Positions 1 through 64,000 of a DNA stretch of 64,000 nt are shown in pieces. The stretch comes from Octopus bimaculoides. Lineage: Eukaryota. The translations under genes and the position numbers were made by a program. Location: NCBI RefSeq assembly GCF_001194135.2, contig NC_068998.1, positions 10,196,227-10,260,226 of the forward strand. The letters run 5' to 3'. The notes under the pieces are model-generated. The model was not told the DNA's origin. It worked only from the letters and a program-made list of their open reading frames with translations, and did not search any database. Positions within the stretch are counted from its first letter, which is position 1; the number at the start of each line of letters is the position of its first letter.

Positions 1-313
1 GCGTTGTGAGTGTTCATTAAGCGAAAAACACCTAAAGCTCCACGAGGCTCCGGCAGGGGATGGTGGCGAACCCTGCTGTACTCTTTCACCACAACTTTCT
101 CTCACTCTTACTCCCTGTTTCTGTTGTACCTGTAATTCAAAGGGTCAGCCTTGTCACACTGTGTCACGCTGAATATCCCCGAGAACTACGTTAAGGGTAC
201 ACGTGTCTGTGGAGTGCTCAGCCACTTGCACGTTAATTTCACGAGCAGGCTGTTCCGTTGATCGGATCAACTGGAACCCTCGACGTCGTAAGCGACGGAG
301 TGCCAACAACAAC
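1..313 (+). mobile_element. tRNA-headed SINE, family A (5' part cut by the window edge)
   Basis: Highly similar to the copies at 16805-17188 (-) and 21305-21620 (+). Ends in a (CAA)n tail. Confidence 0.85.
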
Positions 314-1067
314 GTCATTACCACTATTCGCTGTAATTAAGGAAATGAATAAAATATGGAAATCCACGGTTAAGGGGAGGTAATTCAGTGAGTATAATTT
401 TTAATCATATACTTCCGTATGTTTATCTACCTCCTTTAGTCAATGATGAGGATTTAATTTGATCAACCATAATTCTCAAACAAAATCAGTATGACACAGT
501 GGGTAATGAGCCTGCACTGTGATCTGGCGAAGAAGTACTACAAACGTAGTGCAGTCTGGTGGCCTATTATCATGTGTAGCTGACTCTTTCGACAAGTTAA
601 ACTGGGCCTAGTTACATGACCAGCTTATATAATATAAAGAGAAGCTTGTAGTGTGTTTGTATGTTATTTCACATTAATGGTGAAACTATGAACAAAGTAT
701 TAAAAAAAAAACTCAATACCTTCGAATGAATCGATCTCAGTATCTCTTTTTAAAGCCCAGTGCTTATTTTATCGAACCAACACCAGTTGTCAAGTTATGG
801 TGGGAGATGAACACATACACGCACAGGCACGCACGCACGCACACACACACACACGCGCGATGAGATTCATTCAGTTTCTATCTATGCTAGATGAGAGCTA
901 TAGTTGAAGACACTTATCCAAGGTGTCACACATTGAGATTGAACCCAGAACCATTTGGTTTGGAATTCAGTCATACCTGCATTTATATATGTATACATAT
1001 AAATATATTACACATATACAAATATGCACACATATACACGCATACTCATGTACACAAATACATACAC

Positions 1068-1074
1068 TCAACCA
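1068..1074 (-). CDS. Candidate terminal coding exon of the peptide precursor (completes Ile, then Gly, stop)
   Basis: aaatttcag|T GGT TGA. Phase-2 compatible with exon 2. Only 7 coding nt, so other acceptors in 1075-2318 cannot be excluded. Confidence 0.5.
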
Positions 1075-2741
1075 CTGAAATTTAATGATACACGAGAACA
1101 ATATTTAGATTTTTAATTTCTTTATTTTTTCAAAGAATTACATTTTTTCTAAAAGTGGAAGACCTTTCTTAACTAGTTTGTTCCAGGAGACTCGAAAAGA
1201 AAGAAAGTCATTATAGAGAAAGCATCTAATTGTTAATTAAAAATTTAAGGCTGGCAGGATGATTAGAAAACCAGGTGAAATACTTCGCCACATTTGCATC
1301 TCTCTTTGCTTTCTGAGTTCAAATTCCACCAAAGTTAACATTACTGTTCATTTTCCAAGGGACAATAAAATAAGTAGCAGTCGAGGACTAGGGGTTGATG
1401 CAATCAACTAGACCCCTCCCCTCAAATTTCAGGCCTTATGACTATAGTAGAAAGGATTATTAATTACTGTATTTGAACGGGTATAAGGAACCCATTTTTG
1501 TCAAAAATTAGGTTTAAAAAATATGAGAGTCTTTTATACATGGATAGCATTATAGATATTAATAAATTACTTAATTTCTCGAACCTCAAATCTCCAAATT
1601 AGGGGGTTCCATATCCACAAGGGTTCCTTATACAAGTTAAAAATGGTAAATATCTAAGGCAGTGAGCTGGCAAAAGTGTTGGCAATTTGGACAAATGCTT
1701 AGCAGTATTTCTTCCAACTTTACAGTATGAGTTCAAATCCTGTTGAGGTCAGCTTTGTCTTTCATCCTTTCATAGTCAATAAATTAAGAACCAGTTGAAC
1801 ACTGGGGCCTTGCAAGTACAGATTGGAGCCTGGAGCAGCTTCTTGGCTTGCCAGTCCTCCATCTAACCGCAGCCAGCATAGAAAGTAGATGTTAAACAAT
1901 GATGATGATGAGCTGGCAGAATTGTTAGCATGCTAGACAAAATGCTTAGCGATATTTTCATTTGTCTTTCATCTTTCTGAGTTCAAGTTCCACCAATATC
2001 AATTTTGCCTTTCATCCTTTCAAAGTCAATAAATCAAATACCAGTTGTCATAATTATCAAGTGGCGATTAAGACCAAGGAGAGATAATTATAAAACTCAA
2101 AAATTCTCTGAAGTAGGAACAAAACCTGCTTTATGAGTCAGATAATATAGATTTGTGTGGCTTGGTTGGAAGCCATAATCCAATAGCTTTAGTTGCATGG
2201 TTTGAACTTATGACTTAAATGGTTATTAATCCAGCAACTTCATCTCACAGCATCTACTTCTAAGACTGAAAATTCTCAGTCTCAGAAAGGAACAAAGAAA
2301 CGCAAAACACCAACTTACATTTTGCATGCTGATGAGCACAAAAATCTCCAGAAACCACCAACATTGTCTTCACAAGTTGCCACGCAACCACTGGATAAAT
2401 CTAGGTTCTGTAGACGAGCAATAATGTCATCAACTGAAAAATATCAAAAACATCAACAATGATAAAAAATAATAACAACAGTTCCCTTGTGGTTATTTAA
2501 AAATTTTAAAGACGGGTGAAAATGAATAAAAGATGTAAGGTGGCAAAGTGGGGGAATCATTAACATTTTGGTCAAATTTTGCATGGGAATCGTGTCTCAA
2601 AATAAAGTGGTCCTTTTGAAGAAGATATACATATAACTTGGAAAACTTACTTGAGAATCTCTTATCTATTTCATCATCAGAATACACACTGGCACTCAGT
2701 ACCAAAGGCACAAGAGCCAAGAAGAAAAGTACGATTTTCAT
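1068..2741 (-). CDS. Small secreted 4-Cys peptide precursor gene, 3 predicted coding exons (2741-2651, 2433-2319, 1074-1068), 70 aa: MKIVLFFLALVPLVLSASVYSDDEIDKRFSIDDIIARLQNLDLSSGCVATCEDNVGGFWRFLCSSACKIG*
   Basis: Assembled by hand. Acceptor ttttaccag ends at 2754, ATG at 2741, donor gtaagt at 2650 (phase 1). Acceptor atttttcag ends at 2434, 115-nt open exon, donor gtaagt at 2318 (phase 2). Candidate acceptor aaatttcag ends at 1075, giving ATT GGT TGA. Hydrophobic N-terminus, KR dibasic site, four Cys. Confidence 0.75.
1481..1633. mobile_element. MITE-like element with 13-bp perfect terminal inverted repeats
   Basis: gtataaggaaccc at 1481-1493 and gggttccttatac at 1621-1633. Lies in intron 2 of the peptide gene. 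Confidence 0.5.
2319..2433 (-). CDS. Peptide precursor coding exon 2 (Cys core)
   Basis: tttttcag|TT GAT GAC ... TGC AAA AT|gtaagt. Translates (I)DDIIARLQNLDLSSGCVATCEDNVGGFWRFLCSSACK. Phase matches exon 1. Confidence 0.85.
2651..2741 (-). CDS. Peptide precursor coding exon 1 (signal peptide, acidic spacer, KR)
   Basis: MKIVLFFLALVPLVLSASVYSDDEIDKRFS + 1 nt, flanked by a cag acceptor (exon starts 2753) and a gtaagt donor. Lies within track ORF 2493..2774. Confidence 0.85.
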
Positions 2742-3077
2742 GGTATTCAGTTTCTGGTAAAATAAAAATGACACATGGAATCTATGAGACAGGATTACAA
2801 GGAGAAGGAGTTGAGAAAATTACAACGAAGTATGTTTGGGAGGAATGTATTAAGACCCATGGGTCCAGATGGCTGCAGCACACACACACACACAACAACA
2901 ACAACAACACACACATGCACATTCATCCAAAGTGTATTCAAACATTGATATTTGTCAAGCAAATATGAAAGAGAGAACTCAATTCATGGTCTGGCTCTCC
3001 ATTGGTTATGACAATGAGAGTTCCAGTTGATTTAATCAATGGAACAGCCTGCTCATGAAATTATGTATGCATGTATG

Positions 3078-3121
<44 letters not shown>

Positions 3122-3329
3122 TGTATACATACATCTATATATATATATTTATATATATAAGCATTGATTAGAGAACAAGCATCAAATTCAGGCCAACACC
3201 TTTATACAAACCCATGCTTCTATACATTTCATCATATACAAATAATACCATGGCCTTCAACATATAAAAGAAATACATACATAAGCACCAAAATTAAAAA
3301 AAATATATATGCACATATAAAAATACAAA

Positions 3330-3750
3330 AACTAATAGGAGGATCTGTCTGGAAAAAGTATATGCAATTCGACTAAAAAAGGTGATCAAAATGAATTACT
3401 AAAACATATCAATTGACTAAAAAAAATTTTTTTTTACCCCTCAGTTAAAAATATATCAAAATAGTCAGTTTTTTAAAAATGAAGCAATCCATGGTAGATC
3501 TGGTATCTAAGGCGCGTAAGAGAGTCCCCAAAAAATAAAAGCGTAGGTCAAAACTCACATCCATGGCCATTTTGGGAATTCATTGCTGCGGTCCGATTGC
3601 CTCGGCAATGAGGCAATGGGTTGTATGCAATGTTTCGAGTGGCATGGGCACTTCAAAACTGGATGAACATCCATGGAAGATGATGAGTTATCTGGAAGAC
3701 CTGCCATGAGTGTTACCCTCAGAAATGTGGTATTGTGCATCAACAATTCA
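3330..3750 (+). mobile_element. Mariner transposon 5' remnant
   Basis: 3617-3730 translates MGCMQCFEWHGHFKTG*TSMEDDELSGRPAMSVT, matching the mariner N-terminal pattern FEW..RFK.GR.S.EDD.RSGRP. Confidence 0.7.
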
Positions 3751-4759
3751 TCCCCCAGGGACAGACCAATAACAATGAAGAATTTTGGGAAAATGACTTT
3801 GATATTAAGCTGGTGTTTTGAACATAAATTTACATGAAATTTTGATGGAAATTTTAAATTTAGATCCCTTTCACCTTTTTGATACTAACTCACCTGGGAC
3901 TTCCCCTAGTGTTATAAAACAATTTTCTGGTTTGGAAGAGATTTAAATTAAAATCGTCCATCAAATTTTCATGTTGATTTGTTTCAAATATCAACTTAAT
4001 ATTGACAAAGTTATTTTATAAAATTCTACATAATTTTTGAAATTATTTGCAACAAAGATAGTGTATTTCTACAGAAATATGGTAACAAATTGTAGAACCA
4101 GGAATAATTTCAGACAGGTTGGTAACAAAAGAGGGCTTACAACTCTGTTGCCGAGGAATATTTATCAATGGCATTTGATGAAAATTCCTTCATAAATTGT
4201 GTTCTGTAGTACATTTCCACGTAGTACATTTGGCGCGGTTTCTACGACTGGATGCCAACCACTCTGAGAGTATAATGAATGCTTTTACGTGCCACTGACA
4301 TGGGTGCCATGTGCGTGACACCAGTATCTTCCATAACTGCAATTTTATTTGGCTTGATGGGTCTTCTTCTCAAGCATGACAATGCCAAAGGTCTTGGTCA
4401 TTGCCTCCATGAGGCCCAACACTTGAAAGGAGCTTGTAGTGACGTCATATTGGCGCCAACATCCAAGCGTTCCCGCTTCTATTCTGTCTCTTACCACGCC
4501 AGACAGCGAACAAGCAAGACGGTCTAAAACAAGCTCTCATTGAGTGTGGAAGAAGCAAGTTGTCTCTCCAACGATTCATCTCTACATTCAGGCTACTCAG
4601 AAACCGGACAATTGGAAGCTGTATATTTTCCACCATAAACAAATATTGTTGTTGTTGATCAGTTTGGAGTTCTGCGTTCCGTTCACTTCTAATTTAATAT
4701 AGGAAAGTCAGGTGTACATCTAATGATGTATAACCCACTTTCCTAAAAGCTTTTCCGGT

Positions 4760-5520
4760 GCCACCAGCATCAGTCTCTTTAACTGTGAGAGGCCCAATAC
4801 TTGAAAAGTGCTTTTTATGTGCCACTGGCACAGGTACCAGTTCTGTAATTCCAGCACCAGCCATAACTACAATGAAGGGTCTTCTCAAGCACAGCATATT
4901 GCCAAAGGTCTCGGTCACTAGTCACTGCCTCTAGGAGGCTCAAAGTTTGCAGATCATGCATCACCACCTTGTCCCATGTCTTCCTGGATCTGCCTCTACC
5001 ACAGGCTCCCTCCACAGTTAGAGATCGGCACTTCTTTACCCAACTGTCCTCGTCCATATGCATCAAATGACCATACCAGTGCAGTCATCTTTCTTGCACA
5101 TCCAGCAAAGCATACTGGCTTCATTTCTTTCAAGCCAATGCATGTCTTCGGCTGTCACAGCCCATGCTTCACTACCGTGTAGCATAGCTATTCACACACA
5201 GGCATCATACAATCCGCCTTCCACTCTGAGGTAAGAGCTCTCTTATCTTTGCCCAGCCTCATCTTATCCTCACAGCTATTCTCGAAGCATTTACCTCTAC
5301 TTGGTCACCAAGATAACAAAATCTATCTACAACCTCTAGCTCACCTCCCTGGCTGTTGATGGAGTCTATTTTCTGCACACTTTCAGTGTTTATTGTACCT
5401 GTGCATTTGCCACACACAAGAACTATTTTCCCTGTTAACCGTCCTGATATCGCTGTACCTCTTATGTGTCCATAGCTTACACCAGATACATCTTATGGAG
5501 TTTCTACCTACGCCTTTTCT
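4760..5520 (-). mobile_element. RTE-clade LINE, degenerate 3' part of the RT ORF plus 3' UTR
   Basis: Minus-strand peptides EVVDRFCYLGDQV, RLYDACV*IAMLHGSEAWAVTAEDM and MHMDEDSWVKKCRSLTVEGACGRGRSRKTWDKVV are typical RTE RT C-terminal motifs. Confidence 0.85.
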
Positions 5521-5995
5521 ACAGATATGTTCAACTTACCTCTCTCTGATGATGGAATAATCATGCTATGGAATTCTTGCTTGCTACTATATTCCAATAG
5601 CTGGTATATTCTAGAAACAGTTGTTAGACTTATGTAAACCTTTTTATCGTATAGATAAATTAAATACCCTTGTCAAATCTTGCCAAACCATTTGCCTTGT
5701 CACTTCAGCTTTAATCTATATCTACTGGCTCAAGAGGAAGTCGCTTTAGAAAGGTAGTCACAAAATCCTCATATCTTTTATATCATCATCATCACAGTTA
5801 ACGTCCTCCTTCCATGCTGGCCTGGGTAGGACGGTTTGACAGGAAATGGCCAGGCAGAAGCCTGCACCAAACGTCTATGCTGCTATATTTCATGTTGAGA
5901 ACTTTTTAGGTCTTAATAGACACAAAATGTGATCTATTTCTAGCGCATTAATTGTCCACGTTAGTGGTCGATGTTATTTTTAAAATATATATCAT

Positions 5996-6048
<53 letters not shown>

Positions 6049-6353
6049 CATGGGTTTCCTCAGTTTCTGTCAACCAAATTCACTCATAAGTCACTGTTTG
6101 GCCAAGGGATGTAGCATGTAGCAGAAGACATTTATTCAAAGTGCTGCACAGCGGGACTGAACCCAAAACCATATGGTTGCAAAGTGAGCTTCTTAGCCAC
6201 ATGGCCATGTCTGTTTCAAGCCATGGGGTACAGAATTATAACAAAATAACTGAATATATTTTTGCCTGTTGCTCTGCTAATTATGCCACCCACTTCATTT
6301 CAATGGAAATAAAACTAATAACAATAACAACATTGATAACAGCTTTAGATGAA

Positions 6354-6378
6354 TTTATTTTTTGAAGGAAATTTTATT
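6354..6378 (-). terminator. Two candidate AATAAA polyadenylation signals of CRYZL1
   Basis: tttatt on the plus strand at 6373-6378 and 6354-6359, about 35-55 nt after the stop codon. Confidence 0.45.
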
Positions 6379-6413
6379 TACAGAATAACAAATTAACAGC
6401 GATGACTGGTTGC

Positions 6414-6510
6414 TCAGAACTGGACAATTGTCTTCCCAAAGATTTGATCAGATATTGATAGGAAATTACTCACAGCTTCATCAACTTGGATGGTTTTGGA
6501 TATATTCACT
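6414..6510 (-). CDS. CRYZL1: CRYZL1 last exon: (K)VNISKTIQVDEAVSNFLSISDQIFGKTIVQF*
   Basis: cttcttctag acceptor, 97 nt to the TGA at 6416-6414. Same terminal VQF as the human protein. Confidence 0.9.
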
Positions 6511-6779
6511 CTAGAAGAAGAAAAAAGATGAAAAGAAATCAACATTATATATATTCTTTTATATGTTTCAGTCGTTTGACTGCTGCCATGCTGGGGCACC
6601 ACCTTGAGTGGTTTTAGTAGAAGAAATAGACCCCAGGACTTATAATTTTTAAGACCAGTACTTATTTTATCAGGCTCATTTGCTGAACCGCTAAGTTACA
6701 GGCAGGTAAGCACACCATCTGTTGTCAAAAGATGGTGGGGGAACAAGCACAGATACACAAACATATACACATGCATATA

Positions 6780-6810
<31 letters not shown>

Positions 6811-9800
6811 CGATAGGCTTCTTTCAGTTTCTGTCTACGGAATCCACTCATGAGGCTTTGGTCGGCCAAAGGCTATAGTAGAAGACACTTGCCCAAGATG
6901 CTACGTGGTGAGACTGAACCCGGAACCATGTGGTTGGTAAGCAAGTTACCACACAGCCACTTTATATATATGCACATAACGGGCTTCTTTCAGTTTCTGC
7001 CGACCAAATCCACTCACAAGAGATAATACTTTTCATTAAAATACTATAATGCAACTTACAGTCAGAAAAGCTTCCTAATTGCATTCATACAAGATTTAAG
7101 ACAGATAAATTTTCCCAAATGATAATCTCACACTATTATCAATGATCTTTACCTGTATACTGCATTTGCATATATCTGAAAGCATGCTATCTGTTTCGGT
7201 GCATATCTGTAAATGAAAATACATCTGTCTGCGTGCATGATCTTTAATGTTTTTATGACCTCATTCATTTTGTGTTCCTGAAACATATCTACTAAATGCT
7301 TCCAAAATATAATTTGGTTTAACTTCATTATACATACATACATATCATCATTTAACATCTGTTTTCCATGCTAGCATGGGTTGGATGGTTTGACTAAAAA
7401 CTGGTAAGCTGGGGTGCTGCACCAGGTTCCAATCTGATCTGGCATGGTTTCTACTGCTGGGTGCTCTTCCTAAAACAAACCACCCCAAAAGTGTAGTGGG
7501 TGCTTTTTATGTGCCACTGACATGGGTGCCAGTTATGCAACACCAGCATCAGCCACAATTACAATCTCACTTGGTTTGACATATTCTGAAGCATGGTATA
7601 TTGTCAAAGTTCTCGGTCACTTGTTACTGCCACCATGAGGCCCAACATTTCAACAGTGCTTCTTATATACCAGTTATGTGACACTGGCATCAGCCACACA
7701 CACACACACACACACATACATATTTATTTATCACCTGTATTGACCAAGCTATTGAAAGTTGCTATACACTGCTGGTCAAAATGCACTTCTAAACCTTTCT
7801 TGACCCAAATCTTCTTCTCATCATTGTGGAGGCCTTCAGAGTGCCATTTTCAAATCTCTCAGATACCATTTGGTAACTGCACAGGTCAACCTGCCGTTCA
7901 TAAACCATGCAACATGTCTAACCCAGTGGAACTTATGCTTTTGGTATTCTGCAATCACATCATTCACTCTGCTCCATTCTCAGTTACTTCTTTTCCGATA
8001 TACACTCCCAATGGTATTCTCACATGACTATAGTAGCTCAACCCATGCCAGCATGGAAAATAGATGTAGAACGATGAAAATATTCATGCATTTTTAACTA
8101 CTTACAAAATTGCATACAACCAGTCTTATCAGCATATGATGTTGATATCAATCAGAAGTCTGTTCAAGAAGACGCCATCTAAACTTTAACCTTTTAGCAT
8201 TCAGATTACTCTGTCAAATGTAATGCTTACTTGTTCACATTGTTTTAGATTTATCATTCATTATCTCATACCTTTGAGATTTTCATGATGTGATTGTGTA
8301 TTTTAAGAATGACATAATAGAGTAAGTGTGAGGAGATCTGATTGATCTAAAAACAAGACAGGTAGAATATTGGGCTGGATGTGGCCAGTTTAGGAGAAAG
8401 GTGGAATAAATAGAACACCGTTCTGTGGAGCACGTTCATGCTTTATTTCACTTCAGCCCTCACACATTCTCTCTGTATGCAGAACGTGGCCATGTCTCAC
8501 TACCTTGCAGCATTGCATGGTACTGAGTTAGGGGCATTGAATGCAGAAGAAAAAGAAGGGCTTTCTAATAGATCCTTACACACATTTAAAAACCCATTTA
8601 ACCAAATCACTTTCAAATAGATTTGAACAGGATGAATGAAAGTATAATAATAAAACAACAACAAAAAGAACCATGCATGAGCAGATGCCAAAATTACAGG
8701 CCTGTCTGCTTGTTTACTTTGAAATATCAAGATCAGCAGAAAGAATTATCAGGTAAACTGATAAAAGACTGCCAAGAAAAAAACAATCAGCTTGCTTTAC
8801 TTTTCTGCCCCCTCAGTTTGCAATGCTATGGTAGTACTTCTCAGACATTTGTAGATATGATCTACTTGAATTTTATGAAGGTATTCATTAGAAGAAATAG
8901 AGGAGTCCATGCGAGCTTACACAGTCATGATGTCAGTAGTACTGAGTGTTGGCAGCACAACAATAGGGCTTTTCAAACAAATGCAGATCTGGTCTGGTCT
9001 GCCAAGATCAGTGGTTACCAACAGGTGTCCATATGGCTCCTGAAAACAATTTTGCCTTAAATGTTGTATTGGTGTGTATTGCAAGAAACAGCTAGGTTTC
9101 TTTAACATTTTACATAGTTCAACCCAAACAAGTTAAAACAAATAGGAGTTTCAAAAGAAGTTTTTATAAAAACGAGTTTCTAAACAATGAATGGCTATGG
9201 GGGTCCACCAGAGTAACATAGTAACCAAAAGGGTTTATAGATTTTTTAAAAAATGGTTGAGAACCCTTGTCCTAGATTTTGGAAAAGTATTCAGCCATCA
9301 TGAGTCACAGAGTCAAGTGCATCAATGGAAAGGGTTTCCATTGGTTTCTTTGACTGAGTATCAAAGTTGCTTTCTATCAACTAAACAGGAATGGCTGTGT
9401 GGTAAGAAGTTTGATTCCCAACCACATGGTTCCAGGTTCAGTCCTGCTGCATGGCGTCTTAGGTAAGTGTCTTCTACTAAAGCCTCTGGTTGACCAAAGC
9501 CTTCTGAGTGGATTTGGTAGATGGAAACTGAAAGAAGCCCGTCATATATGTATATATGTGTGTCTCTCTCTCTCTCTGTCTCTGTATCTGTGTTTGTCCC
9601 CCATCACTGCTTGACAAATAGTGTTGGTGTGTTTATGTCTCTGTAACTTAGTGGTTCGACAAAAGAGATTGACAGAGTAAGTACCAAGTTTAAAAGAACA
9701 AGTACTGGGGTCAATTCATTTGGCTAAAAATTCTTCAAGCTGGTGCCCCAGCATGGCCACAGTCTAATGACTGAAACAAGTAAAAAATGTTTGCTCACTG

Positions 9801-12800
9801 AATATAAGCATATAAGTGTCCAGGACTTTAACTATTCAACCTCTGGAAATAAAATATGCATTCAACACAGAGAAGTGGCGAAAAGATAAAATAATCAAAA
9901 TTGGTAAAAGAAAACAATGAACTTACTTGAGCAATCCTCGATCCAGTTTGTCGACAGCATCACATAAGATGTGTATGAAATGTTAAGAAAGAAAACATGA
10001 AATATATGAAAGGGATGGGTCATTTATCAAATATTTTTGTTGTTACTGTTTTTTAGCCCAGTTCAACTCTGATCAATCAATCATGATATTTGTTATTGTA
10101 AAAAATATTTTGTTTCATGGCCTAATCTAGAAGGCTCTGAATCTTTCTGACTTCATCACACACACAAGGCATCCTTATTGTTTAACCTATTAGCATCTAA
10201 ACTGGCCACATCCAGACAAAATGTTCTACTTGTTTTATGATGAACTGGCCATATCCAGCCTCTCACACCTACCCTACAATGTCATTCTAAAATTAAACAA
10301 TCACATCTTCAAAATCTTGAAACTACTAAATACTAAATGACCTTACTGTTTCTCCAAATTTCAGGCATCGTGACTATGTTATAAACTGTTGGTTATACAT
10401 GAGTGTAAATATATGAATATCACAATTTTCATGATACTCAAGCATTAGTATGAATTTTCCACTGCTTAAATTCATAGATCTAAGAATTTCGTGACACAAC
10501 TAGATAACTCTAGTTGTGCACCAAATGTGCCATGGAGCTCCATTTGAGAATCACTGGTTTAATCAACTTGAATTTAACAACATTAACAAAAGCTAAAAAC
10601 AAATTAGTTCTGGTCAAAAAGGATATGTTTATAACGTCCATGCTGGGAGTATGACATTGTCCATATTGAATCAAATAGAAAACAGAGACTGCCACTACGC
10701 AGAAACAATTCACGTGAATCTGGTGGGTCCAGCTGAATAAAGATAAAAGAAATGAATATATATGTATATATATATATATTTGACAGGAAGGACAACAAAA
10801 GAAAGAAAGAGACCTCGATATTATGCAAATAGAGGAATTTATCTGTAAAAATATGTGACACTTATTCAGTAGCCATGATAAAACTCAGAGTTTCGGATGC
10901 CGGGGTGGGAGACCACGCCAACATCTCTTCAGTTATCCGGCCAATTGAAAATTCCTGTGAAAAATGACCGTTAAAAACAAAGGGAAATTACTGTGTAGTG
11001 ACAAAATGCGTATATTATCGCATGCACGCATATATCCATATACGCACGCATATATTTACATACGCACACATCCACGCACACACTCCCAAGCACGCACATG
11101 TACCTTCCAAGCACTGTTGTAAACAGAGGAGGTGAGCTAGAATGTTAAAACTTAGTGTGCTTGCCTGGCAGAGTTCAAGGTCAATCTGTACCAAGCGGTT
11201 TTACACTGTGTGCATTAGATTTGTTACTATGGCAACAGTCCAGTTACTTATTGATCAGACCATGTATGTTTCAGCAAATACAGTACTTATGTGTTTCAAT
11301 GTTTTAATTACTTTTGAATATAATCAGCTAATTAGATAGCTTTAGTGAAATAATTAATATTTTTATGGAAATTATGATGGAAGGTTTTAACTTAAATATG
11401 AGCATGTTAAATGGGGGACAGTTTGGTACAGTAGAACTAGAAGTGGGTGGTATGAAAAGGGGAAAGCAGAAGGGAAAAACACAACTCGATAACATTTGGT
11501 TCAAAAGATAAGTAAATTATTTGAAGGCCCTGCATTATGACCGATAAAAATAAGGAAAACAATATCTCACCCNNNNNNNNNNNNNNNNNNNNNNNNNNNN
11601 NNNNNNNNNNNNNNNNNNNNNNNNNNNNNNNNNNNNNNNNNNNNNNNNCCATCCCCCCTCCCAAATCACAACCATTACTATAGCCACCACCTACGCTGCT
11701 GCTGCCACTGCCACCACCTCCACCACCACTGCTGCTGCCGCCGCCACCACCACTACCACGGGTGTATGGTAGTAGCTGTTGGTGGGTGGCAAAATTATTG
11801 AGTTGGATACAGAAGTGATAATGGTGGTTCTCATAGCAGTAGTAGCGGTGGTGGTAGTATGGGGGTGGTGGTGGTGGGTAAGACGGTCACTGCATAAAAG
11901 CACCTAGTATATTCTGTAAAGTGGTTGGTGTTAGGAAGGGCATCCAGCCATAGAAACCATTCTAAAACAGATATGGAGCCCAGGTAGTCCTCCAGCTGGC
12001 CAACTCCTGTCAGGTTGTCCAACCCATGCCAGCATGGAGAACAAACCTTACATGATGATGATGATGATTCCTTTTTACACTTTCATGTTTCTTAGCGGGG
12101 CTCGGAAAGGAGTCTCAGGGAGTAGCATCCCTGCCTTCCCCGAGCTAGTTTTCCACCACATTTCTTTACAATTGTGGTTGAGGCCTTTGGTCTTGGGACC
12201 ACTCATGTCTAGAAACTAAAGTTTGGGGGTAAGCAAAGGCATGCTCCCCATAGAAAATCCAGCTTTGAAAAAGCCTTGTGAGAATAGCAAAGGAGCATGG
12301 ACACCAGCCAGCCCAAAGGTTGGGGTAGGCTGCACCTGCTTACCTCAAAAAGGAAGGTGCAAACCCTCATCCTGGGTCACAAGCATGACTTGCCTTATGA
12401 TGGCCAACAGCCTGAGGAAATGCTTGGGGTGAGGTTGGAAAGTTGGAATATGGGTTGTAAGATTCCACAAAATTAGGATTGCTCAACTGAAGTAGGATGC
12501 AGGGGACATGCCTGTATGGAAGGATAACCACGATTGTAGTTAGCTTGGCATACCTTCTAGAGCACAGCAAACTGCCAGGAGTATTAGTCCTTTGTCCTCT
12601 CCTCTCTGAGGCCCAATATCAACATCCATTCTCACCACTTCATCCCATGCTTTCCTGAGTCTACCCCTTTCACATGTTCTCTCCATAATTAGAGATTGGC
12701 ATGTCTTGATGCAATTGTTCATATGTATAACACAACCATACCTGGGGTTGATTTCTTCAACTAAAAGGCAGTGCTCCAGCATGGCCACAGTCAAAATGAC

Positions 12801-15800
12801 TGAAACCAGTAAAGGTTTAAAAGCGTATACCAAAGAGAAATATATTTGTAAATAACACTATTCCCAATACTCCCATACTCATCCCCTCCCATCAGAATCA
12901 CCTGTAAAGGTAGCAAAGCAGAGAATATTACCTGTAAATCAGGCTGAGAGGTAACCCATCGACCAAACGACCCGAGGCAGGAGATCAAGTCGTATTTATG
13001 TGGTACTGGCCGAGAGAAATTTTCCTTTGTGAAGATGATATCATCTGTTTCTGTAAACATCCGTACTGTAAGTAGAGCAGAAAAAAAGGTGCATTTAAAC
13101 TTTTCGTTGTTGTTATTTACCATGAAGAGATCTCTGAAACAAAACTCCCTACAAAAATTAGACTTTATTCCATTTTGTTGATGTAAAAAAATTTCTGTTT
13201 TGCTTATTTTATGCTTAAAAAGTCCATGAGATGGATGCAGGTACAACTGTGTAGCTAAGAAGCTCCCTTTGCAGTCAAGTGGTTTCTAGTTTACTTTTAC
13301 TGCATGGCACCTTAGGCAAGTGTCTTCTACTATAGCCCTCGGGTTAACCAAATCCTTGTGAGTGAACATGATAGAGGGAAAATGTGTGAGTCCATCATAT
13401 ATGTATGTTTTTGTGTGCCCCAGCCATTACTTGACAAATGGTGCCATGTAGTGGGACTGAACCAGAAGCCACTTGACTGCAAAATAAGCTTCTTAACCAC
13501 ACACTTGTACCTGCGTCCATTTCATGTCCCTTTACACATAAAAGGAACAAAAGAAAAATATAGGACCTGGTGTGATTTTTTGAGATATTTTTTAGGGAAA
13601 AAATACATTTTAGATGCTATCAAATACGGTAAGACTAAATGCAGTTATTTACTGTAAAAGGAATTTACAGTTGAATCTAATATAGTCCCTAGAAGGAACA
13701 TTGATATAACTTTGTCCAGTAAACTTACCGCCATTGTCGATGATACAGTCAACTCCCAGACCCCCAGTCTCTTCCATCACACTGCTGCGTAACATACTCC
13801 CATGGCCACTCACATCGATTATTTGTGCTGAAAGGAGAGTAAATTATACACTGTTAAAAAAGAAGTTAGAGGATATCTTGAGCCAAGAGGCTAATTAAGC
13901 CAGAGCTTGTTCTAGGCTCCAAAGCATTTAAGTGAACGAAAGAATAAGACAACACCCTAAACAAGATGTCAGACTATTGCACGGTTAACTTTCCAGTTGC
14001 TACTGGTACATTTCCAGGTGACTGGACTGGACTGGAGCAACAAGAGATATATGTGTCCTTGCATATAGACACTGGCATAGCTGGAATCAGAGACTAACAA
14101 AACATCCAATTTTTGCTGTGTTGACCATTCAGCTTAGTTCCAGAAGATCAAGACAAATGACACTCTCGTCATCTCAAAGAACAGGTCACCTTATTCTGCT
14201 GTGCTGATTACTGGCTCTTGAACATTTTAAGTCATGGAATGGAAAAGCAGTGTGACACCATTCTGTGAACTCAGCCTTCCTTTTTAGAGCATAAAGATAT
14301 ATGTTTCATTGCCTGTCACCAGATTAAAATAAAATGTGTTTTCATCGGTTTCAAATGCTTCCAGCAGATCTGAGCAGACTTCCATACATTTTGCTTTCAA
14401 ATCAGCTGTCAATTACCAAAGTACCCAGTTTGCACAGGTTTTCTAATAACCAGTCTTTCACAATTTCCTGTAATGTCTTTTGACCATAGTCCAGTTATGC
14501 AGCAAGTTCACAAACTGCAACTTGTTTATCAAAGCATATCATTTCATCCACTTGTCAGCAATTGCAGCTGATGGCCTTACACTGTGTGGTTTATCTTCAA
14601 TGCTGGTTTCCTTTTCTTTGAACTTCCTCCATCTGTACACATTGCTCTTGTCAATGGTGTCATCTTTGTAAACAACCCACAGCGTGGCCATAGTTCAATA
14701 GAACATGTAAATAAAAGATAAAAGACAATAAAATTGATAAGAATATGTTTTTAGAAAGAATGGAGTACCAAAGTGGAATAAGATTAACCATTATTTACCT
14801 AATGAAGGGATTGAAGACTTTAAAAAATGTCGTTCTTCTGCAGAAGCCACAGTTGTAATAACCTAGAGAGATTTATAATATATATTAAAATATATTTTCT
14901 AAAATTCATGAAAAATAATAGGATGTGTGATGCTTCCCACTGTCACTACTCTAAAGTTTATATTTCCCCACTGCAATTAATATTACAATTCAAAAGGTAT
15001 TTTTTTTATTGGAATTTTAGCAAGATTTAGTGCTAAAGACACACTGTGGAAAAAATAGATGTATGGAATATGAAAATCCGGGCTCAAGGGGAGGTAATTC
15101 AGTGAGTATTATTCTTAAACATATACATACATGTTTATGTAGTATATACACACATACATGCATATATATTTATTTATTTATATAACCATCATCATCATTC
15201 GTCGGCATTTCACATCCACTTTTACATGCTAGCATGGACTGATAGGTTAACTGGTTAACTATCAGATTAATAATAATAATAATAATAATAATAACAACAA
15301 CAATAACGATAATAATAATAATAGTTTCAAAATTTGGCACAGGGCCAGCAATTACATTGATTCCAGTACTTATTTAATCGACCCTGAAAGGATGAAAGGA
15401 AAAGTTGACCTCAGTGAAATTTGAACTCAGATCATGAAAATGGATGAAATAATGCTAAGCATTTTGCCCGTCATGCTAACAATTCTGCCAGCTCACAGCT
15501 TTATAATAATAATAATAATGGTTTAAAATTTTGCCACAAAGGCAGTCATTTTGGGGGAGGGAATGAGAAGATTACATCGTTTATTTTGGCATAATGACCC
15601 AAAGTACCACAAAAAAAAGGCATTTAATTATTTATTTCACTGAAACTAAAAATGAATTGTCTATACCTTTGCCCCCCAACTCAGGGCTAGCTGAATGGTA
15701 ATACTGCCGAAAGTCGAGGCTCCATCCATTACAAGTATTGTGTCTCCAGCACAGAGTCGACAGAGGTAGTGAAGTGCAGTGTAAGCATGTAAGCAGTCAC

Positions 15801-16063
15801 CGATGCCACAAGCAGCATCTTCAAAACTCAGCATCTCAGGTTTCTTTACTATTAAGAAAGAAAGAAAGAAAAAAAGAATGTGAGAAATGATAATAGAATA
15901 AGATGTCATTAAAAAATATAAGATTATAAAATATCTGACGCATTTGAACAGAGTACAAATGGTATAGTGTGTGTGTGTATAGATATATACACATATATAT
16001 ACATATGCATATGTGTGGTATGTGAATATGTATATATATGTATGAGTATATATGTATGTGTGT

Positions 16064-16115
<52 letters not shown>

Positions 16116-17488
16116 ATATGCGTGAGTATGTATATGTATACATGTATATATGAGTGTATATGTGTGTGTGTGTATATATATAACAAGAAAACAGGATGGT
16201 CATTACAGGAACACATTTGATCAATACTGATCTTGGGGAAGATGGGGTGTTGAAACAACAACAACAACAAAATTGAAAACTAATAGAGAAACTCAGTTCT
16301 CTACTTACCAATGTCATATTCATGGAATATACAATATTCGGCACAGCCAGAATTTATGCTGGAAAGCGGAACGACACCTGGAAATAAGAAAGAAGAAAAC
16401 GCCTTTCAGTAAAAGAAGTTCAAATGTGAACTATAGCAGTGAGAAGTGACTTCCAAGAGGCGATTGAAAGGGTCAGTCCAAACCCTCCTTTAGTCTATTC
16501 TAACTATATTTCCGACTTTCATGGTACTTCTTATATATTTTTCATGTTTTTAAATGAGTTGCAATGTCACTGGTGCCAAGCTGTATCGGCCTTTGCCTTC
16601 TGCTTGGATAATATCAGAGGCATAGAGAGGGGAGGCTGGTATGCGTGGACAACTGCTGGTCTTCCATAAACAATCATACCTGGGCTTGTGTCTTGGAGGG
16701 GAACTTTCTAGGAGCAATCCCATGGTCATTCATAACCGAAGAGGGTCTACTCTTTACCCTGATACGCTAGAAATAGCAGCTATTCAAGTATTGTTGTTGT
16801 TGTTGTTGGCACTCTATCGCTTACGATGTCGAGGGTTCCAATTGATCCGATCAACGGAACAGCCTGCTCGTGAAATTAACGTGCAAGTGGCTGAGCACTC
16901 CACAGACACGTATACCCTTAATGAAGTTCTCAGAGATATTCAGCGTGACACAGAGTGTGACAAGGCTGACCTCTTTGAATTACAGGCACAACAGATACAG
17001 GAAGAAAGAGTGAGAGAAAGTTGTGGTGAAAGAATACAGTAGGGTTCACTACCATCCCCTGCCGGAGCCTCGTGGAGCTTTAGGTGTTTTCGCTCAATAA
17101 AAACTCACAACGCCCTGTCTGGGAATCGAAACCGCGATCCTATGACCGCGAGTCCGCTGCCCTAACCACTGGGCCATTGCACCTCCACTATTCAAATATA
17201 ACTTGAAGTTAAACAACAAAACAACAACTATCTCAGCCTTATGCACTAATTTAATTGAATAAATCACATTGTTGTCATATTTAAAGTTAGATACTTACCT
17301 ACAACAACATCCCCTTCTTTGAATGTCAAGACACCTTCCCCTACTTGAGTGATAACTCCAGCTACATCTCGACCCACAGCATAATGTTTCTGATCAGGAT
17401 TTTTTCGGAATACTTCATCAAGAACCTATCAATGTCAAAACATGAAGAAAAAAAAAAAAAGGCATAGGTCATATGGTCTGAAGGTTGT

Positions 17489-17521
<33 letters not shown>

Positions 17522-20517
17522 AAAAGAGTACTAGTTGAGTACCAGGTGTCCTCTACTATAGTTTGAGGTGACCAATGTCTTGTGAGCGAATTTGATAGAT
17601 GAAAACTGTGTGGAAACCTGAAGTACATATATGTGTGTATTTTTGTGTTTGTGTTTGTCCCACCACCATTAATTGACAACTGTTGTTGGTTTGTTTATGT
17701 CCCTGTATCTTAGTGGTTCAGCAAAAGAGACTGATAGAACAAGTAGATTTGACGAAAATCCTTCGAGGTGGTGCTCCAGCACAGCTGCAGTCCAATGACT
17801 GAAACAAGTAAAAGATAAAAGCTGAAAGATAACCCCTGACTCCCACCCTCCNNNNNNNNNNNNNNNNNNNNNNNNNNNNNNNNNNNNNNNNNNNNNNNNN
17901 NNNNNNNNNNNNNNNNNNNNNNNNNNNNNNNNNNNNNNNNNNNNNNNNNNNNNNNNNNNNNNNNNNNNNNNNNNNNNNNNNNNNNNNNNNNNNNNNNNNN
18001 NNNNNNNNNNNNNNNNNNNNNNNNNNNNNCAACAATAACAAAATAGATACCTTCTGGTTGATGGGACTCAGAGCTGAGGTTTTGACCTTCACTTGAACTT
18101 CATTTTTGCCAGGAGATGGAACTGGCAGCTGAAGATGAAGAAAATATAAAACACATGAATTTTGTTTATGAAACACTAATTATTTTTTATTATTATTTTT
18201 TATTGCCCACAAGGGGCTAAACATAGAGGGGACAAACAAGGACAGACAAATGGGTTAAGTCGATTACATCGACCCCAGTGTGTAACTGGTACTTAATTTA
18301 TCGACCCCGAAAGGATGAAAGGCAAAGTCCACCCGGAACCATGTGGTTAGTAAGCAAGCTACTTACCACACAGCCACTCCTGCACCCATATACACATATA
18401 TAAAAGATAGGTGCAGGTGAGATTACAAGAGGCACAGGTGTGGATGTGTGGTTAAGAAGATTGTTTCTCGACCATGTGATCTCAGATTCAGTCCAACTGT
18501 GTAGTATCTTGGAGAAATGTCTTCTACCATAGGCCTTGGTAGAGTAAAGCTTTGTGAGTGGATCTGGGAGACAGAAACTGAAAGACGGCGAGCTGGCAGA
18601 AACGTTAGCACGCCAGGCGAAATGCTTAGCGGTATTTCGTCTACCGTTACATTCTGAGTGCGGGATGCATAACCATTTTGTTCAAAACAATATAGTGAAT
18701 ACATAAAAAATAAAGACAACCAACATATTTATTTACCAAAGAGTTATCAAAGAAGGCGACGTTTAGCAATAAGATAGTTATACCACACTTAGTATGCACA
18801 TATCCGAATCTCACAAACTAAGCATCAAAAAAGGTAAGTGAGATTTGTGTAACTGGTGTTTAGCTTTGAAGATATCATTAATATTTGCTTAGGAATTGCT
18901 GCATCCAACCAAGAGAATTGCTTTCAAATGTTCATCAGTCGACCTTGTTCAATGTGCTGACTTCACATCCTTCATTATTGAAGATGTTTGAGCACAGACA
19001 TAAGTTGTTCTAAACACTGTTGCCATACCAAATGCAAACGAACAATCATTGCTGGAACTTACACAAAAGATACAGGGCGGCGGCGGGCCTGATGAACTGC
19101 CCTTGCGGGCCGGAGTCTGGTGACCCGTGCTTTAGAGGAAAAAGGTTGTAAACTAGAAGGCTTTGCTTTCCAGTTTATTTGATATCACAAAAGCTCATTT
19201 TCTTTGAGGAAACGTGACACCGTACCAGTGATTACAATTAATTCACTTTGTTGCAGGTGCAAAACAACAACAACAACAACAAAGTTATGGCTTTCATAGG
19301 AGTAAGGTCAGGATAACGGAAAAACAAGTCAAAAAGTGTTGTGAAGACAAGTTATTGTCACAGAGAAAATCCTGAGTGTTGTTGTGAATGTTGGTAGAGG
19401 CTATTTTCAGATAGTGTGAATTCGTCAACGCCCCTTTTGTTTTGCATTAAGCACGGCTCTGCGTTTTCGAAGTTGTATTTATTTAGCAAGTAGTTTAAAT
19501 TAGAAATCATATGTTGAAACTGAAATAAGTACGTCGTGGAAACATTACAACAACCTTTTAAAACACACATCAACCGTTATATTAAAATACTATACAAGGT
19601 GTTAGTAGTATTTCGTCGTACATCTACGTTCTCGACACTAACGGATGTCAGTGGCTAATGAGTCTTCCTCACAAATTGCAGTATGGTTATGTATTATACT
19701 TCTTACGTAAAAGAATGATACACGATTGGGAAATCATACACATTACAAATACATTCTAAAGGTGTTCTGAAGAATTTCAGTGAATATGCGGAAATAAAGC
19801 GATGCAGTGCAATAAATAAATGTGCGGGAGGGAGAAGAAAAGAAACAGAATTATGTTAAATTCTTTTGTCTGAGCATCAAACTATACAACTGGCATGAAC
19901 GGGTTCATTGATCCAGCCAGTATGCTACGGGTATTTACTGTATTGAACTAATAATAGAAGGTGGAGGTGGTTAATAGTAACAGTACAGCTTCGGAACAGG
20001 GCTTAGAATATTTGCTTTCGTGTTTTTAAGTGTCATGTTCAAGCCGTACGGTATTGTCTCGGCCTTTAGCCCCGATGCAGTCGAGAAATTAGTACCAGTG
20101 GCATGCCGTGACCGATTCAATCGATCATGTGGTACCACTTACAAAAAGAAAAAAAGGCGATCTTTCGAGATCGCCGATATGTTTAAATAAAAAGAAAAGA
20201 ATACACAGTGTTTGTGAATGTGTGTGTGTGTATATGTATATATATAATCCTCCTCTAGTTATAAGTAAATTCACAAGCTATTGTATGGGCAATCTATTAT
20301 AAATCAATCAATACCACAACTGTTGCCATGTTTTAAATATTAACAGGAAGATGGAAAACTCGATCACTTTGACACAAGAAATAAACACTTATAATAACAA
20401 TAATTAAAATGATAACAATATCAGATCGTAATATAAACAACTCACATCGGTCTCAAGAACATATTTTGATGTTTCTTCGTCTGAATTAACAACAGATTGC
20501 CAAAACACGGCTTTCAT
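6414..20517 (-). CDS. CRYZL1: CRYZL1 / quinone oxidoreductase-like protein 1 (zeta-crystallin-like, MDR superfamily; FERRY Fy-4), 11 coding exons, 1074 nt, 357 aa
   Basis: All 11 exons join in frame with matching phases (72+78+127+69+182+64+99+134+106+46+97 nt). Motifs match human CRYZL1 as recalled: AYTALHYL, VMDGASTFGSITIQLA, EETGGLGVD, PHKYDLISCLG, LDPPDS..LFL, terminal VQF*. Confidence 0.95.
6560..6960 (-). mobile_element. SINE family B (internal TA/GT microsatellite)
   Basis: Reverse complement of the family seen at 23313-23712 and 47161-47740. Confidence 0.8.
9380..9790 (+). mobile_element. SINE family B copy
   Basis: gtggtaagaagtttg...ggaaactgaaagaagccc...gactgaaacaagtaaa, the same architecture as 23313-23712. 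Confidence 0.8.
9927..9972 (-). CDS. CRYZL1: CRYZL1 exon 10: (H)ILCDAVDKLDRGLL(K)
   Basis: Follows the AC acceptor, 46 nt, gtaagt donor. Aligns with human CILKDVMEKLSTGVFR as recalled. Confidence 0.9.
9973..10626 (-). other. U12-type (minor spliceosome) AT-AC intron, CRYZL1 intron 9, 654 nt
   Basis: 5' end ATATCCTTTTT at 10626 matches the U12 consensus RTATCCTTT. Branch-like TTTCTTAAC at 9990-9982, AC at 9974-9973. The junction restores the frame (C+AC = His) into ILCDAVDKLDRGLL. Confidence 0.92.
10183..10340. mobile_element. Degenerate piggyBac-type MITE inside the U12 intron
   Basis: ttaacctattagcatctaaactggcc...accctacaatgtc is the reverse complement of the 58985-59205 family. Another decayed copy lies at about 8187-8392. 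Confidence 0.6.
10627..10732 (-). CDS. CRYZL1: CRYZL1 exon 9: LDPPDSRELFLRSGSLCFLFDSIWTMSYSQHGRYK(H)
   Basis: tttattcag acceptor, 106 nt, followed by the non-GT donor ATATCCTTT. Confidence 0.93.
12600..12745 (-). mobile_element. Short RTE LINE 3' ORF fragment
   Basis: Track ORF 12540..12833 contains IKTCQSLIMERTCERGRLRKAWDEVVRMD, homologous to VKKCRSLTVEGACGRGRSRKTWDKVV at about 5000. Confidence 0.6.
12932..13065 (-). CDS. CRYZL1: CRYZL1 exon 8: (V)RMFTETDDIIFTKENFSRPVPHKYDLISCLGSFGRWVTSQPDLQ
   Basis: cttacag acceptor, 134 nt, gtaata donor. Lies within track ORF 12791..13246. Confidence 0.93.
13729..13827 (-). CDS. CRYZL1: CRYZL1 exon 7: (A)QIIDVSGHGSMLRSSVMEETGGLGVDCIIDNG(V)
   Basis: cctttcag acceptor, 99 nt, gtaagt donor, EETGGLGVD motif. 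Confidence 0.95.
14130..14700 (-). mobile_element. Mariner transposase remnant in CRYZL1 intron 6
   Basis: Minus strand reads LWVVYKDDTIDKSNVYRWRKFKEKETSIEDKPHSVRPS, then LVTGNETY (cf. IVTGDETW) and F*DDESVICLDLLE (cf. FWD..GVI..DFL). Frameshifted. Confidence 0.8.
14799..14862 (-). CDS. CRYZL1: CRYZL1 exon 6: VITTVASAEERHFLKSSIPSL(A)
   Basis: ctctctag acceptor, 64 nt, gtaaat donor, phase 0/1. Confidence 0.9.
15667..15848 (-). CDS. CRYZL1: CRYZL1 exon 5: (V)KKPEMLSFEDAACGIGDCLHAYTALHYLCRLCAGDTILVMDGASTFGSITIQLALSWGAK
   Basis: cttaatag acceptor, 182 nt, gtatag donor. Contains the start of the Rossmann fold. Forms the C-terminal part of track ORF 15661..16344. Confidence 0.95.
16309..16377 (-). 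CDS. CRYZL1: CRYZL1 exon 4: (G)VVPLSSINSGCAEYCIFHEYDI(V)
   Basis: ttatttccag acceptor, 69 nt, gtaagt donor, phase 1/1. Confidence 0.92.
16805..17188 (-). mobile_element. Full-length SINE family A in CRYZL1 intron 3
   Basis: tRNA-like head (gtggaggtgcaatggcccagtggttagggcagcgg...ttcgattccc) through to the (CAA)n tail. Confidence 0.9.
17299..17425 (-). CDS. CRYZL1: CRYZL1 exon 3: VLDEVFRKNPDQKHYAVGRDVAGVITQVGEGVLTFKEGDVVV(G)
   Basis: gatag acceptor, 127 nt, gtaagt donor. Carries the MDR-type G.D.AG.(V/I)..VG..V..FK.GD.V motif. Not in the ORF track. Confidence 0.93.
18051..18128 (-). CDS. CRYZL1: CRYZL1 exon 2: LPVPSPGKNEVQVKVKTSALSPINQK
   Basis: cttcag acceptor, 78 nt, gtatct donor, phase 0/0. 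Confidence 0.92.
18880..19129 (-). mobile_element. Internally deleted hAT transposon remnant
   Basis: Minus strand begins cacgggtcaccagactccggcccgc (hAT-like terminus), followed by MATVFRTTYVCAQTSSIMKDVKSAH*TRSTDEHLKAIL, matching the hAT C-terminal dimerisation motif FGSTY.CEQ.FS.MK..KS..RSRLTDEHL. Confidence 0.75.
20446..20517 (-). CDS. CRYZL1: CRYZL1 coding exon 1: MKAVFWQSVVNSDEETSKYVLETD
   Basis: ATG at 20517 (aagATGa context), 72 nt, donor gtgagt at 20445. Resembles the human N-terminus MKGLYFQQSSTDEE. Confidence 0.9.
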
Positions 20518-20519
20518 CT

Positions 20520-20760
20520 TGACCGGTGTCGTGGGAATTTGTGTATCGGTTTTCAAAATGTGCTGAAAGCTTGTCAGAATCCTCTCGTTGAAACGTTCTC
20601 TTTCTCACCGAATTCTTAACTCTTATTAATGAATAATTGAATTAAAAAAAAAGAATTTATTATATGTGTCTAAAAAAAAATGTAGCATTTCATTTATCCG
20701 GTTCGCAGTCTATTTTTTTCTGAACTTCCGATATATTCTAATTATACAAGTTTATATAGT
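20520..20760 (-). promoter_or_regulatory. Probable 5' UTR / promoter region of CRYZL1
   Basis: Non-repetitive, CpG-containing sequence directly upstream of the ATG. No TSS can be fixed from sequence alone. Confidence 0.35.
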
Positions 20761-21304
20761 GATCTAGCTACCAAATCTCGCTCAAATAACAATTGTTCTA
20801 AGAAAAGATAATGTAGTTGATAATGTAGCTCTCTGTATATATATCTAGAAAAGAAAACAAAGATGAGATGTTTACGACTGGAACGTCTTTAATAACAACA
20901 GATTTATTTATTAAGTTTGATTATGTTTGCTGACTGTTTTATGTTAGGCCTAAGAGAAAAAAGTTATTCTTAAAGAGTTGATTCTAAGGAACCTAGTAAT
21001 TTCTGCCCTGCAAAATTTAAGGCAATCTTAAGTATAACTTTGTCAAACAGTTTTTTAAGGTTAGCTATAATTTCTATAGAAAATCTGTAGAGATAACAGC
21101 CTTAGTCACACGCTGAGCCAAATACCACTTGGCCACACACCTTAACTAATAAAGAACATGCACGCACGTACGCTCGCACGCACGTACGCTCGCACGCACA
21201 CACGCACACACACACACACAGAAGGAATGCGCCTCAACGTTGCCCGGGTGTTATGACCTACAGCGACATTATATTATTTGTTCTTTTCTTATCGGTAGAA
21301 TGAA

Positions 21305-21620
21305 GTGGAGGCGCAATGGCCAAGTGGTTAGGGCAGCGGACTCGCGGTCATAGGATTGCGGTTGTGAGTGTTAATTGAGCGAAACACCTAAGTTCCACGT
21401 GGCTCCAACAGGGAATGGTGGCGAACCCTGCTGTACTCTTTCACCACAACTTTCTCTCACTCTTTCTTCCTGTTTCTGTTGTGCCTGTAATTCAAAGGGG
21501 CCAGCCTTGTCACACTCTGTGTAACGCTGAATATCCCCGAGAACTACGTTAATTTCACGAGTAGGCTGTTCCGTTGATTGGATCAACCCTCGTCGTTGTA
21601 CGCGACGGAGTGCCAACAGC
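21305..21620 (+). mobile_element. SINE family A copy with two internal deletions
   Basis: Relative to 16805-17188 it lacks the T-arm segment at about 21363 and about 40 bp between two acgtta repeats at about 21550. Confidence 0.85.
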
Positions 21621-23312
21621 AACAGCGAAGACAGCTATTCTTTATAAACATGTTTTTCGGTCATTTTCTGATGAACAACGCTGCAGTTTCCGTCTACCAA
21701 ATTCAGTCACAAGTAGAATGCACTTGCCCAAGGTACCACACAGTCATTCTTGCTCCAAATGCACGCGCGCGCATGTATTGATAAAAGTTGCCAGAGTTGC
21801 CTCCCTTAGCTAAAGGCTTCAAAATTATGCGACCCGACCTTATTTTCGAGGTTAATTTTGTAGTAAAAAAAAGAGAGTTATTGTGCAAAAGGTATAGTTT
21901 ATTTGGTAGCCGAAAGATTACCGAATCTTTTGATACCTCATACGTCAAAATTGGCAACATAGGTGTACACGTACCACACACGCACGCACACACACACGCA
22001 TGCGCGCACATTCTTGTTGTAAATGCTCCTTCAAGATAAATTTCTAAATGAACATCATGTGTCTGTAAATCTCTGAGGTCTGAAGTGGCTGAGTTAAAAA
22101 AAGATTAATCAATAATTGTAGTTGGCGTTGAGGTTTGCCGTTAAGTTATTGTTGAAGCGACTATCTGAAGTAGTTTCGAATTCTCCTCCAGTTAATGTCA
22201 CCTTATTTAACTTTTTTGTAGACACACACGTACACGCACGCACACACACACACACACACACAAATCGTGTTCCCTAAACAAATTCAAGGTAGAATGTTGT
22301 GCTGAAAAATAAAAAATAATTAAGATATATAGAAACAAATAATTATCATAAATATTGATTGCTAACATTGGCACAAGGTCACAGATTTTCAGGAGCAAAG
22401 AGTATATAGAAGTATTGATCTGGTCCAGATCAAAAGCCAACTTAGATGAGATTTGAACCGTAAACCTAAAGGGACGTAACTCCATGTACTATAAAGACAA
22501 AAATTATAATTCTTAGATGAGAATTGTCGGAAGAAACCTCAACAGCGAGTAGATAACTGAGAATTAAACGCACTAGACTAGTTGTTTTACTGCACCTGTA
22601 ACTCTAAACTTTACCTGTCCTGTTGAAGAAATCCGATTGAGTTCAACGACATACAACGAAGTTATTGAAACAACTCTCATGCATGCACGCATGTATGTAT
22701 GTGTCTATCTTATTGATAAAGTGAATTTTATGTTAATGAAATAAATGTAAATATAAGTTGAGAGTTAAGTTCAGTGTCGGTGCTGACTGAGCAGATATGT
22801 GATCGAAGACAGTCCAGCTATGACTATCATGTCATATTTTGTTCTAGACGTTGTGTACCTCGAACTACATTGACTAGTGTGTCTTTTTTTAATTTTTTTT
22901 TATAAGACAACAGAATATAACTTGGCTGCTATTTCTAGTCGATCGAATGGCCACATAGGAACTCCTTGTCGTTCGACTTGTGATCAATCCTGAACTCGCA
23001 AGTCCGATGACCAAAGCCTTTCAACTGAGACCATTTCCCACAATAGAGAGTATTAAGTCTTGAATAATCCAGTATCCTCCCCCCACTTTCAAAGCTGCAA
23101 TGAAATGTAGTGATATGAATGAGAAGATTTTACTGCCATCCGTTCTAGCATCTTAGAACAAGCATGGGTAACCTTTTCCCCCGAAGCGAGCCGCATGAGA
23201 TATGACCCTTCATTAGTCCAGTCGTATCTCTCAAAATAAAATTGAAGATAATATTTCGTTATGCGTGCTATTCAGAAAGTCCTCCGGGTCGCACGTTGAC
23301 CATGACTAATCA

Positions 23313-23712
23313 AGTGGCTGTGTGGTAAGTAGTTTGCTTACCAACCACATGGTTCTGGGTTCAGTCCTACTGCGTGGCACCTTGGGCAAGTGTCTTTTAC
23401 TATAGCCTCGGGCCGACCAAAGCCTTGTGAGTGGATTTGGTAGACGGAAACTGAAAGAAGCCTGTCGTATATATGTGTGTGTGTGTGTATGTGTGTGTGT
23501 GTGTATGTTTGTGCGTCTGTATTTGTCCCCCCAACATCGCTTGACAACCGATGCTGGTGTGTTTATGTCCCCGTAACTTAGCGGTTCGGCAAAAAGAAAC
23601 CGATAGAATAAGTACTAGGCTTACAAAGAATAAGTCCTGGGGTCGATTTACTCGACTAAAAGGCGGTGCTCCAGCACGGCCGCAGTCAAATGCCTGAAAC
23701 AAGTAAAAGAGT
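23313..23712 (+). mobile_element. SINE family B, young full-length copy
   Basis: gtggctgtgtggtaagtagtttgcttaccaaccacatgg...cgactaaaaggcggtgctccagcacggccgcagtcaaatg; CpGs retained. Confidence 0.9.
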
Positions 23713-26700
23713 ACATAGATTGAAGAACCTGACTCGCTGGTAGAAATGGTTTACGAAAGTGCGGCTTTTAAATCTCACAGCAGTTACGCCCACTTTACCC
23801 AGAATTCCATATTCAGTCTAGAATCTGTGATAAGGCTTCTTGGTTCGAAGAAGGGGAAAAAAGCTGCTCCCACACACACACATATCATACATATATTATA
23901 TTATATACACACATAACAAATATATACATAGATATATGTATGTATTTATTTACTGCAGGAGTGTTATTTGCAACCACAAGAAAAAAGAAGCTGAATAACT
24001 GTAGAATAATGCTAACCTAAGGGGGGTACCTTTGAAAGAAAACCTGTTTTTCTCTTATAGTGTTTGTGACCCTGTCATGCTCTTCTGGGGGGTGTTTATT
24101 ATTGGCAGCAGTCTGTGAAACAATTGCCCCCTCATCCACAAAAAGTCAACAACTAAAATATCGTTGATACTAATTGAAGGCTTTTGCTTTGTGTGTAGGC
24201 GCCTCAGAATTAGTATAAAATTCCTAATAACTATCCTTTCATTTATTTATTCATCATATTGTGTGTGTGATCTAGGTTTTACCATAACCACAAAAAAAAA
24301 AGAAAAGTGAAGCCAAGGCATTAAAAAAAAAACGAAAAATAATCCGCAGCAATTCCTTGACAATTTCTTTCGTTGTCGTAATAATATATGTTACATAAAT
24401 CACCGTCGTTTCATCATCGAAATCGGTAAATTTGTTAATTGTGTGGCAGATTTTTCACCAAACGACATAAAAGAACCAAAAAAAAAAAAAAATTGAATTA
24501 GCAAAAATACAGCAATTCCAGTTGATATATGTACATATATATATAAATTTAAAATATATATGTATATATAAATATGATACTTTAAATCACTTTGGCATTA
24601 GGATATATCTCTTGTGTCAAAAATTTAATCACGATGAAAACATATCAAGGTAGGAAATTTTAGCCTTATTTTAATTTGTGAATATTAATATATTTTCTAT
24701 TTCTGCGTGTGTATTTATGTAATTTTACTTGTAATGAGTCGTGTGTGTGTATATATATGTCTTCCATGTGTATATAAGTACATTATTATAGTTGGTTGAT
24801 CATAGTTCTGGTTTTTCATAATGCTTTGATATTCCGGCAAATAAAAGACAAGATATCTTGAATTTTACCCACGTTATTGCTAACTCTAGCATTTCAGCAT
24901 AAGCGAATCCAGAAGCCATGTATTCGGCAACGCGACAGTTTTACTAATTAATAGTTAGTAATTGTACGTTATATACGCTAAAGTTGATTTAAAAAAAAAA
25001 TTACAGAAATGATACAAAAAAGAAAGAAAAACGAACTTAAAAACAAGTTCTAGTATAACTATGACATTTGTACGCCGGCTGAAGCTATACTCGAGAAATC
25101 TATGCGATCGCTTGACCTGCTAGATATAGCAGCCAAACCTCTCTCAAACCACACCTTACAGTTGCTGGAAAGGAACGGACGCGTCAGATGATGTTGACGT
25201 AATAATACTTTTATAAAGGACGAGTTGGTCACGATTAGAATGCCTTTGATTGTCCGGTTCGATCAAACATAATCTTGAGACTCAACTATAGAATAAACGG
25301 GAGCTGCACTTTGATAGTTCGAAATCGCAGTCAAATTCTTCATATAAAACAAAGGGGGCTACACATTGGTTATTGTTGTCTTAGCTATACATGATGGCAA
25401 AGAGCATGAATGTCACTTAGTCTCATATATTGTCATTGCTGCGAAATCAAATGTAAAACTGACTCAAATTTCTGGTGAGGCGAATATGCGTTTCGTTTTC
25501 TGATTCTAGCCATTATTTTCCCTTCTCGTCAATAAATATGCTTTGAGAAAAGTATGAATGCCATTTAATCACCTACGCCTCCTTATTCTGTAAAGTGATG
25601 GTTCATCGACGCTGTCGTCGAAGTCATCGTTTCATGACATGATCGAAGCGATTGATTAATTAAATACCAGGCAATATTTTAGTCCATTCCGGGGTCCGAG
25701 TTCAAATCCCACCGGAGGAATTGAATTTTGCCTTTGAAGCATTTGGAATGAGTCAGGATGAGTTGCTAAAATGAATAGCAGACATCTATTGACGCCGATT
25801 TCAATCGGCAATACACTACATCCTTTGACACACCTTAGAGGTTTGTGACCTTGTTGTGCCAATGTGAAAAAAAAAATTGTCATCACCACCACCATCATCG
25901 TATTGTTTAACCCCAGTTCAGCCCTGATGATGAAATAAACCTGTGATCATAAGCATTCCAGTTCGTCTTTTATGCCAGACACATTATAACCGGTTGGATA
26001 GAGATGGGAGGGAGGGAAATTTGGTTGTTTCTAGCAAGTCATGCGATCGCGTACACCTTCCCCACTTTTTGGACAAACATCAGTTCCTCCTACACACATT
26101 CTCTGAACCGTTTCATACATTTGTGATTATGATTGTTGCTATTTTGTAGCAATAATCAAGTATATCCTTGAAGATAGCTATGGAGAAAAGTGGAGTTAGA
26201 AGCCTGTAGCCTTCGGCAAAGAATTCGTGTTGCGTATTATTGTATTTACTTTCGAAACTCCGACACTTGCTCATTTCTAAGGAAACAGAAATCACTCTAA
26301 CGCACTCTATCTTCTAATCACTAATTGGATATCTTTTCTGTGACCTTCAGAAATGCTACAACATAATATGTTTCTCCCCCACTTAATCCCATTGATTTGG
26401 TGGATCAATATCGTTTCATTTTATGATTGCAGTTGTTTCCTCGTTTTCTCTCTCTTATTGCTGTGTGTGCGTGTGTGTTCTACCTATTTTCAATAGACCT
26501 TATCAAGCGAGAGGAATTATTTGTCGTCCTCGAACAAGAGACCGTATATGCTATCGTTTAAGACCCACAAGTTAGCTTCGACTAAGCTGATTTATAGTCA
26601 AAGCGTTCCACTCATAACCTTCCTAGCTTATTTTCAGGCAGTGTATTTAGGGCTTCCTTCTACAACGTGTTTACTCCAGTTTATTTTTTAAGATGGTAAT

Positions 26701-28431
26701 GTGTGGTTTGTAGGGGATTTGGCTGTTATTTCTAACTATTAGAGCGGCTACATAGAATCTCCATCATTGGTTCGTGAAGTCCACAAATTGTTACGAGCGG
26801 AGATACAACCGAAATAAGTCGTCTTCCAGTGCATCAACTTGGTCAACACACACACACACACAGACAGACAGACAGGCACTACCACAAATTATGTCAGAAT
26901 GAAGAACCCTTTACAAATTCGCTCGTTTTTTTTTTTAGAAATAGTAACGAGATTTCGTTCGCATCACACCTCACCGGCTTCTAAGAAAGAAAGGACTTGC
27001 TGCGTAAAGTCTTCCGGGATGCATTATGTGTGTTTGGTGTGTGTGAGTGAGGAAACTTGATATTAACAACTGGAGTTACATAAATCTACCAAACCAGCTG
27101 ATATTGGGTTAAAGCAACATCAGTAAAGGCGGAAAATGTGTAGGCTAGTGAAACGGGAAGTTAAGATTTTAATGCATTTTCAGACAACTTTTGCAGTAAA
27201 GTATTTCTAAGTGAAATGCCTTTATAACGGTAATCGAAACCAGATGACATTTTTACTGCGCTTTTGCTATCGTATGGTAGATAGTAAATCTGTATGATGG
27301 TAGAAATGGTTTTCCGGTTATAGAAAGCTTTGTGAGCGTTGATTCTGTAATCTATATTGATTTCCCGCGCATTTCATACACTTACATAATTTCGGGGTGG
27401 GGGGTTGCTCAGATCAGCTGTGAGTTTTCTTTTTAATAATAATAATAATAATCTTTTCTACTATAGTGACACAAGATCTGAAATTTTTTGCAGTAGAGGT
27501 CTAGTCAATTATTACTTCGACCACAGTTCTCAAATGGTACTTATTTTATCGACGCCGAAAAAATGAAAGGCAGTCAACCTCAGCGGAATTTGAACTTAGA
27601 ATGCCGCTAAGCATTTTATTCGGCGTGCCAGCACTTCTGCCTGTTCGCCACTCTATAGCTGATAATGATGATCTTTCTTGCTATAGGCAGAAGTCCTGAA
27701 AATTGGGGGAGGAGGAGGGGGCTAGACGATTACATCGATCCCTGTGCTCAGCTGATACTTATTTTATCGATCTCGACTGGATGAAATGCTAAATCGACTT
27801 AAGCGGGTTTGAACCAAGAATGTAGTAGATGCTGCATGTCATTTTGTCCGATACTACAATAGGATTTTGGTGATATANNNNNNNNNNNNNNNNNNNNNNN
27901 NNNNNNNNNNNNNNNNNNNNNNNNNNNNNNNNNNNNNNNNNNNNNNNNNNNNNNNNNNNNNNNNNNNNNNNNNNNNNNNNNNNNNNNNNNNNNNNNNNNN
28001 NNNNNNNNNNNNNNNNNNNNNNNNNNNNNNNNNNNNNNNNNNNNNNNNNNNNNNNNNNNNNNNNNNNNNNNNNNNNNNNNNNNNNNNNNNNNNNNNNNNN
28101 NNNNNNNNNNNNNNNNNNNNNNNNNNNNNNNNNNNNNNNNNNNNNNNNNNNNNNNNNNNNNNNNNNNNNNNNNNNNNNNNNNNNNNNNNNNNNNNNNNNN
28201 NNNNNNNNNNNNNNNNNNNNNNNNNNNNNNNNNNNNNNNNNNNNNNNNNNNNNNNNNNNNNNNNNNNNNNNNNNNNNNNNNNNNNNNNNNNNNNNNNNNN
28301 NNNNNNNNNNNNNNNNNNNNNNNNNNNNNNNNNNNNNNNNNNNNNNNNNNNNNNNNNNNNNNNNNNNNNNNNNNNNNNNNNNNNNNNNNNNNNNNNNNNN
28401 NNNNNNNNNNNNNNNNNNNNNNNNNNNNNNN

Positions 28432-28477
<46 letters not shown>

Positions 28478-28576
28478 CAGAGTAAGCACTTAAATGCGAA
28501 ACAAGGTGGAAAAAATAGTGCTTCAATACCGGAGGTAGAGTAATATGCTTTATTAAAAAAGCAGCAAAAATATCAC

Positions 28577-28622
28577 AAAAACTGTTACTCAGAGTTTCAC
28601 GTCCCGTTCGTCGGACAGTTTT
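28577..28622 (-). ncRNA. Variant minimal type I hammerhead ribozyme motif
   Basis: aaaactgt CCGACGA acg gga cgt GAAA ctctgag TA acagtttt. Stems I and II pair; the core differs from CUGANGA at U4. Confidence 0.55.
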
Positions 28623-28632
28623 GATTCGAAAT

Positions 28633-28678
28633 AAAACTGTTCGACGAACGGGAACGTGAAACTCCGAGTAAAAGTTTT
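28633..28678 (+). ncRNA. Variant minimal type I hammerhead ribozyme motif
   Basis: aaaactgt TCGACGA acg ggaa cgt GAAA ctccgag TA aaagtttt. One mismatch in stem I and two core substitutions. Confidence 0.5.
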
Positions 28679-29133
28679 TTTTTGTTGATATTTTGCAAAT
28701 TTTGAAATATATATGTTTTTCGTTGATTCTATTTAATCAAGAATTTGATATTTAATTGCTATTTATGATATCAACCCGGAAGTTTGAAAGGCGAAATGGA
28801 ATTCCTCTTCTATTTCAACACGTAACGGATAAGGGACGTAACTAAATGATGCAAAATCTTTTTGCACGCCAATCCAATGATTCTGCCACCCACCGCCTAA
28901 TAATAATAATAAATGTATAATTGTATTGATATCGCGAACAAGGTCCTTCTGCTGCCGACTAATAGAAAGATCGTGATGGAAAAATGGGGTCACATGTAAG
29001 ATAATACATTCCAAGACACGCAGCTAAAAGGTTTAATTCAGACGGCATTTATAATGTCATACGCCCATCAACTTGTAAAAATTTCACACACACACACACA
29101 TCCATTTGGATATACGTATATAAATGTACGCGG

Positions 29134-29169
<36 letters not shown>

Positions 29170-29170
29170 G

Positions 29171-29201
<31 letters not shown>

Positions 29202-29472
29202 GTCTATCTATCTATCTGTGTGTTTGTGAAATACGAATGGTGTCTGTGATTTTGAATAATGGTATTAAATGTTCTATTCTAGGCTATTTTCTCGTAGCTC
29301 ACCTTATTTATAAATGTAAAATTTATTATCGATCTGTAGGTGGCATTAATTATATTCGCTGCTCACAGGACCTATTGTGGTCTGTGTATGTATATGTGGG
29401 GGTGTGTACGTATGTAACAAGTGAAGAATCGAGTTTTACACACACACACACATGAATATATGCTTCTGTGCA

Positions 29473-29527
<55 letters not shown>

Positions 29528-30276
29528 TATTCAAATTGGACGATTATACCCAGATATGTAATTCAAATAATTATATACAAAGGAGAACTGACATACATAA
29601 TGTGTATTNNNNNNNNNNNNNNNNNNNNNNNNNNNNNNNNNNNNNNNNNNNNNNNNNNNNNNNNNNNNNNNNNNNNNNNNNNNNNNNNNNNNNNNNNNNN
29701 NNNNNNNNNNNNNNNNNNNNNNNNNNNNNNNNNNNNNNNNNNNNNNNNNNNNNNNNNNNNNNNNNNNNNNNNNNNNNNNNNNNNNNNNNNNNNNNNNNNN
29801 NNNNNNNNNNNNNNNNNNNNNNNNNNNNNNNNNNNNNNNNNNNNNNNNNNNNNNNNNNNNNNNNNNNNNNNNNNNNNNNNNNNNNNNNNNNNNNNNNNNN
29901 NNNNNNNNNNNNNNNNNNNNNNNNNNNNNNNNNNNNNNNNNNNNNNNNNNNNNNNNNNNNNNNNNNNNNNNNNNNNNNNNNNNNNNNNNNNNNNNNNNNN
30001 NNNNNNNNNNNNNNNNNNNNNNNNNNNNNNNNNNNNNNNNNNNNNNNNNNNNNNNNNNNNNNNNNNNNNNNNNNNNNNNNNNNNNNNNNNNNNNNNNNNN
30101 NNNNNNNNNNNNNNNNNNNNNNNNNNNNNNNNNNNNNNNNNNNNNNNNNNNNNNNNNNNNNNNNNNNNNNNNNNNNNNNNNNNNNNNNNNNNNNNNNNNN
30201 NNNNNNNNNNNNNNNNNNNNNNNNNNNNNNNNNNNNNNNNNNNNNNNNNNNNNNNNNNNNNNNNNNNNNNNNNNAT

Positions 30277-30470
30277 ATATGTGTGTGTGTATGTATAAGT
30301 ATGCATGTGTGTGTGTGTATGTATAAGTATGCATGTGTGTGTGTGTATGTATAAGTATGCATGTGTGTGTGTGTATGTATAAGTATGCATGTGTGTGTGT
30401 GTGTGTGTATGTATAAGTATGCGTGTGTGTGTGTGTATGTATAAGTATGCATGTGTGTGTCTGTATATGT
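30277..30470. repeat. Minisatellite, about 24-28 bp unit (GTATGTATAAGTATGCAT(GT)n)
   Basis: At least six tandem units visible directly after the N gap. Confidence 0.9.
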
Positions 30471-33400
30471 ATTGTGTGCGCGCGCGCAAGTTGTAGTCAG
30501 CTGCTTCTTGTGGTAGGCTTAGGATTTTGAACAAAGAGTTGGGTGGTGGGAAATTTAACTGATCGATAGAGGTCTTGTATGTATCGAGTGGTTTCTTCAC
30601 TCTAATGCCGTGTGATCGTCCACCTATTACAGCTGAGATGTAACACACACACACGCACGTATGCACACACATACACACAAATATGTAAATTGTCAGTTTC
30701 AGAGATATATATTATGCTAATCTTTACCTTTTCTTCTTATGTAAGTTATTTAACGAGTGTAATATCCATAATATCAATAAGTAATGGGACACATTAATCT
30801 CTTCCCATCACCCTTGGTAAATCCCCCCCCCCCTCGGTTTTTCTCGCCTTTTAATGCTGGGTGGTGACGGAATAAATAACTATTAAACGGCACTAGTTGT
30901 TGCTGTTTTGTTCGTTCTCAGATTGATTCTGATCGAGCAGATACCTATGGCCGAAATAACCTGGGTTTAAACAGCTTCCATCACTACAGTTTTGTGTGGA
31001 ACCTCTACGTGATAATTCGATTTACTAGAAAAATGAGCCAGTGTTTTTTTTTTCTTTTTTTGCAAAGAGAGTAAGGTGTGATTTGAGGTAGATTTGACTA
31101 CTGGTCCCGCCTGGTTTAATGCTTTCGTAAAAGGCTTCCTTCTTGTCCAGAAACAAGACGAATTTTTGGTGATGGTTGTGGTCTGTAGTAACATACACAT
31201 ACCAAAATATCAAGATCTATGTGTAGAAAATATCAGTTCTTAATGTGGTTTTTGTGTAAAAATAAAGAAATAAATGGCCCTCACTCCCTAAATATCTAGC
31301 TCACTATTAATTATTATTTTCCCATTGCGCGTATAGAGGTTAGTTACCTGTGTTAAGTAGATTTAAAATATTCGCTCACCGATTTAATCATTATGTGCAC
31401 ATACATACATACGTACATCATACATACGTATACGCACACACACATATGTATGTGTACATATACGTATATTTGTATGTGTACAATCACATTTCTTATGTCT
31501 GTTGTTTCGTGTCCTCCAATAGAAACCAGCATTGCTGGGTCACACGATTCAAAAACAACTGATCGCAGTATAATTAGAGGTGAATCTTGACGTTTCTAAT
31601 TCTTATCTATCTCTGTCTGGTACTAATTAACATTATATATTTTCTCTCATTCTTTTCTTCTTTTCATTCATTCGAAGAATATTTAAAATTAAACAACGGA
31701 AAACAATAAAATGTTGGCACTTTGTTTCATTGATTTACATGGAACTAAACGGCCGTCAACACAGCAATCTTAGTGTTACCTACGAATATAATTCCACTTG
31801 GTCGTTAGACTTGCTAGAAATAGCAGACAAATCTCCATCGAGCCTGTCTCTGTGCTCCTATGTACAATGTGGATGCTGGTTGAGAGAAGGGGTCTCTTTT
31901 ATTTGAATCTATTCTAAGTATTTTATTGCATATTTATGAATTTGGCTTCAAGCTTGGCTAGGAGGTAAATTTTTCAGGAAATCTTGCTTGCAATAGAGTA
32001 GTGGTTTCCTGTCTATGGAGAGAAAGTATTGGTCATTTGAAAACCACTGCCTTGAAAACTGACAGACAAATTACTGGTCCTTTATGAGCCTTAGCAAGGT
32101 TTTCAATGTGCACCACTCACTCACTCCATTGAGGGTGGATTTGTAATTCACCACATCTCTATGTCAACTTTTGTTTTGTGTGCCGGATGCAGAATTGTAA
32201 TGCTTTTTCATGATTTGGTTGAATCATTAGAGAATTGGACAAAAATGATGTGCAGCATTTGTTCTGATTCTTTACATTCTGAGTTCAAATCCTGCTGAGG
32301 TCAGTTTTGCTTTTCATCCCTCCATGGCTATAAAATGACACATCAGTCAAGCACAATATTTGTTGATATTAACTAACACCCTTCCCCTCAAAATTGCAGG
32401 CCCTTGTGCCTGCAGAAACCATTTCTTTTTCTTCTTTTTTATTGCTCTGCAGATGGGTGGAATTGGTGGAGTCGTCAGAGAAAATGTCTACATAATACTG
32501 TATTTGTTTTGATTCTCTATATTCTGAATTCTAATCCTGTTATGCCCACCTTTGTCATTCATTCTCCTAAAGTTAACTGTACCAGGCATGTGCTGATGGT
32601 TGATATCATCAACTGTTCCCTCCCTCTGAATCTCAAGCCTTTGTGCTGATATAAAGTATCTGTTGGTTGGTGATGGATTAGCAGAATCATTGGAGCATCA
32701 GACAAAACAGCTTGCAGTATTTATTCTGGTTCTTTATGTTTTGAGTTCAAATCCTGTCAAGGTCAACTTTGCCCTTCGTCCTCTCAGGATTGATAAAATA
32801 AAGTACTAGTCCAGTACTGGGTTTGATTTAATCAACTAACCCCTTTCCCTTCTAAATATCTGGTTTTTGTGCTTATGTAGAAAATTATTATTTAGCTTTG
32901 TCTTACATTCTGAGTTCCAGTTAGACCAAGGTCATAATTGTCTTTTATTCTCCAAAATGTCAATACAATAAGCAACAATTAATTATTGGTGAGATAGCAG
33001 AATGGTCAGTACATTGGATAAAATGCATAGCAGCGTTTCTTCTGAGTTCAAATCCTGCCAAGGTCAACTTTGTCTTTCATCCCTTCAGGGTTGACATATT
33101 AAAAGTTCAGTCAAGAACTGGGGTCAGTGTAATCAACATGCCCCCTCTTCTCAAAATTGCCTGCCTTGAACCTTGCAATGAACTGGCATCCCATTCAAGG
33201 GTGAAGAGGTTGTTATCTCAATCACTTATCTACCATGGAAATTTGGTAACCAGCCTTATGAATCCAGGAGTTCAAGGGGTCAAAAGAAAAATTACTGTAG
33301 TTGACATAATTACCTACCTGTATTTTCTTTCCAAAATCTAGAGACTTGTTTCTGTGCTAGAAATCGTAAGTCCTGCCAAGGTAGTTCTTTGTTTTGCATT

Positions 33401-34959
33401 CCTCCAGTACAAATTATGAAAAGCACCAGTCAAGTAGTGGGGGTACTTTAATCCACTACTTCTTCCCCCTAACTCATGGCCTTGTTTCTATGTTAGAAAT
33501 CCCTAAACCCACTAAGGTCAATTTTGCCTTTCAGTCCAAAAGAAAGTACTTCTTCTGTTACCAGGCTTTCACACACTTTTTGTCTACTGTATTTCATTTA
33601 CAAGGCTTTAGCTGATCCAAGGTTATGGTAGAAGAGACTTGCTTAAGGTGTCACATGTTGGGAGGGAACTCCAGATCATGTAATTGTGAAATGAATTTCT
33701 TAATAATACAACCATGCTTGCACCCTTATGCCAGTAAGGCCTTCAGGAAAGACATGAACATCACGGCATATCTTTTATCTTTTATTTGTTTCTGTCAGTT
33801 GACTGAGGCCATGCTGTGGCATGAGTTTATAAAGGGTTTGGTCAAACAAACTGACCTCAGTACTTATTTTGAAGTTTGGTACTTATTATGTTAGTCTCAT
33901 TTGCTGAACTGCTAAGTTGTAAGGATGTTACCTAACTAATACCAGTTGTCAAGCAGTGGTGGTGGACCAAGATACACACACACACATGACGGGCTTCCAC
34001 ACAGTTTCCATCTACCATATTCACTCACAAGACATTGGTCGATCTAGGGCCATAGCAAAAGACATTTGCTCAAGGATCCGTACAGTGGGACTGAACCTGA
34101 AAGCACACGACTGCAAAGTAAGTTCTTCTCAACCACACAGCCATGCCTGTGTTTAGGAGATAAATCTTTGATAAATGAAGCCTGCAATGCAAAAAGCTGC
34201 AGCTATCTCACTTTCTCCGCTAAAGCTCCTGGGAAAGGCATGAATAATACAGCTTCTGCTTCTCATGCCTTGTTTTTCCTTCTTCACTTCTGGTTTCACT
34301 CCTCCTGCCTGTTGTGATATAAATATGAGACTTCTTATCTATATGAAGATTATTATTATGAACTTGTAGAACAAACAGGAAATCCTTTGTTTCAAGTTTC
34401 GTACTTCTGCTCCTAATATCCAGTCATATGTTGCAACCATCCCAGTAGGTGGTCCAGATTTCTAATATTTGGTCAACTACAACTCCTAACACAAAGCTGT
34501 CATCACCTGCTAGAAATAACAGTGAATTTCTCTCAAACCACATCATATTGTTTCCGAAGATGAAAAGACATGTTAGGTAGTGAATGTTTATTTCACGTTT
34601 TTCCTTTATCAGAACTAATGATTTCTGGTGTGATCATGTGGATGGCTGCAAGAGCATTCCATTAAAAAGGCTCAAAAAGACCAAAATGCTTCTGGTGTTC
34701 TCACTGGCCACTGTTGGAATGAATTTTCATGTCACTTTGATACTTGTGTTTTTAACACAGCATGTCCTTAGGTCTGCCAATGGTGTATAAACATTGAATA
34801 TGATATTGTCATATATGCCATCTAATATAGTATATGAAATATTCTAAGAGAGAAGTTTATAATATTTCAATTTTAACTTTGATAAGCTAAATATTTAGGT
34901 TTGTTATGGTTATATTATGTTACTGCAAACAGGGTACAAAATATGTTTGAATTCTAACA

Positions 34960-35680
34960 TTCACGCACTCTCTCATATAAACATACACACACTCTCACAT
35001 ACATATACACACACTCTTATACATATACACACACTCATATATAACGTACCCTCTCAAATAACGTACTCCTTCTCATATATACACTCTCTCTCACATACAC
35101 ATATACACTCTCACATAAGCATATACACACTCTCTTTCTCTCTCACATACACATATACACACTCTCACGTGCACATATACACACCCTCTAACACACATAT
35201 ATACACACCCTCTCGCATACACATATACACACCCTCTTGCACACATACACACCCTCTCATGCACACCCTCTCTCATGCACATACTCTCTTATATACACAT
35301 ACACACCCTCTCATATACACACCTCTCACACATATACACCTCTCACATACACATATACATACCCTCTCATATACACCCTCTCACACATACACACACCCTC
35401 TCACATACACATATACACTCCCTCTCACATACACATATACACTCCCTCTCACATACACATATACACACTCCCTCTCACATACACATATACACTCCCTGTC
35501 ACATACATATACACACCCTGTCACATATACACACCCTCTCACATATACACACCCTCTCACATGCACACCCTCTCTCACACACACACACACACACACCCTG
35601 TCACATGCACATGTACACATCTCTCACACATATACACACCCTCTCATATGCTCACACAGTCTCACATACACAGACCGTTT
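34960..35680. repeat. Low-complexity CA/CT-rich minisatellite-like tract
   Basis: Repeated acaccctctcacatacacatatac-type units. Gives spurious His/Thr-rich ORFs in all frames. Confidence 0.9.
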
Positions 35681-36087
35681 CACTTACAATCCATTGTAAT
35701 ATGAGTGTTTTCTATATATTTCTTTTTTTTTTTTTTTTTAATCACCAAAATTATATACATTAACTTAGTGACTTAAATTTTAATGCAAATGGTATTTGGA
35801 TATTTGGCAAGCAGTATTTGCAGTTTGAGTCACATCGCATGAGTGGGTCTGTATTTCTTTTTCTGCCTCAAAATTTTAAATTTCTTTCATGATTTAGCTT
35901 GAAGACAAAGAGGAGCTCCTGGGACTCTTTTCATGTTGCCCCCAAAGACCAACGAGCAGGAGGGTGGCTGGAGAAGGTATTCCCAAACTAGGGACCTGGT
36001 CTGAATGTTAGGAACTGATCGGTCTCTGCTAACGGTACCCAAGGACCGAGTAGTGGTGTTAATAAGCAGGGTGGGAGGTGGGTGGCG

Positions 36088-36135
36088 TAAATAGTATTAT
36101 AGATAAATAGTATTATAGATAAATAGTATTATAAA
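36088..36135. repeat. 16-bp tandem repeat x3 (taaatagtattataga)
   Basis: Directly visible; the third unit has one substitution. Confidence 0.9.
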
Positions 36136-36169
36136 TGACTGAAACAAGTATAAGAATAAAATAATATAC

Positions 36170-36581
36170 ATGACAGGCTTCTTTCAGTTTCTGTCTATTA
36201 AATCCACTCACAAGGCTTTGGTTGACCTGAGGCTATAGTAGAAGACACTTGCCCAAGTTGCCACACAGTGGGACTGAACCTGGAACCATGTGGTTGGGAA
36301 GTAAACTTCTTGCCACACAACCATGCCTGTGCCTATATATATATTCTTTTATTCTTTTACTTGTTTCAGTCATTTGACTGCGGCCATGCTGGAGCACCGC
36401 CTTTAGTTGAATAAATCGACCCCAGGACTTATTCTTTGCAAGTCTAGTACTTATTCTGTCAGTCTCTTTTGCTGAACTGCTAAGTTACAGAGACATAACC
36501 ACACTGACATCAGTTGTCAAGCGATGGGGTGGGGACAAACACAGACACAAACATACACACACACACACACACACACATATG

Positions 36582-36628
<47 letters not shown>

Positions 36629-36830
36629 AATTAGTTTTCACATTTATTATATTAGATATATATGTATGATGGGCTTCTTTTAGTTTCCGTCTACCAAATC
36701 TACTCACAAGGATTTGTTCGGCCTGAGGCTATAGTAGAAGACACTTACCCATGGTGCCACACAGTGGGACTGAACCTGGAACCCAAAACCATGCAGTTGC
36801 AAAGCTAGATTCTTCACCACACGACCATGC
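36170..36830 (-). mobile_element. Two adjacent SINE family B copies
   Basis: Reverse-complement family B segments at 36170-36335 and 36345-36830. Confidence 0.8.
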
Positions 36831-37069
36831 GTGCACTTACATCAAGAGGAAAGAAATATATATATATATATATATAAAAAATAAATAATTGCTCTTGAAA
36901 TATTAAGTAGTTATGGTGTTAGTTGTCAAGACAATGAGACAACTTAAATTGCTGCTGAAGTGGTGCTGACTATTCTAACAACCCTCTTCCTTTTAACTCC
37001 GTGTCCCCACTTCCCCCATCTCTGCTAATACTGAACATACAGTGACTAAATTTGACGTATTCTACATCA

Positions 37070-37226
37070 TCATCATCATCATCATCGTTTAACGTCCGCT
37101 TTCCATGCTAGCATGGGTTGGACGATTTGACTGAGGACTGGTGAAACCGGATGGCAACACCAGGCTCCAATCTAATTTGGAAGAGTTTCTACAGCTGGAT
37201 GCCCTTCCTAACGCCAACCACTCAGA
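37070..37226 (-). mobile_element. RTE LINE 3' terminus with (ATG)n tail (family D), young copy
   Basis: (cat)n cgtttaacgtccgctttccatgctagc...; near-identical to 51527-51670. The same sequence follows RTE ORF remnants elsewhere in the window. Confidence 0.8.
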
Positions 37227-37799
37227 TTTTGTTAATTCTATTCATGGAAATGAACATCTCTTTCTAAGTCTTTTCAGCTTGTTTGTTTGTTGATCACTGT
37301 AATAATGTTGCTAAGAAAATTTTGTCGTGAGCTTGTTAAATCGTCCCTTGATTAAAGAAATTAATAAGCGGTACGGAAGGGTAAATGCTGCGGCACAGGT
37401 AGTTGTATTTGTTTAGCCCCAGGCTGACCCTGTCCAAGCAGACATATGATCAAAAGTATTCCAGCCATGACCATCCTGTCTTTTTTCGATATGCAAAAAA
37501 CCAGGATTGCATTATCCTTTAAAACAGTAATATTTGTTACCTTAAACAGCTAAGAGAACAATATTGTTTGTATTTTTTTTACATGATGTTAGGAAGGGCA
37601 TCCAACTGTAGAGACCATGTCATAGAAGACAGCAGAGTTTGGTGCAGTTTTCTGACTTACCAGTTCCTGTTTAACCATTCTACCCATGCTCATGTGGAAA
37701 ATGGACATTAAAATGATACCGATGGTGACATCCTACTGTTGTTTATTCTGATATAAGCTATACTTTATGATCAAATGTTTGTTAGGTTTGGACACATTA

Positions 37800-38246
37800 T
37801 TTAACCATTTTGATACCACCCTGCCAGAGACCATCCTTGGTTCTATGGTACAAACTTCCTGTTTTGAAGTGATCTAAATTAAAACCTTATAATAAAATGT
37901 CTCGTTAATTTATGTCCCAAACATAATCATTTTGGTACCAACCTGTTCAAACCACCATTGATTCTCTGTTACTGATTCTCCTACTTTAATGTGATCTGAA
38001 TTAAAATTTCCTATTAAAATTTCTTGGTAATTGATGTTCTAAACATCTGTTTAATAACGATAGCATTATTTTACCAAAGTCAGCATTTTTTTTTCAAATC
38101 AATTTAAACAAGGAGGTGTATTTCAAGAAAAATATGATGTTAACAAAATAATTAAAAATTAGTTATTTCACTAAATTCTTCATTTCCAAACTTACATTAA
38201 ACAAAAGCAGTATATTTCAATGAAAATCTGGCAATGACAGGGTTAA
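37800..38246. mobile_element. TTAA-ended (piggyBac-type) MITE-like repeat, second family
   Basis: Starts ttaaccattttgatacc and ends gacagggttaa. Related segments occur at 3760-4130 in both orientations. Confidence 0.55.
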
Positions 38247-38915
38247 TATGACTGTATAATAAACACTCATCTATAGATAGATGTAGGTGCATGGCTCAGT
38301 GGTTAGAGCGTCAAGCTCACAATCATGAGGTAGTGAGTTCGATTCTGGATTTACTTGTATTGGTCAATCAAGCCCTTGCTGTCTACTTTCTGAATGTAAA
38401 TATATTAGATATATTCAAGAATATTGGTTGTAAAAAAAAAATTAATAAATAATCAGCTCATTTATAATTGATGATCAGACATTTTTTGCTGCTGGAGGGC
38501 ATCCTAACTTATATGAATTTAACATCTTGGCTAATCATTAAATGAACAAATATAGCACAGTGGCCAGGTACAATGGATCAATAGCAAGGCATCAAAATGC
38601 TAAATAATGAATCAACCAATAAAAAAAAGTACAGAACGCAACTGCTGAAGGTAACTGGTTGCTATGGATGAAACATAAAGTAACAATAGTTACAGAGACT
38701 CGCTTTTTTTTTGTTTGTGGCTGGTGGTGGCATATATAACTTGGAGTAAAAGACATTTCTATTGTTGGACATCATTGAAGATTGTTTAATGAACAAAGAG
38801 GTTGCTCGATTTGTTGAAAATGAGTCTCTTATATGAATGCTAACCAAACAAGAACAAGAATTTTTTTCGCAAGGTTTCCTGCTGGAAATTTAATTTGTCC
38901 AGAACTTTTGAAATT

Positions 38916-38916
<1 letters not shown>

Positions 38917-38953
<37 letters not shown>
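38917..38953. repeat. Poly(A) tract
   Basis: About 36 consecutive A. Confidence 0.95.
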
Positions 38954-38959
<6 letters not shown>

Positions 38960-41370
38960 GTGACAATATTGTTGTTTCTAGGTACAGGAAGTTGTTTTAA
39001 TGTTACAGAAACAAGAGTTAAGCACTACTGATGTAGCCTTTGTTTTTCATCCTTCTGAGATTGATGAAATAAAGTACCAGTCAAATGCTAGGGTTGATTT
39101 ACAATTACTTAAAGTATCATACATGTAATTGAAATTATTACAGAAGATTGTGACTGAGTCTCTCTTCGTAAAACATTATTTTTTAAAATCAGTGTAAGTT
39201 TGTCAAAGGAGGCTGGAGAAGTGCTCAAGACCTTCAGAACTTCTCCAAGACAGGGGTAGGAGGTTGATGTTATTGATGTTTAATTTCCATTTCTGTAGAT
39301 TGACATCTGCAGGAAAAAAATGTCTGGCGAGGAGTGAGATGTAGTTTTGGAAAGGAGCTACTGGTAAAAGTGCTAAAAGCAGGAGCTAAGATGTTAGACA
39401 TTGCAAAAATGACAAGAGGAGGATAGAGATAATGTGCTGAGGGTGATGGTGTGTGCATGTGTGGTTAGTAGTCACAAGCTGATGAGATGATAAAATGTAA
39501 GTTGATGAGAGCTCTCTCGGTACACACTGTAATTCAGTCTGATGAGAAACTCCCAATCCAAGAGAGGAATCAGATGCAGGGAAAGCTGAACTTTTCAGTT
39601 TAGTTTGGGAGGTTTTATGACAAATATGGACAAAGGTTTGTTAATGAAGTCAAGGGTGAGATATTACTGGTGCATGATTTAGGGGAGCCAAATAAGTTTC
39701 CTGTAGACCTGACAGTGCTACTTTAGCATGTGGCCTACCATGGTATCCATAGTTTACACTGTGAAATGACCTGTCTGGGTCAAGATTAGAGTCGGGGGTT
39801 AGGTTAGGGTTTGATTGTATACAAAAGGGTAATGCTCAGGTAGACCACATGCTAAAGTGTAAATGACCAGGCAGGTCATATGCTAAAGTGGCACTGATCT
39901 GGCTCTAGACAAAACTGTAGTCGTGGTCATTGAAGAGAGAGAGAGAGTGAAGGTGATGAATGAGGTGTCGTTTACGACTATCTGTATAACCTATGTGGTT
40001 TGTAAATGAGTTAATTATAACTAATGTAACACTGTCATTGATTATTGCTCTCATTCTACCTAAAAGATAACTTGTAGGCACTCTAAGGAATTAGTTGCCA
40101 AGCTTGCCCAGCAACAGAAAGTAGAATGAGAATGAATGACAGAAATTAGGTCAGTAAGCCTTTAATTGATGTTGGTAGCAAAATATGGACTGAGACTGAA
40201 CGATGTCGATGAGATAAAGTGATTAAGCATATAGCTCAGGGTGCAGAATTGTTAACGAAGGACAAGATTAATGGAGAAAAGATCCATTTAACTAATGTTT
40301 AGCTTGGAAAATTACAACTCAAAATTCATTAATGGTGTGCCCACTGATTCTCATAAATGAATATTTATTTATTAGGACAGAGAACTTTCTCATGCTTAAT
40401 GAATAATTAGTTTTCGCAATTAGGTTTTTCAGACAAAGAAAGGTTATTATATTTTATCAGCATAGCTTAAAAAAAAAATGATAAAAGAAAAGAGAAAACA
40501 CAAAACAAAAAAAAAAAGAAAAAAACATACAAAAAGAAACAGGAAACCTCAGAATGTTTTGTTTACTTTATATTTTGAGTGATTATGTGTGTATACCAGT
40601 AGATAATACTTTTGTTTTTACATTCATTAAGCATTTCTGTGTCCCTGAAGATGTCTTTTAATTACAATTGTTACAACTTCTAAGTAATGACGGAGTTGTT
40701 TTTCATTACTTTCTCATTAGCATTTTCCCTGTGGCTGTTGACTCAGTGATGTCCAAATATGTATGTCAGCCATATCTGTTTCACCATACTTGGTGGTTCT
40801 GTGATGGTTGTGGGCATTGTTCCTTTTAATAATGCCATTAAAAAGAAAAGCAAAAATCACCCCTCCCCCATATTTTGCTTATTTGCTGAGTATAGTTATT
40901 GTCAAGCTCTTTTCACACTCTTGAGAACTTAACTACTCACCTACCCTTTCTGATCCTTTATCCCCATTCTCTTGCCCTTATACCTTGAGGGCAAATCCTT
41001 ATTGTTTCTTCTCTTCTTCCAGCTGAGGAAGCTAAGTATAACCTCTTCAGCAAGACATCTGTTCTTGTCCTTTCTATCATACTTTAACTTCTCATTACCT
41101 GGCATAAAACCACTGCCCTGAATATTATACCCCCACTTCACTCAAGGGTTCTCACCCATTAAGTTACTTAGTGATCTCACTTGTGTCAGTGCCCTGAACA
41201 AAAAAAAAGCACTCAGTAGCCTCTGTAAAATGGTTGGTATTAGGAAGGGCATCCATCCATAGAAACCATGTTAAAACAGGACATTGGAGTTCAGTGTAAT
41301 CTTCTGGTTTGTTGGTTTTTGTCAAACTGTCCAATCTACACAAGCATGGAAAACAGACATTTGATGATGT

Positions 41371-41606
41371 AAGGCGGCGAGCTGGCAGAAATGTTAGCAC
41401 GTCGGGCGAAATGCTTAGCGGTATTTCGTCTGTCTTTATGTTCTGAGTTCAAATTCCGCCAAGGTCGACTTTGCCTTTCATCCTTTCGGGGTTGATAAAT
41501 TAAGTACCAGTTACACACTGTGGGTCGATATAATCGACTTAATCCGTTTGTCTGTCCTTGTTTGTCCCCTCTATGTTTTAGCCCCTTGTGGGCAATAAAG
41601 AAATAA
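41371..41606 (+). mobile_element. SINE family C, full-length, with a 23-bp target site duplication
   Basis: ggcggcgagctggcagaa...aaagaaataa flanked by ggaaaacagacatttgatgatgt at 41348-41370 and 41607-41629. Partial or decayed copies at about 1650-2050, 15310-15500, 18200-18330, 27480-27800, 32200-33150, 44750-45560 and 56040-57370. Confidence 0.92.
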
Positions 41607-42204
41607 GGAAAACAGACATTTGATGATGTTGATAATGATGAATATTAGGTAATTCAAGTGTGATATGGAAGGTGAAGTGAAAAGATTGGTCGCAAACGGA
41701 AATCCAGTTGTAGCTCACCAGGAGCTTACTACTATTAATCTGTGGTACTCATGAAACAGGATCAGGTTATTCCAGTGTTAGTTTTCTTTCTTGCACACAA
41801 CGATTATAAGAAAGATGAAATAGGATTGAGTGATGCTCATGCCTTTTGTAAGGGTGTTAGTGACAATGGTGAAATTGCAGGAACCAAAGGCTGTGTCCAG
41901 GTTATGGCCTGTGCATCTTTGGTCTTCATCTATACTTAGCAGTACATATGACATCATCATCATTATTGTCATCAATAGTTTATACACCCATTTTCTGTAT
42001 ACCACTGTTGTTTTAGAAATATTTTTCATATCTGCCTTGCAAACCTTCCCCCATCCCAACCACTTTGAGGTCTAGTGTTCCAAACAAAGTTCTTTGCAAT
42101 TGCTTCTTCTTGGGTCTGCTTTGGCTGTGTTCTGTGCTTGATCTGTTGAAGCTTTTGATAATGTTTACAAGTATTCCTACGAGGTAACTGAAGTAATAAG
42201 AGCA

Positions 42205-42211
42205 CAAATGG

Positions 42212-42290
<79 letters not shown>
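42205..42290. repeat. (CA)n microsatellite
   Basis: About 42 CA units. Many other microsatellites are present: (TA)n at 3080, 6000, 16070, 47485, 51215, 59930; (TAT)n at 50760; (GT)n at 55212. Confidence 0.95.
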
Positions 42291-42294
<4 letters not shown>

Positions 42295-44289
42295 TATAAT
42301 TGTATTCATAATATTTATTATGCTATTTAGTTGAGTCAGTTTCTTGCTACTATGTGTTTTTGCCTGTAGGTATATGCCTGTTGACCCTGCATACCCAAAG
42401 GCAAGAAACTGACTTGACCAAACTAAGAATATTGTGAATCTCTACTATGGTATTGAGTACTCTTTTTTTCTGACAGTCATCACTAAGCAGGTATATATAT
42501 ATATATATATATATATAGGTGTATGTGTGTTATGTTTGTGTATCTGTATTTATGAGAGAGAGTGTGTGTATACAACACACACATATACATAAAAGATATA
42601 ATTTTTGTTGTTAATTAATGCTTTGCTTTAATTCTTATCTAACATGCTGCATATGTGTCTGTTAGTCATATGTAGGTCAGACAACACGATGTACAAAAAC
42701 CAATAGTCTCAGTGTGTATTTAGAGGTCTGACCATACATCGATGGATTAAGCTATTTACAACACTGCTAGTTTTCACAGCTATTGTGAACAACTACTAAA
42801 CAAGATTTACTTGTGTAACACTGTTTTCTTCTTTCGTTTAGCATCATTTCTTTTCATTAAACTGTTTTGCATAAAGTAGATGAGTTGGTACTGTTATTAG
42901 AGTACTAACGGAATACCTTGTTTTTGTGTGTATGTGTGTGTATGTTTGTGTATATAGAAAAATAATTTACTTAAACCTTTTAAGAGTAAGAATGGAATGG
43001 GGAAGTGTTCTGTGAGCTTTTATTTCTGCTGGTGACAACAACAAAGGTGTTATCTCTCCCTGTGAAAGGCAAAGTTTAAGATACATGTTGACTGAAGTAT
43101 GATATCACATGCTAGCCTTCTGTGAAGGTGTGTGGTTCAGTGGTTGGAGTATTCAGCTCACAGGTTTTATGGTTGTGAGTTTGATTCCTGGCAGTGTGAT
43201 GTGTCCTCAATCAAGACACTTCACTCCATGTTGCCCCAGTCCACCCGACAGGCAAAAATGACCTGTACCTGTAACTCAAAAGGCCAGCCATATCACATTC
43301 TGTGTCATGCTGAATCTCCCTTGAACTATGTTTAGGGTAAGTATGCTTGGAGTGCTCAGCCACTAGCACGTTAATTTCACAAGCAGGCTATTCCATTGGT
43401 TAGATCAATTGAAACCCTCCTTTTCATAACTGATGGAGTGCCAGTCCATATGGCAGCGAAATATGGGTGTTGTATATAGAGGATGTGAATGAGTATTGGT
43501 TAGGATATTGCACTTATAGCCATAAGTTTCTGGTTTCAGTTCTGGGACCAGGCAGTGTATTATGTTCTCGAGCAAAACACTTCATGTTGCTTCCGTCTAT
43601 TTAGCCATGTGTTTTCCAGTAATAGCTGAGAAGTTAATCCTGTGATGGACTGACATCCTATTCAGTGGTAAGTGTTATAATCTCAGTGTTATAAACCATG
43701 GAAACCAGGTTACACTCCAGCTTTGTAGGTCTTGGGACTCGTGACAAATCTAACATTGAGAATGTTTTGAAACTGGAGAGAAATGGAGTGAGCATATCTC
43801 ATTGTATATATAAAGTTAGTGTGAATGAACAATGAAACACAGATGAACTGAGAGAAAGACTGGGTATAGGAGGAATTAGATGTTGTGTGCAAGAGGGAAG
43901 ACTGTGTTAATACAGAGATGTGATTCATAGGAAAGATGATGGTGAGGTGAAGAAGTGCCACAGAATCCAAATGAAATGGATTTGTAGAAGAGCAAGACTA
44001 AGGAAGACACGGTAGAAGTAAAAGGCTAACTTCAAGAGACTGAACCTCATGGAGTGGATGGTAACAGATCGTGACAAGCAGCAAGGCTCTGTGTTAGAGG
44101 TAACCCGTCTGAACCATGCAAGCATGGAGAAATGAGCACAAAATGATATCTCCTATGTTCTGTTCAATTTCCAACCCATGCAAGCATAGAAAAGTGGACA
44201 TTGAAATGATGTTGATACTGTCTGTAATTCCATCTGTTCTTTGTATGTCTAGAGCTAACTCCATGACATCATCTTACCTCCTACTTCCC

Positions 44290-44700
44290 ATCTGTCTCTT
44301 TTATATGTACGGCTCTCCTTTTCCTCTGGAGCCATTAGTTTTCCTAACATAATTCTCTTTTCCCATGCCATCCACTCTAATAACATTACCAATAAATTTT
44401 TATCTTTGTTTATCAATCAATACTTTTCAAAGTACTGACATGTTTCACTTGCTGCAGTATTGATCTGATTGTTGTTCTTTCTGTCACTGATGTCCTCAAT
44501 ATTCTTCTCTAGCATCATATTTCAAATTTATCAATGTTCTTACTTCCTTTGTTTATTGTCCAAACTTCTTGCATCCATAATATCTACTAGATATACCAGG
44601 AATTTTAATAATCTTTCCTTTGTTCTTTGTAATATCCCTTTATCTTAGATAATTTTCTGAAGTTCACCCTTTTTGAGATGTATTCTTCTTTTAATTTCTT
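44290..44700 (-). mobile_element. Old RTE/BovB-like LINE RT C-terminal fragment
   Basis: Minus strand reads KNIDKFEI*C*RRILRTSVTERTT (cf. IDAFEMWC.RR.LRI.WT.R.TN) and KFIGNVIRVDG...GSRGKGEP (cf. F.GHV.R..G...G.R.RGRP). Confidence 0.6.
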
Positions 44701-47160
44701 TGAGACCCTCCTGGTTTTAAAAGTAAACTCCTCAACCACTTCTAATGCAGTGAGTTGATAGAATTATTAACACATCGGACAAAATGCCTTATTTACTTAC
44801 ACCTGTCTACATTCTGAGTTCAAATCCTGCCTCTGTCCACTTTAATTTTCATCCTTCTGGAATTAATAACATTAAATACCAGTCAACTTAATGGGATTGG
44901 TGGTATCAACTTACATTGTCTCCTCAAAACTGTTGACCTTGTGCCTTAATGAGTAACATTATTGTTATAAAAATAAGAAAAACAGATTGTGTATCTCTAT
45001 TGGTTAATATTTTTTTTTATTTATTCCTTGTTGTTTGTAGTTTATCATTGTTGAACTCTGTACTTTATCTCCATGATAGTACCAGTTGCCAACTATTTTG
45101 AATACCATTGGGAGACAAAGTTTCCTTCCACATAGTTTTGTGTTTGCTTGATAAACTCTATTATGTAACAATTCTTTATAGTCCCAGTAACACAAAATTG
45201 ATACTCTCCTTTATGTGATACCAGCTTGATACTCCTAGATACATGATATAAACTTGATGAACCCAGTTAGTTGATCCTTTCTAATTTTGGCACCAAGACC
45301 AGCAAGTCAGTGGGAAGGGGCCGAGTCGATTACATTGATCCCAGTGCTCAACCGATATGTATTCCATCAACCCTGAAAGGATGAAAGGTGAAATCTATCT
45401 TGGCAGCATCTGAGTTCAAATGCCATCAAGGTTGACTTTGCCTTTCATCCTTTCGTGGTCAAGAAAATAAGAACCAGTTGAGCACTGGGGGTCAACATAA
45501 TTGACTTATTCCCTGACCCCAAAATAGCTAGTCTTGTGTTAAAATTTGAAACCTATACAAGCATGATACTCCTAGATGCTTGATACTACCATTTATGCAA
45601 TACAAGCTTGGCACCTCCAGTTATTTAATACAAAAGTGATTCTCTCAGTTATGTAACACAAACAGAATACTCTTAGTAATACAAACACAATACTCCCAGT
45701 TATGCTATATAAACATGATACACCCAGTTATGTAATGCACGTCATGTTTTTATTAGGTCTTGATTTCTATTTTTAGAATTTTAATGGTTCTTGACATTTA
45801 TAGGGAGAAAGCTAGAAATTTGAAGTAGTTATAAAATCTGTCTTTTTTTTTTCTTTCACGCACTCACACATTGATATCACTACAGCTTGGTGATCTAAAA
45901 GCCCAAAACACAGTTGAGCTAATGAAGTTTCAGCCTTAATTAATTGCTCTGTCATTCATTGCTTCATATTAAGTATTCTTTTACTCATGTTTGTATGTAT
46001 TCACTCATTCATCATATAATCTATCTGTATGTATATATATGATATCCACATACATATGCATATAGACACTAATAAATCTCTCTGCATCTCTATATCTTGC
46101 TCACTCATCTGTTTGTAGTTAAGTTAATGTTAACATATTTAGTATAGTAAACATTAAAAACCTAATTAGAAACATTTAAGTGGTGAGCAAAGGACAGCAT
46201 TAGCTAAATGACTAATTTTAATTTAATCAATTGAACCTGTTTCTATGATATTAAACCTCCTCAGTAAACCATAGACTTAACTATAGGGGCTGATATAATG
46301 ATGAGAAAATCACCAAATAGATGCACAGTATAGTACATGAGGTGTTCATAGCATGGGGTATTGTTTCATTAATATGTTTGAAGTTTGTGATAGCATCAGG
46401 AAGTCTGGAGCTGTGATGGAGTAAATCCTGAACTCTTCAAATAAGCAAATAAATTCTACTATGTGTATTTACTAATTCATTTATCCGATATGTCAATGAC
46501 CTCACAGCCACATCAAATACTGCCCTTTTTCTTATACTGGTGATACAACTCTTCATTTTTCCCTTACTTTCCCAAGCCATGCACCATCTACACGCAACCC
46601 AGATACCACATGCTAAGTCTGCATTGATTCTATGAATGGACCACATGTTGGAAAACAAGTTTCTAAGCCTCACAGCCATGCCTATGTGTGTGTGATTGTG
46701 TATGCATGTGTTTATATATCTTTTATATTTTATTAGTTTCAGTCAGACTACAGCCATGCTGGGGCACTTCTTTGGAAGAATTTTAGTCAAACGAGTCTAT
46801 CCTAGTACTTATAATTTTTTTTTTAAGCCTGGTATTCCTCTTGGTCTCTTTTGCCAAACCACTAAGCTATGAGGACATAAATTAACCAACACCGGTTGTC
46901 AAGTAGTGGTGGGAGTGACAAATGCAGACACAAAGATATATACACATGCACACATATTTATATATGTTGGACTTCTTTCAGTTTCTGACCACTAAACCCA
47001 CTCACAAGGCTTTGGTCAGCCTGAAACTATAGTGGAAGACATTAGCCCAAGGTGCCATGCAGTGGCACTGAAATCAGTACCCCGTGGTTGGTAAATATAT
47101 TACATATATTCTGGTAAATGCCTGTACTTACAAATTAGATGGTAAATATTTTATATATAA

Positions 47161-47480
47161 TAGGCGCAGAAGTGGCTGTGTGGTAAGTAGCTTGCTTACC
47201 AACCACATGGTTCCGGGTTCAGTCCCACTGCGTGACACCTTGGGCAAGTGTCTTCTACTATAACCTCGGGCCGACCAAAGCCTTGTGAGTGGATTTGGTA
47301 GACGGAAACTGAAAGAAGCCCGTCGTATATATGTATATATATTAAATTTAAATGTTGAAGTGAATCTAACGAATTTTGTGTGTTATTTTAAATGGCTTAT
47401 AAACACCTTCCACGCTGCAATTGTTTTCGTTCCAGCACACGATCTCAGATCAGGTCACTTGCTATGCAAGTACATCTCCG

Positions 47481-47532
<52 letters not shown>

Positions 47533-47740
47533 ATGTTTGTGTGTGTATGTTTGTCCCCCTAGCATTGCTTGACAACCGATGCTGGTGTGTTTATGTCCCC
47601 GTCACTTAGCAGTTCGGCAAAAAGAGACATGTAGAATAAGTATTAGGCTTACAAAGAATAATTCCCGGGGTCGATTTGCTCAACTAAAGGCGGTGCTCCA
47701 GCATGGCCACAGTCAAATGACTGAAACAAGTAAAGAGAGT
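47161..47740 (+). mobile_element. SINE family B carrying a 140-bp foreign insert in its central (TA)n
   Basis: The family B head and tail match 23313-23712. Segment 47341-47480 is the reverse complement of 51794-51933. Confidence 0.88.
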
Positions 47741-48332
47741 ATAATCAGGTAAATGCTTGTACTTACAAATTAGAGGAAAACCTGCTCAGTTCAAGAAATA
47801 GTTTGTAGTTTTATTTTGAAGCGAACACATGACAAGTTACAACTACTCGTTTCACAATGAAAATGTTGTATATGATAATAAGAGGAATAAATTAAACAAT
47901 TATCTGGCAACCAACCTGTTAACTTCATAGACCCGCCAAGATATATCATGAACAATGTCATGTATAAGTATGTGTTTTCTTTTTAACTATGTAGTTTTGA
48001 TAATATTCATCGGTGACTTTTAATAACATCTGTTTGTCATTTTTATAGTTAAATATAGAGACTGCAGCTGGTGATGAAATAATTTGCTCTATTAAGCATT
48101 TAGCAGTATGTGTGTCTGTGTGTGTGGGTGTGTGTCGGTGTGTGTGTCGGTGTGTGTGTGTGTGTGTCTGTGTGTGTGTGTCTGTGTGTGTGTTTAGTTT
48201 AGATATTCACTTTGCATCTGGATGGTTTCAGGTTTAGTTTTACTGTGCAGCAACTTGGGCAAGGTAATCTATAATAACTCTAGGTTAACCAGTGCCTTGT
48301 GAATGAATTTGGCAGACAGATGTTGTGAAGCC

Positions 48333-49527
48333 ATGGCGTTGTGGACGATAGAGCATCGTGTATTTGCTTATGACAGTTACATGAAGAATGAGTCTGTCAC
48401 AGCAGTTTAGCATGAGTTTTGGCACCACTTCAACATACACTGAAATCAGGTGGTTCCCACTCGTAACACAGTCTTATGCTGAGTGAATGCCTTTCATACA
48501 CAAGGTACACTAATGAATAAGAGACTAGTAGGGGCACCTTGAATAGTATGGCCCCTGGAAAATGTGGAATGTGTCATACAAGCTTTGATATGGAATCCGA
48601 ATTGCTCTGCTCAGTGGTATTCTACTGAACTTGACATCGGTAATCGATCAGTAAGGCATATTTTTGCATGAAGACCTGCATTTCCACCTGTGCAAATTGG
48701 TCATTGGGCAACAGTTGAAATCGTGGCACAGCGGCATAACTTCAAACGTCAGATGGAAGCAATCTTCGAGGCAAATGACAACCTCATTTTGTTAATGAGT
48801 GATGATACTCATTTTCTTCTCAATGGCATGGTGACTCAACAGAACTGTCGTTATTGGGCTCTTGAAAATCCGAGAGAACTGCACGAAGGGCCACTGTACA
48901 GCTCAAAAGTGACGGTCTGGTGTGCTGTTGCAAAAGCTGCTGTTGTTGGTCCTTACTTTTTTTAACACAATAATGCAAATGCTGTTACTGTGAACTCTGA
49001 GCGTTACATCGAGATGATGAACAAGTTCTTTGTGCCTGAATTATAACAAAAACGTATGCCTATTCGATGTGTGTAGTTTCAGCAGAATGGGGCAACGGCC
49101 CACACACCCAGAGCATCAATGGTCGTTCTTCACCCTTACTTTAGTGACCACCTCATTTCCAGGTTTCCGAACGTTCCTTGGTCCCCTGATTTGTTCATAT
49201 GTGATTATTTCTTGTGGGGAAACCTCAAGGCACATGTGTATGTGCATAAGCCCCATACACTGGACAATTTGAAGGAAGTTATTTACATGAAAGTCGCCCA
49301 AATCGACAGAGCAATGCTAAAGAGAGTGGAGGCCAACTTCCAAGAACACCTTCAGAAATGCATCAATGAAAACGGACACCATACGATGGATGTTGTTTTC
49401 CACACTTGATTTGCACAAATGTTAATTCAATACGAACACATTGTTGGTCAATAAAATTTGTTTGTAGCTAAAATTAATGGTTTTGTGAATTTTTCAAAAA
49501 CTTCTGTCCTCTGTGCCTCACCCTGTA
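48333..49527 (+). mobile_element. Degenerate Tc1/mariner transposon, DD41D (rosa/VS)-like, near-complete ORF remnant with right TIR
   Basis: ATG at 48333 (MALWTIEHRVFAYDSY...), then SDDTHF.LNG.VTQQNCRYW, KVTVWC, GPYFF, FQQNGATAH, WSPDLFICDYFLWG, to the stop at 49409. Several stops and frameshifts. Ends ...cctcaccctg TA at 49525-49527. Confidence 0.9.
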
Positions 49528-49539
49528 TGTGTGTGTGTG

Positions 49540-49576
<37 letters not shown>

Positions 49577-50764
49577 AAATGACAGAGCGAGAGAGGTGGG
49601 AGAGTGATGTGAATCGCAAGTGGTGTTCTTATTGAGTATCAATAGACTTTTAAAGGAACTGAAAATCAAAGACAATCAGTGTCAAGAGAGAGAACAAAAA
49701 TGGTAGCGATGAAATAGGTGAGCTATGGGAAAGAATTGATTTTTCTTGCGATGCTTCTTTCTTTCTTTCTTTTTTTTTTTTTACTGTGTAAACAAGTGTT
49801 GTGTGGGTGGTTGTAGGAGGAGCAGTAGTAGTATTTGTAGTAGTAGTAGTAGTAGTATTAGATGTTAGGTAGTAGAATATAGGTAAGGTTGTGGAGGGAG
49901 GACTTAGAATGAGGTTGTTTCCTTTAAATTGGAACATTTGGCTACTATTTCTAGCATGTTGAATAGCCATGTACAGGCTCCCTTTTCCTCTCTGTAAATA
50001 ACGTTCTCAGTCTGGTGATGGAAGTTATGGTCGGTGGCTGTGATTGGTCCAGCCAGTTTCTAGTTTCACTATTGCTTACCTCACTCTCTCTCAGCTGTTC
50101 GCATCTATAAATTTTTCTAATTTTTGTATTTCTTCCTACTTTCTACTTCTACAGTAGATGTCACTTGTTGATAATCATTAAGACTCTTGTCCCTTCTACT
50201 TTCTCGTCAGCCACCTACCTACATTAAAGAAATGAAAAAATTAGTTTGAAATTATTGTGTTTTTGCTTTTTTTTAAAAAATTTTATTTAAACATTAAATA
50301 TTCATGTTTATATAATTGATGTATTTATCTTTCTAATCTGTCAGTAAAAAAATTAATTAGAAAAAAAAAAGTAAATAAACTACATATTAAAATATAAAAT
50401 AAAATTTTTTTTTAATTACTTTTCCTGTTCAAAAATAAAAATAAAAATCGTTACTAATTACTGTAAAAAAACAATTTAATCAATTTCAATCACTAAATAT
50501 TATATAGAGAGTATTTTTTTTCTAAAAACTTGGTTTAGAAAATATTTAAAGAAAAAAAAAAAAATTCCATTAACATAGTAACAACGGGATTTGAACCGTT
50601 AACACTTAAATAATTATTATTCTCCTATTCAGTCTTGTGATTTTTCTTATTCTCTTTTGTTTTCCTCTTCTTTCTGTCTACCAGACATGATATTGAAAAC
50701 ATTTATGACCGTAGATCAAAGTAGTCTTTTTTTTCTTCTTTTTTTACAATTCATTCATTTATTA

Positions 50765-50817
<53 letters not shown>

Positions 50818-51210
50818 TTTTTCTTCTTTCAACTTCGGCGGTACTACACGATCAATAATTCATATATTATTATTATTATATTATATTATATTGCTGCTGC
50901 CCTGCTGTAGTTCAGTGGCATGTCATGCGAATGTAGCTGGATGATAGGTAGCTTGCTAGGCTGGCTAGCTAATACTACTGCACTGAAAAAGGCAGTGTGT
51001 TGCATGCATCATGAATCTGTTGCTCTGCTACTATGTTCTTTGGTCTGTGTATGTGTGTGTGTGTATTTATAATACGTTTATAGATATATATATATGTTAC
51101 CAACCAGCCGAAGTTAGAGTGTGACAAGGCCACGAGAGTTTCCTGCTGTGGTACTTTTATAAGTGTCAGTACAGAAAACTCTTGGTCTTTGAGCCACTCT
51201 GTAACTTCTG

Positions 51211-51268
<58 letters not shown>

Positions 51269-51487
51269 TACACACTTGTGTTATGAGTTCTCTTTTCTTG
51301 TTTGTATCACCAAACTTATGCACACACACACACACACATACACACACACAGACATACCTATACACACACACATACATATAGGTTGTCTATCTGTTGTTTG
51401 AATGGATGCACTTTTGATTTTGATGCTGTTTCCATTGATGAAAACAGAACTGAGAAAATAAGCACAATCCATCTGCTTTATACATAC

Positions 51488-51526
<39 letters not shown>

Positions 51527-51527
<1 letters not shown>

Positions 51528-51790
51528 CATCATCGTTTAACGTCCGCTTTCCATGCTAGCATGGGTTGGACGATTTGACTGAGGAGTGGTGAAACCGGAT
51601 GGCAACACCAGGCTCCAATCTAAATTTGGCAGAGTTTCTACAGCTGGATGCCCTTCCTAACGCCAACCACTCAGAGTGTAGTGGGTGTTTTTACGTGTCA
51701 CCCGCACGAAGGCCAGTCAGGCGGTACTGGCAACGGCCACACTCGAAAATGGTGTCTTTTATGTGCCACCCGCACAAGAACCAGTCCAGG
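51527..51790 (-). mobile_element. RTE LINE 3' terminus (family D), young copy
   Basis: About 3 differences from the 37085-37226 copy over about 140 bp. Other decayed copies at 7345-7700, 11900-12050, 41190-41370 and 54420-54720. Confidence 0.82.
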
Positions 51791-51793
51791 GGC

Positions 51794-51985
51794 CGGAGAT
51801 GTACTTGCATAGCAAGTGACCTGACCTGAGATCGTGTGCTGGAACGAAAACAATTGCAGTGTGGAAGGTGTTTATAAGCCATTTAAAATAACACACAAAA
51901 ACTGTTAGATTCACTTCAACATTTAAATTTAATTTGTGTCAAAATATTTTCGTCGATTTGAGACCGCGACCTGTTCACTGACAAA
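51794..51985. mobile_element. Unclassified short repeat abutting (TA)n
   Basis: 51794-51933 recurs inverted at 47341-47480. Confidence 0.6.
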
Positions 51986-52003
51986 ATTCTGTGCTGCATC
52001 TCG

Positions 52004-52035
<32 letters not shown>

Positions 52036-52279
52036 CACACATGCGAAGTCTGCTATTCTAATGGGATTGATTTTGTTGCTCAGCAGTTATGCAATTCCCA
52101 CTGCAAAGAATGCTGTCACTTTGGGGTCATTTTAAAGTACTGTTACCCACTTTACTCAGCCAAAATGGACATCAGACTGTATATACGGTTGTGATTTGAG
52201 CTTACTGTCTTTGCTGTTTTCCTCCACATTTCCTTCTACCCCCACCATCTCCCCCCTTCTCTCTCTATTCTAATTTATG

Positions 52280-53075
52280 TCTGTTATTCACTCTTATTTC
52301 TGCATTCATTCATTCATGCACTCACTCACTCACTCGCTCTGTCTCTCAATCGTCATTCAAAATATATTCTCTTCTCACACTTTGTTTCTCAGCGAGCATG
52401 TTTCTCTGTCTGTCGGTCTGTTTGTTTCTCCACTCTCACTCCGACTCTCTCAAATCTCCCTCTGGCTCTCTCTTCTCTCTCTCTCTCTCTCTTTCTCTCC
52501 TCCTCTCTCTCACACACATGCAGTAAAAATCTCTCACCCATACACGCCTTCTCACACAAACACTCACTCAACATCACTGTCACTACACACACTTCCCTTC
52601 ATCTCATGCAATTTCTTTTTTGCTCATACTCTCATTATCTCTATCACCCCCACCTCACTCATGCTCTCTATACTCACTCATTCTCTCTCTCTCTCTCATT
52701 CTTTCTATCCCAAATGTGCACTCACTTTATCTCTTACACACACACACACTCTCTCTCTCAACCACACTCATTCTCTTTCTCTGATTCTCTTACACACCCC
52801 CATTGTCCTTTCACCTACACATACTTATTTTCCTTATACATTTTCTCTCATTCTCTCTCACACACATTCTCTTGCAAACACACACTCTCTCTCATTTTCT
52901 TTTGCATACACTTTCTCTCTCATTCACTCTTGCATATTCACTCTGCAACACAGTCACTTTAACATTCTTTCTCTGTCTCTCATTTTCCCTGTCATTCACA
53001 ATCACACACACAAGCACTCGCACATCTCTGTATCATGCCTACTTTCGCTTCACTCTGAATTCAAGTTAACACACA
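52280..53075. repeat. CT/CA-rich low-complexity tract
   Basis: Degenerate (CT)n/(CA)n; source of spurious Ser/Leu/His ORFs. Confidence 0.85.
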
Positions 53076-55208
53076 TGTAATGATGTGATTTCAAGAAAGG
53101 TATTGATTTAAAAATTAAAAACTTTAATTATGGGCAGTTTTCGGTATCTTGGTAATGTGAACTAGGAATGATCCCAGTCAAACTGACATTGAAAGGGTTA
53201 AAGTCATTTAAAGCAAAACAAAAAAGGAAAAAAAAAAGATCTGATTAAAAAAGTTCAGAGTAGTCTCCCTTGAACATCAGCTATGATGTCACATTCTACT
53301 TTTTGTCAGAATTTATGAGAAGTATTATAATGAATGTTAAAATGTTCTTTATGTGCAATGAACATTGAGTTAACCCTTTAAATTCCTTAAAGCAAGATGA
53401 GATAGTTTTTCTTATATTTTTTAGAATAAAATTTTTTAAAATTCCAGTAATTACACAACATCATAGGAAATATTATAATTTCCTGCTGTTGCTGTTGCTG
53501 GCTTGTGGGTGGGTGGGTGTTTGGTTGTTGGAGTAACAGAATCAATAGGATGATAGATGAAGTTCAATACTTTCTAAGTTAAGATCAGCATATATAAATG
53601 GTGTGAACTATCTGAAACACTGCCTTCTGGGCAGTTTTATGATTGCTTGCTTGACATGTATTATCTCTGTCCCTCTCTCTTTCTCTTTCACATTCACACA
53701 CTGTCCAATGTGTCCTTTCCTAATGTTGGCTGCTTGAATGTAATTTTGAGGAAATTTGGATGCTATTTGTAACAGGCTAGGTTACAGTGTTTTGTGAAAG
53801 GTAGTGGTGGGAGGGGCTGGTAATGCTTTGGCTACATTATACATAAAAGGTGTCAAAATTGTAATGATATTTGTTCGGTAACTGATGAGGGGTTGAGGAT
53901 TTTTGTGTCCATTGCTTGTATTTTTTCCTGTTTGTTTGTTTTTGTATTTTCCTATGTTGATCCCCTCTACTACATTTTTATTATATATATAAGCTTGCTT
54001 CCCAACCCCATGGATCTGAGTTCACTCCCACTGTGTGGCACCTTGGGCAAGTGTCTTCTACTATAGCCTTGAGTTGAACAAAGCCTTGTGAGTGGATTTG
54101 GTAAACGGACACTGAAAGAAGCCCATTGTGTGTGTGTGTGTGTGTGTGTGTCTTTGGGTTTGTGTTTGTCCCCCCCATCACCGCTTTGACAACTGGTGTT
54201 GCTGAGTTTATGTCTCCATAGCTTAGCATTCCATAAAGAAGTGCTGATCACTCAAACTGGTTGGAACTCATAGAAGAGGGAGACCCAGAAAGACCTAGGA
54301 TGAAGTACTGAAGGATGACCTTAGGACACTGAGCCTTTGGGAAGCGATAACAAATGACCAAGATATATGGCATCTTGCTGTACTCAAGAAAACCTGTCCT
54401 CTACAACAGATGGTGTTAAGGCCACTCTCCTTGATGAAGAAGATTGGCCTGAAGTTCTATGTCAGTGCCACATAAAAACCACTTGTGCCATGCCACATAA
54501 AAACCACTTGTGCCGTGCCATGTAAAAAGCACTCGTGCTGGCACCAGTGCCATGTTAAAAGCACCCAGCATACACTGTAAAGTAGGTGATGTTAGGAAGG
54601 GCATCCACTTCTAGAAACCAAGCCAAATCAAACTGGAGCCTGGTGCAGCTCTGGCTGCCAGCTCTGGTCAAACTGTCCAACCCATGCAGTGTAGAAAATG
54701 GATGTTAAAAGATGATGGTACACATACACACACACACTACAAATGTGTGTGTGTGTGTGTGTGTGTAATGATAGCAGTATGCAAGGATGCTGCATTTTAG
54801 CTCTGTAAAATGAAATATAACTTCATTCCAATATAAATTGTCTTTTTTGATGACATTTCATTAGAAGCTTTAAATCGAAATTGTACAACATTTCTAATTG
54901 AAATTCTAATCACAATAATGGTTAATGCCATTTTGTATTCTATTGTTTTTTAATAACCTATTTCAAAATTCTGATTGTAAAAAATATTTTAAGCACCATT
55001 TTAATGGATTATTTTCAAAGTAAATGATAATATAAATTTGAGTTGGTTATTGTGAAATGATATTTATTATGGAAGTTATTTGTTGAAATTACAATAAAAC
55101 AATAATGATATTTCCTATCCTTTTCCCTATTCATTTGTTGGTATTTCTGCTACTGCAATGCCTAGTTCTTTGTTTTTATTTTATTTTGCTACGAGCTATG
55201 CTATAACT

Positions 55209-55260
<52 letters not shown>

Positions 55261-56469
55261 TGCATGGGTCAGACGGAATTTGTTGAGGCAAATTCTCTAT
55301 GGCTGGATACCTCTTCCTGTTGCCAACCCTAACCAGTTTTCAAGAAAGGGGATATTTTCCCTTGGCCAAATTGAAAGTAAACAACATCGCATGTATGATG
55401 GTGCTAATTATAGATGCCATGCCATGTGATGTTGAGACAAGGCTACATACCATGTCCTGTATTTGTAAAATTATTGAAATTTGAGATAGACTTGGATACT
55501 ATATCTCAGCAGTTGGACTTCCACGTAAAGGTTCTCTAGTTGGCTAAAATTCTGCTGATGTCATTAGCGTTAGTTGCAAGCATTACACCATCCCATGACC
55601 TCTTTTTAATCAATTTGAAATGTAAACCTAACATAGTGAGTCCTCTTCTTAAGTTTAAAACATAATAGTTGTATATGAATTTACTTCTAAGATTTTAGCA
55701 TGAATTATATAATAAATCTTAATAGCAGCAAACTGAAACAGCTGTTTCTCTTTATTTGCTCAAATTTGGTCTTGTTATATCTAATATAATCCATATTTTC
55801 TGTATTACATTTGGGTCAATTCTCAATTGGAACCATTTTATTTTCTACTGTAATGCACTTGTTTTAAGGCTAGGTCACTTCGTCCATCCCATGTTGGAGT
55901 TTAGAATGTATGCTCAAATTTAGCGGGCTTATTTCTCAGTTTAAGGGCTTAGTTTAAGAGGCTTAGTTAAGAGCTGTTTTCCTGTCTAACTAAAACAAAC
56001 AAACAAATAAGTAATAATAATAATAATAATAATAACAATAATCCTTTCTATTACAGGCACAAGGCCTGAAATTTGGGCGGGAGTGGACTAGTCGATTCGA
56101 AAGGATGAAAGGCAAAGTCAACCTTGGCACAATTTGAACTCAGAATGTAGCGATGGGCGAAATGCCGCTAAGCATTTCGTCCAGTGTGCTAACAATTCTG
56201 CCAGCTCACCGCCTTAATAATAATTATATTAATAATAATAATGATAATAATAATAATAATCTGTTCATCCATCTGTCCGTTGACACCATTTGTGTCTGAG
56301 TTTGGTTCATCTGAAGGCCAAGTAGGGAATGAAAGGCATTGATTGTATGGCAGGGCAGGCGGTGGTCTTGGGCTGCTGTGACAAGGCCTTGCATTAGCCT
56401 CCTTTTACTTCTTCTGTAGTCTTTCTCTTCTCCTTCAAAGTGGAACAACTGGAATGAATTGCTCTTCAC

Positions 56470-56536
56470 CAGGATGGGCATCTGACAGGATGGGCATCTG
56501 ACAGGATGGGCATCTGACAGGATGGGCATCTGACAG
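56470..56536. repeat. Perfect 16-bp tandem repeat x4 (caggatgggcatctga)
   Basis: Four identical units plus cag. Confidence 0.95.
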
Positions 56537-56777
56537 CTCCTGTTTCCCCGGTGTTAGGGCTGATTCTGGCTTGAAGGAGGGAGGAATTCAGTTGGTCTTT
56601 GAGTCTGTGTTCCAGGGCTCCTTGATGTCATTTGCCAGTAATGAGCTTGCTGTAGAGGATACTCCATGGGAGTCTTGAAGTTATGGTTCACCATAACTTA
56701 TTAGCCTAATTTTGTTACTGTTACATTTATTTAGTGACTATTAAATAATGTTACTTTTTTTCTTCTGTTTATTTCAG

Positions 56778-56834
56778 CTTGATCTCTGAAGTGCTGCCAG
56801 ACATCTATTGTCATCATGGCTGGATCAGTAGCAG
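56778..56834 (+). CDS. Candidate first coding exon of an unidentified plus-strand gene: ATG at 56816, MAGSVA + phase-1 donor
   Basis: Pyrimidine tract plus tttcag acceptor, atcATGG context with an upstream in-frame TGA, CAG|gtaatt donor. Another frame (LISEVLPDIYCHHGWISS) is also open. Confidence 0.55.
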
Positions 56835-58304
56835 GTAATTTAATCTTTTCCTCTTATTGTTTTTTTCATTGTCTTTGTGGCACCTGCACTAGAGAGGTTG
56901 TTGCGTTTAAATGAGACTAAAGAGTCCTCTCTGCTCTATGTTGTCTATGTTTGTTTGTGCACTAAATGGTTGTCTCATACTGGGCAAGTAGAAAAGAGGC
57001 TAATGAAAGAAGACCAGAGTGAGAGGGCGATAGAGGAGAGATTAATGGAAGAAACAAATGAGAGAGATGGACAGCTACATAGTGATTGTTGGTAAAGAGA
57101 TTGAATAGAAACAGCATGAGCAATGAAGAGAATGAATGAATGAATGAAAGAAAGAGAGATATATAGAGAGAGACATGTAATCAAGTGTGTTAGAAGGAAA
57201 GAATAAGGTCTGAAAGAGGGGGTTTAGTCAATTACATTGATCCCAGTGCTCAACTGAAAGGATGAAAGCAAAGTCGACCTTGGCAGAAATTGAATGAGAA
57301 TATAAGACAGACAAAATGCCGCTAAGCATTTTGTCTGGCATACTAAAGATTCTGCCAATTTACTGAATGATAATAATTTGCTATAATAATACTCTTGTGT
57401 TTTTCTCCGTCACAACACATGAATGAGAAAGGAAGGAGTGGTAGATGAATAAGGAAGTGAATAATAAGGAAAGAATAGTGTTATGAATAGTAATGATGGT
57501 GGGTGATGGGGGAGAGAGACAGATTGATGGATTGTGAAGGATGTCAATGAGTGATGAAAAGTGATTGCTAACAATGAAGAAGATGGAGGAATAGAACATG
57601 AATAAACCTAATCGGATGGTGTCCCTTGCAACACAGGCATTATGATGGGAGAGAGATAGTGATAGTAGGGAGGCACATCGATTGGGGGAAAAGTGAGTGA
57701 TAATGGTGATGAGAGGTATCCAGGTGGCCTCAAGGTATACCCTGAATAAAAATGAGTGGGAATGCATGTGAATTGTAATAAGAGTTACAATCAGGGGGGA
57801 TTGAAACTGGGTTATTGAATTAAATAACCCTTGGAATGTATCTACCCCTCTGTGACCGTTTACTATTTGTTCTGTATACAGTATGTCTTATTGTGGGTTT
57901 TTTGCTCTTTATGAGGAGGCTGTTTGATTATTGATTGTCCTTTTTGCCTCTGAGAAATTCATTACAGAAAATATGACCTCTAAAAGGTCGATCAAGATTT
58001 TAATGTAGGACATGACTTTGTCCGAACTGAGACACATCATTGAATCAGCTGTTTTAGTCACAAGATTGATATTGATTATATATATTTTTTTTCTTTTCCA
58101 CCCTGTTAACATCTCTTCAAGGTGGTTCTGTGTTTAAGAAGAGAGTAAGAAGCAAGACGCAGCATTTGTTACGGAATAATGCAAAGTGTAATCTGATTTC
58201 TTCTTCTTCTTTGCTTCCTCCACCTCCTCTTCATCATTGTCATCATCATCTACTTCTTCTTTGACTACTTCGATTATTTCTTCCTTTTTGATGATTTCTT
58301 TGAC

Positions 58305-58352
<48 letters not shown>

Positions 58353-58984
58353 TCTGATGATTAGTTTTGTGGATAAAGTATTTAATTTGTGGTGGTATCT
58401 AGTCACAACCCTAAACACTCTGATTTCAACTTTTGCCAGGGTCAGCTTTGCTGCCTATCATCATGATTTGCTTGAATCGACTTTACTCTTCTCCTATAAG
58501 TTTGTGGCATTCTGCCAGTGCAAGAAAGCAATCTGATGATGTTGATAACAGCAATAATAATAGTAATACTGATCATGTTGCCAGGCACATCATAGTGTTC
58601 TGTCGAAGTTTCTTTCAATATAATTTATAGAGCATCGAGTATTGATCATCATTATTATTATTATTTAATTATATTTTTTTGAAGAACATTTTCATCAGTT
58701 CATTGTAAGTGAACTTTACATAGCAATAAGATAAATTAATGTCTATCTACATCTGGATTACATGCAGAAAAAAACAGTGGTAAACTTTTAATTTGATAGA
58801 TTTAACCTTTTAGTATTAACTTTGTTTATATGTAACATGATTGATTGATAGGTCGCAGACCTCTGGGAGTCATCATCATAGGCTGTTGTGTTTTTGATTT
58901 GGATAATAAAATTACAGGCCAAGCAATATCCATAATTTTAGAAGCCAGTGAGAAAATTGGAGTCCAGCCCAAGCATTGCATTAA

Positions 58985-59205
58985 CCCTTTAGTGTTTGCA
59001 TTATTCTGCTAGAATTAATGTTTTTTCATCCACATTGTTTTGAACTAATCATGTATTATCTTGTAGCTATGAGATTTTGATGAGGTAGCTGTTAATTTTT
59101 AAAACGATATTGTAGGGTTAGTGTGAGAGACCAGATTTGGCCAGTTTGAACATAAAACAAGCAGAATACTTTTGGCCGGATATGGCCGGTTTAAATGCTA
59201 AAGGG
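58985..59205. mobile_element. piggyBac-type MITE, 221 bp, TTAA target duplication
   Basis: TTAA ccctttag ... ctaaaggg TTAA (58981-58984 and 59206-59209). No coding capacity. Confidence 0.85.
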
Positions 59206-59916
59206 TTAAAGCACTTCATTTGTTTGATATTGTTGTAGTTGTTATTAAGCTTTAGCTCTGATCAAGCAGATCTATGGTCAAAAGTATTCCAGCTATGACC
59301 AAATAGAAATTTAAAAGAAAGAATAAATGGGAATCTCATTTTGAATTTTAAAATTTAGGAAAATATATATGAAACAAGTGTCTACTCTTTAATTAATCAT
59401 ACATTGTGTTCAGCAAAATTTTGATCAGCACATTTTTCAAGTCACATGTTATGGATTTGTTTAAGCCTTAGATTATATTTTTTAGATATCTATGTCATAC
59501 CTAGATACCCCCTATGGTGCATTGTCTGAGAAACATTGACAATCTGTCAATATATATATATATATAATAAGAATTGTATTGAGGTTAAGAGGAATTCAAA
59601 TTGATGTTATGATCGTTTCAGTAAATAAATGTTTTTTTAAAATCCCGTACCACTTGTATAGATAAGTAATATATACAATATATGTAATGAATGCAATATA
59701 ATAGAATAGAATAAAATTATTATTGTTGATTCACTTTGTCAGACATCATTATTCAAAATGCAATTAAGAAACAAACATACAATGCAAGATAAATTTGTAA
59801 CACTTCATATCTGTGTTGAGTCCATTCAAATAGACAGGTTCATACATGAAGTGTTGATGAGGTGATAGCTTGGATTATAATTATCCCCTCCATATGTATG
59901 TCTATATATATATATA

Positions 59917-59971
<55 letters not shown>

Positions 59972-60175
59972 CAAGGGGTACTGAAAAGTACCTGGGTTTG
60001 GGTGAAAGAAAATACAAGAAGATGAGTTAATTATGATTTTATTCAACATATTCCCTTCTCAGATTCACACACTTATTGCAGTGGTCTTTCAGTTTTTCTA
60101 AGCCCTGTAAAAGAACTCAGAGGGTTGGGCCTCTCATGATACTCTTAAAACTAGGGGCTTTTCAGTACTGCCTCA
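59972..60175. mobile_element. Mariner-type MITE inserted in (TA)n
   Basis: Left end TA caaggggtactgaaaagtacctgg; right end (reverse complement) TA tgaggcagtactgaaaagcccctag. They share GTACTGAAAAG. Confidence 0.7.
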
Positions 60176-62099
60176 TATATATATATATATGGAATGAAGA
60201 AAAAAAATATACTAGCAGTTTTTCTTTCCATATATATTACTGGTAAGCTATAGGTCAGCTCTGGTGGATCAGATCTGTGATAAAAAAAATTACGAGGCCT
60301 TCCTGTCTTTGTATGCCAAGGGCTACATGAGCTTATGTGTGTTTTATTTTTGGGGGTAGGTGTTATTTAAGACATTGGCTGTTGCTTTTAGCAAACAAGT
60401 ATGGCTTCCTGTACATATGTATGTACATACATGTGTACATATGTCTGTCTGTCCATACATAAATATATACATACATACATATATGGAACTGTTATTTTGG
60501 CTAGATTTAACCTTAGATTAAACCATAAGCAGGCTTGTAATTAAAGATAATCCAGCTATGATCATCCCATATATTTTTTTCAGGAATAGTATATTCTGAA
60601 TTTAAAACAGTAGGGTTTAATTTGAGGGAAATTTGAGCAGTCTCATTGGCTGTTGATGTGGCATGTAAAGAGTTGTGTTTCTGTACCAACAGACCATTCG
60701 GACATTAGAGAAAAATAAGGCATAAAATTAATTTTTAGTGGTGGTGATGTTATTGATGATGATGGGATTATTGTGGATTAAAAAAAAACAAAATAGCCAA
60801 AACCATGCATACAGTGATCTTGTTAAGCTGATTAATTTGAGGTTTCAATGCAATTGCAAAAATATTTTAGAGATTTGTCAAATGTTTAATTATTTCTATT
60901 CTTTAAAGAGTAAAAGAAGAAACAAAACTGGGCCATGTTTGCTTCTCAACCATGTGCCATGTGGTCTTGGCACATTTAGCAAGTATCTTCTAATATAGAC
61001 CTGGGTTGACCAAACCCTTGAGAGTGGATTTGGTAGGCAGAAACTGAAAGAAGCCTCTTTCCTCTTCTCCCTCTCTCTATATGTTTATAGATGCATGTAT
61101 ATATACGTGTGCATATCCTTGTCTAGACATCATTTGATAGTTGTAAATGAGCATCGTCATTATGCAAGCAAGGTTGTTCATTTCCTTCTTTGTGAAAACC
61201 ATGTCTGGCTATGGTGGAAATATTACTTTGTTTGGAAGCTGGTGAGGGTTGGTGACAGGAAGAGCATTCCAGCCATACAAAATAATCTGCCTCAACAGAT
61301 TCTGTCTGACCCATGCAAGAGTGGAAATGTGGACATTAAATGATGATGATTATCATCATAATGTTGTTTCTGTTGTTGATTATGAACCCCAGGTCATCTC
61401 TGGCTGTCCTAATTGTTCAGTTCTACCTCTTGGTTTCGAACTGTTTATAATAACTCCATTAGCTAATTAATCCTTTCCTTACTGTGTATATATATATATA
61501 TATATATATATNNNNNNNNNNNNNNNNNNNNNNNNNNNNNNNNNNNNNNNNNNNNNNNNNNNNNNNNNNNNNNNNNNNNNNNNNNNNNNNNNNNNNNNNN
61601 NNNNNNNNNNNNNNNNNNNNNNNNNNNNNNNNNNNNNNNNNNNNNNNNNNNNNNNNNNNNNNNNNNNNNNNNNNNNNNNNNNNNNNNNNNNNNNNNNNNN
61701 NNNNNNNNNNNNNNNNNNNNNNNNNNNNNNNNNNNNNNNNNNNNNNNNNNNNNNNNNNNNNNNNNNNNNNNNNNNNNNNNNNNNNNNNNNNNNNNNNNNN
61801 NNNNNNNNNNNNNNNNNNNNNNNNNNNNNNNNNNNNNNNNNNNNNNNNNNNNNNNNNNNNNNNNNNNNNNNNNNNNNNNNNNNNNNNNNNNNNNNNNNNN
61901 NNNNNNNNNNNNNNNNNNNNNNNNNNNNNNNNNNNNNNNNNNNNNNNNNNNNNNNNNNNNNNNNNNNNNNNNNNNNNNNNNNNNNNNNNNNNNNNNNNNN
62001 NNNNNNNNNNNNNNNNNNNNNNNNNNNNNNNNNNNNNNNNNNNNNNNNNNNNNNNNNNNNNNNNNNNNNNNNNNNNNNNNNNNNNNNNNNNNNNNNNNN

Positions 62100-62314
62100 G
62101 GTAGGTATGATGGCATCAGTCATTGTGTTGGTGAAGATGACGATGATTGTAGTGGTGGTGGTAGCAGTGGTGGTGATGGTGGCAGCGGTGGTAGTGGTGG
62201 TGGTGGTGGTGGTAGGTATGATGGCATCAGTCATTGTGTTGGTGAAGATGACGGTGATTGTAGTGGTGGTGATGAAGGGTCTGATCATACTGATGCTGCT
62301 ACTGATAGTGATGG

Positions 62315-62349
<35 letters not shown>

Positions 62350-62460
62350 GTTGCAGTGGTGGTGATGACAGCATTGGTCATAGTGATGATGATGATTATG
62401 ATGGTCGTGGTGGTGGTGGTGGTGATGACGATGACGATGAGGATGATTGCAACAGTGCTG
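62100..62460. repeat. (GGT)/(GAT) trinucleotide-rich tract with a duplicated unit
   Basis: gtaggtatgatggcatcagtcattgtgttggtgaagatgacg occurs at 62101 and 62213. Confidence 0.85.
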
Positions 62461-64000
62461 ATGAAGTTGATAAGCATACTTTTGCCAATAATTCCACAAC
62501 AGGAGTTCTGACTCTTGGACAGATACCTACGTACGTATAGAACAGTTTATTTCTGTACAGATTAGATCTGTTCAGCACACAGAAACAAGTTTAAAAAAAC
62601 ATAGACAATGAATTTATGTGATTGATGATATGTGTGGCATTTGGCTGTTGTTGTTGTTTTTATCAAAGTGGTGGCCTGACAGAATCATTAGCATATTGGA
62701 CAAAATGCCTGACAGCATTTTTTTTGTTTTTGGCTTTTTGTTCTGAGTTTGAATTATACCAAACAAGGCCGACTTTGCTTTTGATTCTTTAAAGATTGAT
62801 TAAATAGGTACAAGTTGAGCATTGGTGTCGATGTAATTGGCTTGCCCTCCCCTCAAAATTGCTGGCCTTGTGTCTTATCATTCTTCTTTCATATACACAC
62901 AACAGATTAAATGGTTGGGGGCAGAAACCCCCCCCCCCCTTAATATTGGGCTACAAGAAGTAACCTTAGATGCAAAGAACCTTCCTAAGTTTCCTAGCTG
63001 CCCCTTATAACACTTTTTTTTATACATTAAACCTGTTTGCAATCAAAACCCTCACAACACACACACACACNNNNNNNNNNNNNNNNNNNNNNNNNNNNNN
63101 NNNNNNNNNNNNNNNNNNNNNNNNNNNNNNNNNNNNNNNNNNNNNNNNNNNNNNNNNNNNNNNNNNNNNNNNNNNNNNNNNNNNNNNNNNNNNNNNNNNN
63201 NNNNNNNNNNNNNNNNNNNNNNNNNNNNNNNNNNNNNNNNNNNNNNNNNNNNNNNNNNNNNNNNNNNNNNNNNNNNNNNNNNNNNNNNNNNNNNNNNNNN
63301 NNNNNNNNNNNNNNNNNNNNNNNNNNNNNNNNNNNNNNNNNNNNNNNNNNNNNNNNNNNNNNNNNNNNNNNNNNNNNNNNNNNNNNNNNNNNNNNNNNNN
63401 NNNNNNNNNNNNNNNNNNNNNNNNNNNNNNNNNNNNNNNNNNNNNNNNNNNNNNNNNNNNNNNNNNNNNNNNNNNNNNNNNNNNNNNNNNNNNNNNNNNN
63501 NNNNNNNNNNNNNNNNNNNNNNNNNNNNNNNNNNNNNNNNNNNNNTATATATATATATATATATATATATGCATGGCTGTGAGGTTAAGAAGCTTGCTTT
63601 GTAATTGTGTGGATTTGGGTTCAGTTCCACTGTGGGGCATCTTGTGCAAGTGTTTTCTACTATAGCCCTAGGTTGACCAATGCGTTGTGAATGAATTTGG
63701 TTGATGGAAACTGTGTGGAAGCCCATCATATATGTGAATGTTTGTGTTCATCCCCCATTACAGCTTGACAATTTGTGTGAGTTTGTTTATGTTTCTGCAG
63801 CTTAGTGGTGTGAGGAAAGAGACCGATAGAACAAGTATTAAACCTTTAAAATAAATACTGAGATTGATTTATTCTGTTGCGCCCTTCAAGTTGGTGCCCT
63901 AACTCCATTATCTAATAAGTTATCGAATGCAATATAGGTATCCCTAACCCGCAGACCATAAAACATACTCAATGCATTTAATATTAGAATGTTGTAGTTT

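Follow-up and report, generated by a model that had tools for sequence, protein, structure and literature searches.

A small octopus gene for a putative disulfide-stapled helical secreted peptide belongs to an unnamed molluscan family

To our knowledge, the cystine-stabilised helical hairpin is known in animals almost only from toxins. The mollusc examples for the present comparison are the conopeptides of the vil14a/flf14 group, described in the literature as framework XIV peptides with I-IV/II-III disulfide pairing and a CS-alpha/alpha fold. The structure of vil14a is PDB entry 6EFE as cited in a 2024 paper, and the precursors of the group were unknown according to a 2014 review. Scorpion kappa-KTx and plant alpha-hairpinins belong to the same class, and the fold class itself is regarded in the literature as convergent. 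Classical neuropeptide and hormone precursors are the second system of interest and follow the order of signal peptide, acidic spacer, dibasic site and C-terminal peptide. A third is found in the water-borne pheromones of the attractin type from Aplysia. These are small, acidic, helical and disulfide-stabilised, and evolve fast around fixed cysteines, of which attractin has six.

The window analysed here is a stretch of 64,000 nucleotides from Octopus bimaculoides (contig NC_068998.1, positions 10,196,227 to 10,260,226), and all coordinates below refer to it. A locus on the minus strand is a real small octopus gene for a putative disulfide-stapled helical secreted peptide. Our main reading, to which we assign a probability of about 55%, is that the three coding exons make up a functional gene, and that its 75-aa precursor belongs to an unnamed ancient molluscan family and yields a convertase-processed secreted ligand.

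The start codon ATG lies at 2741. Coding exon 1 (2651..2741) ends in phase 1 at the donor CAA/GTAAGT (the slash marks the splice site) and contains the signal peptide, the acidic spacer, the dibasic site, Phe-Ser and the first base of Ile31. In a tblastn comparison, its residues 1-30 showed 97% identity to the O. bimaculoides protein P0001, with one residue of the 30 differing. Intron 1 (2434..2650) is 217 nt long and in phase 1. It is followed by coding exon 2 (2319..2433), which is flanked by the acceptor ttttcag/ and the phase-2 donor AT/GTAAGT. The exon 2 product, (I)DDIIARLQNLDLSSGCVATCEDNVGGFWRFLCSSACK plus two bases of Ile69, makes up the bulk of the mature peptide, and the four Cys codons are located at 2386-2384, 2374-2372, 2338-2336 and 2326-2324. 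When joined, exons 1 and 2 read MKIVLFFLALVPLVLSASVYSDDEIDKRFSIDDIIARLQNLDLSSGCVATCEDNVGGFWRFLCSSACK, with the spacing C-x3-C-x11-C-x3-C. The junction of exon 1 (2741-2651) with exon 2 (2433-2319) is exactly the one proposed in the initial annotation; it gives a clean translation with octopus protein matches. The same annotation had noted that the list of open reading frames runs past the first donor, and a 93-aa frame is indeed found at 2493-2774. Intron 2 (1191..2318) is 1128 nt long and in phase 2, and its retention would lead to an in-frame TAA supplied by the exon 2 donor (...CKM, then stop). A short interspersed repeat occurs in this intron in three diverged copies (1314-1383, 1728-1797 and 1978-2047). 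No second family copy was found within the window by tblastn with 11 family members as queries.

The sequence just 5' of the ATG is conserved in both O. vulgaris paralogues. A 5' UTR stretch (2742..2753) between the acceptor-like site ttttattttaccag/AAACTGAATACC and the ATG probably marks the beginning of the ATG-bearing exon. An acceptor-like site directly before the ATG is also present in the cDNA contig L003, in Magallana gigas and in Crassostrea virginica, and the M. gigas gene has an upstream exon annotated 5' of the ATG exon. A non-coding first exon lying still further 5' may exist at the octopus locus as well.

Coding exon 3 (1169..1190) was placed by comparison with relatives. It starts after the acceptor ttcttttcgag/ with T CTC CTG GAA CAA ACT AGT TAA, which finishes Ile69 and adds LLEQTS and a stop (TAA at 1171-1169), so that the 75-aa precursor terminates in ...CKILLEQTS. 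Among the 95 downstream AG sites, the one at 1190 alone continues the frame as I-LLEQTS and stop, like the orthologue ends I[VIL]LEQTG, and it lines up nucleotide by nucleotide with exon 3 as annotated in O. vulgaris P0023 and P0002. The 3' UTR (1100..1168, the end at about 1100 being approximate and inferred) carries the poly(A) signal AATAAA at 1126-1121, and the block including this signal is conserved in both O. vulgaris genes. A different last exon had been proposed at first, with the acceptor at 1074, a precursor ending in ...CKIG and a 41-residue peptide amidated at its C-terminus. An in-frame I-G-stop is in fact obtained from the acceptor-like tttcag at 1080-1075. However, the conserved AATAAA precedes this site, which has no conserved counterpart in O. 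vulgaris (cttgag/TAGTG), the acceptor supported by the orthologues is 1190, and the chance that this exact model holds is close to negligible. The final codon is AGT (Ser) in the window gene and GGT (Gly) in O. vulgaris. Since its last residue is Ser, the claim of amidation through a terminal Gly fails for the window gene. The C-terminal tails also vary across the family (LEQTG, LEQTS, LGKPN, LVGN, IFQQ, SSLNGK, HLVR), and their comparison revealed no conserved C-terminal Gly as amidation donor among the orthologues.

The layout of a secreted precursor that had been recognised at the outset stands: the octopus protein and its relatives alike consist of signal peptide, acidic spacer, conserved dibasic site and four-Cys peptide. 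The signal peptide extends from Met1 to about Ser18 and has the hydrophobic core IVLFFLALVPLVL, with a mean Kyte-Doolittle hydropathy of 3.2 over residues 3-15. Judged by eye with the -3/-1 rule, signal cleavage is more likely after Ser18 or Ser16 than after Ala17. The spacer VYSDDEID precedes the dibasic Lys27-Arg28 (2663-2658), a site that is retained as KR, KK or RR in every family member. The mature peptide FSIDD...LLEQTS has 47 residues and is anionic and fairly hydrophobic, with a net charge of -3, a pI of 4.2 and, with two disulfides, a calculated mass of about 5136.8 Da (average) or 5133.43 Da (monoisotopic). Net charges of -1 to -5 and pI values of 4.0-5.6 were calculated for the cephalopod and oyster members. 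In total, 13 of the 15 family members are anionic, and only the two Solemya members are mildly cationic.

In a database of 5.8 billion proteins, the spliced model matched three octopus proteins over 99% of the query at E-values of 5e-29, 2e-26 and 2e-18. Among so many proteins, such values are far beyond chance. The matched O. bimaculoides and O. vulgaris proteins are annotated, unnamed and 74-75 aa long. The window protein itself, whose last residue is Ser and not the Gly of its nearest relatives, is absent from this collection. Members in Octopus, Argonauta, Magallana/Crassostrea and Solemya were identified by an exhaustive HMMER search, run on 1.84 billion representatives, and by a profile search; the profile recovered the Argonauta, oyster and Solemya members at E 1e-28 to 7e-13. 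The homologues comprise CAI9736016 (P0002) and the neighbouring 75-aa P0023 in O. vulgaris; A0A0L8FGZ6, A0A0L8GWF1, A0A0L8GVS8, A0A0L8GWF6 and LOC106874479 in O. bimaculoides; GAB1605707 in Argonauta hians; XP_034302104, K1PUB8 and A0A8W8L1V4 in M. gigas; LOC111127373 in C. virginica; and KAL5021136 in Solemya velum. Protein identity to the homologues ranges from 38 to 83%. All members keep the signal peptide, the acidic spacer, the dibasic site and the framework C-x3-C-x11(12)-C-x3-C, and C47, C51, C63, C67 and Ala66, the residue before the last Cys, are invariant in the 16-17 aligned sequences. Members with all four cysteines are found in octopus, Argonauta, oysters and Solemya, and the original framing of the peptide as a cephalopod one was too narrow. 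Expression of a paralogue is documented by L003, a spliced and polyadenylated cDNA contig from SRR25158133 that ends in AATAAA and a poly(A) tail.

The relatives also share the gene structure. A phase-1 intron lies a few codons past the dibasic site, a phase-2 intron falls in the second codon after the last Cys, and a short terminal exon follows; positions and phases are the same in the window gene, in O. vulgaris P0002 and P0023, and in the genes of M. gigas and C. virginica. The phase-1 intron of the O. vulgaris genes measures 1753 and 2665 nt. Read-through into intron 2 accounts for the truncation of several database entries. Colinearity of the window with the P0023 locus of O. vulgaris extends from 3600 to 775; exons, introns and flanks all take part, with 78-88% of the nucleotides identical, and a weaker block follows at 639-335 (70%). 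P0002 was rejected as the orthologue, since the colinear stretch shared with P0023 is longer and more similar. The O. vulgaris genes of the family occur as tandem duplicates, and at least one of the copies sits inside a neighbour's annotated intron.

The family does not correspond to any named one in the resources searched, as had been suspected from the sequence: Pfam, PDB, fold and literature searches were all without a match. The homologues are labelled uncharacterised or hypothetical, save for an automatic "Conotoxin" label on one oyster entry that is unsupported by Pfam. The window model had no Pfam match, nor had nine relatives any match above threshold. The Conotoxin family PF02950 was rejected (13.1 bits against a cut-off of 25.1 bits, E 0.19, in the signal/pro region of the single paralogue P0006). 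The mussel CRP-I family was also rejected, its members being six-Cys knottins. A full-text literature search with the octopus and oyster accessions, gene symbols and peptide strings returned no paper, and neither did a search for the SRA run SRR25158133. In the supplementary text of two surveys of oyster neuropeptides, the oyster homologue is missing.

The initial annotation had proposed a disulfide-stapled helix-turn-helix, and AlphaFold2 models support this as a prediction. For exon 2 with an alignment of 16 sequences, helices were modelled at 2-9, 16-23 and 26-35 with a mean pLDDT of 73; the mature part was helical at pLDDT 74-80 and the pro-region disordered, which is moderate confidence. 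The predicted arrangement is an N-terminal helix followed by a cysteine-bearing two-helix hairpin. In the models, Cys47 and Cys51 share one helix and the following helix carries Cys63 and Cys67; with two C-x3-C motifs on consecutive predicted helices, I-IV/II-III pairing would therefore be expected. As proposed in the initial annotation, the loop lengths may be identical to those of vil14a/flf14a. Like the members of the CS-alpha/alpha class, the octopus peptide is small and secreted and carries two C-x3-C motifs on putative helices. In contrast, it is longer (47 aa) and anionic, has an extra N-terminal helix and a helical tail in the models, derives from a pro-peptide that contains a dibasic site, is conserved in bivalves without venom, and has no detectable sequence relationship to the class. 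PDB chains of at least 20 residues were searched with the profile of the family and with the hairpin peptide; there was no meaningful match and no conopeptide at E<=10. Foldseek with both AlphaFold2 models against the PDB returned first 0 matches and then one meaningless match at E 5.8, and the HMMER search of 1.84 billion proteins did not return any conotoxin.

These comparisons bear on the possibility that the peptide is a salivary-gland venom, namely a hairpin toxin of the cystine-stabilised helical type, directed at ion channels of the prey in the manner of vil14a or kappa-KTx. The cysteine framework and the predicted helix-turn-helix do match the structural class of these toxins, and tandem duplication in O. 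vulgaris is in line with such a role. A 2026 preprint describes 27 cephalopod salivary-gland superfamilies of short secreted proteins with unknown function, and the present family could be among them. Nevertheless, we regard a venom role as unlikely. Oysters, which are not venomous, have strongly conserved members and Solemya has members too, the peptides are anionic, the PDB searches gave no sequence similarity to any solved toxin, and the PF02950 match is sub-threshold.

Substitution rates differ between the lineages. Between M. gigas and C. virginica, pN in the mature peptide is 0.047 and pS is 0.76 (saturated), and conservation of the mature peptide exceeds that of signal and spacer. The mature peptide is thus under strong purifying selection between the two oysters. 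In Octopus, the orthologue pair (window versus O. vulgaris) has a dN/dS of 1.11 overall and of 0.95 for the mature part, and paralogue pairs have 1.7-1.9; the estimates come from only 15-24 substitutions and three sequences and are indistinguishable from neutrality (Fisher p = 1). The Octopus genes make up an expanded tandem cluster in which copies diverge quickly on a fixed cysteine scaffold. Its rates would fit an effector-type peptide or relaxed constraint better than a classical neuropeptide. Values at or above 1 with fixed cysteines are seen in many toxin families, a further point on the side of a venom. They would also suit a recent duplicate that drifts neutrally and is itself without function in an otherwise functional family. 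The loss of the relatives' terminal Gly and the absence of the exact protein from the protein collection agree with such drift. Yet the window copy has an intact open reading frame and four canonical splice sites, retains Lys-Arg, the four cysteines, Trp/Phe and Ala66, and has a conserved 3' UTR and poly(A) signal, and its orthologous copy is kept at the same position in O. vulgaris. A drifting, functionless copy is thus very unlikely.

Tandem copies with quick divergence in Octopus could also point to an effector with an innate-immune or antimicrobial function, which would correspond in animals to the plant alpha-hairpinins and share with them the predicted scaffold of a two-disulfide helical hairpin. 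Indeed, molluscs possess many expanded secreted cysteine-rich defence families, such as mussel CRP-I. Such a role is nonetheless quite unlikely, as the peptides are net negative with a pI of 4-5.6 in all cephalopod and oyster members instead of positively charged, and the mature peptide is near-invariant across two oyster genera, unlike typical hypervariable defence peptides. Both the antimicrobial idea and the K-channel-toxin idea raised by the initial annotation are weakened by the anionic character, the conservation in non-venomous oysters and the lack of a PDB match at E<=10.

A role as secreted ligand is considered most likely, and a pore-blocking toxin or membrane-active antimicrobial less likely, because the peptides are anionic and the mature peptide is strongly conserved in oysters. 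We infer the following course of events. The signal peptide would route the precursor to the secretory pathway, where a furin/prohormone-convertase-type enzyme would cut after the conserved Lys-Arg and the short acidic spacer would be removed. The released 47-residue peptide would fold into an amphipathic N-terminal helix and a helix-turn-helix, with the two C-x3-C motifs paired as C1-C4 and C2-C3, and may act extracellularly on a protein partner, in the way of a hormone, a neuropeptide or a pheromone-like signal. The octopus gene shares the domain order of classical neuropeptide and hormone precursors, and the oyster member likewise has a mature part more conserved than its signal and spacer. 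In contrast to these precursors, the family lacks a conserved amidation signal, evolves fast in Octopus and yields one long disulfide-bridged peptide and not short repeated ones. The attractin-type pheromones resemble the family in size, acidity, predicted helices and disulfides, and mode of evolution, with four cysteines in the octopus peptide against six in attractin. No sequence similarity to attractin surfaced in the family searches.

Secreted peptide genes with tiny exons are often overlooked or left without a name. The present family is coherent across cephalopods and bivalves and unnamed in the databases and literature searched, and O. bimaculoides has a member that is missing from the searched protein collection. 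A wider scenario is more doubtful: an orphan pan-molluscan helical-hairpin hormone or neuropeptide system, dating at least from the bivalve-cephalopod ancestor, may have been the source of mollusc hairpin venoms such as the unassigned vil14a group, with the octopus expansion leading to a new exocrine use. If true, the tandem expansion in octopus would be a step towards exocrine use in saliva or chemical communication. A specific molecular partner is suggested by how strongly the oyster peptides are conserved, and the family is therefore a candidate for the de-orphanisation of molluscan receptors. Moreover, the octopus expansion may serve as a test case of how an endogenous peptide scaffold diversifies after duplication.

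The minus-strand locus is a real secreted prepropeptide gene of an unnamed molluscan family, at a probability of about 0.9. Coding exon 1 (91 nt) runs from the ATG at 2741 to 2651 and is directly followed by GTAAGT. Coding exon 2 (115 nt, 2433-2319) is preceded by a ttttcag acceptor and followed by GTAAGT. Joined in phase, the two encode a hydrophobic signal peptide followed by VYSDDEID as acidic spacer, then Lys-Arg and FSIDDIIARLQNLDLSSGCVATCEDNVGGFWRFLCSSACK. The initial annotation had proposed this join, and its splice sites and in-phase translation proved exact. It had also noted correctly that the ORF list misses the gene by reading through the first donor; the ORF called there instead has 93 aa (2493-2774).

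The last exon had been placed at an acceptor at 1074, giving a ...CKIG end and an amidated 41-mer. Three octopus proteins, 74-75 aa in length, matched the spliced model (E 5e-29 to 2e-18); they end in ...CKIVLEQTG, ...CKIILEQTG, and ...CQVILGKPN; none of the three ends in ...CKIG. All 95 AG dinucleotides 3' of exon 2 were scanned for a phase-2 continuation, and a single one, at 1190, yielded an orthologue-like end. This coding exon 3 (22 nt, minus strand, acceptor ttcttttcgag) encodes I-LLEQTS-stop, with the TAA at 1171-1169, and can be aligned position by position to the terminal exon annotated for two O. vulgaris genes. The poly(A) signal AATAAA in its 3' UTR (1126-1121, minus strand) is conserved in the O. 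vulgaris genes; the acceptor at 1074 lies past this signal and is not conserved. The final sense codon is AGT (Ser) in the window gene versus GGT (Gly) in O. vulgaris, which removes the terminal Gly on which amidation had been proposed. With exon 3 at 1190, the precursor has 75 aa and the mature peptide 47 residues. Since the C-terminal tails are heterogeneous in the family alignment, amidation is not a family trait. The earlier observation of a genuine gene was therefore largely right, and its last exon and amidation were wrong. The phase-2 donor of intron 2 (xx/GTAAGT; window 2319-2316) always yields an in-frame TAA, so that intron retention or naive ORF calling adds just one residue to exon 2. 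Such read-throughs end in ...CKM*, ...CQL*, ...CDV*, or ...CNM*, and several database entries are of this truncated kind (P0005, P0008, P0009, P0030-P0032).

Transcription and splicing of the window gene are supported indirectly, by other genes of the family. For these, the same three coding exons are used by two independent genome annotations. Downstream of the single uninterrupted frame of the 76-aa paralogue P0019, a Logan RNA contig (SRR25158133) has AATAAA and a poly(A) tail. An acceptor-like site lies 2-12 nt upstream of the ATG in this contig, in both oyster genes, and in the octopus genes, which makes a non-coding first exon upstream of the ATG probable.

The family extends beyond the cephalopods. 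When 1.84 billion representatives were searched exhaustively with HMMER and an octopus profile, 12 true relatives came back, including Argonauta hians, Magallana gigas, and Solemya velum, along with four spurious repeat proteins. With a wider profile, the bivalve matches improved to E 3e-16, and members from Crassostrea virginica and C. angulata were also recovered. Homologues keeping the four cysteines are thus found in octopus, Argonauta, oyster, and Solemya; the former description as cephalopod toxin-like is too narrow. In the M. gigas and C. virginica genes, a phase-1 intron lies four residues past the dibasic site, and a phase-2 intron within the Ile codon after Cys-Asn is followed by a short last exon. 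The octopus layout is the same, except that the phase-1 intron lies two residues past the dibasic site. As intron positions and phases, cysteine spacing, and processing site are shared, common descent of the bivalve and cephalopod members is much more likely than convergence, and the family is accordingly older than the bivalve-cephalopod split. Upstream of the oyster homologues lie different neighbors, a homeodomain gene in M. gigas (locus L004, 1-241) and one of trypsin-like type in C. virginica (locus L005, 1-715); no conserved synteny with the octopus cluster is evident in these short flanks. All members carry hypothetical or uncharacterized labels, apart from one oyster entry auto-named 'Conotoxin', a name that has no Pfam support.

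Across 16-17 family sequences, the four cysteines and the Ala before the last of them are invariant. The initial Met-Lys, Pro12, the dibasic site, and a Phe two residues before Cys3 are nearly so. The spacing is C-x3-C-x11-C-x3-C in every member but Solemya (x12). For exon 2 alone, AlphaFold2 predicted helices at 2-9, 16-23, and 26-35 (mean pLDDT 73). In the model of the full O. vulgaris orthologue, a signal helix is followed by a pro-region that is disordered (pLDDT below 50) and then by helices at 31-39, 47-55, and 61-74 (pLDDT 74-80), the last extending through the exon 3 tail. The two C-x3-C motifs thus fall on consecutive helices, one on each. Strong amphipathicity marks the N-terminal helix, IDDIIARLQNL. 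Mature peptides of all cephalopod and oyster members have a net charge of -1 to -5, a pI of 4.0-5.6, and a positive GRAVY; only the Solemya members are mildly basic. We are moderately confident that Lys-Arg is the cleavage site of the precursor and that the peptide adopts a helical fold stapled by disulfides.

A 2014 conotoxin review assigned the vil14a group to framework XIV, with I-IV/II-III pairing and a CS-alpha/alpha fold, its precursors being then unknown. This pairing is established for the vil14a group and kappa-KTx and, by analogy, is inferred for the family peptide. According to a 2024 paper, which cites PDB entry 6EFE for vil14a, the CS-alpha/alpha peptides of cone snails, scorpions, worms, anemones, and plants are convergent. 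The family peptide resembles these hairpins in its predicted architecture but does not demonstrably belong to a named toxin family. No Pfam family reached threshold for the window model or nine relatives, and searching PDB chain sequences with the family profile and the hairpin peptide gave nothing meaningful at E<=10, in line with the earlier statement that no named family could be recognized. Foldseek with the AlphaFold2 models gave nothing useful, as expected for small helical models.

Two O. vulgaris loci (L001 and L002), both on chromosome OX597831.1, are colinear with the window. The locus of the 75-aa protein P0023 matches better, with blocks of 78-88% nucleotide identity from 3600 to 775, covering flanks, both introns, and all exons, and a weaker block (70%) at 639-335. 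P0023 is the orthologue. P0002 (CAI9736016), encoded in the same orientation some 30 kb further downstream, is a tandem paralogue, and two more copies, in opposite orientation, follow within roughly another 47 kb. Of these two, one is unannotated and resembles O. bimaculoides LOC106874479; it lies at 12062-12923 of region L006 (OX597831.1, about 42.0237 Mb), inside an annotated intron of the 34-kb 'gene' of CAI9736015, whose first 33 N-terminal residues are probably a mis-joined upstream exon. Another O. vulgaris member is found on a different chromosome. O. bimaculoides has at least seven members. The window holds a single copy, the gene described; the remaining cluster copies would lie beyond window coordinate 1.

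Intron lengths vary: intron 1 spans 217 nt in the window (2434-2650), and its counterparts in L001 and L002 of O. vulgaris span 2665 and 1753 nt; intron 2 has 1128 nt, compared with 1363 and 4653 nt. Sequence that is otherwise colinear is broken up by large insertions or deletions, which are probably repeats. A short interspersed repeat starting TGAGTTCAA(A/G)T(T/C)CC is present three times in intron 2 (1314-1383, 1728-1797, and 1978-2047), the copies having diverged to 63-77% identity. Similar pieces are numerous across L001, L002, L006, and the rest of the window; the repeat is a probable octopus SINE. The entire gene lies between the two arms (234-305 and 2992-3063) of an inverted repeat of 72 nt, which are 81% complementary.

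Elsewhere in the window, two minus-strand exon-like frames at 15661-15840 and about 18030-18176 (...KPEMLSFEDAACGIGDCLHAYTALHYL...GASTFGSITIQLALSWGAKV and ...LPVPSPGKNEVQVKVKTSALSPINQK) seem to belong to a gene of the medium-chain dehydrogenase or quinone-oxidoreductase type. Pfam gave no match for these short pieces, and a database search returned unnamed fragments only (57-75% identity). The window holds six N runs (11573-11648, 17852-18029, 27878-28431, 29609-30274, 61512-62099, and 63071-63545), gaps of a scaffold assembly, most of them bordered by (TA)n or (TATG)n microsatellites. Low-complexity (TG)n, (TA)n, and (CA/TA)-rich tracts are abundant (800-880, 2870-2925, 3046-3167, 34917-35763, and 52277-53080) and give rise to long spurious ORFs with a high content of His, Thr, Tyr, and Ile.

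Selection differs between the lineages. Between the M. gigas and C. virginica genes, synonymous sites have reached saturation (pS 0.70), and pN is 0.047 in the mature peptide versus 0.187 in the signal and spacer region; the oyster peptide is under strong purifying selection focused on its mature part. In Octopus, the window gene and its orthologue give a dN/dS of 1.11 from small counts (17.5 non-synonymous and 4.5 synonymous differences), indistinguishable from neutrality, and paralogue comparisons, also with small counts, give 1.7-1.9. Neutral drift of the window copy, judged on three sequences, is nonetheless improbable; every octopus copy keeps its reading frame, all splice sites, processing site, and scaffold residues intact. 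In exon 1 (window 2651-2741; L001 and L002, 10001-10091), paralogues within a species differ at 4 of 91 positions versus 8-9 of 91 between orthologues. This suggests gene conversion or concerted evolution, which may be confined to this signal and pro exon; exon 2, unlike exon 1, groups by orthology.

The tandem expansion and high dN/dS in octopus could speak for a venom role of the octopus copies, or for an immune role, as could the fact that the oyster homologue was sought and not found in the accessible supplementary text of two neuropeptide surveys. Venom is an unlikely function, and immunity slightly more so. Deep conservation, strong constraint in non-venomous oysters, the convertase layout, and acidic charge favor an extracellular ligand with a specific protein partner, a role that the peptide may have at even odds. 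The pattern from sequence comparison is that of a conserved single-copy-like gene in oysters versus a fast-diverging tandem array in Octopus. The family is new and unnamed, and its homologues are already present, unannotated, in the databases.
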